Below are positions 1 through 64,000 of a stretch of DNA of 64,000 nucleotides, piece by piece. Position numbers and translations under genes: made by a program. Position 1 is the first letter of the stretch; every line of letters begins with the position of its first letter. The notes beneath the pieces were generated by a model. It was given only the letters and a program-made list of their open reading frames with translations. It had not been told where the DNA came from and did not search any database. Source of the stretch: an uncultured Bacillota bacterium (GTDB lineage: Bacteria > Bacillota_I > Bacilli_A > RF39 > UBA660); assembly GCA_900317975.1 (NCBI GenBank), contig ONIZ01000001.1, forward strand, positions 135,479-199,478, given 5' to 3'.

Positions 1-927
1 ATTACCAGTTGTTGGATTTGATACTTTAGGAATCTTTGCACTTATTTGTGTTGTTAATGTGCCTGCCAAATCTGCATCATTATTTAATGCATATGCAATT
101 TCTTGTAATGTATCTAATGCATCAGGAGCTGTTCCTATCAAATCAGCAAACTTAGTATATACTGCACCACCAGAAACAGGATTAGTATCATTCTCAGTTA
201 CTGTTGTTGATGTTGTTGGAACTGTTGGTATAGTTGGCTTGTTTAATATATAAGCATAACTAGTAGAATCAGAAATATTCCAGTCAGCCCTTATATTATT
301 ACGAGCATCAAGAGCCTGTTGGAGAGTTTCATTAGTTTGGTTTTTAAAAACAACTTTTATCCAATCCCAATTTGAAAACTGAGGAGCAATAGAATCCATT
401 TTAATAAGTTCAGGCCCTATAAATATATTCGTATCTATATCATTTGTAAATATTTTATTACCATAGATATATTCTTCTCCCATTGTATGAACCAAATTAC
501 TATCATTCGGAATTACTGGTTTATTTAATATATAAGTATAACTTGTAGAATCGCTTTCATTCCAATCTGATTTTACTAACTCTGGTATAGTTGGTTTGTT
601 TTGAATATATGCAGCACTTGATGAATTAGTTTCATTCCAATTTGGATTAGTTTCAATTGTTAAGAAATTTGAAAGATCTGGTTTATTCAATATATATGTT
701 TCTTTTGTAGAATCTGACTCATCCCAATCTGATTGAACATTTTCATATGATGTGCCTTCAATACCACTAAGACGATCATTAAGATCATTTATTCTTTGAG
801 ATATTGCATTATTGTTTTGCGGTATAATCTCTAATATAGCTTGAACAGTTTGGTCAGAAATTATATATGATACACCATTTATATTGATTGCTGATAATTT
901 ATTTACTGGATATACTGGATCTGCCAT
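1..927 (-). CDS. tail fibre protein, N-terminal 309 codons only. The ORF runs off the left window edge and is absent from the supplied ORF track.
   Basis: Manual minus-strand translation from the ATG at 927..925 gives MADPVYPVNKLSAININGVSYIISDQ..., with no stop down to position 1. It has four copies of an xDW(D/N)ESDSTxxxYI(L/Q)NKP-type module. It also has NDTNPVSGGAVYTKF and GTAPDALDTLQEIA motifs, which are shared with the neighbouring fibre genes. Confidence 0.7.
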   Translation of the reverse strand, partial: MADPVYPVNKLSAININGVSYIISDQTVQAILEIIPQNNNAISQRINDLNDRLSGIEGTSYENVQSDWDESDSTKETYILNKPDLSNFLTIETNPNWNETNSSSAAYIQNKPTIPELVKSDWNESDSTSYTYILNKPVIPNDSNLVHTMGEEYIYGNKIFTNDIDTNIFIGPELIKMDSIAPQFSNWDWIKVVFKNQTNETLQQALDARNNIRADWNISDSTSYAYILNKPTIPTVPTTSTTVTENDTNPVSGGAVYTKFADLIGTAPDALDTLQEIAYALNNDADLAGTLTTQISAKIPKVSNPTTGN

Positions 928-948
928 TACTTATAAAACATATTTATT

Positions 949-965
949 TATATAATTAAAAATAA
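949..965 (-). promoter_or_regulatory. motif A (plus-strand reading TATATAATTAAAAATAA; gene-sense TTATTTTTAATTATATA), copy 1
   Basis: Exact 17-mer, 21 nt upstream of the ATG at 927. No plus-strand gene lies to its right, so it must serve the minus-strand gene. Confidence 0.5.
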
Positions 966-978
966 TTTTTTTAGACGA

Positions 979-1008
979 AAAGAGAGCTATATTTCTATAA
1001 CTCTCTTT
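979..1008 (-). terminator. weak stem-loop downstream of the 1044..2120 gene
   Basis: aaagagag (979..986) pairs with ctctcttt (1001..1008) around a 14-nt loop. A short U run follows on the minus-strand transcript. Confidence 0.3.
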
Positions 1009-1043
1009 ATGTTTTTTCTTAAGTTGTATATTAACTATTTATA

Positions 1044-2120
1044 TTATGCATGTGCTGCACTTGTTACTCCATTTACTGCAAGAATAGTAGTTGTTGTGAA
1101 GTTCATTGTATAAGCATGAGTATTATCATCAAATGATGTTCCAACATAATGCATCATTGTTTCATAAGAATAATATGCAAGTTCTAAGTTTCCAGATGTA
1201 GGAGCTACACCATTGATTGTCTTTACTGCTGCAGTAGCAAGTTCATTGATTTCAGATTTGTCTGCCTTTTGATTTAAATATGCATAAGCAACGCCTGAAC
1301 TGATGACATTTGTTGAATTTTCTGTAGGAGCAGCATCAAATGTTAAAGCATCTTGTTTTGCATCAACATAAGTCTGTACATAAGATAATGTAGCATAGTC
1401 ATCCAATGTTGTTTCTAATGATGTAGAAGTTACATAACTTTGTTCACTTAATACAGCCTGTGTTACATAACCATCTAAACTAATTTGTGTAGTACCAATT
1501 AATTCCCAACTATAAGTATCATTAGTAGTATCATGTATTAAAATGTATTCATCTTTAACATTTCGACCTGAACCTTCATTAGGAATTAAATAAATGATAT
1601 ACATATTATCAGCTCCTGGATTTGCTGGTAATGCACCGACTGTTTCATACTTAAATTGATCAATTCCATTTATTAAACCATTAATTTCATCCTTAGAATA
1701 TGAATCATCGATTGTACGATAATAAGATGCAACGTAAGAAAGTTCTGCGTAAGGAGTTAGATCTGTAGCTGCTGGTTTATCAATTAAATCGTTGAAACTA
1801 CCAGTAAATGCAACAGCTGCTAAGTTTTCAGTATTTGCTTTAGCACTTAATCCAGTGTAAACAGCACCTGAACTAATAGCATTTGTTGAATTTTCTGTAG
1901 GAGCATTATCAAATGTCAAAGTGTCTTGCTTACCATTAATATATGATACTAATGTAGCTACTGTTCCATCAAATGTTGATGCTAAAGTATCAAGTGCAGG
2001 ATCATGAATCTGATATAACTTGTTATCAATGTTTAACTTTTCAAGCAAATTAAGACTTGAATTGGTATGTAAAGCATCAATTTGACTTTGAGCTGTGTTT
2101 GTTATAACTAATTCTGCCAT
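1044..2120 (-). CDS. tail fibre-like protein
   Basis: Internal duplication of TFD(N/A)APTENSTN(A/V)ISSG(A/V)xY. Coiled, repeat-rich composition. Sits between other fibre genes. Confidence 0.6.
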   Translation of the reverse strand: MAELVITNTAQSQIDALHTNSSLNLLEKLNIDNKLYQIHDPALDTLASTFDGTVATLVSYINGKQDTLTFDNAPTENSTNAISSGAVYTGLSAKANTENLAAVAFTGSFNDLIDKPAATDLTPYAELSYVASYYRTIDDSYSKDEINGLINGIDQFKYETVGALPANPGADNMYIIYLIPNEGSGRNVKDEYILIHDTTNDTYSWELIGTTQISLDGYVTQAVLSEQSYVTSTSLETTLDDYATLSYVQTYVDAKQDALTFDAAPTENSTNVISSGVAYAYLNQKADKSEINELATAAVKTINGVAPTSGNLELAYYSYETMMHYVGTSFDDNTHAYTMNFTTTTILAVNGVTSAAHA

Positions 2121-2172
2121 ATTTTTATCTTTTTATTTATATATTTTATATATTTTTGGTTTTATTTTGTTT

Positions 2173-2694
2173 TTAGTTATTTAACTGTAGTATGTTTCTA
2201 GCATATTTACTATGTAATTCATCATTTATCTTAAGTGTATTACCATCATAGTCATAGTGTAGATCATAGATAATCATATCTGTCTTCTTATATGGAACAT
2301 TTATCTTATTGTAGATCTTTTTTATCTTTTCATATAAAGTTGAACTTACAATGGTATCGTTTTCTTCATAAAGTTCCGAATCATCACATGTATTTATCTT
2401 TTCTTTTACTACCTTGTCATTTACAATATTCTTATATACTAAACGGTTTTCTTTATTGAAAAAATGTCCATATACAATCTTATAAGGAATCTTCAATTCA
2501 GTAGTTATAAGTCCAAGAATGTATAATGTTTGATTAATATAATAGTATTTTAGTTTCTTGTATGTACTAGCAATAGCATTATATACAATATTGTTTTCAA
2601 TCTTTCTTATATAGTATCTATTGTTGAACTTATCAAATCCTACTTTATTGAATTTTTCTCCGTATATTCTTGAATAATTATTGCTAACAATCAT
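2173..2694 (-). CDS. hypothetical protein (Y/N/K-rich), first gene of a minus-strand block
   Basis: 173-aa ORF with an ATG start. Motif A lies 23 nt upstream. Confidence 0.5.
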   Translation of the reverse strand: MIVSNNYSRIYGEKFNKVGFDKFNNRYYIRKIENNIVYNAIASTYKKLKYYYINQTLYILGLITTELKIPYKIVYGHFFNKENRLVYKNIVNDKVVKEKINTCDDSELYEENDTIVSSTLYEKIKKIYNKINVPYKKTDMIIYDLHYDYDGNTLKINDELHSKYARNILQLNN

Positions 2695-2717
2695 AATTCA
2701 TTAAAAATGAACTTAAA

Positions 2718-2734
2718 TATATAATTAAAAATAA
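2718..2734 (-). promoter_or_regulatory. motif A, copy 2
   Basis: Exact TATATAATTAAAAATAA, 23 nt upstream of the ATG at 2694. Confidence 0.5.
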
Positions 2735-2764
2735 AACAAATTTAGATTGAATTTTATTTGTCTA

Positions 2765-2787
2765 TTTGACTATTTTATTTTATAAAA
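2765..2787 (+). promoter_or_regulatory. motif B (consensus about TGAACTATATTTATA), copy 1
   Basis: tttgACTATtttattttataaaa, about 40 nt upstream of the ATG at 2808. Confidence 0.45.
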
Positions 2788-2807
2788 AATATTAAATTCA
2801 TTTAAAA

Positions 2808-3836
2808 ATGATTAATAATCAATTATTGTATATTGGACTAAACGGTTTAGCAGGATCAGGGAAAGACACACTTGCAAAAATGCTTAATGTAATACTAATG
2901 AAAGATTGGAAAAACATTGATGAATGTAAAGAATTCTATGATAAATTCTATGTTCGTCCTAATGTTTCTGCAACATATTATGAAAAGACAAAAGAATATG
3001 ACAATAAAGTAATATGTCTGGCTTTTGCTGATCAGTTAAAGACAATATGTTCTGATATCTTCGGTATTCCACTTAAATATTTCTATTTCAACAAATCAAC
3101 CGCATGGGTATGTATCAACCATAATTTTGAATATACGGAAATACGTCCTGATAATGTTGTTACCTGTGAAGACTATTTCTATAATATATCAGAATATAGT
3201 GAATCAGAAACAAAATATTGGATGTCATTACGTGATGTACTTGTCTATATAGGAACATATGTATTGCAATCCGAAGTCAATAAGAATGTATTTGTCAATA
3301 TTGTCTCAAACAAGATAAACAATCTTTTATTGAAGAATCATAGTTTGTCTTATGCTATCATAACAGATGTAAGATTCACTCATGAGATTGAATTCATCAG
3401 AAAGAATAACGGAATAACAATCAAGATAATCAGGGATAGTGTTGTTCCTTTGTCAAATATTGCAGAGCATGATCTTGATGATGAAGACAGATATGATTAT
3501 GTAATCTACAATAATGATACCTATGATGACTTGTTCAATCAGGTATGGGATATTGTCCATAGTAACAAAGAGTTTGAAAATGATGTTGTAGATATGACAA
3601 CCAGAGAAAATATCAACAACTATTTGAGAAAGATTGATGAAGATGAATATCAGGTTTGTTCTCCCTATGGTATACAACAAATTGGTCATGAAAATGGAGA
3701 GATATCAATGATAGACCTAAAGGGCGGTCCAACAATTTATATAGATCAAGAGATACCCGGTACATCTATCATACCATATAGTATTGTTATGGATGAAAAT
3801 ACAAGTAAGTTCATAATAAAAGGGAATAGCGATTAA
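2808..3836 (+). CDS. deoxynucleoside monophosphate kinase (T4 gp1-like) with a C-terminal extension of about 90 aa
   Basis: P-loop GLNGLAGSGKDTLAKML. Later segments (SLRDVLVYIGTYVL, IITDVRFTHEIEFIR, IKIIRD, AEHDLD) run in the same order as T4 gp1 (SGKDT ... RRLMQALGTD ... VPDTRQDHEMD ... HVVRP ... HITE), recalled from memory. Confidence 0.65.
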   Translation: MINNQLLYIGLNGLAGSGKDTLAKMLNVILMKDWKNIDECKEFYDKFYVRPNVSATYYEKTKEYDNKVICLAFADQLKTICSDIFGIPLKYFYFNKSTAWVCINHNFEYTEIRPDNVVTCEDYFYNISEYSESETKYWMSLRDVLVYIGTYVLQSEVNKNVFVNIVSNKINNLLLKNHSLSYAIITDVRFTHEIEFIRKNNGITIKIIRDSVVPLSNIAEHDLDDEDRYDYVIYNNDTYDDLFNQVWDIVHSNKEFENDVVDMTTRENINNYLRKIDEDEYQVCSPYGIQQIGHENGEISMIDLKGGPTIYIDQEIPGTSIIPYSIVMDENTSKFIIKGNSD

Positions 3837-3846
3837 CTATTCCCTT
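3820..3846. terminator. bidirectional stem-loop between convergent genes
   Basis: Perfect 10-bp stem, aagggaatag (3820..3829) with ctattccctt (3837..3846), and a 7-nt loop that contains the stop codon of 2808..3836. Confidence 0.55.
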
Positions 3847-3851
3847 AGTTT

Positions 3852-4430
3852 TTATACTTTATTTTGTGGTAATGGTTTTATGTTAGTAAATGGAAATATT
3901 TCCCAATTTGGATTCTTGCATTTCCATTTTGTTATGTCTCCAATTGTCTTTAGCCGTTCACAACCTTGAAACATACATTTTAGATCTATGTCTTCAGTTA
4001 TATTCCAATTAGATATGTCCCCAATGTCTATAAGACTCCTACAGTTATTGAACATAAATGCCATGCTTTTCACATTAGATATATCCCAATTTTCTAATCC
4101 TATTACTTTTCGAAGATATTTGCAACCACCAAACATTGCAGATAGATTTGTAACATGAGATATATCCCAATCAGATACATCAACTTCAACAATGTTCCAA
4201 GATGAAAATGTATTTGAAAGATTTTTAATATTTGATATATCCACATTATTCATATCAAGAATATTACTTTCTCCAATCTTATCACTTATTATATGTTGTA
4301 GTTCTGAAAAATTCTTTGGAACAAGATTTGATTGAATATTGTCTCTTGATAACCTGAATTTCTCAGTTATATACCCATGCAAACATGGGATCCTTTCAGC
4401 TTCTGAAATATAGTGATTTAGGTTTTTCAT
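3852..4430 (-). CDS. DUF285 / BspA-related 26-residue-repeat protein with a CTS-like N-terminus
   Basis: Repeats: VSDWDISHVTNLSAMFGGCKYL, LENWDISNVKSMAFMFNNCRSL, ISNWNITEDIDLKCMFQGCERL. N-terminus is MKNLNHYISE. Confidence 0.65.
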   Translation of the reverse strand: MKNLNHYISEAERIPCLHGYITEKFRLSRDNIQSNLVPKNFSELQHIISDKIGESNILDMNNVDISNIKNLSNTFSSWNIVEVDVSDWDISHVTNLSAMFGGCKYLRKVIGLENWDISNVKSMAFMFNNCRSLIDIGDISNWNITEDIDLKCMFQGCERLKTIGDITKWKCKNPNWEIFPFTNIKPLPQNKV

Positions 4431-5011
4431 ACGTAATCAAATAGATGCAGTATATGTTTTGAAGATATCATTTTCTTAGTGATCTTTGGATTATTCTTTT
4501 CTGCATATCTCTTTATTGTCTGTCCAAGATTAAGATGTCTTATGTTATGAAAGAATGATTTGTCAACATGCCAATTGAATAGACAACAGTTGTATTCTTT
4601 TATTTCTTTTATGATATTTTCATCAAACCATAATGTAGTCCATGGCTTCTTTATTCCATACCATATCAATGCTGGGTATATATGTTCTAGACCAGTTATT
4701 TCATCAATGAATGATTTCTTAACTTTTTCATTTCCTCTTTCAAGTATTATTCTGAAATAAGCATCAGGATATTTTTCTGAAAAATATTTGCATAAGTTGT
4801 CAATTGACAAGAAAGAGAAGTCTTTTAATGTTGCCTTGTCATGACAGAATGTCCAATGCTTGTTCTTCAATGTTATACGAATATCAAAGAATCTTACATT
4901 TTCTGCGTATTGTTCATCTAATGTCTTCTTTTGGCATCTCCAGACAAATGAAAACAATTCATTGAAGAAATTAGACTTTAGATATGTTAAAGAATCATGT
5001 GTACCTATCAT
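4427..5011 (-). CDS. PI-PLC X-domain-like phosphodiesterase (tentative)
   Basis: MIGTHDSLTY resembles the PI-PLC (I)PGTHDS motif. NVRFFDIRI followed by FCHD resembles GIRxxDIR ... HHG. The protein is short at 194 aa. Confidence 0.4.
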   Translation of the reverse strand: MIGTHDSLTYLKSNFFNELFSFVWRCQKKTLDEQYAENVRFFDIRITLKNKHWTFCHDKATLKDFSFLSIDNLCKYFSEKYPDAYFRIILERGNEKVKKSFIDEITGLEHIYPALIWYGIKKPWTTLWFDENIIKEIKEYNCCLFNWHVDKSFFHNIRHLNLGQTIKRYAEKNNPKITKKMISSKHILHLFDYV

Positions 5012-5030
5012 CTAAATATATAAATATATT

Positions 5031-6674
5031 TTATTTTTGAATTCTAAGTTCAGAATATTCATCTTCAAGTAGATGCTTCTTAGCAGGATTTACAAGATAT
5101 GCTAATTTGCTCATTAAGTCTCTATTCAACAATACCTTTTGTTTCTTCTTTCTATTGTCAACTAAAGCAAACTTAGCATTAAGGAGTTTTCTTGTTCCTA
5201 TTTGGATGCATGGGATCTCTACAACTGTTCTTTCTTCAGTCACTTGTCCAACAATAGCTTTAGATACATCTACTTTCTTGAAGTTATATTCTTTTCCTTC
5301 AATTGTTGCAATGACATCATCACCTTGTATAGATATCTTCTCACAGCCAATTGTTGATGCCTTTGCTCCATTTCCAGTATCAAATTTTGCTTCAAATGTT
5401 ATCTCTTCTTCATTTTCCATTGTGAATGTAATGTCTTCAAGATATCCAACTGATTTTGGTGACAATACTAATTCATTTATGTCATTTATATTGTCTAATA
5501 ATATTTTGCAGAAATTTTCATCAATTACATCACTTATACCTTCCGTACCAGGAGAAGCATTGAATTCAAGAACAACGTTGTCACCAATTTCTGGATTTGA
5601 TCCCTTGACAAGTGGCATGATGTCAACAGCACACCAAGGCATTCCAGATATCTTTGCTACTTTAAGAGCTATCTCTTCTTGTTCTTTAGTCAATTCAACC
5701 TTTTCAGCAACAGCACCTAAAGAGACATTTGAACGGAAGTCACCACCAATCTTCTTACGTTTCATCTGAGCAAGAATCTTCTGTTTTGTTCTCATTGTCA
5801 ATACATGTACTCTTATGTCACCACCATCTGCTTCTTCTTTCTTCTGTACTAATAGTTCTCTTTCTTCATCAATAGCAAATATAGCTTGAAGGATTGAAAG
5901 AATAGTCTTGCCGTTTACCATGAATACACCAGTACCACCATGACCATCCAGGATCTTTACAACATATTCATATTTTTCAGATTCATCAGAATTCTGATCT
6001 TTATATATGTCTTTCAATTTCTTCTTAAGACTATCCATTCCGTCCTTTATGTCATTCTTAGATACTAATGTGAACTTTGGTTGTGGTATCTCATATCTTT
6101 CCATTAATACTGCGGACTGGTATTTGTTGCATGCCTTCTTCAATGACTGAGCAGGATTGATTACAAATATACCCCAGTTCTGGATTTCTTTTATACATTC
6201 CATACATTCTTCAGACTCTTGAGCTCCAAGACGAACAATAGCAATAGTATCAATATTTGACTGATGATCAATAGTATACTTAAGCTTATCATCCCATATA
6301 TCTATCTTGTCATCAGTTGCTTTATAGTTAAGCTGTTCTGCTACAAATATTTCTAGTTTGATGTCTTTTCCCTTTATAGCATCTTCCAAGTTCTTTAATG
6401 TCTTGTTCTTAGATGCATCTCTTTCATTAGTGAAGAACAATATATTTTTAAAGAAATATTCTTTGTTAGCTCCTAATGGGTCCTTTTCTGATGGTTCTAT
6501 ATCTAACTCATTTGTAGCTGATTTGTCTTCTTGTGATTCACCAGGTTCTTCAAGATCTACTGGATCAATAGCAGAATCATCTTTTGGCAATAAGTCATCA
6601 TCTGCTTCTAAGACTCTATTTATGTCATTCAAATTAGTCAGATAAGTATGTAAATGTTCTTTAAACTTTTTCAT
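5031..6674 (-). CDS. RimK-like ATP-grasp ligase fused to a C-terminal retropepsin-like (PF05618, ATP-dependent zinc protease / RimB-like) domain
   Basis: ATP-grasp motifs: GHGGTGVFMV, GGDIRVHVL, GGDFRSNVSLGA, CAVDIMP, LEFNASPG. C-terminal AKFDTGNGAKAS ... ALVDNR ... LLNRDL matches the AKIDTGARTSS ... LTDR ... LLGR pattern. The N-terminal region of about 70 aa is acidic. Confidence 0.7.
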   Translation of the reverse strand: MKKFKEHLHTYLTNLNDINRVLEADDDLLPKDDSAIDPVDLEEPGESQEDKSATNELDIEPSEKDPLGANKEYFFKNILFFTNERDASKNKTLKNLEDAIKGKDIKLEIFVAEQLNYKATDDKIDIWDDKLKYTIDHQSNIDTIAIVRLGAQESEECMECIKEIQNWGIFVINPAQSLKKACNKYQSAVLMERYEIPQPKFTLVSKNDIKDGMDSLKKKLKDIYKDQNSDESEKYEYVVKILDGHGGTGVFMVNGKTILSILQAIFAIDEERELLVQKKEEADGGDIRVHVLTMRTKQKILAQMKRKKIGGDFRSNVSLGAVAEKVELTKEQEEIALKVAKISGMPWCAVDIMPLVKGSNPEIGDNVVLEFNASPGTEGISDVIDENFCKILLDNINDINELVLSPKSVGYLEDITFTMENEEEITFEAKFDTGNGAKASTIGCEKISIQGDDVIATIEGKEYNFKKVDVSKAIVGQVTEERTVVEIPCIQIGTRKLLNAKFALVDNRKKKQKVLLNRDLMSKLAYLVNPAKKHLLEDEYSELRIQK

Positions 6675-6707
6675 GTATATATTATCTCATATATTTTATT
6701 ATGTTTC

Positions 6708-6724
6708 TATATAATTAAAAATAA
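6708..6724 (-). promoter_or_regulatory. motif A, copy 3
   Basis: Exact 17-mer, 33 nt upstream of the ATG at 6674. Confidence 0.5.
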
Positions 6725-6726
6725 AA

Positions 6727-6746
6727 TTTGACTATTTTAATATTAT
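6727..6746 (+). promoter_or_regulatory. motif B, copy 2
   Basis: tttgACTATtttaatattat, immediately after motif A and upstream of 6813. Confidence 0.45.
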
Positions 6747-6812
6747 GATAAGCCACATATAAATATGTTGATGATCATATGAAAAATATAAATATATGTA
6801 AAATATAGTTAA

Positions 6813-7373
6813 ATGAAGTTAATAATTATAGAGGGAACAGACAATGTTGGAAAAGATACACTTATTTCAAGAATTATGGAAAACTACGATGTAATGACAC
6901 TCATTCATTGTGGTAAGCCAAAGTCAAAAGATCATCCAAATGAATCACAGGACAGTTTATTCAATTTCTATATAAAAAGTATAATAAACAAGAAATATAA
7001 TAATTCAGATGTCATTATTATGAACAGATCTCATATAGGTGAAGCAGTCTATGGAGTATTATATAGGAATAGGGACATAAATGAAGTATTGAAGAAGATT
7101 CATGATTGGAATGTTGAGCTTATGAAATGTCCAGACCTTGAAGTAAAGTATATACAATTATTAAGTACATCCGAAAGACTATTGAAGAACAATGAAGATG
7201 GACAGTCATTATCAAAGGGAAATAGTTCTAATATAATAAAAGAAACAGCATTGTTTACAGAAGCATATGTAAAGTCATTTTTAGACAAGAAACTTATATA
7301 TGTAGATGATAATGGAGAATTCAGGACAAAAGAAGATATATTTGATGAAGCATGGGATTTCATTAATAAATAA
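6813..7373 (+). CDS. thymidylate-kinase-like P-loop (d)NMP kinase
   Basis: MKLIIIEGTDNVGKDTL matches the Tmk-type IEGxDxxGK(T/S)T P-loop. Size is 186 aa. Confidence 0.55.
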   Translation: MKLIIIEGTDNVGKDTLISRIMENYDVMTLIHCGKPKSKDHPNESQDSLFNFYIKSIINKKYNNSDVIIMNRSHIGEAVYGVLYRNRDINEVLKKIHDWNVELMKCPDLEVKYIQLLSTSERLLKNNEDGQSLSKGNSSNIIKETALFTEAYVKSFLDKKLIYVDDNGEFRTKEDIFDEAWDFINK

Positions 7374-7397
7374 AAAGATATTAGATAAGAAGATATT

Positions 7398-8102
7398 ATG
7401 ATTAAGACAGAAGATATATTGAAACAGTTCAAAGAAAAGTATGATAATAAAGATTTTAGAATAATTGGCAATAATGTACAGCAAGCAAAGACAATTGAGT
7501 TACAGAATGTACAGTTTGAAGTAGATAAGCCATGGATAGTAAGAGAACCAAACTATGATTATTTCAATAGAGAGCTTGAATGGTATAAGTCAGAATCATT
7601 GAATGTGAATGATATCCCAGAAGGTGCTCCAACAATGTGGAAGTCTTGTGCAACACCAATAGGATATATTAATTCAAATTATGGGTGGATGATCTGGTCT
7701 AAAGACAACTATAATCAATTTGATCATTGTCTACAAAAACTAATTGAGGATCCACATACAAGAGAGGCATGTATGATATATAATAGACCATCAATGCAGG
7801 AAGACTATAATAAATTTGGCATGCATGATTTTTGTTGTACATATTCTGTTCAATGTTTCATAAATGAAGACAAAGAAGGAAAGAAGCATCTAAAATATAT
7901 TGTATATATGAGAAGTAATGATGCAGTATTTGGATTTGATAATGATGCATTATGGCATAAGTATGTTCAGCAAATGCTAAGGAATAGACTTAGTGAACAT
8001 TTTAATGAAGAATTCATAGCAGACAATATTATATGGAATGCAGGATCATTACATATTTATGAAAGACATTTCAAATATTTAGAGGATGGACAAAACGAGT
8101 GA
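7398..8102 (+). CDS. deoxycytidylate 5-hydroxymethyltransferase (T4 gp42-like, thymidylate synthase superfamily)
   Basis: Long colinear matches to T4 gp42 as recalled: RELEWYKSESLNVNDIP, INSNYGWMIWSKDNYNQFDHC, MIYNRPSMQEDYNKFGMHDFCCT, YMRSNDAVFGFDNDALW, IIWNAGSLHIYERHF. The nucleophile Cys and the Asp that replaces the ThyA Asn are both present. Confidence 0.8.
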   Translation: MIKTEDILKQFKEKYDNKDFRIIGNNVQQAKTIELQNVQFEVDKPWIVREPNYDYFNRELEWYKSESLNVNDIPEGAPTMWKSCATPIGYINSNYGWMIWSKDNYNQFDHCLQKLIEDPHTREACMIYNRPSMQEDYNKFGMHDFCCTYSVQCFINEDKEGKKHLKYIVYMRSNDAVFGFDNDALWHKYVQQMLRNRLSEHFNEEFIADNIIWNAGSLHIYERHFKYLEDGQNE

Positions 8103-8676
8103 CATAAAGAGAAAGTTGTTAGATGAGCTTAAAGCTAATAATGTAAAAGATTGCGGATATAATTGCCAAAGTGGAAGAAGATATGTAGAAGTAAAGAATG
8201 CATTGTTTGAAGTTAACAAAGATCGTATTTTTGAAAACATTCCTAAATTGTCTTATATGGATGATTCTTGGTATGTAGCAAATTATGAGCCTTTGCTAGA
8301 AAGGAATGATCAATATAATAAATGCATTAATAAGTTGATTGAGAATCCAGCATCACGTCAAGCAGTTCTCATATTAGTAGATCCTAAAGAATATGACAAT
8401 GAAGACAAAACATTCATATGTACAATGTATATGCATATCTTTCTCAATCATATAGAAGAAAATAAATATGAATTGGAATATATTGTGCATATGAGGTCAA
8501 ATGATGCTATAGAATTCATAACCGATCATCAATGGCACCAGAAAATTTATTTTCGAATTTTTAATGAATTAATTGAGAAAACGAACTATATTATAATAAA
8601 GAAACCTATTGTTTGGAATGCAGATACTATTCATCTATATGAGCAGTTTTGGGATCAAGCAATAGACAATTATTAA
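8086..8676 (+). CDS. divergent second gp42/ThyA-family paralog
   Basis: FICTMYMHIF (Cys), HMRSNDAIEFITDHQWH (RSND plus Asp), IVWNADTIHLYEQFW. It lacks the N-terminal segment of about 40 aa. It overlaps the upstream paralog by 17 nt. Confidence 0.6.
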   Translation: MDKTSDIKRKLLDELKANNVKDCGYNCQSGRRYVEVKNALFEVNKDRIFENIPKLSYMDDSWYVANYEPLLERNDQYNKCINKLIENPASRQAVLILVDPKEYDNEDKTFICTMYMHIFLNHIEENKYELEYIVHMRSNDAIEFITDHQWHQKIYFRIFNELIEKTNYIIIKKPIVWNADTIHLYEQFWDQAIDNY

Positions 8677-8695
8677 CTTATAATATATATAGAGT

Positions 8696-9379
8696 ATGAA
8701 ACATAAGATATCCGCATCAATAATGTGTGTAGACAACCTATTAGATCTACAGTCAGAAATAAAGACATTAGAAGACATAGGTATTGACTATTTGCATTTG
8801 GATGCGATGGATGGGCATTTTGTAAATAATATTACATTTGGCCCAGATATTTTCAATGCTGTTCAAAAATGTTCTTCAATTCCTTGTGACTATCATCTTA
8901 TGCTTGATAATCCATTACCATTCATACAAAGACTTGATCTTAACAATAATGATATTGTGACTATTCATGCTGAGATTGATTCACAAAGATTTGAAGAAGC
9001 ATTTGAATATTTGAAGACATTAAAGAAAAGAGGAGTAAAGATAGGAGTAGCAATCAATCCGGGTACATCAATAGAATCATTGGTGAAATACTTGGATGAT
9101 ATTGATGTGATATTAGTCATGCTTATCAATCCTGGTTTTGCTGGTCAACCTATTATTGATGGAATATTACAAAAGCCTGTATATATCAGGAAATATCTAG
9201 ATTCACTTAATCATAAGAAGATAATGATATCTGTTGATGGTGGTGTATCAGTGGAAAGAGCAAAATATCTTTCAAAGAATGGTATAGACATGTTTGTTGG
9301 TGGTACTTCTGGTCTGTTCATAAAGAATAGTGATTTGAAAAAGAATGCAGAAATATTGAGAAAGAACATAAACAATTAA
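8696..9379 (+). CDS. rpe: ribulose-phosphate 3-epimerase family protein
   Basis: SIMCVD ... HLDAMDGHFVNNITFGP ... YHLML ... INPGFAGQ ... SVDGGV ... VGGTS is colinear with E. coli Rpe. Confidence 0.8.
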   Translation: MKHKISASIMCVDNLLDLQSEIKTLEDIGIDYLHLDAMDGHFVNNITFGPDIFNAVQKCSSIPCDYHLMLDNPLPFIQRLDLNNNDIVTIHAEIDSQRFEEAFEYLKTLKKRGVKIGVAINPGTSIESLVKYLDDIDVILVMLINPGFAGQPIIDGILQKPVYIRKYLDSLNHKKIMISVDGGVSVERAKYLSKNGIDMFVGGTSGLFIKNSDLKKNAEILRKNINN

Positions 9380-9413
9380 GACATAAATAAAACATAATAA
9401 TTAGATAATATAT

Positions 9414-11075
9414 ATGAAAGTTTTTATTACAACATCTGGAATTGGATCAAGACTATTAGAGCTTACAAAATATACTAATAAGTCAATGATCAAAATAGGC
9501 AAGAAACCTGTTATATCTTATATTATTGATGAATATCCTGAAGATACAGAGTTTGTCATTTCTCTTGGATATTTTGGTGATCACATCAAACAATATCTTG
9601 AGTTAGCATATCCTGACAAGAAGATTACATTTGTAAATGTTGATAACTATGCTGGTCCAGGATCATCTCAAGTCTATTCACAATTACAAGCTGAACAATA
9701 TCTTCAAGAGCCATTTATCTATCATGATTGTGATACTATTGTTCAGAACCTTCAAGAGCAGATACCAATGGATTTCAAATATAATTTCTTAGTAGGTTAT
9801 GAGACAAATTCAGAGTTATATGATGCTTTTGATTATGATGTGAATACTAAGACAAATGACAAGTATGACTCATATAAGCTTATAAAGACATATATGAAGC
9901 CTGATTCATTAGTAGGTATGCTTTCATTCATTGGTATTTGTGGTATATATGACTATAAGACATTCTGGAAATATATGCATAAAGCTTATGAGAATGAGAC
10001 AGTTCCCTATGACTTCTTGGTCTATCACAAATATGGAATGTTCAAAAACAGTCTTAGAGCAATAAAAGTTGATAACTGGACAGATACTGGAAATATTGCT
10101 GGTGTAAAGAATGCAAGAAAGATGTTCAAGGATCAGTTCTCAATATTAGACAAGAATGATCAGGCTATCTTCATCATAAAAGACAAGGTAATCAAGTTCT
10201 TTGCTAAAGATGGAGTAGTAGACAATCTCCTTGTTCATTATAATGCTATAAAAGAATTCTGTCAGCCAATAACTCAGAAGACAAAGAACTTTATGTGCTA
10301 TGACTATATTGATGCAGAGAATGCTATAGACAAAATGAATCCTGTAAGATTTGAGTCATTTATGAACACACTTAAGGATTCAGGTTTCTGGGACAACAAG
10401 GAATGGATTGACAAAGAATTGTTCTTTACATGTATGCATAATTTCTATCTTAACAAGAACATACAACGTGTCAATCAGTTCAAGGAATTCTATCAGGTTA
10501 CAGAAGACAAAGACATCTATGTGAATGACATTCTTATTCCAAAAGAATGGACTATTGAAAGGATGCTTAATGAGATGACAAAACTTGATGAATGGAAGAA
10601 TAGTGTACCTTCTGGATGGCATGGTGATTTTGTATTAGACAATATATTATATGATAGTAAGAATGAAAAATATATATTGTTAGACTGGAGACCTAACTTT
10701 GGGGAAATCATAGAATACGGAGATAAAAACTATGACTTTGGAAAGATGAATCATAACATCACATTCAATTTCAATAGTGCTTATAATGATTTGTTCTCCA
10801 TTGATGAATCCGATCCAGATAATATCTATATTAATATATTATGCAACAATTATGTCTATGAATGCAAAGAGGTATTAAGAAAATTTGTAGAAGAAAACTA
10901 TAATGTAAGATTCCCTTATATTGAAATGATTACTGGAGCATGTTGGGTAAGTATGTCACCATTGTATTTCCTCAATCCAGTATCAAAGTTCTTGTTCTAT
11001 ATGGGTAAACTTACTCTTTATGTAAACTTAATGAAATTACTTGGAAATAAGATAACAACAAAATTTGACAAATAA
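9414..11075 (+). CDS. bifunctional sugar-phosphate nucleotidyltransferase (N-terminal) and APH/choline-kinase-fold kinase (C-terminal)
   Basis: N-terminus MKVFITTSGIGSRLLELTKYTNKSMIKIGKKPVISYII matches the GxGxRL ... K signature. C-terminus WHGDFVLDNILYD ... YILLDWRPNFG matches the HGDxxxxN plus D kinase motifs. Confidence 0.65.
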   Translation: MKVFITTSGIGSRLLELTKYTNKSMIKIGKKPVISYIIDEYPEDTEFVISLGYFGDHIKQYLELAYPDKKITFVNVDNYAGPGSSQVYSQLQAEQYLQEPFIYHDCDTIVQNLQEQIPMDFKYNFLVGYETNSELYDAFDYDVNTKTNDKYDSYKLIKTYMKPDSLVGMLSFIGICGIYDYKTFWKYMHKAYENETVPYDFLVYHKYGMFKNSLRAIKVDNWTDTGNIAGVKNARKMFKDQFSILDKNDQAIFIIKDKVIKFFAKDGVVDNLLVHYNAIKEFCQPITQKTKNFMCYDYIDAENAIDKMNPVRFESFMNTLKDSGFWDNKEWIDKELFFTCMHNFYLNKNIQRVNQFKEFYQVTEDKDIYVNDILIPKEWTIERMLNEMTKLDEWKNSVPSGWHGDFVLDNILYDSKNEKYILLDWRPNFGEIIEYGDKNYDFGKMNHNITFNFNSAYNDLFSIDESDPDNIYINILCNNYVYECKEVLRKFVEENYNVRFPYIEMITGACWVSMSPLYFLNPVSKFLFYMGKLTLYVNLMKLLGNKITTKFDK

Positions 11076-11078
11076 GAT

Positions 11079-11993
11079 ATGAAGATAGCCGGAATTACAG
11101 TTGCTTACAATGAAGGTAATATGGTGAAATATGTAATGCCATATTATGAGAAAATGGGTATTGATAAATTGATAGTCTATGACAATATGTCTACTGATGA
11201 CATGTGTGAAAAACTTTCTAAATATCCATTTGTGGAGATTCGTCATTTTGATACTAATGGGAAGTTTGATGACAGAAAGAATTCTGATCTCAAGGAAGAA
11301 GTGTCTTATGAATTACTTCAAGAAGGATATGATTGGGTATATACTGGAGACTTTGATGAAATAGTCTATTGTGAAGGTGATTTCAAGAAGGAACTTGAGA
11401 AAATTGAGGAATTAGGTGGAACAGTACTTTGTAGAGACATGATCCAGCCATTCAATCCATTGCCTTATGACTTTGATGAGACAAAACTTATTCATGAACA
11501 ATGTACTCATTTCCTTACATGGCATGACTGGTCAAGTACATGGGGTGGATCAAAGGTATTGTTGAGAAGTAAGAAAGTACCGAAGATAAAGTTGTCATTA
11601 GGTGCCCATGGAACAGGATTTCCAAAGAAGGGTATTGAGACAGATCCAGTATTGTTTGGCTATCCTTTCATCACATTCCATCTCAAATATGTTGACTTTA
11701 CTGCATTAGAGCATAATTCTCACGAAAAGCATGCAAGAATACAATGGAGATTAGATGTCCCAACATGTACAGCAGTAGATGCATCATTTACAAAACGTCT
11801 TTATTCTCGTACAATGGGTGATGCTGGTATAAAGAATACTATAGATAAATTAATGAAGAAGACAAGTAAACTTAATATTGCTCCTGGTTGGGAATCATTC
11901 AAGGAATACTATGATAAAAACTATAAGATGAATATGACTAAATTTAAAAATATTAAACACGTAAAAAGATTAGATTATGAACAGAACAGCTGA
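11079..11993 (+). CDS. GT-A fold glycosyltransferase (GT2-like)
   Basis: ITVAYNEGNMV ... LIVYDNMSTDD ... GDFDEIV (DxD-like). Confidence 0.5.
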   Translation: MKIAGITVAYNEGNMVKYVMPYYEKMGIDKLIVYDNMSTDDMCEKLSKYPFVEIRHFDTNGKFDDRKNSDLKEEVSYELLQEGYDWVYTGDFDEIVYCEGDFKKELEKIEELGGTVLCRDMIQPFNPLPYDFDETKLIHEQCTHFLTWHDWSSTWGGSKVLLRSKKVPKIKLSLGAHGTGFPKKGIETDPVLFGYPFITFHLKYVDFTALEHNSHEKHARIQWRLDVPTCTAVDASFTKRLYSRTMGDAGIKNTIDKLMKKTSKLNIAPGWESFKEYYDKNYKMNMTKFKNIKHVKRLDYEQNS

Positions 11994-13323
11994 AAAGAAC
12001 ATTTTGATCGGAAAAATTGGAAAATCAATTAAATTCAAGAACTTAGACATTAGAACGGGTGGTGATGCATGCATGATATTCTATTCATCAATTGCAAGAA
12101 TGAATCCTGAATATAACTTCTATTGGATTGGCCCAAACCAGATGAACAAGCTTAGTCAGGAGGAGTATGACTATATATTCCCTAACCATAACGTATTCTC
12201 TGCTTATGGATCAGATTATGACAACCCTAATGCACATCCATTCCAGCCAATATTGGATTATTTCAAAAATAATGACATAAAGATTGACTTCGCTTTGCTT
12301 ATGTCTGGAATGTGCTCAGGTCTCAATGTACCGAATTTCATGAAGAGTAAGAAGACTGGTGAATATGCTAAGATCTTGAATGCATTCAAAAACTATGTTG
12401 GTCCCTATATCTGGACACTTAATGAAACAAATGTGCCTTTCTATCTTATTTCAGAGGATGCAAGATATATTACAACAAATGCTACTGATCTCTGTAACAG
12501 GGAAAGACTTATCTTTACACAAACAAATGGTTATTTCAATCCTATTCCCCATATCACATCATTGACAGACTTCACATTGAAAGAAGATAGCTCAATCAAA
12601 TGTATCTATGGATATGTTGAGAGAATATTTATGATGGGTCTTAGTCATGACTGGAAAGAGAAGATTGATATTGACAGGAAACTTCATTCTACTGGAAACA
12701 GACTTATTGTTATCTCAAATGGATGTGGTCAGAAAGATATCAATAGAGCAAATGGCGGAAAGGGTTCAAGACTTCCTGAATACAAGAAATATATCATTGA
12801 CAATCTTAAGAATACCGAATATTCTGGTACAAAGATCTATGGACAGTGGGATGACAAGACATATGCTAAATATCCTGATACTGTCATTGACAAGCCACTT
12901 GTAGAACTTGAAGATGAAGTAGCAGATGCTCGTTATTCATTAGTATATTCTATCATGCCTGGGTTTGTTACTGTAAAAGCTTGGGAAATGATCATCAAGG
13001 GTCTTATCCCATTTATCCATCCCGATTATGACAAAGACAGACTTCTTGGACTTCCTGAATATTGTTATCTTAAGGATGAGAAAGACTTGTTGATAAAGAT
13101 GAGAGAACTTGATGCTCATGATGAATTATATCTACGCTTATTGAATAATTGCTTTAATTGCATATCAGAAGATGATCTCAATGGTAAGCGAATGAACAAT
13201 TTCATATTCAACAAGATTGCAGAAGATCTGGGATTTGAGTATAAAGAGAAAGAAGGATGTGAATCTATTTTTGATCATTTCTCAAAGACTGTATTTGATC
13301 CTTCAAAAGTTATAAATAAATAG
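11977..13323 (+). CDS. possible DNA beta-glucosyltransferase-like protein (T4 BGT-like, tentative)
   Basis: PFYLISEDARYIT resembles T4 BGT IYYLFTDIRLPF, which holds the catalytic Asp. VTVKAWEMIIKGLIPFIHPDYD resembles ITLRVWETMASDAVMLIDEEFD. Both comparisons are from memory. Overlaps the upstream GT by 17 nt. Confidence 0.4.
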   Translation: MNRTAEKNILIGKIGKSIKFKNLDIRTGGDACMIFYSSIARMNPEYNFYWIGPNQMNKLSQEEYDYIFPNHNVFSAYGSDYDNPNAHPFQPILDYFKNNDIKIDFALLMSGMCSGLNVPNFMKSKKTGEYAKILNAFKNYVGPYIWTLNETNVPFYLISEDARYITTNATDLCNRERLIFTQTNGYFNPIPHITSLTDFTLKEDSSIKCIYGYVERIFMMGLSHDWKEKIDIDRKLHSTGNRLIVISNGCGQKDINRANGGKGSRLPEYKKYIIDNLKNTEYSGTKIYGQWDDKTYAKYPDTVIDKPLVELEDEVADARYSLVYSIMPGFVTVKAWEMIIKGLIPFIHPDYDKDRLLGLPEYCYLKDEKDLLIKMRELDAHDELYLRLLNNCFNCISEDDLNGKRMNNFIFNKIAEDLGFEYKEKEGCESIFDHFSKTVFDPSKVINK

Positions 13324-13332
13324 ACAATATAT

Positions 13333-13824
13333 ATGAACAAGATAATTGTAATTAGCGATATTGATGGTTGCTTGACAGATGGAGGACTTTATTATACTGC
13401 TGATGGCAAAGTAATGAAGAAGTTTGGAGTTGGTGATCATGAAGGAGTAAAGCTTTTACGAAAGAACAATATAGATATCCTGTTTATCACTGCCGATAAG
13501 ACAGGATATCCTATTGTCAAACGTAGAATAGATGATATGAAATGTGATCTTGTTGTTGTAAATGAAATAGAACGATTAGACTTCATTAAAGAATATGTGA
13601 AAGAATATGAACAAGTGGTATTCTTTGGAGATGGTCTTGGGGATGCTAATGTGAAGAGCAAAATCCCAGAAATATATTTCATAACTCCAAGAAACGCCAG
13701 AAATGAAGCTAAATATGTTTCTGACTATATCACCGAAAACAAAGGTAGTGAAGGAGCTTTCTTAGATCTTGCTATACATGTTTCTTGGAAAACAAATACA
13801 TATTATAATAAACTATATGAATAG
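13333..13824 (+). CDS. KdsC-family HAD phosphatase (KDO-8-P / KDN-9-P phosphatase type)
   Basis: VISDIDGCLTDGGLYYTADGKVMKKFGVGDHEGVKLL ... FFGDGLGD is typical of the HAD-IIIA KdsC pattern. Confidence 0.75.
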   Translation: MNKIIVISDIDGCLTDGGLYYTADGKVMKKFGVGDHEGVKLLRKNNIDILFITADKTGYPIVKRRIDDMKCDLVVVNEIERLDFIKEYVKEYEQVVFFGDGLGDANVKSKIPEIYFITPRNARNEAKYVSDYITENKGSEGAFLDLAIHVSWKTNTYYNKLYE

Positions 13825-15109
13825 ACAAATAAGATGGGCAGCAATACAACCGCTTACTGGAGGTATGTATCTTGGGGCTGAAGAAGCTATAGGAAATAAA
13901 GCCGAATGGATCATGTCATTCAAAGGATTAGATACTGTCAAATATTCAAAGACTGATCCAACACAAATGACATCTGTTGGCAATGAATATAACCTATTGA
14001 AATATCTAGAAAAGAAAGGGAGATCTGTACCCTATTATGTCATTAATAGTCCAATGTTTGATATTGACATAAACAGTACAAATGTTGACATTACTTTAGA
14101 TGGTGACAAGGCAACTCCTGATTATAATGATATTGACATAATTGTTGGTGTTCCTGTTTGTTCAGGTCTTTCAATGGTCACAAGTGGTAGTGAAGAGACA
14201 AAGAAGCAGAGAAACTGCAATATGCAATGGATGGCTAATTATACATTACAAGTAATAAGGCCAAAGGTATATATATTTGAGAATGCTCCAACATTGATGA
14301 CAGAACGTGGTGAGTATCTAAGAGAATGGTTTAATGAATTAGCATCTTTGAATGGTTATTCTATTCTCTATTATAAGACAGATACTATTCTTCATAACAA
14401 TCCGCAAAAACGTCCTCGTACATTTGTCATTTTTGTAAAGCATAACAAGTATGAGGCACAACAAGATCCACCATTGTTTGATTGGGAAAAGAAACCTATA
14501 TCATTAGAAGATTTTTTGAACAATATACCAGAAGGACTTGAGCAAGATGTTCCTGTATCAACAAGCCCAAATAACTTCTATTTGAAAGACTTTATGAATG
14601 AAGAATATAATAATGACTGGAAGAAACTTATCAATGGATCCGTCATGAACTTCATCATCAAAGAAAAGAAATTAGACAAGTTGATTAAGCATACTGAAAA
14701 TAATGACAAATATGGAGATGAGAACAAGGAGAAGACATTGAAATATTTCAATCATATTAAGAAGAAGAAAGAAATGGGATTGAATTTCTATGGTAATGAT
14801 CTTGTATATTTCAAAGACAAACTTCCTTCTGTTCAATTTAGAGCAATCCCTAATATGGTACATATAACAAAGGACAGAATATATACTATAAGAGAATATC
14901 TTACATTTATGGGAATGCCTTATGACTTTATCTTATATGGAGACAAGTCTAATCTTCCAAAGATCGCTCAGAATGTTCCAGTAGGTACAGCAAAATTCAT
15001 AGTTGAACAAGCAGTAAAGATCATTGAGAACTGGGGACAAGAAAGAACAACAAATCATAATGCGTTATATCAAAACAATATAGAACAAAAGACAAGAAAC
15101 GGGGATTAA
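13817..15109 (+). CDS. DNA (cytosine-5)-methyltransferase-fold enzyme
   Basis: Motifs in order: PLTGGMYLG (I), GVPVCSGLS (IV), IFENAPTL (VI), QKRPRTFVIF (VIII), REYLTFMGMPYDF (IX), AQNVPVGTAKFI (X). I use the ATG at 13817, which overlaps the upstream stop as ATGAATAG. The track start at 13769 is a TTG. Confidence 0.75.
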   Translation: MNRQIRWAAIQPLTGGMYLGAEEAIGNKAEWIMSFKGLDTVKYSKTDPTQMTSVGNEYNLLKYLEKKGRSVPYYVINSPMFDIDINSTNVDITLDGDKATPDYNDIDIIVGVPVCSGLSMVTSGSEETKKQRNCNMQWMANYTLQVIRPKVYIFENAPTLMTERGEYLREWFNELASLNGYSILYYKTDTILHNNPQKRPRTFVIFVKHNKYEAQQDPPLFDWEKKPISLEDFLNNIPEGLEQDVPVSTSPNNFYLKDFMNEEYNNDWKKLINGSVMNFIIKEKKLDKLIKHTENNDKYGDENKEKTLKYFNHIKKKKEMGLNFYGNDLVYFKDKLPSVQFRAIPNMVHITKDRIYTIREYLTFMGMPYDFILYGDKSNLPKIAQNVPVGTAKFIVEQAVKIIENWGQERTTNHNALYQNNIEQKTRNGD

Positions 15110-15126
15110 TTTCCCTGTTTTTTTTT
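15097..15126 (+). terminator. rho-independent terminator
   Basis: aaacgggga (15097..15105) pairs with tccctgttt (15112..15120), including one G-U pair. The stem runs into a run of about nine T. Confidence 0.6.
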
Positions 15127-15152
15127 GTAAAATAATTGTGAATTTTTTCCGT

Positions 15153-15177
15153 AATGAACTATATTATATATGTAAAA
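15153..15177 (+). promoter_or_regulatory. motif B, copy 6
   Basis: aatgaACTATattatatatgtaaaa, about 30 nt upstream of the small ORF at 15198. Confidence 0.45.
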
Positions 15178-15197
15178 AATATTAAATATATATTATT

Positions 15198-15374
15198 ATG
15201 GAAAAAATTATCAATATTCTGATTTCAAGAGACAACATGGAATATGAAGATGCCAGAGCTCTTGTTATTGAGACTAGGGATGAGATCATTTCAAATCCTG
15301 ATTTAGCTGATGAGATCATTATGGACTATCTTGGTCTGGAACCTGATTATCTTGAAGATCTATTGTTTTCTTAA
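15198..15374 (+). CDS. small acidic hypothetical protein (58 aa), below the ORF-track size cutoff
   Basis: ATG at 15198 and TAA at 15372..15374. Translation is MEKIINILISRDNMEYEDARALVIETRDEIISNPDLADEIIMDYLGLEPDYLEDLLFS. It fills the gap between motif B and the lysozyme gene. Confidence 0.35.
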   Translation: MEKIINILISRDNMEYEDARALVIETRDEIISNPDLADEIIMDYLGLEPDYLEDLLFS

Positions 15375-15387
15375 ATATATATAAGAT

Positions 15388-16077
15388 ATGAAGGCAGAAA
15401 ATAAGATTATTGCTTTGTTTTTCTATGGTGCTATGGCTTACCAATTGTTCTATGTCAACAATACAGTAGCAGAAAACAAAACTAATGTTATTACAAGAGA
15501 CCAGGTGTTCAATGAATTAACAATGTTCAATGATGATGAACAACCAAAGAACATTGAACAAGTATCTTCTAAGAAAATTGTAAAGCATCATCCAAGAAAG
15601 AGATACAAGTTATCAAAGAAGGGAAAGAACTTCATTAAGAAACATGAGACTTGTGTACTTCATGCTTATAATGATCCAGACCCAAAACGTCGTTCAGTAG
15701 GTTGGGGACATCAGATTCAGCCAGGTGAGAACCTTGAACATATCACTAAAGCTAAAGCTGATGAGTTGTTTGAAAAAGATGTTGAATGGGTAAATGATGC
15801 AATCAACAGGCTTATTGCTCAACAAGACAACAGGTTTACTTATTCACAAGGATTTATTGATGGTCTTGGTAGTCTTATCTACAACTGTGGAGAACGTGGA
15901 GTTACTTTGACAGAGTTCTGGGCAAGATGGAAGAAATGCCGTTATGATGCCAGCTCACCAGAATATATCAATAGGAATGACTGGAACTATACTATTGCAG
16001 CAGTAAAGACAAGCAGGATCTCAGCTCCCGGTCATGTAGAAAGAAGATATAATGAGCATATGCTAATGTTAGACTAA
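15388..16077 (+). CDS. GH24 (T4-type) lysozyme with an N-terminal membrane anchor (SAR or signal-anchored endolysin)
   Basis: KKHETCVLHAYNDPDPKRRSVGWGH has the E-8aa-D-(S/T) catalytic spacing of T4 lysozyme. The N-terminus has the hydrophobic segment IIALFFYGAMAYQLFYV. Confidence 0.75.
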   Translation: MKAENKIIALFFYGAMAYQLFYVNNTVAENKTNVITRDQVFNELTMFNDDEQPKNIEQVSSKKIVKHHPRKRYKLSKKGKNFIKKHETCVLHAYNDPDPKRRSVGWGHQIQPGENLEHITKAKADELFEKDVEWVNDAINRLIAQQDNRFTYSQGFIDGLGSLIYNCGERGVTLTEFWARWKKCRYDASSPEYINRNDWNYTIAAVKTSRISAPGHVERRYNEHMLMLD

Positions 16078-16131
16078 TAAAATGTTAATATAAGTTAAAA
16101 ACTTTTATCAAATTTTGAATTATTATTAAAT

Positions 16132-16151
16132 AGTTGACTATATTATAAAAG
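16132..16151 (+). promoter_or_regulatory. motif B, copy 7
   Basis: agttgACTATattataaaag, upstream of 16230. Confidence 0.4.
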
Positions 16152-16229
16152 AAATAATAAAATATATAAAGAGATTTTACTTTAAGAATTATTATTTTAC
16201 AAATTTATTTAAACAAAAGACGTAGAAAG

Positions 16230-17282
16230 ATGAAGAAGTTTATTTTAAGTTTGATGCTGATGTTCAGCATGGTAATGGGTGTTTCCGCTCAGACCGCTAT
16301 TGAGACACCCAAGTTTTTTGACAATTGGTATGTTGGTGTAAATGCCGGCGCTACCACTAATTTAGAGTTCAATAAGGTTTTCCCAGTAAATGCAACTGTT
16401 GGTGCAGTACTTGGAAAAGAGTTTACTCCTGTATTTGGTGCACAGATTGAAGGTGTAACATGGCTTGGTGATGCTAATTTTGCTAATTCACATACTGCTT
16501 TCAAAGCAATTGATCTTTGTGTAAATGGAACAGTTAATTTTAGTAACTTGTTCTTTGGATATCTTGGAACACCTCGTAAGTTTGAAGTAAGTGGTGTAGC
16601 TGGTATCGGTTGGCTTCATATCTATGGTGACCACAATCTTGATGGCACTTATGGTCATGAAGACAATGATGAGTTTATAGCAAAGACTGCCGTAAATCTT
16701 GCTTGGAATCTTGGTAAGACAAGATCACATCAGTTATATGTACAGCCAGGTATCTATTGGAACTTGACAAATGGTCCTCGTGATTATGTACATTTCAATA
16801 GTAAGCATGCACAGGTTGGTGTATCTGTTGGTTATGTCTACAAATTCAAGACAAGCAATGGAACACATAATTTCAAGACTTATGATGTAGGCATGATGCA
16901 GGATGAAATTTCAAGATTGAATGATGCTCTTGCAGCTTGTGAGAATCGTCCTCCACGCGAAGTTACAAAGGAAGTTGCCGTAAGGGTTCCTGTACCTGCA
17001 TTTGAGGTAATTGAGTTTGAGCTTGGTTCTTATGAATTGTTAGATGAGGCAAAGGCTAAGCTTGATAAGATTGATGAGCGAATGACTGTAGAAATTACAG
17101 CTACAGCTTCTCCTGATGGAAAAGAACAATTTAATAAAGAGTTGTCAGACAAACGTGCTCAGGCAGTAGCAGACTATCTTAAGGGTAGAGGAGTTACTGT
17201 AAAGAGTGCCGAAGGTCAGGGAGTCAAGTTGAACAGATTAGCTATAGTTACATTTGTTCGTCCTGAAAGACCACGTAGATAA
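16230..17282 (+). CDS. OmpA-family outer membrane protein (signal peptide, beta-barrel and OmpA C-terminal domain)
   Basis: Signal peptide MKKFILSLMLMFSMVMGVSAQ. The N-terminal half is rich in G, Y, W and N, as in beta-barrels. C-terminal TATASPDGKEQFNKELSDKRAQAVADYLKGRGV matches the NxxLSxxRAxxV motif. The gene is visibly richer in G+C than its neighbours. Confidence 0.8.
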   Translation: MKKFILSLMLMFSMVMGVSAQTAIETPKFFDNWYVGVNAGATTNLEFNKVFPVNATVGAVLGKEFTPVFGAQIEGVTWLGDANFANSHTAFKAIDLCVNGTVNFSNLFFGYLGTPRKFEVSGVAGIGWLHIYGDHNLDGTYGHEDNDEFIAKTAVNLAWNLGKTRSHQLYVQPGIYWNLTNGPRDYVHFNSKHAQVGVSVGYVYKFKTSNGTHNFKTYDVGMMQDEISRLNDALAACENRPPREVTKEVAVRVPVPAFEVIEFELGSYELLDEAKAKLDKIDERMTVEITATASPDGKEQFNKELSDKRAQAVADYLKGRGVTVKSAEGQGVKLNRLAIVTFVRPERPRR

Positions 17283-17324
17283 CATCATTTGTTATATATT
17301 TTATATATTTTATTATACACAAAG

Positions 17325-17354
17325 AAAGAGTAGGATAACGTTATCCTACTCTTT
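17325..17354. terminator. bidirectional terminator between convergent genes
   Basis: Perfect 14-bp stem, aaagagtaggataa (17325..17338) with ttatcctactcttt (17341..17354), and a 2-nt loop. Confidence 0.7.
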
Positions 17355-17369
17355 GTTGATTATGTTTGA

Positions 17370-17765
17370 TTATAAATTTTCTTTATTTGTATATGAGAGT
17401 CCTGTTGTCTTGTCTTCAATGATTTTCTTTAATATAAGATATAGTCCGTAAATATAGTCTTTAGTTTGATTAATATCTATATGTATAGTATCATCAATGA
17501 AGTCTATGAATATCTTTAAGTTTCCACCAAATATAGGGTTATTGTCTTTATTCATATTCATATAGTCTTCAATTGATTTCTGGTTAAACCCAGGTGTTTT
17601 CCTGAAATAGTCAACAACATCTATAAATGATTTCTTTTCATCATCTTTCTTATTGAAATATGTATTAAGTTTCCAGAAGAAATTATCATCTATAGATTCT
17701 TCAATTTGTCTATGTCTTATATATTCATTATACTTTTTCATTTTTGTCTTCTTTATTGTCATCAT
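17370..17765 (-). CDS. hypothetical protein; an internal Met at 17741 gives the CTS-like N-terminus MKKYNEYIRH
   Basis: 131-aa ORF. It is the last gene of a three-gene minus-strand operon. Confidence 0.5.
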   Translation of the reverse strand: MMTIKKTKMKKYNEYIRHRQIEESIDDNFFWKLNTYFNKKDDEKKSFIDVVDYFRKTPGFNQKSIEDYMNMNKDNNPIFGGNLKIFIDFIDDTIHIDINQTKDYIYGLYLILKKIIEDKTTGLSYTNKENL

Positions 17766-18441
17766 ATTTGATTTCTTTAACAGCTACTGAACCAAATAAC
17801 TTGTTTTCTTTTACAAAGTCACAATCATTCAAAAGTTGATTATACAGTTCTTTATTTGCTTTCTCTTGACATTGTATTTTGACAAAATCTTTAGCTTTTA
17901 AGATATCTTTACTGTCTAAAAGAATTTCAACAACATTTTGGAGTTTTATAGATTTTTCATATTCGGTAATTATTTGAATCTTAAGTAAATCTAAGTCAAA
18001 ATCATTCTTTCTACCTTTTATCAATGCAACAATATCTTTTATCTCTTCATCTTCATAGCATAGACCATAGTATAAATCATTTTTGTTATTTTCTTTTGTC
18101 ACATAGTCTTCAATGAACTTATAGAATCCAAGTTTATCATCTTCATTTGGAATGACACCTTGTGGAGCTATAATTTTCTTTATATGCTTTTGATCAATAT
18201 ACATCATTTTGCATTTGTTTAGATCAAAATGCTTTTTAATATATTGCTTATATTTCTCTATACTATCTCCCTTAAATATCTTATCATATTCATCCGGATC
18301 ATAACGGAATCTGTCATATTTCTTAGTTGATGGAGAAAAAAGATTATTAAACCATTCTTTTATAGCATCCCAAATCTTTCCTTCATGTATCTCATCATTG
18401 TATTCTAATTCTTCTAATAAATATTGTTGTAAAGTCTTCAT
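17728..18441 (-). CDS. hypothetical protein with a T4-CTS-like N-terminus
   Basis: MKTLQQYLLE compares with the T4 internal-protein capsid targeting sequence MKTYQEFIAE. It shares an I(K/S)EWFxNLF motif with 18438..19097. Confidence 0.55.
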   Translation of the reverse strand: MKTLQQYLLEELEYNDEIHEGKIWDAIKEWFNNLFSPSTKKYDRFRYDPDEYDKIFKGDSIEKYKQYIKKHFDLNKCKMMYIDQKHIKKIIAPQGVIPNEDDKLGFYKFIEDYVTKENNKNDLYYGLCYEDEEIKDIVALIKGRKNDFDLDLLKIQIITEYEKSIKLQNVVEILLDSKDILKAKDFVKIQCQEKANKELYNQLLNDCDFVKENKLFGSVAVKEIKYDDNKEDKNEKV

Positions 18442-19097
18442 TTAAAATTCTTAAAGAAAATATTTTTATTGTTGTTTTGAACTTTATAACCTAATAATGT
18501 AGTCATAGTCTTCTTTATTTCAGGCAAAGATAGAATATATTTAGCACCATTGAAATTTTTGTTCTTCATATTTGTTTCAAAGATACTATAGATATACTTT
18601 TCTACTGCTTCTTTGTTGTCAATTGAATCAATCACTTCTACATTAAATACATTAACATAGTTTTCATCATTTTTTGTATCTTCATCAAACAATATTATAC
18701 CTATATACTTCTTGTTGTCTGTCTTCTCATCCATTATATAGAAATATCTGTCTATCTTTATTGGATATTCAATTTTCTTCTTGTTGTCAGGAGATTCATG
18801 AACAAAATATTCATTCTTTTTAGATATCAACTTAGATGTAATAGGGAACCCAATATTCTCATCATTAATTATCTTCATTTCATTCTTATCTGCTAATGTG
18901 TCTGATAATTTTGATGGACTATCAGGGCTTTTTATATTTTTGATATTCTTATTGTCTATTGTGAAAGTTACTTCATCGGGTGATAATTCTTGTTGTGATT
19001 TGAATAGATTCTTAAACCACTCAGATATCTTACCAAGTAATCCTTCATTAAGTGTTTCAATTTCTCTTTCTGTAATATATCTATTGAATGATTGCAT
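18438..19097 (-). CDS. hypothetical protein with a T4-CTS-like N-terminus, paralog of 17728..18441
   Basis: MQSFNRYITE, then GKISEWFKNLF. Motif A lies 18 nt upstream. Confidence 0.55.
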   Translation of the reverse strand: MQSFNRYITEREIETLNEGLLGKISEWFKNLFKSQQELSPDEVTFTIDNKNIKNIKSPDSPSKLSDTLADKNEMKIINDENIGFPITSKLISKKNEYFVHESPDNKKKIEYPIKIDRYFYIMDEKTDNKKYIGIILFDEDTKNDENYVNVFNVEVIDSIDNKEAVEKYIYSIFETNMKNKNFNGAKYILSLPEIKKTMTTLLGYKVQNNNKNIFFKNFK

Positions 19098-19115
19098 AAA
19101 AAATACTATATTAAT

Positions 19116-19132
19116 TATATAATTAAAAATAA
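19116..19132 (-). promoter_or_regulatory. motif A, copy 4
   Basis: Exact 17-mer, 18 nt upstream of the ATG at 19097. Confidence 0.5.
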
Positions 19133-19157
19133 TTTTTTATGATGAATTATATCACTT

Positions 19158-19177
19158 TATGAACTATTTTATTATTA
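19158..19177 (+). promoter_or_regulatory. motif B, copy 3
   Basis: tatgaACTATtttattatta, upstream of 19204. Confidence 0.45.
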
Positions 19178-19203
19178 ACTAAAACATTAAATTATAGAAT
19201 AAT

Positions 19204-19503
19204 ATGGAATGGATTAAACTTCATTGGAAAGAGATTGTGATGGTAGTATTAGCTATATTTTGTTTGAATAAATGTACACAATCATGTTCAAGACAGAATG
19301 AACTTAATACACAGCAAATACAAATGTCACGACTTGATTCAATCAATACAGTAATGATAGATTCAATTGCAAAGCTTAATACAATAATAAAAGTATATGA
19401 AGAGAAAGTTTCAGGTCTAAATCAGGCATTAAATATTCAAGATGAAGCCAATAAGAGACTTTCAGAAGCAAAAAAGAACATTAATGTAAATGTTAAGAAA
19501 TAA
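19204..19503 (+). CDS. N-terminally membrane-anchored coiled-coil protein (i-spanin-like architecture, speculative)
   Basis: Transmembrane segment IVMVVLAIFCL, followed by heptad-like sequence. Confidence 0.45.
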   Translation: MEWIKLHWKEIVMVVLAIFCLNKCTQSCSRQNELNTQQIQMSRLDSINTVMIDSIAKLNTIIKVYEEKVSGLNQALNIQDEANKRLSEAKKNINVNVKK

Positions 19504-19751
19504 TGAAAAAAGGAATAAAAATACCATTGATGAATTTGTGGTATGTAATATTGACATTAGTATTCATACTTGCAAAGAATAGTGGAATAATTGATTGGGG
19601 TCCATTATGGATATTGTCCCCTCTTTGGATCCCTTCAGCTATAGCATTATCTATTTGGGGTAGTGTAATGTTATTAAGGATATTACTAGAAATCATAGCA
19701 TTTATTAATTCATTATATAGAAAATATTTGTCAAAGCATAAAATTAAATAA
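19503..19751 (+). CDS. small polytopic membrane protein (holin-like architecture, speculative)
   Basis: 82 aa with two or three hydrophobic helices (LWYVILTLVFILA, WILSPLWIPSAIALSIWGSVMLL). TAATG overlap with the upstream gene. Confidence 0.45.
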   Translation: MKKGIKIPLMNLWYVILTLVFILAKNSGIIDWGPLWILSPLWIPSAIALSIWGSVMLLRILLEIIAFINSLYRKYLSKHKIK

Positions 19752-19754
19752 TTT

Positions 19755-20696
19755 ATGAAAATTACAATAGATACTAAAACAGGAGAAGTAAAAGTTGGTG
19801 GAAAGCCATTTAATGAAGCAAGTGAGGCAAACAAGAATCTTGCGGAAACTTATCTTAGGAAAGCAGTAAGAGAGAATACAATGCTTTCTGATTATGAAAT
19901 AGATTCTATGTGGATGTCTTATCGTTATTGTATTGGACGTCATACTATAGCATCTCATATGAGGGCTAATGATATTTGGAAGCATTGTAGAAATCGTATG
20001 ACTAAGGAACGTCAATTGTTCAATGCTTATGATATGAATAGAGAAATTGAACAGAGAATGGCATTCACATATCCATGCTTTAGATTTCCATTAACAAATC
20101 TTAACCGTATCTATACAACAGCGGTGGATATTGTTTGTGAATTCATGGAAGACTACAATATTCAGAGTAAGGAAGATTTTCTCAAATATAGAGATATTGA
20201 TGTCATTCTTGCAGATAATGAAAGAGGCTATAAGCTTGAGACAACAACATGGGAAGAATGGTTACGTCCTCAGGTATTGAAGATATGCCAGAATATTTAT
20301 GACAATAATGAATTGACTGAAGAAGAGGCATGGGCTATGTTTGAGAAATGGAATGAAGGTGACCAAGAAATGATAGATACATTTGACTGGAAATTCAAAC
20401 CATTGACAAAAGACATTCCTAATCCTGAAAACTTCTATTTCCTTGATTTTGAAGATCTATTTGTTTGGAATGATCTTGTACATTGTTTTGATCATGAGCA
20501 TTATCATAAGTCTGTTCTTGTAGATGGAACTGAATGTGAATGGTTCTGGACATGGACTGAGAAATCTGAAAAACGAGATGATGGATATTATTATAAAGCA
20601 TTCGGATACAAGAAGATTAGAGTTCCTGTAGACAAATGGAATGGAAGCTATACTACATGGATTCCTGATGAGGTAATTGAAAAAGATCTTTATTAA
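19755..20696 (+). CDS. hypothetical protein
   Basis: 313-aa ORF with an ATG start, tightly packed in a plus-strand operon. Confidence 0.55.
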   Translation: MKITIDTKTGEVKVGGKPFNEASEANKNLAETYLRKAVRENTMLSDYEIDSMWMSYRYCIGRHTIASHMRANDIWKHCRNRMTKERQLFNAYDMNREIEQRMAFTYPCFRFPLTNLNRIYTTAVDIVCEFMEDYNIQSKEDFLKYRDIDVILADNERGYKLETTTWEEWLRPQVLKICQNIYDNNELTEEEAWAMFEKWNEGDQEMIDTFDWKFKPLTKDIPNPENFYFLDFEDLFVWNDLVHCFDHEHYHKSVLVDGTECEWFWTWTEKSEKRDDGYYYKAFGYKKIRVPVDKWNGSYTTWIPDEVIEKDLY

Positions 20697-20713
20697 CTAA
20701 AATATAATAATTC

Positions 20714-21172
20714 ATGGAAAAACAGAACATAAAAGAAGAGTTATTTCGTAAGCATCTATCATGTTGGCCTCCCGAGAATGAAGCAGCAAAACTTTATCAT
20801 ATGTTTTTAAAGGAACACCCTGAATATGAAGATGCCCCAATTAGGTGTATAATTGATTCTAAGGAAATGGAAGAGGATCATTATGGAAATGGCGGTGGAG
20901 TTGAAAATACATTAATCATCTATAATGAAAGAGAAGAGACAGATGAAGAGTATGAGAGAAGAATTAAAGAATGTGAAAACCAATTAATTGATAAATATTC
21001 TAATGAAATTGTATTGGAGTTAACCCATCTTGAATCTTCTTTACGAAAACCATCAAATGACTATCTTAACAAGGATAGAATTATCAATGAATTAAAATCA
21101 AATATAGACAAATATTTTAAAAATCTTTATATTTTAGCTCACGAAAAAGATATTGATTACATTAAAAAATAA
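20714..21172 (+). CDS. hypothetical acidic protein
   Basis: 152-aa ORF in the operon. Confidence 0.5.
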   Translation: MEKQNIKEELFRKHLSCWPPENEAAKLYHMFLKEHPEYEDAPIRCIIDSKEMEEDHYGNGGGVENTLIIYNEREETDEEYERRIKECENQLIDKYSNEIVLELTHLESSLRKPSNDYLNKDRIINELKSNIDKYFKNLYILAHEKDIDYIKK

Positions 21173-21179
21173 ATAATTC

Positions 21180-21413
21180 ATGGATAAGAAAGACAAAAAT
21201 GGACAAGTGATTGAATATGATTCACAACCGTATGGAAATTGTTATTTTCAATATAAAGATATTCGAATAGAAATTGATGAAGATGTTAATTTAATTAGAA
21301 TTATGAAAGGTAATAATGTTATTAAGTATTGGTATGCACAAGATACAATACAAGCATCAAAACTACCAAAGTGTTGTGATATTATTAATGAATATATAAA
21401 AGTATTTGAATAA
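21180..21413 (+). CDS. hypothetical protein
   Basis: 77-aa ORF in the operon. Confidence 0.45.
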   Translation: MDKKDKNGQVIEYDSQPYGNCYFQYKDIRIEIDEDVNLIRIMKGNNVIKYWYAQDTIQASKLPKCCDIINEYIKVFE

Positions 21414-21414
21414 T

Positions 21415-21585
21415 ATGATATACGAAGGAGTTGACAAATTTGAATATAAAGTTCAAAAGATTAGTTTTAGATCTCTTGAAAAGACATTAAATGAATTAGG
21501 ATCGGATGGATGGGAACTAATCATGATAGATGAAGATAATTATATATTTAAGAGGAAGGTTACTGAAATCTTAATTAACGAATAA
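21415..21585 (+). CDS. small hypothetical protein (56 aa, DUF4177-like GWEL motif), below the ORF-track cutoff
   Basis: The ATG at 21415 comes 1 nt after the upstream stop. Translation is MIYEGVDKFEYKVQKISFRSLEKTLNELGSDGWELIMIDEDNYIFKRKVTEILINE. It ends inside the terminator stem. Confidence 0.4.
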   Translation: MIYEGVDKFEYKVQKISFRSLEKTLNELGSDGWELIMIDEDNYIFKRKVTEILINE

Positions 21586-21616
21586 AAAATGGAAGAACTT
21601 AAGTTCTTCCATTTTT
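21585..21616. terminator. bidirectional terminator
   Basis: Perfect 14-bp stem, aaaaatggaagaac (21585..21598) with gttcttccattttt (21603..21616), and loop ttaa. Confidence 0.7.
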
Positions 21617-21620
21617 CTTT

Positions 21621-22058
21621 TTAGTCCTTTTCAATATAGTATCTTTTTAGCTTCTTGTCATATTTGATAATATCTAAATCTCCTTCATATCTTACTTCTT
21701 TATCATTGTCATCCAAATAAGAAAAATATTCCTTTTTTGCTTCTACAGCAGGATGATAGATTAGAGGAATTTCAATTTGCTGTATTGATAATAGAAAATA
21801 TGTTGCATCTGGATTCTTCTTTATTTTTGAACGTAATCCATTATATATTTTCTCTTCCCCGTTTTCAATATATGTAAAATATGAGTTCCATCCGTCTTGG
21901 GCTTGAATCTCAGGAAAATAAGTCAATTCTACTTTTTCTTCTATTATCTTTGTTTGAGTCAAGAAACCATCAATAGTATTCTCGGAAATATTCTTTACAA
22001 CCTTTCCTACATAATATTTCTTATTTCCTTCTTCATCTATATAATAATATTTGCCCAT
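21621..22058 (-). CDS. hypothetical protein with Y-rich short repeats, paralog-like to 26347..26760
   Basis: YFTYIENGEEKIYNG and YFSYLDDNDKEVRYEG resemble YYTYMNEEGQEKRFDN and ENKEYFGDIYYD in 26347..26760. Confidence 0.5.
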   Translation of the reverse strand: MGKYYYIDEEGNKKYYVGKVVKNISENTIDGFLTQTKIIEEKVELTYFPEIQAQDGWNSYFTYIENGEEKIYNGLRSKIKKNPDATYFLLSIQQIEIPLIYHPAVEAKKEYFSYLDDNDKEVRYEGDLDIIKYDKKLKRYYIEKD

Positions 22059-22081
22059 TTGTTATTTACGATATTTTTAAG

Positions 22082-23716
22082 TTATAATGATGCTTTGATC
22101 TTCTTGATTTCCATATCAACGTAAGCTTTAATTGCTGCAGGAATATTTACATTTGCACTTACACCAATTACTTTGAACTTGCTAGTATCAAATGCATTTT
22201 CTCCACCGTTTTCGGTAATTGCAAAATCATTGTCTCCAAATTCAGAAGCAGGAGAAGCTAAGCCCCATGCCTTATGACCTTCACCTGCTCCAAATACTGT
22301 GAAGTTCCAAGGTGTTACATCATCTTTGCCTTCATATTGGAATTTGATCATTACATTAGCATCATCTTCAAAACTAATTGCTACCCATGGTAATTTTGCT
22401 CCTGGAGCATTAACTGTTCCTTCCCAACAATGTACACAATTTCCATTATATGCAACAGATTCAATTGTAAATACTAGTCCTGTAGATTCTGTCAAATTGA
22501 TATCATTAAACAATTCTAGATCTTGAGCTTCCATACCATAGAAAATAGGTGCATAATATGTTACATCATTGATGACAAGTTTCTGTGCTCTTTCACTTGC
22601 CCATGTTGCTCCACATTCAACAGCTTCATTACCAATATTTCCATGATAATATCTATCATTGAAGTTTACTGCTCTATTTTCTACTGCATTCCAAAGATCT
22701 TCTTCTGGATATTTCTGATAATATTTCTTCAATACACCGTTTTCATATGATTCTTGCCAGCTTTGAGCATTATTGATGAATTCATATTCTAATTCTGTTT
22801 CTTCACCAAATGTACCTAATTCAGCCTTTGTTGCATACTTATTGTCAGATTCTTCTTTAGTATAAGAATCTCCAACATTAGCTTTACCTGAGATATCTTG
22901 TTCAGTTAAATATTCACCTATAGGTTGGAATGCAGCATTTGCTTCATCTTTAGTATAAACATTTTCAATATTTGCCTTTGCAGCAATAGAATTAGTTAAT
23001 GCAGCTACAGCATCATCATTATTTGCGAGTTTCTCACCGATTTCCTGTAATGTATCAAGAGCTTCTGGAGCAGCACCAACAATCTTCTGAATTTCTTGAG
23101 TTACATATGCAGTTGTAGCAATATGTTGATTATCATTTAGTGTAACACCATCTATTGAATTAAGATTCATATGAATTTGAGCTGATCCAAAATCTGCAAC
23201 ATTCCATTTACTTACCATTGCGAGATTATATGTTGATACATTATCAGTAGCTGTACCAAGAATAGTATCATGATTCTTTAATACAATATGATGTCTTTCG
23301 GCTGAAGATGCTACCCAAGAAACTTTATCATCTAAATCGGTTTTTAAAGCATAGTTTTCTAAAGCTGATGCATCAAATGATCCATCTTTACCTTTTAATG
23401 ATGCAAGCCATTCTTCTTCAGTACCTTCAAAACCATTCTCTTGGGCAATTTCATAAGCAGATTTACCGTTTTCACCGGGTTGAGCTGCTGAAGTTCCAAG
23501 TTCTTTAATCCAAGATAATAATTCGCCAGTGGTATTGATTTCTTTTTCCTCACTAACTTCTGCCCCATTCCAATCGATATCAATAGCATTTACAACCTTA
23601 CCATCATCTGTTCCAATTTGACCTTTTACAACAATAGGAGATGTAGATAGTTCGATTCCTTCATTTTTTACTGCATTGAAAGTGATTCCATTCTGTGTTA
23701 TTTCTATGTTTGCCAT
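22082..23716 (-). CDS. tail fibre protein
   Basis: GENGKSAYEIAQENGFEGTEEEWLASLKGKDG is a common phage fibre motif. IVGAAPEALDTLQEIGEKLANNDDAV is shared with the gene at <1..927. Confidence 0.7.
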   Translation of the reverse strand: MANIEITQNGITFNAVKNEGIELSTSPIVVKGQIGTDDGKVVNAIDIDWNGAEVSEEKEINTTGELLSWIKELGTSAAQPGENGKSAYEIAQENGFEGTEEEWLASLKGKDGSFDASALENYALKTDLDDKVSWVASSAERHHIVLKNHDTILGTATDNVSTYNLAMVSKWNVADFGSAQIHMNLNSIDGVTLNDNQHIATTAYVTQEIQKIVGAAPEALDTLQEIGEKLANNDDAVAALTNSIAAKANIENVYTKDEANAAFQPIGEYLTEQDISGKANVGDSYTKEESDNKYATKAELGTFGEETELEYEFINNAQSWQESYENGVLKKYYQKYPEEDLWNAVENRAVNFNDRYYHGNIGNEAVECGATWASERAQKLVINDVTYYAPIFYGMEAQDLELFNDINLTESTGLVFTIESVAYNGNCVHCWEGTVNAPGAKLPWVAISFEDDANVMIKFQYEGKDDVTPWNFTVFGAGEGHKAWGLASPASEFGDNDFAITENGGENAFDTSKFKVIGVSANVNIPAAIKAYVDMEIKKIKASL

Positions 23717-23754
23717 ATTTGTTATATATGTTATATATTTTTATATTTATTAAT

Positions 23755-24678
23755 TTAACTTATCTTTATCTTAATAATACCTGTTTCAACTATTTTTGCT
23801 GATCTATAGACTTTATATCCTTCAATATTAGCCTCTGTATCAACTGTAGTAATATCTGCATCATTAAAGCCTGGATCTACAAATTGTACTGTCTTATCAT
23901 CTTTTACCAAAACATATACATAACCAGTAGCTGGTGCCTCATATGTAGATTCTTCAGGATATTCTTCAATCTCTTGAGCACCATTTGCCGTTGTATAATT
24001 ATCAGTAGTTATTTCAGTTTGTCCATAAGAGAAATAATATTTTGGAACTTCAGGAGTATCAGGTTCTTCTTGAATGTTTACACTTAATGTTTTTGTAAAT
24101 ATTGCTTCATTATATGTTTCAGTTTCCAGTAGATGAGCTGTCAAAATAGTTTCACCATTATTACCTGTTAAAGTAACAATACCATTACTATTAATTGTAG
24201 CAATATTTGTATTAGATGAAGTGAATTCAATTTGGTTTACTGTAATATTTGGAATAGCAATCACTAGTTCTGGTAATTCATCATTAGCATTTGTTATTTC
24301 CCAAGGATCAACATATTGATGTTCAGGTTGTATTCTCCAATACATATCTCCAATGGTAACATTATACTTAAATGATTTAGGATTAACATGAATAATATCC
24401 AACAGTTTTTCTTTTGATTCTGAACTAAGATTTGTCAATCCAGCAAAAGCACCATCTTTAACAGTTATTTCTTCATTTAATTCAATATTTACAATTTGTG
24501 GATTATTTGCAAATATATCATCAGGAATTATTTTTGTTACTTCATCATCAAAAAAGAATTTAACAGTAGCTTTTTCAACCCCATTACCTAATGTATATTT
24601 ACCATTATTAGCGTATAATTGAGTTAAATCAATCTCATTATCATTTACAATTATTTTCTTAAATAGATTAGTATTCAT
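23755..24678 (-). CDS. tail-associated protein with a partial BspA-type LRR and a Big_2-like domain
   Basis: IEFTSSNTNIATINSNGIVTLTGNNGETILTA is a Big_2 signature. The N-terminus has a DGAFAGLTNL-type repeat. Confidence 0.55.
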   Translation of the reverse strand: MNTNLFKKIIVNDNEIDLTQLYANNGKYTLGNGVEKATVKFFFDDEVTKIIPDDIFANNPQIVNIELNEEITVKDGAFAGLTNLSSESKEKLLDIIHVNPKSFKYNVTIGDMYWRIQPEHQYVDPWEITNANDELPELVIAIPNITVNQIEFTSSNTNIATINSNGIVTLTGNNGETILTAHLLETETYNEAIFTKTLSVNIQEEPDTPEVPKYYFSYGQTEITTDNYTTANGAQEIEEYPEESTYEAPATGYVYVLVKDDKTVQFVDPGFNDADITTVDTEANIEGYKVYRSAKIVETGIIKIKIS

Positions 24679-24703
24679 TTTTATATATTATGTATTATTT
24701 TTT

Positions 24704-26320
24704 TTAATTGCCATTTATAATTTGAATATCTCCATTAGTATCTGGTTCATATTCATTAATGATATCTGGATCTGCCTCTGGTTCTGCATTATTATTTATG
24801 ATTTGAATATCTCCATCATCAGTTTCAAATTCTATTTCAATGTCAGGAATTTCTTCAGGTAGAGGTTCTTGAATATTGATTACATAATTCAATATTGTTG
24901 CATTATAGTTTTCAGATCCTTCAAATGTTACTGTTATTGTAGCATTTCCTGTTGCATCCTTGAATGTAAGATTTCCTTCATTGTCTACAGTTACAAGATC
25001 TTCATTAGAAGAAATGAAAGTAACAGGTAATGAATGAGGATTGTTGATTTCTATCTTAGCAAGATCAATCTCATCTTTATATAATGTTACTGGAGAAACT
25101 GGCATTGCATTATTGAATGATATTCCAGAATCTTGCTTACTACCCTTTACAATTGTTATCATGACATCCATAAATGTTGCAGCATAAAGATCAGTACCCT
25201 TATATTGAATGCTTAATGCAACATTTCCTACACGTGATAAAGCTGGCGTAATCTTATGTTCTGCTTCGTTTATTGAAATCCATGAAGCATTTGAAGTAGC
25301 AACAATAGACAAATTACCATCTAATGGTAAGTTATTTGGATTTGAAATCCATTCAGTAATATCATAGATAGATCCTATTTCAATTGTTATATTTTTCTCT
25401 ATCATTGAAAGACCTGATGCATTCTTACGGAATGGTAATGAAAGAGAAGCAGAAAAATATGTTCCATCATAGTAAGGCTCTGTACAAGCATATATGATAA
25501 CATTACCAGATTTGTTTGCTTTGAATGTCATCTCACCAGTCTGATCAATACTTACAATATCACTATTTGATGAAAGATATGTAATCTTCTGATTTGTAGT
25601 ATTTTGTGGTAGTATATTGAATCCATAGATCTGTTTTACTTGATCCTGTGTAGATGCATATGTTGTCTCAAATGAACGCATATTAGCTCCATTATAAGTG
25701 AAATTGATTTCTTCAGGTTTTACTCTGAATCTCTCTTCAATGACATGTGAATAATCATGTACTTCATTCCACTGATCATAGTAATATTCTCCACCATCAG
25801 ATAGAAGTTCATAGTCAATCTCATCATAACCACCGATTTCATTCTTAGTAAAATATTGAACACTTCCATCAGTAACAATATGATCAAAATCTTCTACCTT
25901 TACAAATTTTGATCCATCTGGAATATAGCAAAATGTTGTAGGAGCAAGATCAGAAAAGAAGATTGTTGGTGGTACACGTGTTTCAGGATCTTCTTTTTTT
26001 GTAAACTGGATTTCTGTTAATGAGGTACATCCATTGAAAACATTTGGTCCAACATAATCAATAGTTTCTGGAAGTTCAATCTTCTTCAACTTTACACAGT
26101 TTTCAAATGCATTTCTTTTGATTGTTGTAATCATTGATGGGAATTCAACCTTTGTCAAATCATCACAATTCTTGAATGCATAAGCACAAATCTCATTAGT
26201 ATTTTCCAATCCAATCTTTACATTATGAACACCTGAACGAGTGAAATTATAAGTAAATGGAAATACAGTAGATTCATCTAAACTAATATTTACATCATCT
26301 ATTATTATTTTATTTACCAT
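24704..26320 (-). CDS. BspA-type leucine-rich-repeat (LRR_5) protein with two or three Big_2 Ig-like domains
   Basis: ICAYAFKNCDDLTKVEFPSMITTIKRNAFENCVKLKKIELPETIDYVGPNVFNGCTSLTEIQF. Also YLSSNSDIVSIDQTGEMTFKANKSGNVIIYA and FISSNEDLVTVDNEGNLTFKDATGNATITV. Confidence 0.7.
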   Translation of the reverse strand: MVNKIIIDDVNISLDESTVFPFTYNFTRSGVHNVKIGLENTNEICAYAFKNCDDLTKVEFPSMITTIKRNAFENCVKLKKIELPETIDYVGPNVFNGCTSLTEIQFTKKEDPETRVPPTIFFSDLAPTTFCYIPDGSKFVKVEDFDHIVTDGSVQYFTKNEIGGYDEIDYELLSDGGEYYYDQWNEVHDYSHVIEERFRVKPEEINFTYNGANMRSFETTYASTQDQVKQIYGFNILPQNTTNQKITYLSSNSDIVSIDQTGEMTFKANKSGNVIIYACTEPYYDGTYFSASLSLPFRKNASGLSMIEKNITIEIGSIYDITEWISNPNNLPLDGNLSIVATSNASWISINEAEHKITPALSRVGNVALSIQYKGTDLYAATFMDVMITIVKGSKQDSGISFNNAMPVSPVTLYKDEIDLAKIEINNPHSLPVTFISSNEDLVTVDNEGNLTFKDATGNATITVTFEGSENYNATILNYVINIQEPLPEEIPDIEIEFETDDGDIQIINNNAEPEADPDIINEYEPDTNGDIQIINGN

Positions 26321-26346
26321 GGTTCTTATATGTTATATATTATATA

Positions 26347-26760
26347 TTATTCTTCAAATAGTTTGATTTTCTTATTAAAGCATTTTGTTCTTTTGTCTAT
26401 TCCGTAATATTTGTCATTTTCACTATCATAATATATATCACCAAAATATTCTTTATTCTCATTATCAACAAAACGCTCTCTTTGGTAATTGACACTTGAA
26501 CAACCTTTGACAAAAGTTACTGGAAGTTTAGTCACATAGTTTTTCTTAGCAACATATTCATCACTTGATACTTTCAATATATTGTAACTAGAATTGTCAA
26601 ATCTTTTCTCTTGTCCTTCTTCATTCATATATGTATAATACACTGGTTGTTCTGGCTCTTTATGATGAAAATTGAGATAGATTCTTTCCTTTTTCTTAAT
26701 GATATTTTGCTTGATATTTGTCTTCTTATTACTTTTAACATCAAAAACTATGCTTGCCAT
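26347..26760 (-). CDS. hypothetical protein, first gene of the fibre block
   Basis: 137-aa ORF with Y-rich repeats, as in 21621..22058. Confidence 0.5.
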   Translation of the reverse strand: MASIVFDVKSNKKTNIKQNIIKKKERIYLNFHHKEPEQPVYYTYMNEEGQEKRFDNSSYNILKVSSDEYVAKKNYVTKLPVTFVKGCSSVNYQRERFVDNENKEYFGDIYYDSENDKYYGIDKRTKCFNKKIKLFEE

Positions 26761-26798
26761 AAATAAAATAGTGAAATTAATTTGTATATGTTCTTATT

Positions 26799-26814
26799 TT
26801 ATATTTAAAAATAA
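26799..26814 (-). promoter_or_regulatory. degenerate motif A (ttatatttaaaaataa)
   Basis: Lacks the AAT of the exact 17-mer. About 38 nt upstream of the ATG at 26760. Confidence 0.3.
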
Positions 26815-26857
26815 ATTATATTTTTAATTAAAATTATAGGTAATAACAAACAAGCAT

Positions 26858-27307
26858 ATGACATCATTCATCAAGAATATGAAGCCCAAGAAAGGGTTCT
26901 ATAAGCAAGGAATAGTCAATCCAAAATTGTTGAAGAAATATGCGGATTCTTTAAAGAATGAACCTATTATCTATAGAAGTGGATTAGAACTACAATTCAT
27001 CCAATATTGTGAAAATAATCCATCTATTATAAAATGGGCGTCTGAACCAATAGAGATTCCATATTTCTGTAGATTAGACCAAAAAGAACATAAATACTAT
27101 CCTGACTATATTCTAGAAAACAAGCAAGGGAACAAGGTCATCGTAGAAGTAAAGCCTTATAATCAGACAATAAAGCCAGATATGACAGATACTATTTGGC
27201 TGAAAGAAGCATGGGTAAAGAATATAGACAAATGGACTGCAGCAAAAGAATTTGCAGAAAAGCATAACATGAAATTCATTATAGTAACAGAAAAGTTCTT
27301 CACATAA
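26858..27307 (+). CDS. PD-(D/E)XK nuclease, T4 gp4-like head completion nuclease (tentative)
   Basis: YRSGLELQFIQYCENNPSIIKWASEPIEIPYF ... KYYPDYILENKQGNKVIVEVKP has the D ... E-x-K nuclease layout. Length is 149 aa, and I recall T4 gp4 as about 150 aa. Confidence 0.5.
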   Translation: MTSFIKNMKPKKGFYKQGIVNPKLLKKYADSLKNEPIIYRSGLELQFIQYCENNPSIIKWASEPIEIPYFCRLDQKEHKYYPDYILENKQGNKVIVEVKPYNQTIKPDMTDTIWLKEAWVKNIDKWTAAKEFAEKHNMKFIIVTEKFFT

Positions 27308-27328
27308 ATATATATATTCAATCATTAA

Positions 27329-28021
27329 ATGCCTTTTAAGATAATTGCCAAAGATACTACTCAACCTAATGATAATTCTAAATTAGATGGGATGCAGACA
27401 TTGCATGATATTGATAGATTCATATATGATGCAAAAAGTATTGAAGAATTCAGAATGGATGAAGCAATTGCTAGTCATCCGTTGATTCATCGTCCAACAA
27501 ACATTAGATCAAAATTGGCTTATGCAGATCTTCTCAAGGTATGTAAGCCTACAACTAAATATCTTCTTCCTGGGCAATGTGTCATATTTGGCTATGCTGA
27601 ACCTAAGTATAAGGAAGAACTTGAATACTATGACAAGACACCGTTCACAATGTTCTTGGGAATTACTCGTACAAATAATGGTGATATACGTGAAGTAGGA
27701 CTTAATCTTCATTACTATCCACCAAGAGTTCGTGCAAGAATTCTCCATACCACATATGAAGTATTTAAACATCATTTTCAGAAACATTTTAATGATCCAC
27801 CAGAAAAACCATCCGGATTCATTAACTATAATGCTTTGAAAAATATTTTAAAAAGAAATACAAAAATTGCTTTTGGTATAAAGATGTATATTCCAGTTCT
27901 AAGAGGCAAATCATATGTTCTTCCAACAAGACTATTACCTACTGCTTGTTGTACTGAAGGACACTTTTCAAAAGCAACATTAGCACAGATACATAAATAT
28001 TGGAGACAGTTCAAACAATAA
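27329..28021 (+). CDS. hypothetical protein. A T4 gp2-like DNA end protector is a speculative possibility based on position next to the gp4-like gene.
   Basis: 230-aa ORF. Contains a VGLNLHYYPPRVRARIL segment. Its last 24 nt belong to the tandem repeat at 27998..28138. Confidence 0.5.
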   Translation: MPFKIIAKDTTQPNDNSKLDGMQTLHDIDRFIYDAKSIEEFRMDEAIASHPLIHRPTNIRSKLAYADLLKVCKPTTKYLLPGQCVIFGYAEPKYKEELEYYDKTPFTMFLGITRTNNGDIREVGLNLHYYPPRVRARILHTTYEVFKHHFQKHFNDPPEKPSGFINYNALKNILKRNTKIAFGIKMYIPVLRGKSYVLPTRLLPTACCTEGHFSKATLAQIHKYWRQFKQ

Positions 28022-28138
28022 ATTTAAGTCTCCAGGTTCTAACAACATTTGTTATATATTGGAGACAGTTCAAACAATAAATTTAAGTCTCCAGGACAGT
28101 TCAAACAATAAATTTAAGTCTCCAGGTTCTAACAACAT
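27998..28138 (+). repeat. nested tandem direct repeats (59-bp period, with an internal 31-bp duplication) that copy the 3' end of the upstream gene
   Basis: tattggagacagttcaaacaataaatttaagtctccagg starts at 27998 and again at 28057. gacagttcaaacaataaatttaagtctccag is tandem at 28064 and 28095. ttctaacaacat closes copies 1 and 3. Each full copy contains the inverted repeat tggagac ... gtctcca. Confidence 0.85.
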
Positions 28139-28166
28139 AAATAAAATATATATAGAGGCAAAATTT

Positions 28167-29021
28167 ATGAAGGTAGCAATTTGTACTGTTGGTAGACTAG
28201 AAAATAGATATATCAATGAATTCGTTGATCATTATAGAAATATTGGAATTGATAAAATATTCATTCATGACAATAACTATGATGGAGAAGATCATTTTGA
28301 AGATGTATTACAACAAGATATAAATAGTGGATTAGTTGAAATTATTAATTACAGAAATAGACAAGTATGTCAACTAGAAGCTTATATGAAATGTTATGAA
28401 CTTCATAAAAATGAATATGATTGGATTCTTTTTATAGATTGTGATGAATTTCTTTATATGGAGCATTTTAATAATATTCATGAATTCTTAGCTCAACCGA
28501 AATTCAATAGTTTTCAAATGATTCATATCAATTGGATGATTTATGGTGATAATGATTTAGTATATTATGAAAATAAAAAATTAAAAGATCGATTTATTAA
28601 TCCAATATTACCTTTTAATTTTAAGACTACAGAAAATGATATGACATTTAATTGTCATATTAAATCAATTATTAGAGGAGGATTAGAAAGATTAATTTTT
28701 GTTTATAGTCCACATACACCTGAAAATAATTTTAAATGTTGTGATGCCACCGGTAATGTATGTCAGTCAAATAGTCCATTTCTTGTTCCGTATAACTTTA
28801 CTGAAGCACATTTCAAGCATTATGTTACAAAGACAATTGATGAATATTATCATATTAAAGTTAAAAGAGGATTTCCGGATGTAAATAAAGATTTCTTTAA
28901 AACTAATAATTGGATTGAACAATTTTTTAAGATAAATAAAATGACAATAGAAAAACAACTATATATAAGAGGACTATATAATAAAAATATTGTAAAAAAT
29001 GAAAAATTAAATGGAATTTAA
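28167..29021 (+). CDS. GT-A fold glycosyltransferase (GT2 / GT92-like)
   Basis: MKVAICTVGRLENRYINEFVDHYRNIGIDKIFIHDNNYDGED ... ILFIDCDEFL. I prefer the ATG at 28167. The track start at 28059 is a TTG inside the repeat. Confidence 0.6.
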   Translation: MKVAICTVGRLENRYINEFVDHYRNIGIDKIFIHDNNYDGEDHFEDVLQQDINSGLVEIINYRNRQVCQLEAYMKCYELHKNEYDWILFIDCDEFLYMEHFNNIHEFLAQPKFNSFQMIHINWMIYGDNDLVYYENKKLKDRFINPILPFNFKTTENDMTFNCHIKSIIRGGLERLIFVYSPHTPENNFKCCDATGNVCQSNSPFLVPYNFTEAHFKHYVTKTIDEYYHIKVKRGFPDVNKDFFKTNNWIEQFFKINKMTIEKQLYIRGLYNKNIVKNEKLNGI

Positions 29022-29070
29022 CCCATAGTATTTCTATTTTAATAATATTAAAAATATTTTTTTACAATAT

Positions 29071-29916
29071 ATGAATAATAGATTTTGTATTGTAATTCCT
29101 GTCTATAAAACAGATTTAAGTATAACAGAGGAATTATCATTTAGAAACTTTATCAATACTTTCAAAAACAAAGACAACAATATTTTCTTCATATGCCCAG
29201 ATGACCTTGATACAACTGCATATGATACTGTCATAAAAAATGAATTGTCTAAGAAAGATAAGTTATTGATAGAAAGAAAGAATTTTGATGCCAAATATTT
29301 CAAAAGTGAATTCACTTATAGTCAGTTATGTGTTAACTATGATTTCTATAGTTCATTTGATGATTATGACTATATGCTTATCTGGCAGTTTGATTGCTAT
29401 CTATTCAATGATAATATTGAAAAATGGTGTGATAAGGGATATGACTATATAGGAGCACCAATCATTTCTGAATATAGTGGATGGAAAAGCAATAATGATA
29501 TTGTATGGAAGCCAAAAGTCGGCAATGGCGGATTAAGCTTAAGAAAGATTAGTACATTCAAAGATGTCACAAATCCAGAAGGAGAATTCTTGACATACTA
29601 TAAGTCAACTTATAATAATAATTTGTTTGAAAAACTTAAGTTTGAAGATGTATATTTCTATAATGTGTTCCGTTATTATTGGGATGCTAATATTCCTTCA
29701 TGGGAAGAAGCTGGTCGATTTGCATTAGATATGAATCCAGAAGTATATGCTAATTTTGTTAATGATAAAGAATTCTTACCTATGGCTTGTCACGCATGGC
29801 CAAAGAATATTAGATTCTGGAAAGACAAAATAAAAGAAATAGACAATAACATAATAGATTATTGTGAAGAAAAATATAAAGAATTTTTTAAATTATATTA
29901 TGGAGAAAAAAAATGA
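29071..29916 (+). CDS. DUF5672-like putative glycosyltransferase
   Basis: YDYIGAPI ... VGNGGLSLRKI resembles the GNGGFSLR signature I associate with DUF5672. Called from memory. Confidence 0.4.
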   Translation: MNNRFCIVIPVYKTDLSITEELSFRNFINTFKNKDNNIFFICPDDLDTTAYDTVIKNELSKKDKLLIERKNFDAKYFKSEFTYSQLCVNYDFYSSFDDYDYMLIWQFDCYLFNDNIEKWCDKGYDYIGAPIISEYSGWKSNNDIVWKPKVGNGGLSLRKISTFKDVTNPEGEFLTYYKSTYNNNLFEKLKFEDVYFYNVFRYYWDANIPSWEEAGRFALDMNPEVYANFVNDKEFLPMACHAWPKNIRFWKDKIKEIDNNIIDYCEEKYKEFFKLYYGEKK

Positions 29917-30754
29917 TGTAAAGATTTGTATTTTATGTTTATGCTCTCATCATCAAATATTTCAATACCAAGTAATGGTAGATAAAAATACATGGATTAA
30001 ACATGCTCAAGAAGAAGGAATTGATGTATATAGATATGAAGGATCAAATAGAAATGAAATTATAGATGATATAATTTATTGTGATTGCGAAGATGATTTT
30101 TGGCATACATATGAAAAAACAATTTGTGCATTTCAGCAATTAGATATTGATAAATATGATTTTGTTGTCCGTACTAATCTTACAACATATATAAATCCAA
30201 AAATATTAATACAATATTGTCAATTCTTAAAAGATAATAATTATAATATTGCTAATGGCTGCTTATGTATAAAAGATAATATTATTAATTATCGTGGTAA
30301 TAGTTTAATATTAGATAATATGGTTTGTCATTATTTATTAGATCATATTCATCCAAATACTGAACATATTCAAGATGATGGAGTATTTCAAGAAGTATTT
30401 AAAAATATAGATAATTTAAAAATTCATTCTGTTCCATTTAGATATTATTGTAAAGAAGAATATTTTAAATATCATCCACAAACTATAAAAGAAATAACTA
30501 AAGAAAATCTTGAAGGAATTGTATTTATTAGTTATAGAATAACAGAAATTAATAAAATAAATACAGATAAATTACATGAAAAATATAGATATATTGAATT
30601 AGGAAGATGTTATGAAATAGATTCAGTATATAATCAATTAGAAAATAATAGTATTAAAGATAATTTTGGTTTAATATATGATGATGCTATTAATAAATTT
30701 AGATCAAATATAAATACTATTATTCAACATAATAATACATTAGTTTATGAATAA
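29900..30754 (+). CDS. hypothetical protein in the glycosyltransferase cluster
   Basis: The ATG at 29900 gives MEKKNDVKICILCL. It overlaps the upstream gene by 17 nt. The track start at 29864 is a GTG. Confidence 0.45.
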   Translation: MEKKNDVKICILCLCSHHQIFQYQVMVDKNTWIKHAQEEGIDVYRYEGSNRNEIIDDIIYCDCEDDFWHTYEKTICAFQQLDIDKYDFVVRTNLTTYINPKILIQYCQFLKDNNYNIANGCLCIKDNIINYRGNSLILDNMVCHYLLDHIHPNTEHIQDDGVFQEVFKNIDNLKIHSVPFRYYCKEEYFKYHPQTIKEITKENLEGIVFISYRITEINKINTDKLHEKYRYIELGRCYEIDSVYNQLENNSIKDNFGLIYDDAINKFRSNINTIIQHNNTLVYE

Positions 30755-30808
30755 TAAATATAATATTTAATATTAGATAAGTACTAGCAAACTTATAGAA
30801 CAAATATT

Positions 30809-30825
30809 TTATTTTTAATATATAA
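30809..30825 (+). promoter_or_regulatory. motif A in plus-sense orientation (ttatttttaatatataa, one base shorter)
   Basis: Reverse-complement orientation of the 17-mer, 32 nt upstream of the plus-strand ATG at 30858. Confidence 0.4.
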
Positions 30826-30857
30826 ATTCATAAACAAATATTTAAGATAATAGCAGT

Positions 30858-31856
30858 ATGAAGAAATTCAGTAAATCAATAAATGAAGGATGTGTAACTG
30901 CCGATGTTAATCCAGGCAATGCATATTCAAATACTGGTGTAATGAATCATCTTACTCCTGTTGGTAATATTGTGGCTCAAATAAGAAATTTGTTTGGCCC
31001 ATTGACAGGAATTGTTGCATCTGTTGCAGAAGATGGTTTTTCAGTTAAGCTTAATTCTTCTAAGTTTGTGTCAAAAGAAGAAGTGAACAAGATCTTGTAT
31101 GATATGACATCAATGAGAAATGTAAGTATTGATTCATTGATTAGACAAAGTGGTTTAAGTGTTCAAAAGCTTATTCCAATTGGTCAATATTTTGTTGTAT
31201 ATTATTCTCCCAATGACATAAAGGGAGCAAAGCCAGGAGTAGAACCTGAACCAGCTAATCTTCCATGTAGTGAAATGCGTACAATAGATGCTGAAGAAGT
31301 TGAAATGTTTGCATTCATTACAGAATCGGATGATGATGAAGAACTTAAAGACATCACAAAGGAAAAGATTAGTGAATTGATAAAAGCTAAAGACAAAGTA
31401 AAAGCAGCACAACAACTAGAACTTTTGGTAACTCAAGAAATGGAACTTCCAAGAGAATACTATTTTGCTGGTGTAAAATCTAAAGATGGCGATGAGTCTA
31501 TTGCTTTAAGATGGAAATATACAAGAAAACGTCCTCATAACAAATCATCCGAATCTGTAAGATCATTGTTGAATATCTTTGATGATTCAGAAGAAGGCAT
31601 ATGGGTACAGGACTTTGTAAAAGACTCAATGTTCCAATTACCTGATGAAGTAAAGAAGCTTATTGAATCTGTTCTTGAATTCCTTGGCGCAGAGAAAACA
31701 AATGATCCTGCAATCTGGTCATTGAAAAAATCTGAAAAGAAGGATGAAAAGAAAGATGATGACAAGAAAGAAGAGGACAAGAAATCAAACAAAGAAGAAT
31801 CAGATGATGAAGATGACAGTTCAAGAGGAGATTCTTCAGATGATTTATTAGGATAA
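30858..31856 (+). CDS. hypothetical protein with a CTS-like N-terminus and a highly charged K/E/D C-terminal tail
   Basis: N-terminus MKKFSKSINE. C-terminus KKSEKKDEKKDDDKKEEDKKSNKEESDDEDDSS. Confidence 0.55.
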   Translation: MKKFSKSINEGCVTADVNPGNAYSNTGVMNHLTPVGNIVAQIRNLFGPLTGIVASVAEDGFSVKLNSSKFVSKEEVNKILYDMTSMRNVSIDSLIRQSGLSVQKLIPIGQYFVVYYSPNDIKGAKPGVEPEPANLPCSEMRTIDAEEVEMFAFITESDDDEELKDITKEKISELIKAKDKVKAAQQLELLVTQEMELPREYYFAGVKSKDGDESIALRWKYTRKRPHNKSSESVRSLLNIFDDSEEGIWVQDFVKDSMFQLPDEVKKLIESVLEFLGAEKTNDPAIWSLKKSEKKDEKKDDDKKEEDKKSNKEESDDEDDSSRGDSSDDLLG

Positions 31857-32123
31857 AATAACAAATAATCAAAATAAATAATAAAATAAAAGCAACGATA
31901 TGAAAGGGGTATTATACTTCTAGTGAGAAGTGATTGATATTCTATAAAATTATTTATATTATATCAGATACCCTTTATCGTATTTTAATTTTTCACTGGA
32001 AGGAAATTTTAATACGTATAAGAAAGTCGAATAAAAATCAATTTTTGAGGCAGAAAAATTGGGTATGATTTTTTGAAGACTAAATGCATATGTTGACCGA
32101 GAAGATGTCCAATAATTATATGC

Positions 32124-32849
32124 ATGAAAAATAAAAATATCAAATACAATAATATGAGTAGAAAAATGAAATTTAAGAGAGTTTTATTATGCGCATTATT
32201 GATTTCATTACCTGTGTTATCAATGACAAATGTGAATAAAGCTAAAATATATACAAATGGAATTGACAACAAACAGGTAACAATGTGTTATGATAAATAT
32301 GATACTGCCAAGTTTGGAAAGATAGATTCAATTCTTTTTGCTAAAGATAGTTTGAAGAAAGATTCTATATATAAGTCAATATTGAAGACCAGACAAGACA
32401 GTATCAAAGAAATCTTGATTGATGAAGTTGACAAATATATGAGGAAAATAACTCCAAGATTCCATCAAAGTCTTCCTCGTGAATTTGTCAATCATTCTTT
32501 AGAATATGGTATTGATCTATCTTTTATGTTAGCTCAAACTCAACTAGAGACAATCTTTGGTACAGCAGGAGCAGGAAGAGAATCATCACGTAGATCTCTT
32601 TTTGGTGTAGCTGTCAGAAGATATTCATCATATCAAGAAGCAATCAATGACTATTGCAAACTGCTTAAGAAAAGCTATCTTGTAAAGGGAAGAACGGAAC
32701 ATCATCTTATGAAAAGATATACTACTGGTTCTGGTGCAAGATATGCAAGTAATCCACATTATGAAGTTGAACTGTCAAGAACATACAACAACATCATACG
32801 GAATACTAATATAGATGAAATACAAATGCAGATTCAGTCATTAGGATAA
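32124..32849 (+). CDS. secreted or membrane-anchored peptidoglycan hydrolase (glucosaminidase / FlgJ-like domain, tentative)
   Basis: Hydrophobic N-terminus VLLCALLISLPVLSM. LSFMLAQTQLETIFGTAGAGRESSRRSLFGV resembles the AQAxLESGxG ... NNLFGI pattern. The start could also be an internal Met at 32154 or 32166. Confidence 0.5.
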   Translation: MKNKNIKYNNMSRKMKFKRVLLCALLISLPVLSMTNVNKAKIYTNGIDNKQVTMCYDKYDTAKFGKIDSILFAKDSLKKDSIYKSILKTRQDSIKEILIDEVDKYMRKITPRFHQSLPREFVNHSLEYGIDLSFMLAQTQLETIFGTAGAGRESSRRSLFGVAVRRYSSYQEAINDYCKLLKKSYLVKGRTEHHLMKRYTTGSGARYASNPHYEVELSRTYNNIIRNTNIDEIQMQIQSLG

Positions 32850-32872
32850 AAAATATATAGATGATTTAGATT

Positions 32873-33586
32873 ATGAATAGCTGGAAGTCTTACAAGTATA
32901 TGTTCATACTTGGATTAGTTAGTTTCTTATTATTGATTTCTAATTTGTTTGCAATCAGACAATGCTCAAACAATGTTAGAAAGAATAATAACAATATCGT
33001 TGCTCTTACTGATTCTATCAAATATCACAAGACTAAGGCTAATGAGCTATATGTTTCTAAGACATTATTAGAAGGTGATCTCAACACATTGAAGATTGCT
33101 AATGACAGTTTGTATAATGTTATAAAAGACATGAAGGAGATAAAGCATCCATCATCTGTTGTATATATCAATCAAACTGTAGATAATGGAAAGAAAGATA
33201 CTGCTTGGATCATTGAAAAAGACACTTTAGTAAGATACCCAATTCTTACCAAAGAGTTCTCGTTTGACAATCAGTTTAGAGCATTGAATGGGAATGTCTT
33301 TCTTCAAGATTCTATTTTGGGTCTGAATATCAATAATGATAAGGTCTTCATGGATTATACAATTGCTATTGAGAAAAATCAAGTATTTGTAAAATCAAAT
33401 AATCCTTATATCCAATTCAACAAGATACAAGGCATTACTATTCCAGAGCCACGAAGACGTCTGACTTCATTAGTGATAGGACCTTCTGTAGGTTATGGAT
33501 ATGATTTGCAAGAGAAGAGATTTGCTCCTTCTATCAATCTATCTGTAACTTACGGAATTGATTTAATTAACTTATTAAAAAAATAA
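32873..33586 (+). CDS. N-terminally membrane-anchored protein
   Basis: Transmembrane segment YMFILGLVSFLLLISNLFAI, followed by a coiled-coil-like segment. Confidence 0.5.
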   Translation: MNSWKSYKYMFILGLVSFLLLISNLFAIRQCSNNVRKNNNNIVALTDSIKYHKTKANELYVSKTLLEGDLNTLKIANDSLYNVIKDMKEIKHPSSVVYINQTVDNGKKDTAWIIEKDTLVRYPILTKEFSFDNQFRALNGNVFLQDSILGLNINNDKVFMDYTIAIEKNQVFVKSNNPYIQFNKIQGITIPEPRRRLTSLVIGPSVGYGYDLQEKRFAPSINLSVTYGIDLINLLKK

Positions 33587-33630
33587 GAATAAACATAAAA
33601 ATATTAAAAAATAAATAATATATATAAATT

Positions 33631-34029
33631 ATGCAGATAACATCTAAATATAGTGAAAATGATAAGGTATGGTTCTATAATAATCATAAATATTATGAAG
33701 GTATAATAGTTGCAATAAGTAGTTGGAATGAAAATGATACTTTTATATATCGAATTCAACATAACAGTGCTAATGAATCATTTATGCTATATGTAAATGA
33801 ACATGACATCTATGAATCAGAATCAGATATTCCTCAACCTGAATTAATACATTATGAATTAATAGAACCAACAGATCCAATGGATGATATTACACCAGAT
33901 CCAATTGATGATCCTACGCCAGATTCAATTGATGATTCTAATACTCAAGATCCTAATGATCCAGTAGAGCCAATTGATGATCCTACACCAGATCCAGTAG
34001 ATCCTGAAAATTCAATAGATCCTGAATAA
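33631..34029 (+). CDS. hypothetical protein with a D/P-rich repeat tail
   Basis: DPMDDITPDPIDDPTPDSIDDS ... EPIDDPTPDPVDPENSIDPE. The DNA also shows near-duplicate ccaattgatgatcctac segments. Confidence 0.5.
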   Translation: MQITSKYSENDKVWFYNNHKYYEGIIVAISSWNENDTFIYRIQHNSANESFMLYVNEHDIYESESDIPQPELIHYELIEPTDPMDDITPDPIDDPTPDSIDDSNTQDPNDPVEPIDDPTPDPVDPENSIDPE

Positions 34030-34045
34030 TTTTATATATATTAAA

Positions 34046-34136
34046 ACACACAGAATGTCCTCTGTATGTATTCATTTCAAGGATATATAATTATATTAAA
34101 ACTTGATTTGATGCACACAGAGGACATTTAAGTGTG
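34046..34136 (+). other. long imperfect hairpin (12-bp core stem plus a 5-bp outer stem, about 51-nt loop)
   Basis: aatgtcctctgt (34054..34065) pairs with acagaggacatt (34117..34128). The outer cacac pairs with gtgtg (34132..34136). Confidence 0.6.
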
Positions 34137-34230
34137 GTTCTGATGAATATTTCTCTTATGTTCATGAATGTATAATTCTTAATTTTTATTTTAAAATTTT
34201 TTCATTTATTTTATAAAATTATTTAAAAAC

Positions 34231-34250
34231 ATTGTCTATATTAAATATAT
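34231..34250 (+). promoter_or_regulatory. motif B-like, copy 9 (TCTAT core)
   Basis: attgTCTATattaaatatat, upstream of the iterons and of 34359. Confidence 0.35.
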
Positions 34251-34266
34251 ATTAAGAGAAATTAAG

Positions 34267-34330
34267 ACATATAGTTAATATTACATATAGTTAATATTAC
34301 ATATAGTTAATATTACATATAATAAATATA
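34267..34330 (+). repeat. three exact tandem copies of the 16-mer acatatagttaatatt plus a degenerate fourth copy (iteron-like)
   Basis: Copies at 34267, 34283 and 34299. A degenerate copy, acatataataaatata, starts at 34315. The array ends 28 nt before the ATG at 34359. Confidence 0.85.
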
Positions 34331-34358
34331 TATAGCAGCGAATTACTGAAATATCATT

Positions 34359-34868
34359 ATGTTAGACTGGTTAAGTAAAGAACTATTAGAAACATATTGT
34401 TTTTCTAATATTGATGAAGACAGAACAAGGTCTAAAGAAGTGATTATTAACGGGCGTCCTTATATAAAGTATGGAGTTGAATGTGCTACAACTGTTGTTG
34501 CTTTGAAGTATAAGGTATTTGACCCAAGTATTAACCGTCATAAATTTGTCATATTATATGGCATAGCACGTCAAAATCCTGGGGATTTGATTATTACTGC
34601 AGAAGAAGGTAAAGAAATAGCTATGGAAAACGCATTAATCAACCCAGTAATGAAAGTTGAATATATGAATGATCCAGACGCTTTTACTGTTAATTTGTTT
34701 ATGAGAGCTTATGTTGCGGGCTTACCAGTAAAGTTTGTGAATACTAAGCAAGAACTTAAGTCATTAAACAAAGATCTCAAACTTTATAACAGAAAAACAG
34801 GAATGAAATCAAATGAGTATTATCATCAATACTATGTTGATTTTCGTAATAAATTTATGGAAGACTAA
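34359..34868 (+). CDS. hypothetical protein
   Basis: 169-aa ORF with an ATG start. Confidence 0.55.
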   Translation: MLDWLSKELLETYCFSNIDEDRTRSKEVIINGRPYIKYGVECATTVVALKYKVFDPSINRHKFVILYGIARQNPGDLIITAEEGKEIAMENALINPVMKVEYMNDPDAFTVNLFMRAYVAGLPVKFVNTKQELKSLNKDLKLYNRKTGMKSNEYYHQYYVDFRNKFMED

Positions 34869-34873
34869 CAATT

Positions 34874-35473
34874 ATGAGAGATGATAATATACAAGGATTT
34901 GGGTATGCTGAAATGTATGAATGGTATGAAGTTCCAGAACAACAAAACAAATTGGGAAGATTTGTTACATTTGACAAAAGAGATCCCAATAAGATAAAGT
35001 TAGCTACTGGAGATGACTTTATTATTGGAGTGACTACTGTTTGTGCTCAGGATACATCAGACAATCCAGATGAATGGAAATACTCTTATCTTTGTAATGA
35101 ATACGGAGACTTATATCTTCAAAAAGAACGATTAGCAGTTGGCGCAAAACAATATGATCAACTATTAGAATTGAACTATATCAAGACTTATCCATGGGAA
35201 CATTTCATTCGTATTGAGAACAAGTTCCTTGATAAGAATCGTAAATATGTTCAAAGAGCTAATCGTCAAGAATGGATACGAGTCAACCTTATTGGAAAGA
35301 CAATTGTAAGAGACAATGGGGAATGCAAGCCAGGAGAGTTCTGTGAAGCTTATACTGGAAAACTTAAAGAACTACAAGGAATAGCAGTCCCATCAACAAA
35401 TACATCAAAGAACAAGAAATTCTATGTATTAGAGCGATTAAGTAATAATACTGTTCTTATTCTGAACAAATAA
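34874..35473 (+). CDS. Peptidase_G2 / IMC-type autoproteolytic-domain-like protein (tentative)
   Basis: GFGYAEMYEWYE ... LGRFVTFD ... KIKLATGDDFIIGVTT ... DEWKYSYLCNEYG resembles the yaemfEW ... GrfVtl ... iiGvvS ... W pattern of pre-neck-appendage C-terminal domains. Called from memory. Confidence 0.4.
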   Translation: MRDDNIQGFGYAEMYEWYEVPEQQNKLGRFVTFDKRDPNKIKLATGDDFIIGVTTVCAQDTSDNPDEWKYSYLCNEYGDLYLQKERLAVGAKQYDQLLELNYIKTYPWEHFIRIENKFLDKNRKYVQRANRQEWIRVNLIGKTIVRDNGECKPGEFCEAYTGKLKELQGIAVPSTNTSKNKKFYVLERLSNNTVLILNK

Positions 35474-35483
35474 AGAGGAGATA

Positions 35484-36473
35484 ATGACTATGGATAGAAT
35501 AAGTGTAATTACAACATACTACAATGCAGAGAAATTTGTTATTGATGCTATAAATAGTGTAAACCAGCAAATAGTTGGTGATGATTTTGAAGTTGAATAT
35601 GTATTAGTAAATGACAAGACTCCAGACAATACTCATAAACTAGTACAGGATTTTGTCAATAAGGTTGGAAATCCTAAGATAGACTTCAAACTTGTGGAAC
35701 CTGATGAGAATCTTGGATGCGGTGGAGCAAGAAAGTTTGGTATTGATAATGCAACAGGTAACTATTTTATGTTCCTTGATGCTGATGACTACTATCTTCA
35801 TACTGACTTCATCCTTAGAGCTTATCATACTATAAAAGAAGAGAATGCAGACATCGTTGAATTTGGTATACTGTTCAATCAACCTAATGGACAGCAAATC
35901 AATAATACAGCACCACAGAAAATAGTAATAGAAAACAATCCTTCATTAGCAGAGATAGCATTGTTCAAAGACAATCTCATAAAGTTCAATGTATGGTCAA
36001 AGATATATACCAGAGAAATGGTTGAGTCTTATCCATATTCTACAGTAAGAACATTTGAAGATGTACGAACAATACCTATATGGATAAGCAATGCTAAGAA
36101 AATAGTAATAATGCCAAATACAGAAATCAATTACAGGGCTGCTGGAGGATCTATCATTCGTACTAATATGGTTGATACACGGCTTGGTACTATTACAGCA
36201 ATTGCAGAATTGTTTGAACGTTTCAAGGGAGATTTGAATGTAATGAAGGCAATGTATGGAAGAGCAATGGTAGACTTAGAAGCAATTCTTCATAATCATT
36301 CATCTAATGATGAAGGGTTCAATGAAATGTCAAGACTAAATACAAAGATGCTTGCTTACATATATCCTGACAAATACAAGACAATGACATTCCATATTGA
36401 GGATGAACAAAATATGCAAAATCAGGGAGGTAAGACTCCTCAAGAAAAAAAGGATGATTTGGAAATCATATAA
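35484..36473 (+). CDS. family 2 glycosyltransferase
   Basis: ISVITTYYNAEKFVIDAINSVNQQ ... EYVLVNDKTPDNT ... GCGGARKFGIDNATGNYFMFLDADDYY. An AAGAGGAG Shine-Dalgarno-like sequence lies upstream. Confidence 0.8.
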   Translation: MTMDRISVITTYYNAEKFVIDAINSVNQQIVGDDFEVEYVLVNDKTPDNTHKLVQDFVNKVGNPKIDFKLVEPDENLGCGGARKFGIDNATGNYFMFLDADDYYLHTDFILRAYHTIKEENADIVEFGILFNQPNGQQINNTAPQKIVIENNPSLAEIALFKDNLIKFNVWSKIYTREMVESYPYSTVRTFEDVRTIPIWISNAKKIVIMPNTEINYRAAGGSIIRTNMVDTRLGTITAIAELFERFKGDLNVMKAMYGRAMVDLEAILHNHSSNDEGFNEMSRLNTKMLAYIYPDKYKTMTFHIEDEQNMQNQGGKTPQEKKDDLEII

Positions 36474-36497
36474 AAATATATTTTAAGCTTAAAAAAT

Positions 36498-36962
36498 ATG
36501 AAAATGACAACAAATGATATTGTATTAAGACATAATTTTGTAAGTCAAATACAATTCAAAGATGGTAATTCACAACTTAGTAAAGATCTAAAGATCAAAC
36601 TTATGAGCATGCGTATTGAATACGGAAAGGTACATAAGGAATTTGATAATGATGTTCAAGAATTTACAAAGGGAATTATTTCAGAACGATTTAATGAACT
36701 TCAAAGAAAACAAGATCGTACTGAAGAAGAAAACACAGAATTAAACAACTTGACAGCAGAATATAATGCTATGACAGTTGACTATATCAATAAGCTTGCC
36801 GCTGAAACTCATGAAGTAAAAGAATATGCATTTAATATTGATGAATATTCTGAGATTCTTGAGACTAATTCTTCAAATGATGTAGAAATTAATGGGCAGA
36901 AAATCAAAGCACCAGATTTCTTAGAGGCAATTTATGAGATATTTGTAACAAAAGAGGAGTAG
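36498..36962 (+). CDS. hypothetical coiled-coil protein
   Basis: 154-aa ORF, last in the plus-strand block. Confidence 0.5.
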   Translation: MKMTTNDIVLRHNFVSQIQFKDGNSQLSKDLKIKLMSMRIEYGKVHKEFDNDVQEFTKGIISERFNELQRKQDRTEEENTELNNLTAEYNAMTVDYINKLAAETHEVKEYAFNIDEYSEILETNSSNDVEINGQKIKAPDFLEAIYEIFVTKEE

Positions 36963-36981
36963 TTAACTACTCCTCTTTTTT
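36951..36981. terminator. bidirectional terminator
   Basis: aaagaggagtag (36951..36962) pairs with ctactcctcttt (36967..36978). Loop is ttaa, followed by TTT. Confidence 0.7.
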
Positions 36982-37020
36982 ATTATATTTTATTATAATT
37001 ATAAACTATAAGCTATAATT

Positions 37021-37863
37021 TTAACCACCGATTGTTACAGTAAAATATCCTTCTCCAATAATTAGATCTCCATCAGCATTAGAAAGTTTTGTATCTGCTA
37101 AAGTTATATTAGCAGGAGATACGTCAACTAATAAAGTATCAGCAGAGCCTAATGTAGGTGTACCAGCAGGTGTTAATGTTCCAGTAAAAGTATATCTAGT
37201 TGTACCCGATATACTTCCACTAGTTCCAGATGTATATTCCACTAATATAGGACCACCTTGACCAGATGCTCTATATGTTATATATGTAGCAGGTGTATTA
37301 TAATTAATAGCAGTAACATCCCCAAGAGGAGAATACTTGTTACTAAAAGTATTGTAATTTATTTTATGCATAGTTAAAATAATCCATTGATGATTTTCGG
37401 CATTAAAAAACGGTAAATATGGAAATACAACATAAATATATGTCATGTATCCTTCATTAAATGCAAATGTTGATCCATCAGGTTTAATATGATCAAAATT
37501 AACAAATGTATAAGGAATAAATTCATATCCGTGTGTTGTCAATAAGTCTTGATATTGAGATACTGCTTCTGATCTAGATGTTGCAGTTATGATCCAACCC
37601 CATTGAACTCCTATAGCCCATTTAAAATTATTAATTAAATAACCTTGATATCTATTTGTTGCATTAGTTGATCTTAGAAATTGAATTCCAATCTTACATA
37701 CATATAAATTATTTATATTACACCATTGAACTTGGTATGATCTGCTAAATCCTCTTCCACTTAATGTTATTGTTTCAATTGAATTATTTGCAGGTCTAGT
37801 AGACTTAGGTAATAATATTCCACTTTCTCCATAATAAAAACTTAGTAAAGTTGCTGAAGACAT
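37021..37863 (-). CDS. fibre-operon protein. Its frame stays open upstream to 38010, so it may be the C-terminal part of a -1 frameshift fusion.
   Basis: 280-aa ORF. The 49 codons upstream of its first ATG contain no stop and no alternative start (see finding at 37861..38013). Confidence 0.55.
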   Translation of the reverse strand: MSSATLLSFYYGESGILLPKSTRPANNSIETITLSGRGFSRSYQVQWCNINNLYVCKIGIQFLRSTNATNRYQGYLINNFKWAIGVQWGWIITATSRSEAVSQYQDLLTTHGYEFIPYTFVNFDHIKPDGSTFAFNEGYMTYIYVVFPYLPFFNAENHQWIILTMHKINYNTFSNKYSPLGDVTAINYNTPATYITYRASGQGGPILVEYTSGTSGSISGTTRYTFTGTLTPAGTPTLGSADTLLVDVSPANITLADTKLSNADGDLIIGEGYFTVTIGG

Positions 37864-37988
37864 ATTTGATGATGCTGTTAACCAAGAAATATTTGATTGT
37901 GATCCACCAACACGTGTAGATGTTAAATCAACAGTATGTTGAAATATACAACTACCATTATGATAAACGGGGATTACTATATTATAAT

Positions 37989-38645
37989 TTAAATAACCGC
38001 CCCCCCGTAATTATAATACATTGTTGAATTACTATTATTAGATGTATAAGTCATCTTTATTATAGGTATATCTGTAGCAGAAGAGTTTGACATATTACCA
38101 TGATACCGTAGAGTTATAGCTCCTCTATAATATGGACCTAATGAAAATTGTCCTTGTGAATAGAAGAGCCCATTCTTTGGATTCATTTCATAATAATCTG
38201 TACTATTTGTATTTAATGGCTCTCGATTAAATGGATATAAATACAAACCACCAGCCTCAAAAATATTACCAAACCTATCAGCTCCTGAACTAGAGTCATC
38301 AATTGATAATCCTCCTGTATTATCTATATAGATATCAGCATCAATAAAACCTTGTGTCTGGAATGCGGTATCTCGCCAAGAATATAATTCTCCATCTTTT
38401 ATTAATATATTCTTGCTACTATCATAAAAATCACTAGTACTTAGTGGATCACCAGTATGATGGCAAACAAAAAAATGAACTTCATTTATTCCAGTAAAAT
38501 CAGCTTCATTAGCTTCAAAATATTTTCTTGGTATATATCTGTTAGAATCTGCAGAAACTTTAAATACTTTATTTGAAACTCCAGTATAATTTGTCATTAT
38601 TCTACCAATATCACTACCGGTTAAATATTTATCTGTTATTGCCAT
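37989..38645 (-). CDS. fibre-operon protein that ends just after a G7 tract
   Basis: 218-aa ORF ending ...YYNYGGAVI. It overlaps the giant fibre gene by 17 nt. Confidence 0.55.
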   Translation of the reverse strand: MAITDKYLTGSDIGRIMTNYTGVSNKVFKVSADSNRYIPRKYFEANEADFTGINEVHFFVCHHTGDPLSTSDFYDSSKNILIKDGELYSWRDTAFQTQGFIDADIYIDNTGGLSIDDSSSGADRFGNIFEAGGLYLYPFNREPLNTNSTDYYEMNPKNGLFYSQGQFSLGPYYRGAITLRYHGNMSNSSATDIPIIKMTYTSNNSNSTMYYNYGGAVI

Positions 38646-41600
38646 ATATTAATGTTTCTAAATAACTAATTTTCTTATCTTGTTCTTTTACCTTTTCAAT
38701 TAATGCACCTACTAATTTAGATAATGCTGAATTATAGTTAACTGAATATGTATAACTTTCATAACTATAGTCTACTGCTTCAGGTATAACATATGATAGT
38801 TCTTGAGCAATAAAACCTGTAGCATGCTTATTAGAAGAAATCCAGTCAAATTCTTTTACAATGTTAGAATAAGAACTAAATATATTATTTATGAATTCAT
38901 CAGATATTGGTTTTATGTTTTTCTTCAATTTCTTATCTGATGCTGAATATACATCATTACCCTTAAAATATGGTGCACCAGCATAAATAGATAGAATTGT
39001 ACCTGAACTTGAACCTTGACTTGTGCTACCTAATAAATAATATTGGGTACTTGATGAAGCCGTTATAATATATATTTGATCTGCTTCAGATGCCAGTCCA
39101 TTAAAATAATTTGCAGTAATTGTACCTGTTGATGGATTTGCTTTAATACTAGAACAAAAACGAGTTTCATCAGTAATTGTTGCAGTTGCAGTTGTATACT
39201 TGAACAACATTGGATAATTATAGTTTCCTGTTGTTTGCCATTGTTTTACTTTAGGCGGGATCCAAGCAAATGTTCCAGCTGTATATGATAGCATATATGA
39301 ACTATTTGCATCATTTTTGGCTGGTGCTGTTATAAAGCCTGTTGCACCTGCGCCTGTTTGATATAATAATTGATTCTTAGCACCTCCTGATATATTTGTA
39401 GCATTTGTAGCATTTGTTGCATTTGTTGCATTAACTGCATTAGTAGCACTTGTAGCAGATGAAGCTAAAGCATCTAAAGTACAATTTAATGTTCCCGTTA
39501 AGTTAACTGTATTAGAACCAATTGTAGTTGTTGTTGGTAATGCAGTAGCACCTGCAGAAGTAGATGAATATAGATTAAAATAATTATATCCATTACCACC
39601 CCATGAGCCTCCATCAATAAACTTAAATGCTAATGAATTATATCGGCCGGTTAATTTTGCCCATACTTCAAATGTCACAGAATCAGATCCATTAAAGTAT
39701 AATAGTTTAAAATTATCTAATGGTAATCCACTTGAAAGCGCATGGAATTTTATAGCAGACGCAGCATATTGATTAGAACTACTATTACATTGTACATATA
39801 ATATTCCTGATATAGTTGATTGTCTTCCACATGATACATGTAATTTTATCCATCTATAATTAGTTCCTGTTAAGTTAATATCTGCAATCTTATAATAATC
39901 ATCTGCAGCTGCAGTAGAATTATATACTACTGAATATAATTTAGTCACTGTTGGCACTCCACTGGATAAATATATAGGCTGTACACTATTACCAACAGAA
40001 GCTGTTCCAAGTTTAGTTGCAGTTGTAGCAGTACCTAAGAATGATGGGGCTGTAATGCTTCCCTTAACCCATAGATTACCAGTATTAGAGCTTAACTCCA
40101 TCATATTTGAGATAGCTGAACCAGCAGCATTAGCAGAGCTTTCCCATATCCATCCATAACCAGCAGCATTTTCTATAATACTTCTCATAGCCCATGATGT
40201 TACAACTGTTCCAGCTGGATGTGCCGCACCACCAGGAGACTTATCTTTATTAGACATATATTCAATCCATGTGTTATATGCTCTATTATAGAAATGTATA
40301 CCATACGATGTTTTATGATATTGAGTATCTAAATATAATGCTCCTCTTATATAGCTATTGCCATTTACATCTAATGTTTCTGCTGGTACACGTATTCCTA
40401 CACCAAGTTTTGGATTAATTGAAACTCCTTGTCCTGCATTTACTAAATCAATATATACTTCATCACCACCTCCAGAGGTATTATTACTAATACGCATATC
40501 TAATGATTCATTACCAGAAGTTGCCGCTGAACCTATTCTAAAATTAACAGAATCATTATATGCACGTGTTATTTGAATTGGCCATTGAGTAGCATTACCT
40601 CCAAATATTCCAGTATAAGCATAGACATTCTTCCATTTTAATGTAGATGATCCAATATTATAAGTATTATTTATTGCTGGTGTAATAGAATTATAGTTAT
40701 CAAATACAGTTTTCCATACTCCCCATGTTCCACTGCTTTGACCTCTTATTTGCATCATTCTACCAGATGCATTTGCAGATGTTGGTAAGAAAAGCTGAGC
40801 ATCCCATCCAGCATTATTATCCCAGTTAAAATGTAATATATGACCATCAGACAATGGCTTATTAGAAGTTGTAGAACTAGTTACTTTAAATGATATTATA
40901 CTTCCATCTCCTAATGTTGTCTTATTAATATCTGTTGTTGAGTATCGATCTTCATATAAACTTAGTTTTGTAGCATTGGTTGCATTAGCAGCATTATAAT
41001 TAACAGCAGGATTTTCTTTTGTTATTTCTACGGTTCCACTTAATGTTGTTTCAAGACCAATTTCCCATCCATTATTCCATTTATCATAATCATCTCCACC
41101 ATGTCCAACATGAATATCTTTTAGCCAAACTCTTACATAAGACCATGCAGTATTAGTTTCTCCAATCCAGACAATATTTCTTGTACCTCCACTATCATGA
41201 CCAAATCTAACTGTTAAATTTCCATAATCATTCAAGTCATCTCTTAGTGAATATACACTAGTATTTTTCCATAGACCATCAGTATATACATATCCATTAA
41301 TATGATATGTTGAAGATCTTGAGGTGACATAATTATATATTTCAACAGTAAACTTCATCATTGTTGCTTGTTTATATCCAGTAATTGGAAGTTTAATAGC
41401 AATTGCACCACTACCACTATTTGGTCCTTTAAAATAATGGGCATTTGGATAAACAACCGTATGATTATCTCCGACACTTAATGCATATGAAGTTCCTTCA
41501 ACATGAGATGTACCAGTTACATATAGATTATATGATGGTGTTGTTCCTGTATCTATAGCAGTATTAACATAAAGTGATTGTTTTTTCATTTGTACTGTTG

Positions 41601-44600
41601 GTACTTCAATTGCAGAACTATACCAGTTACTACTATCTGTTAAATCATTACCGCATTTAAATATGAAACTTGTAATAGCATTCTTATTAGCAAAAACCAA
41701 TGCTTCATTACCATTAGTCATATATTCAATTTTTGAATTATAGTTTGCATTACCGGGTCTGAAATTAATTGCTACTTTATTAGGTGTAAATGTCAATAGA
41801 CCTTCATTTGTAGTTCCAAGATTTGTGTAAGAAACACCAAGATAATTTGTATTAGTAATACCAACTACAGCAAGTGTTTTAGAACCCGGATTCCATGTAA
41901 AATAATCAAATGATTTATATAATTGATTTGCTGTTGAAGTTGTTTGGGTTCTTGTATTTGCCCATACTATAGGATAATTAGTATTTGAAGTAATATTATG
42001 GTTTACTATAACATTAGTAGCATTTGTAGCATTTAATGATGTTGTAACATCCTCACTAACAAATTGTGTTTCATCAGCAGGAATAGTAGTAAATATATAA
42101 GTATTATCTACAGTATTACTACTACTTGTAAATAAATTCCAATTATCACTATGAGCTGCCCAAGAACCACTGTCTAATAATCGAATTCTTGCGTGATACC
42201 ATTTTGCAGGAACTTTATAATATAATTTACATATCAAACTATTTGCAGTAACTTTCGTTGTTAATATAAAATCGTCAGGAGTTAAATGTAAATCTTTTAC
42301 AATCCATTTAGCATGTGTGGTAGAAGTGTTAATAGTACTAGCACCAGATTCAACTCTAGCTTGTACATATAATATTCCTCTAGCCCTTTCATAATAACCC
42401 GATACTAAAAATGTTGCAGTAATATTTCTAGTACTTGTATTATTTTCTATTTTTGCTTCAGCCATTAAATGATATGGATTAGTAACACCAGCACCACCAT
42501 CATATCCATTTCCGTAAATAAGATATTTTGCAAATGTAGAAGTACCAGTTAAATCACCCTTGAATGTTCCATTTAATATTGTCTCATCCATCCAAAGTGA
42601 TGGTATTTTCTCTATAGAATTAAGAGTCTTATAATATGTTAAATATGTTGCAGTACCTGTAGCTACTCCTGATTTTAATTCATACGTCATTTCTGTAGGT
42701 ACACCGGCTGCTAGATATATTCCTTTAGTAGCAGATCCTTTATTAGCTGTTCCAAGTTTAGTTGCTGTATCGGCATTACCTTTTAATGCACCTTGGAAAC
42801 AAGTAGCATATGCTGTAGCAGTTGCTGGATTAATTTTAACATTAGTATTATAATATGTAGTATCAGCCGTACCAGATGTTCCATTTGCGGTTTTTCTGAC
42901 TAATATAGGCATTGCATAGTTATATGTTGTTGATGTTTGTATTACTTTAGTGTCGGTATTAGAATCAGATGGCATTGTCATTGTTCTTGTACTCCAACTG
43001 GTTATATGACCATTTGCATCATATGTTATAGTTGGTATAGTAAATGTTCCGCCAAATGATAACGTCGCAGTAGCACTACCCGCAGCAGTACCGGCTGTTA
43101 TATTATTAGTATGTCCAAATTTATTTGATGCTAATGTTATTCCCTTTTCTGCCCCATAAGGAGATAATCCTGTTATATCGCTAGCAGTAACATTAGTACT
43201 TCCCATAATATGTCCTTGAGTATCATATGATATTTTATAAAAACCAGATGCTTTTGTACCACTAAACAACGTGTTATGTGATATAGTAAGATCATTATTA
43301 GATGAAGATACAGTTATACTGGTGCCATTTTTTACATTCATTGCTCCGGTATCAGTTGCAGTTCCTTTCCATGCTGTGCCATTAACTGTAATATTACGCC
43401 ATGTGTTATTATCTGTTGGTGTTATCCAAGTTGGGGCTTTATTTGGTCCTTCACTTTTTAGAATTTGGCCTACTGTACCGGATACTATAGGAGCATATGC
43501 AATTATTGTTGTACCACTTTTAGCTGCTCCATTTAATGTTACATTAGTACCTCCTGCATATGCTGTACATTGCGCAACTCTTCCATAAGGACTTAAATAT
43601 ATTGGAGTAAAAGCATTACCAAGAGCATTATTATTTCCTGCATGAACAGCATACATGTCTGCATTAAAACTTGGTAAATAGAATGTCTTATTATATCCAA
43701 CATTATACTGAATTACATTTGTATAGTTAGCTGTTGTACCATATAATCTTAATACACCTCGAGCATTATTAAAACCATTTTGTACAGGTGTATTATCATT
43801 AGATACATTTGCTGTTTCAACATTTACAATATTATTTCCTAATTCTAATAATCCTTCTCCTACTGTTCCCTTCTTAGATGCTGTTGATGCAGTACCTAAT
43901 ACACTAATGGTCATTTTACCATATTGATTATTCTTTCCATAAACAACAAATCCACTTGTATTAACAGTTCCCATATTACTTAAAAACCATGAAGAAGTTT
44001 CAAAAGTATTAGGAGAAAATGTTGTTCCATCTATATAAAGTCTTGGTTTGATAGTTCTTGAAGCATATTCATAATCGTCATGATTAGTATTTGTTGCTCC
44101 TGTAATTGTAAGTCTACCTTTATAGTTATTAATAATTCTTGCAGAAAAATCTAGACCAGTATATGCATAGTGAAAATCTATATATGGAGTATCATGAGAT
44201 AATTCTATTGATCCAATATTGATGAATGTTCCTTTTGCTGCACTATTTGTTGCTGTATAATTTGTGGCACCAACTAATAATGATGTTGTAAAAAATCCAG
44301 ATTTAAATCTAAAATTAGTAAGTCCAATTGTATAAGCATCATTAGTTTGGGCAGTTATATTTTGAAATACACTTAATCCTTGTACTTGAAATTTTCCACT
44401 TTGAGCTGGAACCGCAGTACCATTTATATTGATTGTTGATCCATTTGTAAATATACCTGTCCCAGGACTGATTGCATTAACCGCACTATAGAAAGCTATT
44501 CTATTTGCACTAGCACTATTATTTATTGTAGAATTAATTATATAAGATATTTGAGTAGCTCGTCCATTTTCAGCTACATATATTGGTCTGTTTGTTGCTC

Positions 44601-47226
44601 CTATAATATTATTATTTGGACCATGTATAGCATACATATCTCCATTAGCACTAAAATTAGGTAAATAAAAGTTTTTATCAGCAGTTGTTGCTTGAGAATA
44701 TATATTTGTATAATGATTATTTGTACTATATAATCTTATATTACCTCTTGCATTATGTGCACCACCATCAGTTGTGTTTGTTCTATCAACAAATGATATA
44801 TTATTTCCTAATTCAAGTGTTGCAATACCTATAGCTCCATTTGTGCCTGGAGTAACAATATTATTATCATCATCTAATACATTTACAGTTGTTTTTGTAC
44901 CAAGTTGCTGAATATAAAACTTGGCATATTTTGAATTGTAGGAATACAAATGAAATCCGTATTGTCCTCCTAAGGCATTGGTGTTAAGACCTTGAGGAAT
45001 ATTTATTAATACTGAAGTAGCTCCTTCAATATGACTACTTGAATATAAGACATTATCAGAGACAAGTCTTGGGCGTATAGTTCTATTATTATATATAAGT
45101 GTTCCAATGGAATTTCCTGTAACACCAGTAAATGTAATTCTTCCAGCAGAATCATTTATTAATCTTGCAGAATAATTACCTTTATTTACATTATTATATA
45201 GAAAATCAATATATGGAGTTACATATGATAGTTCAATTCTACCAGTTCCAATATATGTTCCCTGTACAGCACCATTTGTAGTAATTTCTCCAGTAGTAGC
45301 ATTTCCAGTAACATTAAATCCGGTACTGCCAACTAATATTCCAGTACTATAATAAGAAAATGACCATCTATTAGCTGACGTTCCTAATGTATAAGCATCA
45401 TTTACTGCAGGATATACATTTCCTTTTATACTCCAATGATTAGATATATTACTAATAAAAGCATCTCCATTATTAGAACCATTTTTTGTTATAAATAAAT
45501 TACCATTATTATTTCCAATAAACCAACTTGTTGTCGAAGTTCCAATATTGCCTATATTATCATTACCACATAAAAGTATTGTTGCCCAATTATTAATCAT
45601 ATGTAAACGGATTCCTTGATTATAATTATTTGCTTGAGCTGTTGGAAATATATTTAATGAACCGTTATTTGTAAAATATGCTATTTTTTTAGCTCCAGTA
45701 GCAGTATAGAAATAAAATTGATCTAAATCATCCGTACCTACAGACCAATTCTTATTATTATTTGATGAATAATTAATACATGCATAAGGTTTATTTGTAT
45801 CTACAGACTTAATACCTAATATATCTCCATTACCATTTATTTGTAATTTTTTAATATTAGGATTCCATGTCAAATAACTATGCGTTTTATATAATTGATT
45901 ACTTTGTGCATTATTAGTGTTTGCTTCATTAGACCACACTATTGGATAATTGGTATTTAATGAATAACTATTAGTTACAATAACATTGGTTACATTATCT
46001 GCTGTTCCTTTTAGCCAGCCTTGAAAATAAGTAGCATATGCTGTAGCAGTTGCTGGATTAACTGTAATACCTGAATTTCTACCAACATAATTAGCAGTAT
46101 TATTTGGAGATTCTGAATATGTAAATAATAATTGATATGTTGATTTATTTCCTGTTCTTTCATATTGAATGACCTTTTCATCAGTATTGGCATCTGTAAC
46201 TGTATCCCAAACAAATTTACTTCCATCATATTTAAGATATGTATTAGAAGATGGCGCATCAATAAATTTAGTTATATTAGGGGCTGATTGGTAAGCTATC
46301 TTATTTGCATCACCACCAGCTATATTTGTAGCTTTACTTGCAGTAGTAGCAGTGTTTGCACTATTTGCACTATTTGCATGATTAGCACTATTAGCATTAT
46401 TTGCATTAATAGCATAAGGTACAGTTACATTAGAACTTTTTATTGTATAATTACCAATTTGAATATATGAATAAACACTATTGCCTGATATCCCAATATA
46501 AGATGTTTGTAATAAATTACTGGCATGAAATCCATCTAACTTATCAGCATTATCAGCATTAGTAGCATGATTAGCATTATTTGCATCAGTAGCATAAGGT
46601 ACAGTTACATTAGAACTTTTTATTCCTGCTCCATTACCAATTTTAACATATGAATAAATACTATTACCTGATACACCAATATAAGATGTTTGTAATAAAT
46701 TACTGGCATGAAATCCATCTAACTTATCAGCATTATCAGCATTAGTAGCATAATTAGCGCTATTTGCATTACCAGCATAAGGTACAGTTATATTAGAACT
46801 TTTTATTGTCTTATTACCAATTTGAATATATGAATAAACATTATTGCCTGACACACCAATATAAGATGTTTGTAATAAAGTATTGGCATGAAATCCATCT
46901 ACTGTATCAGCATCAGTAGCATAAGGTACAGTTATATTACTACTCCTTCCTGCCCCATTGCCAATTTGAACATATGAATAAATATTATTACCTGACACGC
47001 CAATATAAGATGTTTGTAATAAAGTATTGGCGTGAAATCCATCTAACTTATCCGCATTATCAGCATTAATAGCAAACAATGCTTGATTAGCAGTATTAGC
47101 ACTATTGGCACTATTTACATTTAGTAAACTTTCTTTTTTATAACCTCCTCCTCCTAACAAAACATAGGAATTATTTGCACCTCCCGGTATACCACCATGA
47201 TAAGAACCATCTTTGAATTTTCCCAT
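38629..47226 (-). CDS. giant tail fibre (2865 aa) with a C-terminal S74 intramolecular chaperone autoproteolysis domain
   Basis: The last approximately 103 aa are SDKKLKKNIKPISDEF ... TGFIAQELSYVIPEAV ... KKISYLETLI, the endosialidase-chaperone signature (about 38632..38940). There are four N-terminal repeats and several internal large duplications. Confidence 0.85.
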   Translation of the reverse strand: MGKFKDGSYHGGIPGGANNSYVLLGGGGYKKESLLNVNSANSANTANQALFAINADNADKLDGFHANTLLQTSYIGVSGNNIYSYVQIGNGAGRSSNITVPYATDADTVDGFHANTLLQTSYIGVSGNNVYSYIQIGNKTIKSSNITVPYAGNANSANYATNADNADKLDGFHASNLLQTSYIGVSGNSIYSYVKIGNGAGIKSSNVTVPYATDANNANHATNADNADKLDGFHASNLLQTSYIGISGNSVYSYIQIGNYTIKSSNVTVPYAINANNANSANHANSANSANTATTASKATNIAGGDANKIAYQSAPNITKFIDAPSSNTYLKYDGSKFVWDTVTDANTDEKVIQYERTGNKSTYQLLFTYSESPNNTANYVGRNSGITVNPATATAYATYFQGWLKGTADNVTNVIVTNSYSLNTNYPIVWSNEANTNNAQSNQLYKTHSYLTWNPNIKKLQINGNGDILGIKSVDTNKPYACINYSSNNNKNWSVGTDDLDQFYFYTATGAKKIAYFTNNGSLNIFPTAQANNYNQGIRLHMINNWATILLCGNDNIGNIGTSTTSWFIGNNNGNLFITKNGSNNGDAFISNISNHWSIKGNVYPAVNDAYTLGTSANRWSFSYYSTGILVGSTGFNVTGNATTGEITTNGAVQGTYIGTGRIELSYVTPYIDFLYNNVNKGNYSARLINDSAGRITFTGVTGNSIGTLIYNNRTIRPRLVSDNVLYSSSHIEGATSVLINIPQGLNTNALGGQYGFHLYSYNSKYAKFYIQQLGTKTTVNVLDDDNNIVTPGTNGAIGIATLELGNNISFVDRTNTTDGGAHNARGNIRLYSTNNHYTNIYSQATTADKNFYLPNFSANGDMYAIHGPNNNIIGATNRPIYVAENGRATQISYIINSTINNSASANRIAFYSAVNAISPGTGIFTNGSTININGTAVPAQSGKFQVQGLSVFQNITAQTNDAYTIGLTNFRFKSGFFTTSLLVGATNYTATNSAAKGTFINIGSIELSHDTPYIDFHYAYTGLDFSARIINNYKGRLTITGATNTNHDDYEYASRTIKPRLYIDGTTFSPNTFETSSWFLSNMGTVNTSGFVVYGKNNQYGKMTISVLGTASTASKKGTVGEGLLELGNNIVNVETANVSNDNTPVQNGFNNARGVLRLYGTTANYTNVIQYNVGYNKTFYLPSFNADMYAVHAGNNNALGNAFTPIYLSPYGRVAQCTAYAGGTNVTLNGAAKSGTTIIAYAPIVSGTVGQILKSEGPNKAPTWITPTDNNTWRNITVNGTAWKGTATDTGAMNVKNGTSITVSSSNNDLTISHNTLFSGTKASGFYKISYDTQGHIMGSTNVTASDITGLSPYGAEKGITLASNKFGHTNNITAGTAAGSATATLSFGGTFTIPTITYDANGHITSWSTRTMTMPSDSNTDTKVIQTSTTYNYAMPILVRKTANGTSGTADTTYYNTNVKINPATATAYATCFQGALKGNADTATKLGTANKGSATKGIYLAAGVPTEMTYELKSGVATGTATYLTYYKTLNSIEKIPSLWMDETILNGTFKGDLTGTSTFAKYLIYGNGYDGGAGVTNPYHLMAEAKIENNTSTRNITATFLVSGYYERARGILYVQARVESGASTINTSTTHAKWIVKDLHLTPDDFILTTKVTANSLICKLYYKVPAKWYHARIRLLDSGSWAAHSDNWNLFTSSSNTVDNTYIFTTIPADETQFVSEDVTTSLNATNATNVIVNHNITSNTNYPIVWANTRTQTTSTANQLYKSFDYFTWNPGSKTLAVVGITNTNYLGVSYTNLGTTNEGLLTFTPNKVAINFRPGNANYNSKIEYMTNGNEALVFANKNAITSFIFKCGNDLTDSSNWYSSAIEVPTVQMKKQSLYVNTAIDTGTTPSYNLYVTGTSHVEGTSYALSVGDNHTVVYPNAHYFKGPNSGSGAIAIKLPITGYKQATMMKFTVEIYNYVTSRSSTYHINGYVYTDGLWKNTSVYSLRDDLNDYGNLTVRFGHDSGGTRNIVWIGETNTAWSYVRVWLKDIHVGHGGDDYDKWNNGWEIGLETTLSGTVEITKENPAVNYNAANATNATKLSLYEDRYSTTDINKTTLGDGSIISFKVTSSTTSNKPLSDGHILHFNWDNNAGWDAQLFLPTSANASGRMMQIRGQSSGTWGVWKTVFDNYNSITPAINNTYNIGSSTLKWKNVYAYTGIFGGNATQWPIQITRAYNDSVNFRIGSAATSGNESLDMRISNNTSGGGDEVYIDLVNAGQGVSINPKLGVGIRVPAETLDVNGNSYIRGALYLDTQYHKTSYGIHFYNRAYNTWIEYMSNKDKSPGGAAHPAGTVVTSWAMRSIIENAAGYGWIWESSANAAGSAISNMMELSSNTGNLWVKGSITAPSFLGTATTATKLGTASVGNSVQPIYLSSGVPTVTKLYSVVYNSTAAADDYYKIADINLTGTNYRWIKLHVSCGRQSTISGILYVQCNSSSNQYAASAIKFHALSSGLPLDNFKLLYFNGSDSVTFEVWAKLTGRYNSLAFKFIDGGSWGGNGYNYFNLYSSTSAGATALPTTTTIGSNTVNLTGTLNCTLDALASSATSATNAVNATNATNATNATNISGGAKNQLLYQTGAGATGFITAPAKNDANSSYMLSYTAGTFAWIPPKVKQWQTTGNYNYPMLFKYTTATATITDETRFCSSIKANPSTGTITANYFNGLASEADQIYIITASSSTQYYLLGSTSQGSSSGTILSIYAGAPYFKGNDVYSASDKKLKKNIKPISDEFINNIFSSYSNIVKEFDWISSNKHATGFIAQELSYVIPEAVDYSYESYTYSVNYNSALSKLVGALIEKVKEQDKKISYLETLIYGNNR
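46411..47064 (-). repeat. four tandem coding repeats of 48 to 61 aa at the fibre N-terminus
   Basis: NADKLDGFHA(N/S)(T/N)LLQTSYIG(V/I)SGNxxYSY(V/I)(Q/K)IGN ... SSN(I/V)TVPYA occurs four times. The repeats are obvious at DNA level too. Confidence 0.85.
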
Positions 47227-47253
47227 ATATTAAATGTAAAAATAATAAAATTA

Positions 47254-47270
47254 TATATAATTAAAAATAA
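47254..47270 (-). promoter_or_regulatory. motif A, copy 5
   Basis: Exact 17-mer, 27 nt upstream of the ATG at 47226. Confidence 0.5.
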
Positions 47271-47284
47271 AATTCAGTTTTCTA

Positions 47285-47306
47285 TTTAACTATATTTATA
47301 TATAAA
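47285..47306 (+). promoter_or_regulatory. motif B, copy 4
   Basis: tttaACTATatttatatataaa. The flank tctattt is shared with copy 1. Confidence 0.45.
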
Positions 47307-47345
47307 GATAAATAAAGATAAATATATTTTAATAGATATTAACGT

Positions 47346-48116
47346 ATGAAAATCTACAATTCATTTGGTATTAAACCAACAAATACTTATGTGTCAGCAG
47401 GTTCTGACTATTATATCCCAAATATCAAGACAGAAGAGCAAAAAGAAAGAGCATTGAAAGCGTTTGAAAAGTCTTATAAGAAAACAACAGATGAAATTAA
47501 TGAAATATATGATGTTATTTATAAGGCAATTGAAGATACACATATAGATCAATCTCAAGTAACTAATCTTGTTCATCTTTATTTAGCATTCTATAATCCA
47601 GTAATTGAAGCACTTGATAAACTAGAAGACAATATTGATTATTTTATTAAACAGCATGTTCTTTATGATGAAAAGAAAAAAGTAGTAGGATTGAAAATGG
47701 ATCTTAATGATACTTTGTTTATCAATTCAGGAATTAAGATTGCTTTAGATACTGTTCTTAGTGATCATGTAGCTCCTAATAGTTCAGCAACAGTAAATGA
47801 TTTGAGATTGCTTGGTATTGGTATTGCTGGTCTTTATGTAAACAAATCAGGAAAGGGAAATGCTGGATTTGATGTACGTAGCTGCTTGGTGGATGAAGAT
47901 TATTCTGGATTTGTTCATTTATCAATGGCTTATACAAAAGATTTAATCACACAAGGAGAAAACTATATATATTGTGGAGATAAATTAGTTCAAATGATGC
48001 TTATTCCAGTTTTCCATACTCAATATGAAGAAATTGATGAGAATGAATATAATAAAATAATGAGTGAATCGGAAAGAGGAGATGGTGGATTTGGTAGTTC
48101 AGATATCAAGCATTAA
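47346..48116 (+). CDS. dut: trimeric-type dUTPase-superfamily enzyme with a large insertion between motifs I and II
   Basis: Motif I SAGSDYYIP, motif II FDVRSCL, motif III VDEDYSGFV, motif IV GDKLVQMMLIPV, motif V RGDGGFGSSD. An insertion of about 110 aa follows motif I. Confidence 0.75.
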   Translation: MKIYNSFGIKPTNTYVSAGSDYYIPNIKTEEQKERALKAFEKSYKKTTDEINEIYDVIYKAIEDTHIDQSQVTNLVHLYLAFYNPVIEALDKLEDNIDYFIKQHVLYDEKKKVVGLKMDLNDTLFINSGIKIALDTVLSDHVAPNSSATVNDLRLLGIGIAGLYVNKSGKGNAGFDVRSCLVDEDYSGFVHLSMAYTKDLITQGENYIYCGDKLVQMMLIPVFHTQYEEIDENEYNKIMSESERGDGGFGSSDIKH

Positions 48117-48161
48117 ATTATTTTAAGTTTTTTCTTAATATTTAATTGAAATAATCTTAAT

Positions 48162-48180
48162 ATGTTACTATATTGATATT
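48162..48180 (+). promoter_or_regulatory. motif B, copy 8
   Basis: atgttACTATattgatatt, about 20 nt upstream of the ATG at 48201. Confidence 0.4.
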
Positions 48181-48200
48181 GTAATTAAAATATTAAGATT

Positions 48201-48572
48201 ATGAAAGTTCTTTTTATTAATGTATTTCGGCCAGCTGATTTCCCAGATTGTACAAACAATGGTCTTTCGGCAAGAGTAAGTAATGCAGAATTGTTTATGG
48301 ATTGCTCGCATTCTGAAGCAATTGAATGGTGTAAAGAACATCATAAGGATCCAGCCAAACAGTTTATTTTAATTAATAGAAGTCTTTGGGGAGAAGATCA
48401 TTCTTATGCTGAACCGTTGATCAAGCCTTCAAATAGGATGCAAGTCTTTGGTGGTAATTTCCTTTATACATCAGATTCAAGAATGTACAAGACAGGAGGA
48501 GTAGCTAAATTGCCAATTCCCATTCATGACAGATTTGAGACTTATGAAGAATTCGATGCATTAAGTAGATAG
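48201..48572 (+). CDS. hypothetical protein
   Basis: 123-aa ORF. Confidence 0.5.
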   Translation: MKVLFINVFRPADFPDCTNNGLSARVSNAELFMDCSHSEAIEWCKEHHKDPAKQFILINRSLWGEDHSYAEPLIKPSNRMQVFGGNFLYTSDSRMYKTGGVAKLPIPIHDRFETYEEFDALSR

Positions 48573-48584
48573 ACATATATACAA

Positions 48585-48618
48585 CAGAAAAGAAGAAGCT
48601 AGTCTTCTTCTTTTTCTG
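48585..48618. terminator. bidirectional stem-loop that overlaps the stop of the minus-strand gene
   Basis: cagaaaagaagaag pairs with cttcttctttttctg, with one bulge. Loop is ctagt. Confidence 0.5.
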
Positions 48619-49225
48619 TGTCTATAAATACAAAATCTAGATTTGAATATTTTATTTCTACTTTGAATGTTTGTGATTGTGCTAATGGAACATTATAGTT
48701 AAGATCTAGCATATCTATACCATTTATTACAGGATCATATACAATTATTTTTGAGTATATTTCTCCAATATTGTTGAATATATTTATAGATATCTGATCA
48801 GGCATTTCTTTATATTCTGTATCTCTTGAATATTGATAGAAGAAGTTTTCAAACATCAAGAAATAGTTCACATACCCAAGTGTATGCCTGAATATGATGT
48901 TCAATGTCTTGTCAATTAAAGCTATAGGGTTCTTTTCTGCTCTATATGTGTATTCTGAAGATGTATGCATGAATTGATTTGGCTTCTTTCTCCATTCTTT
49001 TCTAATAGGCTCTCCAGTACCAGTCTGTTGCTGTTGTACTGTTCCTTCATTAAACCCTAATATTTGCACTGATTGAATGGTCTCATTAAGAAAATCAATA
49101 GGTCTATATAGATAACTTTTGTTCTTACTAATGATCTTACTATACTTTTCATTCAATTCTGGTGCTATGAAATTATCTGGTAACTTCAATTCAAAAAGAT
49201 CTTGTCTTCCGGGTAATGTAAACAT
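48599..49225 (-). CDS. hypothetical tail-associated protein (immediately downstream of the tape-measure-like gene)
   Basis: 208-aa ORF, assigned by position only. Confidence 0.5.
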   Translation of the reverse strand: MFTLPGRQDLFELKLPDNFIAPELNEKYSKIISKNKSYLYRPIDFLNETIQSVQILGFNEGTVQQQQTGTGEPIRKEWRKKPNQFMHTSSEYTYRAEKNPIALIDKTLNIIFRHTLGYVNYFLMFENFFYQYSRDTEYKEMPDQISINIFNNIGEIYSKIIVYDPVINGIDMLDLNYNVPLAQSQTFKVEIKYSNLDFVFIDTEKEED

Positions 49226-49257
49226 ATTTTATTATATTATCTTCTTATATTTATATT

Positions 49258-52200
49258 TTAGTGTTTGCCCTGGCCATTTGCTTTATTTTTAATATTGTAC
49301 TTATTTGCATCTTGTGCTTGTTTCGCGCTATCAGGGGTTGTTCCACCTTGTCCGTTTGGGTTATTTGGAGGAACTACCTTAATTGGATTACCTGGTGTGC
49401 TTCCTCCTGTATCTCCTCCTTCATCTCCATTATCAGGGTTTGGTGTATCATCAGGTGCTTGTGATTTGACCACAATATTCAATGGTTGCTGTATAAGTGT
49501 TTGAACATTCTTGATAGCTTCTGTAATCTTGCTATGACGACGGATTTGGATTTCATCTGCCTTATTAATTGTTTCTTTAGATTCTTCAAGTCTATTTGCA
49601 AGTTCATTCAATACATAACTTAATCTATTAGCTAATGCATCTGTCAAATTATCTAAGTTACCCATCTTCTTAGCAAGTTCATTCAATTCTCTTACTAATT
49701 GAGTTAAAGCATTTGTTCTTCGAAGATCTATACTATTTATAGTCTTTACATATTTTGCTAATAGATCAGTATTTGCTTTGAATGTATTAGTGCTCTTTTG
49801 ACTAGACATTGAACTGTATATTTGTTCAATTGATATTCTCAATGTAGATGCATTCATCAATGCCATTGGATTGAATCTAATTACAGTATCAATATATTTT
49901 CCTAATGATTCACTAACAATATCTAGATTTGTCTTGCCCCATGATGTCTCTATATCTATGTCAAATACCTTTGCTAAATTTGTTAAGTTTTGTTGTAATG
50001 CAGATATAATGGTTGGTTCTATTTTCTTAGAATTTTCCATTGTTACCACTATTTGGTCAATTGCTGCTTTAAAATTATTTATAGAGTCAATTGTATTTTT
50101 ATTGACCGATAACTTAATACCAGTCAACAATGTATTTAATGTAGCATTAACAGTATTAATATCTATCAATACATTCTTTAATAATGAATTATCTGCCTCC
50201 CATGTTCTAAATAATGTCAATATTGGATCATAGAATTTTTCTAATATGTCAGTTATGATATTGGTTCCCTTTTTATTATCTTTAATGTAATTAATCTTTG
50301 CCAAATCAATCTTCCCAGTATAAGAATCAATTATTTCTGCAGATATATCAATTATTTCTTGTACAGTATCAGCAACATCTTGTAAAGAATTGACTATTAT
50401 TTGATTGCTTTCTTCATTTTGCTTACGAACATTTTCATTATATAGTTGTTTAATTGTTTGATCTGCTGATTGTCCAGATATAAGATCTTGTAGTTTTACA
50501 AATGAAATGAAAATATCATGTATATCAGCAAATAGTCCTATTGTAGATTCAATATTTGCTTTTGATTGTTGTTTATATTTGAATAACTGAGATATAACAT
50601 CTGTATTTTCAAGTATTGGTTTGAAACTATTGATGACTGACTTTATTGTTGTTGTTATTTCAGTAATTGCTGACTGTATTTGAGCAGATGTATTTATAAG
50701 ATTCTTTAATGTGACATCATCAATTGCTATTGCCTTTTCATTCTTTGCGGTATCTTCATCAAATATTGTCAATAGACTTGATATTATGTGTCTTGCTTTT
50801 GATTTTGCTTGTGTTATTTGATCTTCTTTAAATGAAATATATCCTTTAGCATTTCCATCTTTGTCATAGCCATTAGCAATCTTCATTTCTGCTATTTCTT
50901 TTAATGTGTTTGCAGATTTTTTGATGATTTTGTTGATTGAATCATTTACATGAAGTATGCCTGGTAATTTTTGATCAATTTGTTGCTTTTGTAAAGTATC
51001 GTATGATGATATTAAGCTTTTTCCTATAGAAGTTATCATATCAGGAATTGTTTTCTTAATATTGTCAATAACAGTTTTGATATTTATCTTTTCATATTCT
51101 ATGACTTGGCCCTGATCATTTATTTTCTTAGGTATTTGGGCTGTTCCAATCTTTACAACAGAATCAACAATATTTGCAACTATTTTAGTAATACCAGATA
51201 TTGAAGAAACAGCTTGACCAAATAATGAGTCTTTACCTTCTTTGAACAAATGCGGGTTCTTTTCTACAACACCTATTAATGTAGTTGATACTGAAGTAAC
51301 TATTTGTTTTATTGTTGTTGATAAAGCTGTTTGTATTTCAGTCATATTAAGTTTTTCCCATTTATCTGGTTGACCAGTCTTAGGATCATAATGAGATGGA
51401 ACTAATGCATTAGCAATCTTTACAATTGCATCGGTAGTATTACTTACAATCTTAGATATACCACTAACAGAATCAACAACTTCCTTAAGATTACCTGTTG
51501 GTTGATTATCAGCAGTAAATAAGAATTGCTTATATGGATTTTTACTAAATGTATCTACTAATGCTTTTCCGATACCAATTGCAATTGCAGCAACATTAAT
51601 AGCAGCATTTTTGTAATCATCCTCTTTCATTTCTCTGAATTCAATTGGCTTACCTGTCTTAGGATCCCATTTATAAGGTATTTGATTATTTGCTAACTTT
51701 ATTATTCCATCAGCCATTCCTGAAACAAGTTCATTAACTGGCATAATAGATTCTAATACAGTCTTCATTGTACCATCAGTAAATCTTTCATCACCAGCAT
51801 ATTTTACTAATGAATCTAATATGCTTGTAATGATAGAACCAATAGCTTCTCCTGATGCTCTAAAATCTTCCGGTGTTACATCAACATAACTAATTGGATG
51901 TCCTTTATCATCCCAATCATTAGGAACTTGTAGTTTTGCTATATCTTTTATTCCCTTACCGACATTTGCTATTAGTTCAGATACTTTGAATGATGTTTCT
52001 ACAACTGTTCCTATTTTTGAATTTTTCTTTCCTATTCCAAATACACCATCATTACCATCAAATAATGAGCCTACTGTTATGCCATCTTCTCCATCAATTG
52101 GTTTATAATATAGGTTAGCTAATGAAGAAATAACTGCAGTCAATATATTTCCTACGCTTTTGCCCATATCATTAAAATCATTACTATTTAATGTTTTATA

Positions 52201-55200
52201 TTCAGTTGGGTGTCCCTTATCATCCCAATCTATAGGAATTTGTAGTTTTGCAATATCTTTGATGCCTTGTCCAACATTTCCAATTAATTCAGAAATTCTA
52301 AATGACAAATCAATAACTTGAGATATCTTTGATTTTGTAGCACCTAATCCAAATAATCCATTAGAATCTCCAGCAAGTAAATTATCCCATTCTGCTTTTG
52401 ATATACCTGAATTATTATCATTCAAAAATTCACCACTGGCAATCTTTCCTAATGTAGTAAACATTGTTGTGAGTACTGTTGTAATGTTTGTTCCTGCATC
52501 AGTAAAATCTTTTTTCCTTAATTGTCTAAATGATATTGGTTTTCCTTGATCATTCCATTCAATAGGTATTTGTAGTTGAGCAATATTTCCAACAGCTTCA
52601 CCAACAGAACTTATTACTTTACTAACCTTCATTGACAAATTCATTATTCTAGATAATGGATCTTCACCAATCAATCCTAATACAAATGAATTTGCAAAAC
52701 TAAATCCAGAACCTTCTAATTCAGTATAAACCTTATTAAGTTCTTTAACCATTGTTGTCAATATTGTTCCAACATGCTGACCAGCTAAATCAAAATCAGT
52801 TTCTCGTAATTGTCTATATCTAACAATATTTCCTTTTTCATCCCATTCAGCTGGGATTTGAAGTTTTGCTATTTCATAAATTGATTTTCCAACTGTTCCT
52901 GTGATATATGCTATCTTTCTTGATATTGACATTAAGTAAAGAAGTTTCATTTCCATCTTACCTGCACCAACAACTTTACCAATTGCTTTTCCAATCCAAT
53001 TATTACCAACAGCATTAGCAATTTCGCTATCTGATGGCATTGAGACTTTATTTGGAATATTCATGAAGTTTTCAATATTTGAAGATATTGTATCTATTCC
53101 AGATTTTAGATCAATGTTTTGTATTGACTTAACTGCTTCTGCCATCATTGAGACAGTATCTGTTATTCCTCTTATAGTTCTTCTAATAGGTATTACACTA
53201 AATGCGGTTGCTACAGCAATAGGAGCAATTTTAGATATTCCTTCAAACAATTTGAGCATTGAACCAGCCTTAGGATCTTTATTTGTAACAGTCAAAGACA
53301 ATTTATTGATACTATCTGTTATAGTATTTCCATGTTTCTTCATGATGTCATTAACATAAGCAATAGAACTACCATAGATGAACAGTATTTCACCCATAGC
53401 TATTAATGTAGCTCCACCTGCCGCAACTGGAATACCGATTAATGGATTTGCTACAAGTGAACCAATTGCCCAGAAGAATGCCCCATAAGCTCCAACAGAA
53501 GCAACAAATAAAGCCATGTTAGCAAAAAATTCTCCAAAACTTATTTCATTGAAAAGACTATTTAGATAGAATAATGAACTGCCATATATTGCAAGAGTGA
53601 GACTCATAAGAATAAGTATACCATTAGCAAGTAGCATATCTGTTTTGTCTATGCCTTTAGCTGCTAATGACATTAATTTAAGTGTACCAACCATTATAAG
53701 TTCCATAAGGCCAACCTTAGCAACCGTATCAAATCCTATTTTCATTTGATCAATCAACCAAACTACTCCGCTAAATACTCCTAATGATAGACTTATTTCG
53801 CCAATTATTATTGATGCTTCTCTAACTTCCTTTTCTTTTAATGATATCTTAGATTTTCCTGTTAACAACTCATAGAATTTACCTAAAGCAAACATTAATG
53901 CTGTCATGACTGCAACTTTTACAAGAACCAATGCTTCTGTAGGATCCTCAAATGGGAACATCTCATCAATAGCTTTTACAACACCAGCAAATATAAGTAA
54001 TGATCCAGATATGAGAGCTAATGTTTTTGCTCCTTCTTGTACATCCTTCTGGTGTTCATCAAGTGTCTTCATTATAGCTATTATTGACCATGTAAATCCT
54101 GCTAATAAAGCAGCATAGCCACCAACAACTAATGGTCCATATTGACTCATAAATGTCGCACCACTTAAGATGATGAAATGCATAGCACCAACAAATAGCA
54201 TGAATCCCATAAGTCCTGATCCCTTGGTTGCTGAAGTAAGAGATCCCGCTATGCCACCTTTACTTATTCCCATTACAGATAAAGTCTTGATTGCCTGAAT
54301 AGCAGCAATTGGAATTAGCATCATATCAACAAAGGCAGTAATAAGACCAGCATAAAGAATTGCAGATCCCCAGGCATTAGCAGTCTTCATATATGCTGTA
54401 CCTGTCAATAGAATACCATGCATTACTGCAACAAACAAGGAGAATGGTTTAAGACTATCTAAAGCCCTTTTATCAAAACCATCTGTTATTCTTTTAGAAG
54501 CTAATCCCATACCAGCAATAAATCCATCAAATACTGCCGCGTATTCAGCACCAGCTAGTACTCCGTATTTCTTTGTAAACAATATACCTGTTGTCAATAT
54601 ACCATGCATTGTTGCTAAGAATATTGAGAACGGTTTGAGACTATCTAATGTTTTCTTGTTAAATAATTCAATAATTGTTTCGGATACTTTACCCATGTAT
54701 TTAATGAATCCTAACAATACAGTAGCATATTCAATAGCAGCCAATGCTCCAAATTTCTTTATGAATGTTGCCCCCATTACTAAGCATCCTGTACAAACAG
54801 CAAGGAATAGACTAAATTGCTCCATTTGAGCTGCAGTAGAAGATTTAAGTAATGAATTGATTGGCTTTGTTGCAGCAATAACACCAACAATAAATAATGC
54901 TAATAGTTTTGTATAGTCTAAAGCATATTTTGCCATCATGCCGTTCTTCATTGACATAAACAATGACCCTACTAATAGGCATGTTGTAGTGGTGAACATA
55001 AATAATGCAAATGTCTTTAATGATGCTAATGCCGTTCCCTTTACAAGATTAAACAATAAGAATGGAGCAATTACACCAGCTTCAAATAGCATCAATAATC
55101 CTGTAAATTCTAATGCCGCTTTAACATATTTGCCTCCCTTCAATTCCATGAACAAAGCACCAACTAGTAAAATGATTGTACAAGATACAATTACAGAATT

Positions 55201-57555
55201 AAATGCTTTAAGACCACTGAATATTTGTCCATTGATCATGCTAAATAATAAGAACGGAGCAACTACTAATGCTTCAAATGTCATTAACAATAGACCAAAT
55301 GCTAATGCATTGACAACAAATTTACCACCACCCATTTCTATGAATAATGCACCAATTGAAAGTACTATAGTACAAACTATTATTAATGAGGTAAATTCAG
55401 TTATTGATCTATCTACACCATCTGAATACTGAGAATATAGAATGAATGGAGCAATGACTAATGCCTCAAATGCCATTAATACTAAGCCAAATTTCAAAGC
55501 ATTTTCAACCATCTTACCATTACTCATACTCATAAACAAAGCACCAACCAATAAGATAGTTGTACATGTTATAAGGAATGAGTTGAAATCTCTTAATGTT
55601 GGGAACAACTTATTTGCTTCATTTTTGAATATCATGAATGGTAATACTACTAATGCTTCAAATATCATTAGAACAACACCAAACTTCAATGCATTCTTGA
55701 CAAGTGCTCCATTACTTAATCCCATGAACAAAGCACCAATGAGCATTACCATTGTACAAGTAACAACAAATGAATTTAGATCTTTTAGTCCCTTTATTGC
55801 ATCTGAACTGTATTTCTTAAACAATAATATTGGGGCAATTATTAATGATTCAAATACGGCTAATGTTACGCCAAACAATAATGCATTTTCAACAAACTTA
55901 CCACCACCCATCATCATAAATAATGCACCAATTGACATTACAATAGTAGAAGTTATCATGAATGAGTTAAGTCCTTCTATTGTTACCAATGATTCTTTGA
56001 TTTCCTTTTGATGATTATTTACATCTACAGCAGTTTCAACAATTGTATGATTAACATTTTTGATTTTTTGTGCAGCTGCTTCCGCTTGATCTGCTGACTG
56101 CCCAAGAACACTTATCTTTTGAATCATTTCATTGAACAAATCAATATTTTCTTTCAATGATTTGACATTTTCTTTGTCAAAATCAAAGAATGTTTGAATA
56201 ATGTTCATGAAATTCGTCAACGCTTTAACAGTTTTCTTGTCATCACTTAACTTAACTAATTTCAAAAGACTATCAAGTGCATCATCATTTAATCCTGATA
56301 TAATAAGTTCAACTTGCATCTTTTGATCAGGTAATTTGTTCTTAAGAAGTGACTTATTTGCCTTTATTAGATCTCCAATACTTGTCTTTAGATCATTAAC
56401 AATTGTCTTAAATTCAGGATCAACATTAGTTGTAACTGTATTAGGAATTAGTTCATCAAACTTTAAAGTCTTTAGATTCTCTAAATTGTCATTTAATGTT
56501 GATAAATTAGCTGAAATATTAGATAAAAAGTTTAAACCAACAAGTGAGTCATTATACATTTTTAATTTATCAATAAATGTTGTTATTGTTTGAATATAAC
56601 TATCATATGCCGGTTGAACTAACTTATCTAATAATGTCTGATTATTAATATTAATTTTCTCAATTAAGCTTTCTGATATTGTTTTATTTATATCATTTAA
56701 TGATTTTATAATATTATTAATAATATTTTGATCAATAACAGCTGATTTATTAGTTTCATCATTATTTATCGGTTTTATATTATTGAATTGATTAAAAAAC
56801 TTTGACAAATTAAATGAACTTAAAGCTGTACATAATGTATCTATCTTATTATTAATATCATTTAATTTTTGTTCACTATTTTTAAATAAATCTTTAATAT
56901 CTAATACTTTTAGTAATTGATTAATTCCTTGAATATGTTTATCACTGATTGTAGTTAAACCGTCAATACTATTCTTTAATGTATCAATATGTGTTATAAT
57001 TTCTGGGTCTATTATACCTGTTGATACATTAGAAGATACATCTGGCTGTTCTAACTTTTTATTTAATATTTGTTCAAATTGAGTATAATTACTTGCTATA
57101 GCATTAAGACTATTAACTAAATTACTATTTAATGCTTGTATTGATTCGGTATTTGTACTCATTAGTTTACCAAATTCTACAAATGATGTATTAATAAACT
57201 TATCTAATGATGAATCAATACTATTTACAGCTGATTTAATAGTCTTTCCATCATCCTTTGAACCAATAGCATCTTTAATCTCATCTAATAAAGAATATAT
57301 AGAATTATTATTTCCTAATATTGAAGTTCCACCCGCCTTCTGCTTTGATTTGTTTCCTAAATCTGTTGGGTTCTTAACCTGATCATCACCAACATAGAAA
57401 CTAGCCATTGTTTTACTAATTCCTTCTGATAAGTTTTGAAGAAGATCTTTTATTGTTGCTTCTACACCAGGTATAGCTCCAGCTTTTATAATTTCTTCTG
57501 GATTTCCCGCTCTTTTATTTCCAAATCTTGAAGTATTATTTTCTTTCTTGGCCAT
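49258..57555 (-). CDS. giant tape-measure-like protein (2765 aa): N-terminal coiled coil, a long multi-helix hydrophobic array, eight soluble repeats, and a basic G/P-rich tail
   Basis: Assigned from its size, extended heptad-like low-complexity sequence, internal tandem repeats and tail-module context. Confidence 0.65.
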   Translation of the reverse strand: MAKKENNTSRFGNKRAGNPEEIIKAGAIPGVEATIKDLLQNLSEGISKTMASFYVGDDQVKNPTDLGNKSKQKAGGTSILGNNNSIYSLLDEIKDAIGSKDDGKTIKSAVNSIDSSLDKFINTSFVEFGKLMSTNTESIQALNSNLVNSLNAIASNYTQFEQILNKKLEQPDVSSNVSTGIIDPEIITHIDTLKNSIDGLTTISDKHIQGINQLLKVLDIKDLFKNSEQKLNDINNKIDTLCTALSSFNLSKFFNQFNNIKPINNDETNKSAVIDQNIINNIIKSLNDINKTISESLIEKININNQTLLDKLVQPAYDSYIQTITTFIDKLKMYNDSLVGLNFLSNISANLSTLNDNLENLKTLKFDELIPNTVTTNVDPEFKTIVNDLKTSIGDLIKANKSLLKNKLPDQKMQVELIISGLNDDALDSLLKLVKLSDDKKTVKALTNFMNIIQTFFDFDKENVKSLKENIDLFNEMIQKISVLGQSADQAEAAAQKIKNVNHTIVETAVDVNNHQKEIKESLVTIEGLNSFMITSTIVMSIGALFMMMGGGKFVENALLFGVTLAVFESLIIAPILLFKKYSSDAIKGLKDLNSFVVTCTMVMLIGALFMGLSNGALVKNALKFGVVLMIFEALVVLPFMIFKNEANKLFPTLRDFNSFLITCTTILLVGALFMSMSNGKMVENALKFGLVLMAFEALVIAPFILYSQYSDGVDRSITEFTSLIIVCTIVLSIGALFIEMGGGKFVVNALAFGLLLMTFEALVVAPFLLFSMINGQIFSGLKAFNSVIVSCTIILLVGALFMELKGGKYVKAALEFTGLLMLFEAGVIAPFLLFNLVKGTALASLKTFALFMFTTTTCLLVGSLFMSMKNGMMAKYALDYTKLLALFIVGVIAATKPINSLLKSSTAAQMEQFSLFLAVCTGCLVMGATFIKKFGALAAIEYATVLLGFIKYMGKVSETIIELFNKKTLDSLKPFSIFLATMHGILTTGILFTKKYGVLAGAEYAAVFDGFIAGMGLASKRITDGFDKRALDSLKPFSLFVAVMHGILLTGTAYMKTANAWGSAILYAGLITAFVDMMLIPIAAIQAIKTLSVMGISKGGIAGSLTSATKGSGLMGFMLFVGAMHFIILSGATFMSQYGPLVVGGYAALLAGFTWSIIAIMKTLDEHQKDVQEGAKTLALISGSLLIFAGVVKAIDEMFPFEDPTEALVLVKVAVMTALMFALGKFYELLTGKSKISLKEKEVREASIIIGEISLSLGVFSGVVWLIDQMKIGFDTVAKVGLMELIMVGTLKLMSLAAKGIDKTDMLLANGILILMSLTLAIYGSSLFYLNSLFNEISFGEFFANMALFVASVGAYGAFFWAIGSLVANPLIGIPVAAGGATLIAMGEILFIYGSSIAYVNDIMKKHGNTITDSINKLSLTVTNKDPKAGSMLKLFEGISKIAPIAVATAFSVIPIRRTIRGITDTVSMMAEAVKSIQNIDLKSGIDTISSNIENFMNIPNKVSMPSDSEIANAVGNNWIGKAIGKVVGAGKMEMKLLYLMSISRKIAYITGTVGKSIYEIAKLQIPAEWDEKGNIVRYRQLRETDFDLAGQHVGTILTTMVKELNKVYTELEGSGFSFANSFVLGLIGEDPLSRIMNLSMKVSKVISSVGEAVGNIAQLQIPIEWNDQGKPISFRQLRKKDFTDAGTNITTVLTTMFTTLGKIASGEFLNDNNSGISKAEWDNLLAGDSNGLFGLGATKSKISQVIDLSFRISELIGNVGQGIKDIAKLQIPIDWDDKGHPTEYKTLNSNDFNDMGKSVGNILTAVISSLANLYYKPIDGEDGITVGSLFDGNDGVFGIGKKNSKIGTVVETSFKVSELIANVGKGIKDIAKLQVPNDWDDKGHPISYVDVTPEDFRASGEAIGSIITSILDSLVKYAGDERFTDGTMKTVLESIMPVNELVSGMADGIIKLANNQIPYKWDPKTGKPIEFREMKEDDYKNAAINVAAIAIGIGKALVDTFSKNPYKQFLFTADNQPTGNLKEVVDSVSGISKIVSNTTDAIVKIANALVPSHYDPKTGQPDKWEKLNMTEIQTALSTTIKQIVTSVSTTLIGVVEKNPHLFKEGKDSLFGQAVSSISGITKIVANIVDSVVKIGTAQIPKKINDQGQVIEYEKINIKTVIDNIKKTIPDMITSIGKSLISSYDTLQKQQIDQKLPGILHVNDSINKIIKKSANTLKEIAEMKIANGYDKDGNAKGYISFKEDQITQAKSKARHIISSLLTIFDEDTAKNEKAIAIDDVTLKNLINTSAQIQSAITEITTTIKSVINSFKPILENTDVISQLFKYKQQSKANIESTIGLFADIHDIFISFVKLQDLISGQSADQTIKQLYNENVRKQNEESNQIIVNSLQDVADTVQEIIDISAEIIDSYTGKIDLAKINYIKDNKKGTNIITDILEKFYDPILTLFRTWEADNSLLKNVLIDINTVNATLNTLLTGIKLSVNKNTIDSINNFKAAIDQIVVTMENSKKIEPTIISALQQNLTNLAKVFDIDIETSWGKTNLDIVSESLGKYIDTVIRFNPMALMNASTLRISIEQIYSSMSSQKSTNTFKANTDLLAKYVKTINSIDLRRTNALTQLVRELNELAKKMGNLDNLTDALANRLSYVLNELANRLEESKETINKADEIQIRRHSKITEAIKNVQTLIQQPLNIVVKSQAPDDTPNPDNGDEGGDTGGSTPGNPIKVVPPNNPNGQGGTTPDSAKQAQDANKYNIKNKANGQGKH
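50761..52953 (-). repeat. eight tandem coding repeats of 82 to 110 aa
   Basis: Anchor IAKLQIPxxWDxKGxPxxYxxLxxxDF occurs at about aa 1565, 1661, 1771 and 1875. Degenerate copies occur at 1957, 2051, 2140 and 2225. Confidence 0.75.
54046..55971 (-). repeat. about ten tandem coding copies of a 62 to 65-aa two-helix hydrophobic hairpin module
   Basis: Modules start at aa 529, 593, 657, 721, 785, 849, 914, 976 and 1038, with a less regular copy at 1117. Example: LNSFxxTxTxVMxIGALFMxxxxGKxVENALKFGxVLMxFEALVxAPFxLF. Confidence 0.8.
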
Positions 57556-57596
57556 AGTTAAAATTTTCTAAATCAATATTGAAATATATTATTCTA

Positions 57597-57613
57597 TATA
57601 TAATTAAAAATAA
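57597..57613 (-). promoter_or_regulatory. motif A, copy 6
   Basis: Exact 17-mer, 41 nt upstream of the ATG at 57555. Confidence 0.5.
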
Positions 57614-57647
57614 CTTTATTATATAAATTTTATTGAAATTTTCTTAT

Positions 57648-57671
57648 AATGAACTATATTTATAATATAAA
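57648..57671 (+). promoter_or_regulatory. motif B, copy 5
   Basis: aatgaACTATatttataatataaa, about 15 nt upstream of the ATG at 57686. Confidence 0.45.
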
Positions 57672-57685
57672 AAATTAAAGTATAT

Positions 57686-58057
57686 ATGAAGAAAAATTTT
57701 TCAGATTTTGAGTTGCATTTGGTTTCAAAAGTGCTTGGTCCACAGTTTAAGGTAAGATTTAATAAATGTGGTAATATTACAGTTGAGCATGCTACACCAT
57801 CACGAGAATTTTGGACATTATATTATGTTAATCATAATTATCTTTGGAGAAAACATGATGGATATGGTTATTGTTATCCTTTGCACATGATAAATAGACA
57901 CCGAATAGGTCCCATTCAGAAGTATGTATCATGTGGAAAGACTTATTATTGTTGTCAAAGAGAATTCAATATCAAATGGTGTGAGTTCTATAGTTTCAAT
58001 AATGCCCTTGAATATTTTGTAAATTATCTTAATAAGTATAGACATATCAAAGTATGA
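57686..58057 (+). CDS. hypothetical Cys-rich protein
   Basis: 123-aa ORF. Confidence 0.5.
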   Translation: MKKNFSDFELHLVSKVLGPQFKVRFNKCGNITVEHATPSREFWTLYYVNHNYLWRKHDGYGYCYPLHMINRHRIGPIQKYVSCGKTYYCCQREFNIKWCEFYSFNNALEYFVNYLNKYRHIKV

Positions 58058-58542
58058 ACAAGAATCATTTTAAGTATTACATTTATACCCGTTATGAGTA
58101 TTATTCACCATCAGGAAAGACCTTTACAGATTGGTTTATAGATAGTGAGGGATATACTGATAAGAATAAAGCCGATGAATATTTGAAGAAGCAGAAAGAG
58201 CTGGGAAAGGCTACATTCAAAAGTACTAAGCTTAAGCATGAATATGAACTTAGATATCAGGATGAGACACTTGTTGTCCAAAGAAGATTGCATCGCCCAA
58301 AAGGTCGTCCAAAGAAGACAGACAAAGAATATTTAGACAAAATCATAAAAGAATTGAATAAAAGTGGTAGTATTGTTATAAATAATGATGTAAAGAACTA
58401 TATTTATAATAACAAGGAAGAAAACCAATATATTGAAGAACATATCAAAGACAAAACAAAGTATTTGAGATATTGGTATGATGAAGAAGGAATATTGACA
58501 TTATTTTTGAAAGATAGAGAGACAGAAAAGGTATATGATTAA
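58054..58542 (+). CDS. hypothetical protein with an AT-hook-like motif
   Basis: HRPKGRPKKT. ATGA start/stop overlap with the upstream gene. Confidence 0.5.
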   Translation: MNKNHFKYYIYTRYEYYSPSGKTFTDWFIDSEGYTDKNKADEYLKKQKELGKATFKSTKLKHEYELRYQDETLVVQRRLHRPKGRPKKTDKEYLDKIIKELNKSGSIVINNDVKNYIYNNKEENQYIEEHIKDKTKYLRYWYDEEGILTLFLKDRETEKVYD

Positions 58543-58564
58543 TTATTATATATAAAAGAAAACT

Positions 58565-58831
58565 ATGGGAAAATATAATGAGATTAAAGATAATTTTGTG
58601 AACAACTTCTTTGATAAGATCTTTACACATTCTACAGTTTCAGTAAAGAAGCATATATTTGAGAAAATGAGAGAATATTGTCCATTTGATATTATGCCAT
58701 CATCAGATTTCAATACATTACGAATTGACTTAGGAGATGATATTGTATTAAGTTTTAATATTGAATGGAATGAACGAGAGACAAATCACGGACATATATA
58801 TACATTAAACAGAGTATACTATGACAATTAA
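58565..58831 (+). CDS. hypothetical protein
   Basis: 88-aa ORF. Confidence 0.45.
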   Translation: MGKYNEIKDNFVNNFFDKIFTHSTVSVKKHIFEKMREYCPFDIMPSSDFNTLRIDLGDDIVLSFNIEWNERETNHGHIYTLNRVYYDN

Positions 58832-59207
58832 ATTTAAAAGTAAATCAATAAAAGAAAAGGATGCTGTTACATATGATCCTGAACAGTTTCAAGATGTTGG
58901 TGTATTGACTGTTGGAAATGAATATATCTTTCCTATGAAGAAAGTGGAAGAGAATTCAAATGTTGCTTTCATTGGATATATTGGACAAACAGAAACATTA
59001 GTCATTCAATATAAAGCAATGAAGAAGACACCAGATGGATATGATATTGGATTTAGGACAGAAAATGTTGGATTCTTTTATCATAATGTTCCTGAAAATG
59101 TTTGGAAAAATTTAGTGAAAGCAAAATCAAAATCAAACTATATCAATAAGAACATTAAGAAAAACTACCTATTTCACACGGAACAAATAGAAAATGGAGA
59201 TCATTAA
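58821..59207 (+). CDS. KTSC-domain-like protein
   Basis: VAFIGYIGQTETLVIQYK ... FFYHNVPENVWKNLVKAKSKSNYINKNIKKNY matches the KTSC pattern (igY ... tL ... Y.Y..VP..v...l..a.S.G.y.n..I). Confidence 0.5.
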   Translation: MTIKFKSKSIKEKDAVTYDPEQFQDVGVLTVGNEYIFPMKKVEENSNVAFIGYIGQTETLVIQYKAMKKTPDGYDIGFRTENVGFFYHNVPENVWKNLVKAKSKSNYINKNIKKNYLFHTEQIENGDH

Positions 59208-59219
59208 GATCTCCATTTT
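59191..59219. terminator. bidirectional terminator
   Basis: Perfect 12-bp stem, aaaatggagatc (59191..59202) with gatctccatttt (59208..59219). The loop attaa contains the stop codon. Confidence 0.7.
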
Positions 59220-59233
59220 TGTATGTATATAAT

Positions 59234-62200
59234 TTAGAATTCACTTTCAGCTTCTTGTATTTTAGTTGTAAAATTAGACCATGATGGATGATTCTTATAA
59301 ACTTCTTCACACCCAGGTTCCACATATATTTTTTGAATATGTTCTGATATTTCTATTGAACCATTATATATTGTATTACCATCTGATTCAACTGCTTGTG
59401 GTGGTACTTTTGCTCTAATACGTATAGTTTTTAATTTATCATTATAAGTTAAACCGGAATAATAATAAATTTTTTCTATGTTTGATCCTAATGTTAGTCT
59501 TTCTAGATCTGGCATATTCCATATTGCATTATGTCCAATATATTTTACATGATTGCCAGTATCAAGAAATGGTAATTTAGCAACAGAACAGAAAATATGA
59601 TCAGCAAAATCTTCAACTGTATTTGGAATAGCTGTATTTGCGCATCCACGAACCATAGTATTCTTTAAATATACATGATTACCATATACAAGATGTTCTT
59701 TATTTAAATCATCATTAGTCAATATAATAGCATTACAATTACCCCTTGAATCAAACCATTCATTGTCAGGATGAACTTTAAATGTCGTTATCATCGATGC
59801 GCTTTCGGCAAATGCAATATTTATTTTTGAAACTGTTGAAGAAATATATATTTCACACCCATTTGGATTACTAATTCCATTAAATGTGCTATTATTAATT
59901 TCTTGTATATTTGTTCCGATAATTATTTTTCTAATATTTTGTTGTGTAACTTTATAAGTAATAGCATCTTGATCATTTGATCTTGAATCTTTAATATTAT
60001 TTCCAAATAAATTACTAGAACTAATTTTGTTTAATTGTTGAGATTGCCCAGATTGTGGATTAATATATATTTCTTTTATTTCTCCATCAATTTCTGCATA
60101 TATTCGTGTTTCTGGAATCTCTTCCCAATATTCATCTTCAATAGGAATAAAATAATCTTTTTCAATTTCTTTATCATCTAATACTGGATATAGATTGTCT
60201 TCATATTCTTTGTTTATTCTAAAGTTTCCTATTGTTCTATATTCATAGTTATTCAATCCATCAATAGTATAGTTCAATAATACATTATAGTATCCTTTAG
60301 TATACATATTATTGTAGTTATTATTTTGAATAATCATAATATTTGGATTAGCATTTACCTTAGTAATGTTCTGTAGATCATTTATATGCTTTATCTCCCA
60401 TTTTTCATGAAGATCAATATTGAACAATTGGTTGTCATTAGTCAAAGTAACAATAACTAGATCATCATCATTGAAGTGATTCATACCATTTGCTTTGATA
60501 ATGTCCATTCTATTTACTAAAGGTTTCTCAAGACTAAATCCGCTATATTTGATTGAATAGTTTGTATATGTATATTCTGATTGATGTATCTTCAGTTCTT
60601 CTTCAGTATTATAATATACAGGATATCTAGAAATAAGTACTATATACCAATATGTAGGGTGTTTTAAGTCACCAGGTTTTAATGCACCTTCTAAATTTCT
60701 ATTATGCTCATCAATATCATTTTTAGTATAATATATTGGTTCTATTTTCCAATCATCTATAGTCTTTTCATATGCATCATCTCCTTCTTGGGCATTATCA
60801 ATTTCTTCTTGAGTATAATGTTCACCATCTACTTTAATTGTTCCATATTGTAATGCACCAGAAAGTTTAAGATTATTTTCATTTATTTCTATAATATTAT
60901 ATTCTTCATATTCATCATGCATTAGATAAGCATCATAGTCAGGAATCTCATTTATCTGTATAGCAAACTCATATGAATGCAATTCTGGGAATAGTAATGT
61001 ATAAAGTTCAATGTTCTTTGGATTATTATCATATTCAAGTTTCACATCATCTTTATACAGCTCAAATATATGGATCTTGTTATAGTATTTCTTATTATAA
61101 GGTATTGTTATCTTTCCTCTATAATATTGACTATAGAACTCTCTCATTAACTGTTTGTCATATAATTCTTGAAGTTCTTGTCTTTTCTGTTCTATTTCTT
61201 CTGTTTCAATAGATAAGTTATCAATTTCCTTTTGTGTCTCTTCAATTGATGCATCATATATTGTCTTAAGTTTTTCTAAGAATGACAATACCTTTTTGTT
61301 CTGACCATCTACTTCAATCATAAGATTATTTGTTTCATCATTTTTGTCTATTAAGAACAGACTATTGATAGATACTAGATCAGGTTGATACATAAATGAA
61401 TTGAAATGTATGTCATTACCATTTATTGATAATATTTGCTTAAACATTGTCTTATTGTCTTTCAAGAAATACCTGTAATAAAGTTTACCGAATTCCAGAT
61501 AGATATTAGGCTTCTTTACAGTAAATACATATTCAAACCATTTGTTGTTTACAAGCATATTGATCTTAAACTCACATTTTAACCAGTCAATATTTTTCTT
61601 GAACAGTCTTGGTACTAATATGAGATTTCTATAATATTCATTAATGTTTTGATAGAAATTGAATTTGTCATCATCAATAAGAATACCATAGTCAATAGCA
61701 TAGAGATTTGAATCACTTATAAACTTAAGTTGTCCATCATATATAATATAGTTATTTGAACTGTCTTCTAATCCAAACTTATTATATAACTTATCAACAT
61801 ATATGTAGTTATCATCAATCAATGCATATTTTCTATAGTTGTTTGTGGCAAGTAATGAATCAATATCAGCATAGACTCCATATTTGTCAACATATTCTTG
61901 CAATACTTCTTTATATGGTCTTCTATATGTATATGATAGTATAAGATAACAACGGAAATAATATGAGCTAATGTCTACATATCTATTAGATGCATTTAGA
62001 CGTGTTGGCTCATCGTATTTTGATAATTTGTAATGAGTAGCATATTCTGGTAATGTCTCTCTATATTCATCATTTTCATCTTTACCCAGATATTGAAGAG
62101 GCTTGAGATGAACACTATCAATTAGTATATATTCTCCCTTGTCATATTGTGTATATCTTGAGTCTACTTTGATGATCTTTATTGGAATAGTTATACAATT

Positions 62201-64000
62201 TTCATTCACATAGTATAAGTCTTCAAAGTCATAATTGTTATTATAATTGCTAAATTCATTGAACTTTGAATCTATAAGATGAGTTGTCTTATAATAGAGT
62301 AATTCATTTGATTCTGGAAATTCAACAATAACATCATCATTAGATATATATACATTTGAAGGTGTTTCTTTAGTAAATGCAAATGAAGACATCTTTATGT
62401 CATTAGCATATACTTTTCTTTCTATAGATGCTCTATTTATCTTTACATGTACAGGAAGGAAATATGTCTGATAGTAATAAGCTAAACAGTCAAGTTTTAA
62501 TGCTAATTCACGGAATATGAAGTCATAATAAGGCTTATAGAAAGTAAGATGTTCATGTTGTACTTCTTCAACTTTATCAAATAAGTTTTCAAGATATGGA
62601 TTTCCTTCACCAACAAAGTCAGCATTCCAGTTTTGAAAATTATATATTCCTGTCTCCATATTCTCTTTCAAAGACAAGGACACCATATTTGATTCATTGA
62701 AGAATCTATAAGTATATTTTAAGTCATTGTCTATTGTGAAATAGTCTAATATGTATTGGTCTTGAAAGTCGTTATCAGTCTTCAATAGTTTACTTATTTC
62801 TATTTTGTCACCCCATCCGAACCAATATAGAGACTTAAGCATTGAATTGAAATTACCGCATTCTCCTCTTATGCCCATATAGTTCAAAAGAAGTTCTTTC
62901 ATCTTGTCTTTCAATAGTTTCTCATCAACTGTCTTGTTGTATATTGATGATTGATAGAATGCTTTCACAATGTCTTTAGGGAAACGGAATCCCATGTTTT
63001 GTCCATTGATAATCAATTCTTCACATTCATCTACAAATGTTCCTCCAATAGTTATAGGTGTATATTCTGTTGCAAGTTTGAATACTGGTCTGTCTTCATC
63101 TACCCCATCCTCTGTAACAGTTACCTTACTACTTAAATCAAACCAAATATCTCTTACATCAGTTTTTTCTTCTGCATTTGGACGTATATTTAAAGATATT
63201 GCTTCATCAATAGTTAATGTTCTATCTGGTTTTAAACGTTTATCAACATATCTGTATTGTTGTTCTTGGTCATCATAGCCATAGCATTCAACCCATTGCG
63301 CTTCATGCTCTTCATCAGTTTCTTTTTCAAATTTAGTAATAATATCATCTGTATTACCATGTGTTCTTTTATAATCCAGATAATCACTTATATATTTACC
63401 ATCATGGTTAAATCCTATTTCACTTTCACAATAACAACAATGTTGATATAAATGACACTTAAAACGATATATTTTATCTTTACTTAGATATTCACCTTCC
63501 TTAAATTTAAATATAACATGGAAAGATTCTTCCGGATATCCAGGTTTTCTGGGTAGGTTAAAACCAAATTTTTTCTTAAAGTTTCTTTGTCTTGTTATTT
63601 CAGTTCCTTCAAAAAATTGGTTATTACTATGAGGAGTAATGATTTCTACTTCAACTACATCACCATCATATTCAACATTTTCTCCTATTTTATATTCTGG
63701 ATAGATTGTCTTCACCAAAGTTTCTGTTGGCCCATTAACTTCAAATATCTCTATTTTGTCAAATGTCTGTTTCAAAAGATCATCATAATATTCTTCCTTA
63801 GATGCCGTTATTGTCTTTGTCTTTGGGGTATTGTCAGGGTTTACATCTTGAACATTTGTAGAATAATTGCACTTTATCATTATATTAGACAAGAATGTGC
63901 CTTCAAACTTACTATACCCAACAACATAGAATGGGAACATTATATATTTCTTGTCCTCATTATATACTATAAGACTATTGTCAATATTTTGTATATCAAA
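59234..64000 (-). CDS. very large tail or baseplate-associated protein with a C-terminal BspA-type LRR_5 domain. It may continue beyond the right window edge.
   Basis: The first Met is at 63940, but the frame stays open through 64000 (FDIQNIDNSLIVYNEDKKYI precedes it). The C-terminus has the LRR_5 signature IIIGTNIQEINNSTFNG ... YIGHNAIWNMPDLERLTLGSNIEKI. Confidence 0.7.
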   Translation of the reverse strand, partial: FDIQNIDNSLIVYNEDKKYIMFPFYVVGYSKFEGTFLSNIMIKCNYSTNVQDVNPDNTPKTKTITASKEEYYDDLLKQTFDKIEIFEVNGPTETLVKTIYPEYKIGENVEYDGDVVEVEIITPHSNNQFFEGTEITRQRNFKKKFGFNLPRKPGYPEESFHVIFKFKEGEYLSKDKIYRFKCHLYQHCCYCESEIGFNHDGKYISDYLDYKRTHGNTDDIITKFEKETDEEHEAQWVECYGYDDQEQQYRYVDKRLKPDRTLTIDEAISLNIRPNAEEKTDVRDIWFDLSSKVTVTEDGVDEDRPVFKLATEYTPITIGGTFVDECEELIINGQNMGFRFPKDIVKAFYQSSIYNKTVDEKLLKDKMKELLLNYMGIRGECGNFNSMLKSLYWFGWGDKIEISKLLKTDNDFQDQYILDYFTIDNDLKYTYRFFNESNMVSLSLKENMETGIYNFQNWNADFVGEGNPYLENLFDKVEEVQHEHLTFYKPYYDFIFRELALKLDCLAYYYQTYFLPVHVKINRASIERKVYANDIKMSSFAFTKETPSNVYISNDDVIVEFPESNELLYYKTTHLIDSKFNEFSNYNNNYDFEDLYYVNENCITIPIKIIKVDSRYTQYDKGEYILIDSVHLKPLQYLGKDENDEYRETLPEYATHYKLSKYDEPTRLNASNRYVDISSYYFRCYLILSYTYRRPYKEVLQEYVDKYGVYADIDSLLATNNYRKYALIDDNYIYVDKLYNKFGLEDSSNNYIIYDGQLKFISDSNLYAIDYGILIDDDKFNFYQNINEYYRNLILVPRLFKKNIDWLKCEFKINMLVNNKWFEYVFTVKKPNIYLEFGKLYYRYFLKDNKTMFKQILSINGNDIHFNSFMYQPDLVSINSLFLIDKNDETNNLMIEVDGQNKKVLSFLEKLKTIYDASIEETQKEIDNLSIETEEIEQKRQELQELYDKQLMREFYSQYYRGKITIPYNKKYYNKIHIFELYKDDVKLEYDNNPKNIELYTLLFPELHSYEFAIQINEIPDYDAYLMHDEYEEYNIIEINENNLKLSGALQYGTIKVDGEHYTQEEIDNAQEGDDAYEKTIDDWKIEPIYYTKNDIDEHNRNLEGALKPGDLKHPTYWYIVLISRYPVYYNTEEELKIHQSEYTYTNYSIKYSGFSLEKPLVNRMDIIKANGMNHFNDDDLVIVTLTNDNQLFNIDLHEKWEIKHINDLQNITKVNANPNIMIIQNNNYNNMYTKGYYNVLLNYTIDGLNNYEYRTIGNFRINKEYEDNLYPVLDDKEIEKDYFIPIEDEYWEEIPETRIYAEIDGEIKEIYINPQSGQSQQLNKISSSNLFGNNIKDSRSNDQDAITYKVTQQNIRKIIIGTNIQEINNSTFNGISNPNGCEIYISSTVSKINIAFAESASMITTFKVHPDNEWFDSRGNCNAIILTNDDLNKEHLVYGNHVYLKNTMVRGCANTAIPNTVEDFADHIFCSVAKLPFLDTGNHVKYIGHNAIWNMPDLERLTLGSNIEKIYYYSGLTYNDKLKTIRIRAKVPPQAVESDGNTIYNGSIEISEHIQKIYVEPGCEEVYKNHPSWSNFTTKIQEAESEF

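Follow-up and report, generated by a model that had tools for sequence, protein, structure and literature searches.

The window analysed here, a stretch of 64,000 nucleotides, contains an open reading frame for a protein of 2765 aa in which putative membrane hairpins follow one another at a regular period. The sequence-only reading had described the protein as tape-measure-like. The locus raises the question of whether such a protein is a tail-length ruler and what so many hydrophobic hairpins would do in one, and the answer bears on how phages with very large genomes bring their DNA across the cytoplasmic membrane. The role of the transmembrane (TM) segments of tape measure proteins (TMPs) has been visualised only recently, in T4. 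Most likely, the 2765-aa protein sets the tail length of an uncultivated phage of about 410 kb; this phage probably has a contractile tail and is related to the jumbo myoviruses PAU, PTm1 and MA9V-1. Identical copies of the protein occur on contigs of up to 410,268 bp, and orthologues were identified at 90% and 70% identity.

The frame at 49258-57555 had been read as a single protein, and an uninterrupted ORF with an ATG start bears this out; it lies on the minus strand, a point on which the earlier reading was silent. The features of the gene, its product and its partner gene are as follows.

49258..57555, minus strand: giant gene, probable tail tape measure protein of 2765 aa, single intact ATG-started ORF.
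55972..57555, minus strand: aa 1-528, soluble N-terminal region with a basic start (MAKKENN...), mostly helical or coiled-coil-like by composition and heptad periodicity.
54820..55971, minus strand: aa 529-912, six canonical modules of 64 aa, each a hydrophobic helical hairpin, in exact register, from the 64-aa alignment, HMM and self-identity.
53176..54819, minus strand: aa 913-1460, diverged continuation of the hairpins with about 8 further helix pairs at a spacing of 62-70 aa, from hydropathy and the family module HMM.
50710..52947, minus strand: aa 1537-2282, soluble region made up of eight repeats, each about 85 aa long, with the motif IAKLQIPxxWDxKGxP, from the repeat HMM.
49486..50709, minus strand: aa 2283-2690, C-terminal region, all helix in the DSSP assignment of a low-confidence AF2 model, with heptad periodicity.
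49471..49800, minus strand: aa ~2586-2695, the best-conserved block of the family, from the consensus and invariant columns of the family alignments.
49261..49485, minus strand: aa 2691-2765, G/P/N-rich tail with a Lys-rich end, probably disordered, from composition and an AF2 model without secondary structure here.
48599..49225, minus strand: conserved partner gene for a 208-aa protein with a predicted tail-tube fold, from AF2 and Foldseek, beginning 32 nt after the end of the giant gene.

Heptad periodicity, measured against shuffled sequences, is significant across the N-terminal, repeat and C-terminal regions (z = 5.4-8.5; 5.4 in the C-terminal region). At aa 100-528, where Pro and Gly are few, it reaches z = 5.4, a signal compatible with the N-terminal coiled coil that had been proposed. 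An AF2 model of aa 1633-2765, built from 8 sequences with a pLDDT of 38.8 and used for secondary structure alone, is nearly all helix by DSSP except for short beta-hairpins. The end of the protein had been called a basic G/P-rich tail; it is rich in both residues (P 13%, G 15% at aa 2691-2765), but its net charge is -1 and basic residues are confined to the last ~20 positions.

When the protein is printed in steps of 64 aa, six copies of the hydrophobic module fall into alignment at aa 529, 593, 657, 721, 785 and 849, in agreement with the exact spacing claimed for them. With an HMM trained on these six, every one of them is matched at 1e-28 to 2e-35, a circular test, and the model also recovers the same six modules in the orthologue at 70% identity (P0003). 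Self-identity at a lag of 64 is 23.4% as against 7-11% for the neighbouring lags, and the hydropathy autocorrelation peaks at lag 64 as well. Pairwise identity among the copies is 44-55% at the aa level and 56-69% at the nucleotide level, the sixth copy being more diverged, and no DNA-level repeat was detected in the array by TRF; this divergence together with the TRF result points to old duplications and not to an assembly artefact.

Further copies were found near aa 913, 976 and 1038, at spacings of 62-63 aa, and hydrophobic helix pairs continue to about aa 1457. The family module HMM finds 9 modules in the protein, its matches in the diverged part lying at aa 917, 1041 and 1121, while hydropathy indicates about 14 hairpins. 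The diverged copies and the hydrophobic sequence to about aa 1460 noted earlier are borne out. The earlier count of more than 25 helices is about right once the weaker partner helices are included; the strong ones, counted as non-overlapping 19-aa windows with a Kyte-Doolittle mean of at least 1.6, number 24 and span aa 529-1457. Across the family, the module consensus is FNSF..TCT..LL.GALFM.M..GK.V.NAL.FG..LM.FEALVIAPF.LF and 85% of the spacings are 61-64 aa. Among 941 module instances, helix 1 keeps small residues and Gly and helix 2 keeps an F..L..F face; the proteins carrying these instances are otherwise only ~20-25% identical. Lys residues are clustered on the linker side of each hairpin, positions 1, 58, 61 and 62 of the family module being 53-81% K or R.

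The eight soluble repeats reported earlier are all present at aa 1537-2282, at a spacing of 81-110 aa, and every copy matches the family repeat HMM with an E-value of 1e-21 to 1e-30. Each repeat of about 85 aa is predicted to form a helix (~27 aa), a beta-hairpin and a second helix (~27 aa). In the C-terminal region, an HMM built from 164 family instances describes a conserved block with the consensus YVKTINSID..LT.LV..LN.LA..MGNLD.LT.ALA..LS.VL..L...L.E.K.TI..A..IQ..R. This block (aa ~2586-2695) is presumed to be the docking site for a conserved tail partner, and the G/P-rich tail beyond it may by position correspond to the C-terminal loop with which T4 gp29 binds the distal tube.

Exhaustive HMMER searches placed the protein in a family of at least 786 clusters at 50% identity, mostly 1800-3727 aa long; a word-index search with the repeat profile had returned nothing. 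The family is large and unannotated and has a conserved architecture of hairpin array, soluble repeats and C-terminal block; the 2765-aa protein has all three in that order, from the array of 61-64-aa modules through the helix/beta-hairpin/helix repeats to the block. Family members have up to 28 TM-like helices, the first of which begins anywhere from aa 1 to aa 1034, and 1-16 soluble repeats, whose number correlates with protein length (r = 0.66), as expected for a ruler evolving by gain and loss of repeats. The TMP models of Pfam and PHROGs match neither the 2765-aa protein nor four distant homologues, and the Pfam TMP models match none of 15 of the longest family members; the protein is thus outside every described TMP sequence family. 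The few Pfam and PHROG matches of one member (P0033) were rejected, as they lie in repetitive N-terminal sequence with zero qualifying stretches. When the gene and its region were compared with GenBank phages by tblastn and megablast, no match was obtained, and sequence and profile searches of the PDB gave no homologous chain. The PDB matches of the repeat profile and the C-terminal alignment, to designed coiled coils and coiled coils of viral fusion proteins, reflect heptad similarity and were not accepted as homology.

Homologues in cultured phages surfaced only through the locally built HMMs. They comprise MA9V1_009 of Chryseobacterium phage MA9V-1 (1082 aa; hhalign 95.9%, E 5e-9; local HMM E 5.7e-22), gp97 of Sphingomonas phage PAU (1096 aa; local HMM E 1.7e-10), gp118 of Tenacibaculum phage pT24 (BPT24_118, 925 aa; local HMM) and ORF-027/028 of PTm1 (391 + 492 aa; hhalign probability 75%, E 2.5e-5). 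PTm1 ORF-028 ranks first of the 116 PTm1 ORFs with two independent HMMs, those of the soluble repeat and of the C-terminal block, and the latter also matches pT24 gp118. By these profile comparisons all four are judged to be true homologues. The similarity to the MA9V-1, PAU and PTm1 proteins comes from the soluble-repeat region, aa 1537-2282, and the homologues are annotated as hypothetical proteins or, in PTm1, as ubiquitin-like proteins. All four have a helical N-terminal region, TM-like helices, soluble repeats and a helical C-terminal region, but they are shorter than the 2765-aa protein, at 883-1096 aa, and have only 1-2 soluble repeats; PTm1 has 8 TM-like helices and the other three have 10-14. 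The MA9V-1 and PAU homologues also have a periodic hairpin array, with a hydropathy lag of 58-61 aa; the megaphage module HMM gives no score to the hairpins of the cultured homologues. Phage genomes in GenBank thus already contain unannotated proteins with 10-14 TM-like helices. In PTm1 the gene is divided into two ORFs that overlap by ATGA.

Two properties of these phages argue for a ruler. The PAU and PTm1 homologues are encoded on the same strand as the tail sheath gene, 4-6 kb downstream of it, and the protein lengths fit the tails. PTm1, with 883 aa and a tail of 150 nm, gives 1.70 Å per aa, and MA9V-1, with 1082 aa and 170 nm, gives 1.57 Å per aa, the tail lengths being taken from a table in a review and from a single negative-stain figure, and possibly including neck and baseplate. 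The whole cultured homologue, hydrophobic region included, therefore fits the usual 1.5-1.7 Å per residue, and a tail of ~415-470 nm is the simplest expectation for 2765 aa. In PTm1, ORF-242, which lies upstream of the tube-fold gene, was considered as a TMP and rejected, as it has neither TM segments nor a family HMM match. A scan of ~96% of the PTm1 genome found no second TMP candidate, defined as an ORF of 200 aa or more that has hydrophobic segments or matches a family HMM.

The gene directly downstream of the giant gene provides further evidence. Its 208-aa product, which has at least 702 homologues, was modelled by AF2 with a pLDDT of 67; Foldseek matches in the PDB include T4 neck-tail and baseplate-tube chains, the KP1 baseplate cup, Hcp, the AFP/PVC tube and T4 gp19, and the BFVD matches include a 'Tail tube protein' (E 6.6e-17). 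On this model the protein has the tail-tube/Hcp fold. In eight of ten loci from diverged relatives the giant gene is immediately followed by a tube-fold gene; the two genes are not paired in the remaining loci (L007 and L012) or in PTm1. In T4 the tube-fold genes 48 and 54 likewise come after gene 29, and the order found here parallels both T4 29-48-54 and the TMP-Dit order of siphophages. Upstream of the giant gene no tail-assembly chaperone pair was found; the neighbours in the window are four small opposite-strand ORFs without an informative PHROG match, and in the relatives the upstream neighbour is usually a dUTPase. T4-type myoviruses are not known to have the G/GT chaperone pair. The megaphage neighbourhoods mix metabolic genes (dUTPase, IMPDH, NUDIX, helicase) with structural ones, and the window also encodes T4 gp2-like and gp4-like proteins, tail-fibre-like proteins and a fibre with an S74 chaperone. 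A 1568-aa upstream ORF showed no similarity to the PTm1 sheath or to the PDB.

The tape-measure reading is thus supported indirectly, by the pairing with a tube-fold gene, the homologues in the sheath modules of jumbo myoviruses, the tail-length fit and the domain order of T4 gp29. From what is known of TMPs, 3-6 copies would lie mostly extended in the tail tube during assembly and set its length, with the conserved C-terminal block and the G/P-rich tail anchored at the baseplate or tube-initiator end and the basic N-terminus near the neck. The eight amphipathic helix/beta-hairpin/helix repeats are the main length-adjusting module of the family. After adsorption the protein would be expelled from the tube, by analogy with T4 gp29 and TP901-1, and the expelled 61-64-aa modules could then fold as helical hairpins that reach the cytoplasmic membrane of the host from outside and insert into it. 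Crossing would be required only of the hairpin tips, which are short (~10 aa); the Lys-flanked linkers would remain on the entry side, and the hairpins may form or anchor a channel for the very long genome. We infer the membrane insertion after ejection by analogy, and the idea of a conduit agrees with the roles that TMP transmembrane segments have, or have been proposed to have, in T4 and TP901-1. Taken whole, this explanation, a tail ruler whose hairpins would enter the host membrane after ejection, is considered probable. A variant in which each hairpin is folded back in the lumen, one per ~4-nm ring of the tube (tail ~250 nm), was set aside, as the cultured relatives are better fitted by an extended ruler. 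A bolder extension, at present doubtful, starts from the 3-6 chains with ~14 hairpins each: the virion would deliver ~80-170 membrane-spanning helices, which could build a very large ordered membrane assembly for the entry of the ~400-kb genome, such as a wide portal, or a patch or compartment lined with protein, with the 61-64-aa module as the unit of spontaneous insertion from outside. If true, this would be a mode of membrane crossing not described for any phage.

Other explanations accept the ruler and deny the membrane, or deny the ruler itself. The hydrophobic modules of a TMP might never enter a membrane and serve instead in chaperone binding, lumen packing or as a duplicable spacer, a possibility that we regard as on balance unlikely. 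The authors of the TP901-1 study did propose chaperone binding and could delete the second hydrophobic region with little effect, and all parts of the protein are expanded in the megaphages, as simple spacer growth would give. However, the 61-64-aa spacing is held and the faces of both helices are conserved, which suggests a unit of specific helix-helix packing, long enough to span a bilayer, and not a free spacer, and in T4 the TM segment has been placed at the open membrane channel.

A protein packaged in the head or the tail and ejected as a pilot, forming an envelope-spanning conduit or 'ejectosome' like T7 gp15/gp16, would leave an ordinary TMP to be encoded elsewhere in the 410-kb genome, of which the 64 kb analysed are a part. 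The lack of a match to known TMP families would suit it, as would a hydrophobic content that is huge for a lumen protein and a local gene context that is not a classic tail module; it is nevertheless judged improbable, since homologue lengths match the measured tails of two cultured phages, the giant gene pairs with a tube-fold gene, the PAU and PTm1 homologues are within the sheath module, and the PTm1 scan gave no other TMP-like ORF. The Lys residues on the linker side count against the tape-measure reading in another way, as the same pattern would be seen in an ordinary membrane protein inserted co-translationally under the positive-inside rule, with its linkers in the cytoplasm. Such a protein would reside in the host cell with both large soluble ends cytoplasmic, would not be a virion component, and could act in superinfection exclusion or as a scaffold in the membrane on which assembly or replication takes place. 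The up to 28 TM-like helices in the family, the absence of a TMP family match and the partly metabolic neighbours are in keeping with it. The tracking of tail length by protein length, the tail-module position in the cultured relatives, the tube-fold partner, and the resemblance of the putative docking block and disordered tail to the termini of the T4 TMP all speak against it, and it too is considered improbable.

The tail ruler with membrane-entering hairpins would be an extreme and highly regular version of the TMP transmembrane feature, widespread through the at least 786 clusters of the family, and the tails predicted for the megaphage clade are roughly 270-560 nm or more. The analysis supplies an annotation for many giant 'hypothetical' proteins and for their tube-fold partner with its homologues. 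As MA9V-1, PTm1, pT24 and PAU, which encode short members of the family, can be cultured, the question can be addressed by genetics and cryo-EM.

Among the known tape measure proteins, T4 gp29 (590 aa) acts as a ruler in the lumen of a contractile tail and has one TM segment (aa 207-246), which after contraction has been placed in the open channel at the tip of the tube. It shares with the 2765-aa protein the order of N-terminal coiled coil, TM part, helical domain and C-terminal loop, as well as the tube-fold genes that follow, but has a single TM segment where the latter has ~14 hairpins and eight soluble repeats; no sequence similarity between the two was detected by PDB profile searches. 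In the TMP of the siphovirus TP901-1 of Lactococcus, the 6 TM helices form two irregular groups of three, and there are 11/18-aa aromatic internal repeats whose removal shortens the tail; a membrane role could not be shown by the authors of that study. It resembles the present protein in having several predicted TM helices and internal repeats but lacks a regular 64-aa hairpin module. Sle1 of Streptomyces, a TMP-related effector of a contractile injection system, combines an N-terminal coiled coil with a predicted transmembrane helical hairpin, is loaded in the tube lumen and has been proposed to move to the membrane after ejection; it is, however, a small protein with a single hairpin and not a phage ruler.

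The sequence-only reading had held that a tape measure this long would specify an extremely long tail unless part of it did something else, but the length itself has a precedent in gp183 of Bacillus phage G, a megaphage TMP of 2893 aa with a contractile tail of 450 nm. This protein has a lysin domain and a classic frameshifted chaperone pair upstream, both unlike the case described here, and was rejected as a relative, as it has no homology to the 2765-aa protein and not one 19-aa window with a Kyte-Doolittle mean of at least 1.6. Known TMPs have about 1 to 6 TM segments, and the earlier statement that no such arrangement was known in characterised TMPs holds for T4 with its one segment, TP901-1 with two groups of three and phage G with none by the window criterion of Kyte-Doolittle hydropathy; the hairpin run of the 2765-aa protein is far longer and more regular than that of any ruler protein studied.

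The window is clearly phage DNA: besides T4 gp2-like and gp4-like genes for head completion, it has an endolysin, genes resembling those of tail fibres, and a fibre with an S74 chaperone.

Features of the window discussed in the text
7398-8102 and 8086-8676, plus strand: two slightly overlapping ORFs (234 and 196 aa), both matching thymidylate synthase phrog_160
26858-28021, plus strand: adjacent genes for a T4 gp4-like head-completion protein and a gp2-like DNA-end protector (phrog_218, E 2e-38; phrog_429, E 3e-16)
38629-47226, minus strand: second giant ORF, 2865 aa, with a C-terminal Peptidase_S74 intramolecular chaperone (aa 2763-2818, E 8e-7)
48599-49225, minus strand: tube-fold gene, 208 aa, starting 32 nt downstream of the giant ORF
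49258-57555, minus strand: giant ORF, a single ATG-started frame of 2765 aa
aa 1537-2282 of the giant protein: eight soluble repeats of ~85 aa each
59234-63940, minus strand: third giant ORF, 1568 aa

The first 528 aa of the giant protein contain little Pro or Gly and have a heptad periodicity; they are followed from aa 529 by six copies of a hydrophobic two-helix module in exact register when the protein is laid out in 64-aa steps (consensus FNSF..TCT..LL.GALFM.M..GK.V.NAL.FG..LM.FEALVIAPF.LF). Self-identity is 23.4% at lag 64 against 7-11% at other lags, and the hydropathy autocorrelation is maximal at the same lag. Three further recognisable copies follow at a spacing of 62-63 aa and hydrophobic helix pairs extend beyond these to ~aa 1457, giving 24 non-overlapping strongly hydrophobic windows (19 aa, Kyte-Doolittle mean at least 1.6) and ~14 hairpins. 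The copies share 44-55% amino acid and 56-69% nucleotide identity with one another, Tandem Repeats Finder detected no DNA repeat in the gene, and an orthologue at 70% identity retains all six copies; judged from the sequences, the module duplications are old. Each soluble repeat is predicted as two ~27-aa helices with a beta-hairpin between them, and the ~400 aa after the repeats as entirely helical, in a low-confidence AlphaFold2 model (pLDDT 38.8). The sequence-only reading had described a 2765-aa protein with an N-terminal coiled coil of ~525 aa, six modules exactly 64 aa apart, diverged copies and hydrophobic sequence to ~aa 1460, eight soluble repeats and a basic G/P-rich tail. The composition, repeats and termini measured here bear out this description in its essentials; the last 75 aa are indeed G/P/N-rich, but carry a net charge of -1 and are basic only at the extreme end.

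A word-indexed search returned just seven relatives of the giant protein; an exhaustive HMMER profile search with its C-terminal 1133 aa identified 786 clusters (50% identity) at E <= 1e-3, with lengths mostly of 1800-3727 aa, including 344 at E <= 1e-30. None of the 20 family members scanned matched Pfam or PHROGs. Among the 156 members analysed locally, the strongly hydrophobic windows number 18 in the median and 28 at most, and a hydropathy period of 61-64 aa is present in 128 of the 149 scorable members. In these members, 85% of consecutive module starts are spaced 61-64 aa apart; helix 1 conserves small residues and Gly (Gly at position 13 in 86%), helix 2 an F..L..F face (83-91%), and Lys flanks each hairpin on the linker side. 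Each member has 1-16 soluble repeats, and total length correlates most strongly with this number (r = 0.66). The family contigs, of 380-473 kb and ~30% GC, derive from ruminant and other gut metagenomes, and some were deposited as bacterial MAGs. The gene pair occurs on contigs so labelled at L011 (CADBGE010000001.1, 400,076 bp), L001 (379,936 bp) and L008 (473,479 bp), the labels including uncultured Erysipelotrichaceae, Clostridia bacterium and Ruminococcus sp.; these are probably megaphage genomes binned as bacteria. Such labels are weak evidence for the host, because the cultured relatives infect Bacteroidota and Sphingomonas.

The tube-fold protein has weak tblastn matches in the Tenacibaculum phages PTm1, PTm5 and pT24. 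When family-built HMMs were run on the ORFs from most of the PTm1 genome, ORF-028 was ranked first by the soluble-repeat HMM and, independently, by the C-terminal-block HMM (hhalign with the family: probability 75%, E 2.5e-5). The helical N-region and the majority of the hydrophobic helices lie in ORF-027, whose end overlaps the ORF-028 start by ATGA. tblastn from ORF-028 led to single-ORF homologues in pT24 (BPT24_118, 925 aa), PAU (gp97, 1096 aa) and MA9V-1 (MA9V1_009, 1082 aa). The last of these is a good match to the megaphage profile (hhalign probability 95.9%, E 5e-9; local HMM E 5.7e-22); it has two soluble repeats, and its 14 TM-like windows recur about every 60 aa. In both PAU and PTm1 the gene shares its strand with the tail sheath gene and lies downstream of it by 4-6 kb. 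The division of the PTm1 homologue (391 + 492 aa; 27670-30320 of its locus), against a single 925-1096-aa ORF in pT24, PAU and MA9V-1, may reflect a genuine split, but also a frameshift or an error in sequencing. All the homologues are annotated as hypothetical except ORF-028, for which the GenBank product name 'ubiquitin-like proteins' looks wrong.

The partner gene is far better conserved than the giant gene (702 homologues, 50-91% identity). Sequence-based methods found no match for its product; its AlphaFold2 model (pLDDT 67) matches, in the PDB, T4 neck-tail and baseplate-tube chains, the KP1 baseplate cup, Hcp, AFP/PVC tube proteins and T4 gp19, and, among predicted viral structures, a 'Tail tube protein' (E 6.6e-17), gp3-type tail completion proteins, gp19 and tube initiators. 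The 208-aa protein is therefore, on its modelled structure, a tail-tube-fold protein. It is encoded directly 3' of the giant gene, sometimes via a 57-aa ORF, in the window and at L001, L003, L004, L008, L009, L010 (partial) and L011; the adjacency is absent in L007 and L012. The conserved intervening ORF of 56-58 aa (L001 17162-17332, L003 16742-16915, L008 9826-9999) is kept beside the tube-fold gene in L007 (9802-9978), where the giant gene is absent, and is lacking in the window, where the gap is only 32 nt. In L012 (10001-12514, plus strand; Erysipelotrichales MAG), with no giant gene upstream, the tube-fold protein has a ~630-aa C-terminal extension holding four Ig-like repeats (LSFD...YYS.D.SIA.VN..TGK..L). 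Such an extension is unexpected on a sheath-covered tube protein, and this paralogue may be exposed, for example in the baseplate or neck.

Elsewhere in the window, the gp4-like/gp2-like pair ties the megaphage, at the level of sequence matches, to T4-type head and neck machinery; the next eight plus-strand ORFs (28059-34029), for which no matches were found, may be neck or baseplate proteins. The 2865-aa ORF, without a match in Pfam, PHROGs or the PDB outside its S74 domain, is probably a very long tail fibre or spike. For the 1568-aa ORF, Pfam, PHROGs and the PDB gave no sequence match; it is unlike the PTm1 tail sheath, and a counterpart is missing from the L001/L002 locus. The 234- and 196-aa ORFs adjoin dNMP kinase-like and thymidylate kinase-like genes; the pair may represent a pyrimidine-modifying enzyme that was duplicated or split, a hint that the DNA is modified.

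Lengths of the putative rulers, with phage G for comparison (tail lengths from secondary sources)
PTm1: 883 aa (391 + 492), tail 150 nm, 1.70 Å/residue
MA9V-1: 1082 aa, tail ~170 nm, 1.57 Å/residue
Phage G (unrelated TMP): 2893 aa, tail 450 nm, 1.56 Å/residue

The values for PTm1 and MA9V-1 both fall inside the normal TMP range and fit better with the hydrophobic region as an extended helix than with every hairpin folded back, which in MA9V-1 would give a tail of ~113-128 nm. Given these three phages, a 2765-aa ruler is not unprecedented, the simplest prediction being a tail of ~415-470 nm. The sequence-only reading took the length to imply either an extremely long tail or another job for part of the protein; the first of these agrees with the simplest prediction. 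Phage G gp183 is not homologous to the giant protein and lacks any strongly hydrophobic window; long rulers do not in general carry the hairpin array.

In the preferred model, a few giant-protein chains would lie extended in the tail lumen as the ruler, docked via the conserved C-terminal block and tail. Once ejected, we infer, each 61-64-aa module would fold into a hairpin and enter the membrane from outside, so that only its ~10-aa tip would have to cross. Module length and the helix-packing residues are tightly conserved, which speaks for a defined bilayer-spanning unit and not a free spacer. Since the placement of Lys is equally compatible with ordinary co-translational insertion, a non-virion membrane protein is retained as a distinctly improbable alternative to this tail-ruler model.

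A recent T4 study divides gp29 into an N-terminal coiled coil beside the DNA end, one TM segment, a domain formed by a helical bundle, and a C-terminal loop that is bound to the distal tube; it assigns the TM segment to the open channel after contraction. The order of parts is alike in the giant protein, in which the TM and helical parts are multiplied. In the TMP of TP901-1, six TM helices are predicted, in two groups of three; the first group is essential, but the authors could not settle whether its role is in the membrane or in chaperone binding. A single TM hairpin is predicted in a TMP-related injection-system effector. TMPs with TM segments, with internal repeats and with lengths of about 2900 aa are already known. 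The new elements are the TMP-like family itself, which is large and unannotated, its helix/beta-hairpin/helix repeat, and its array of 7 to ~14 hydrophobic hairpins, which recur regularly with a conserved period of 60-64 aa. The presence of short, unrecognised family members in cultured jumbo myoviruses makes the arrangement less strange and the idea testable.
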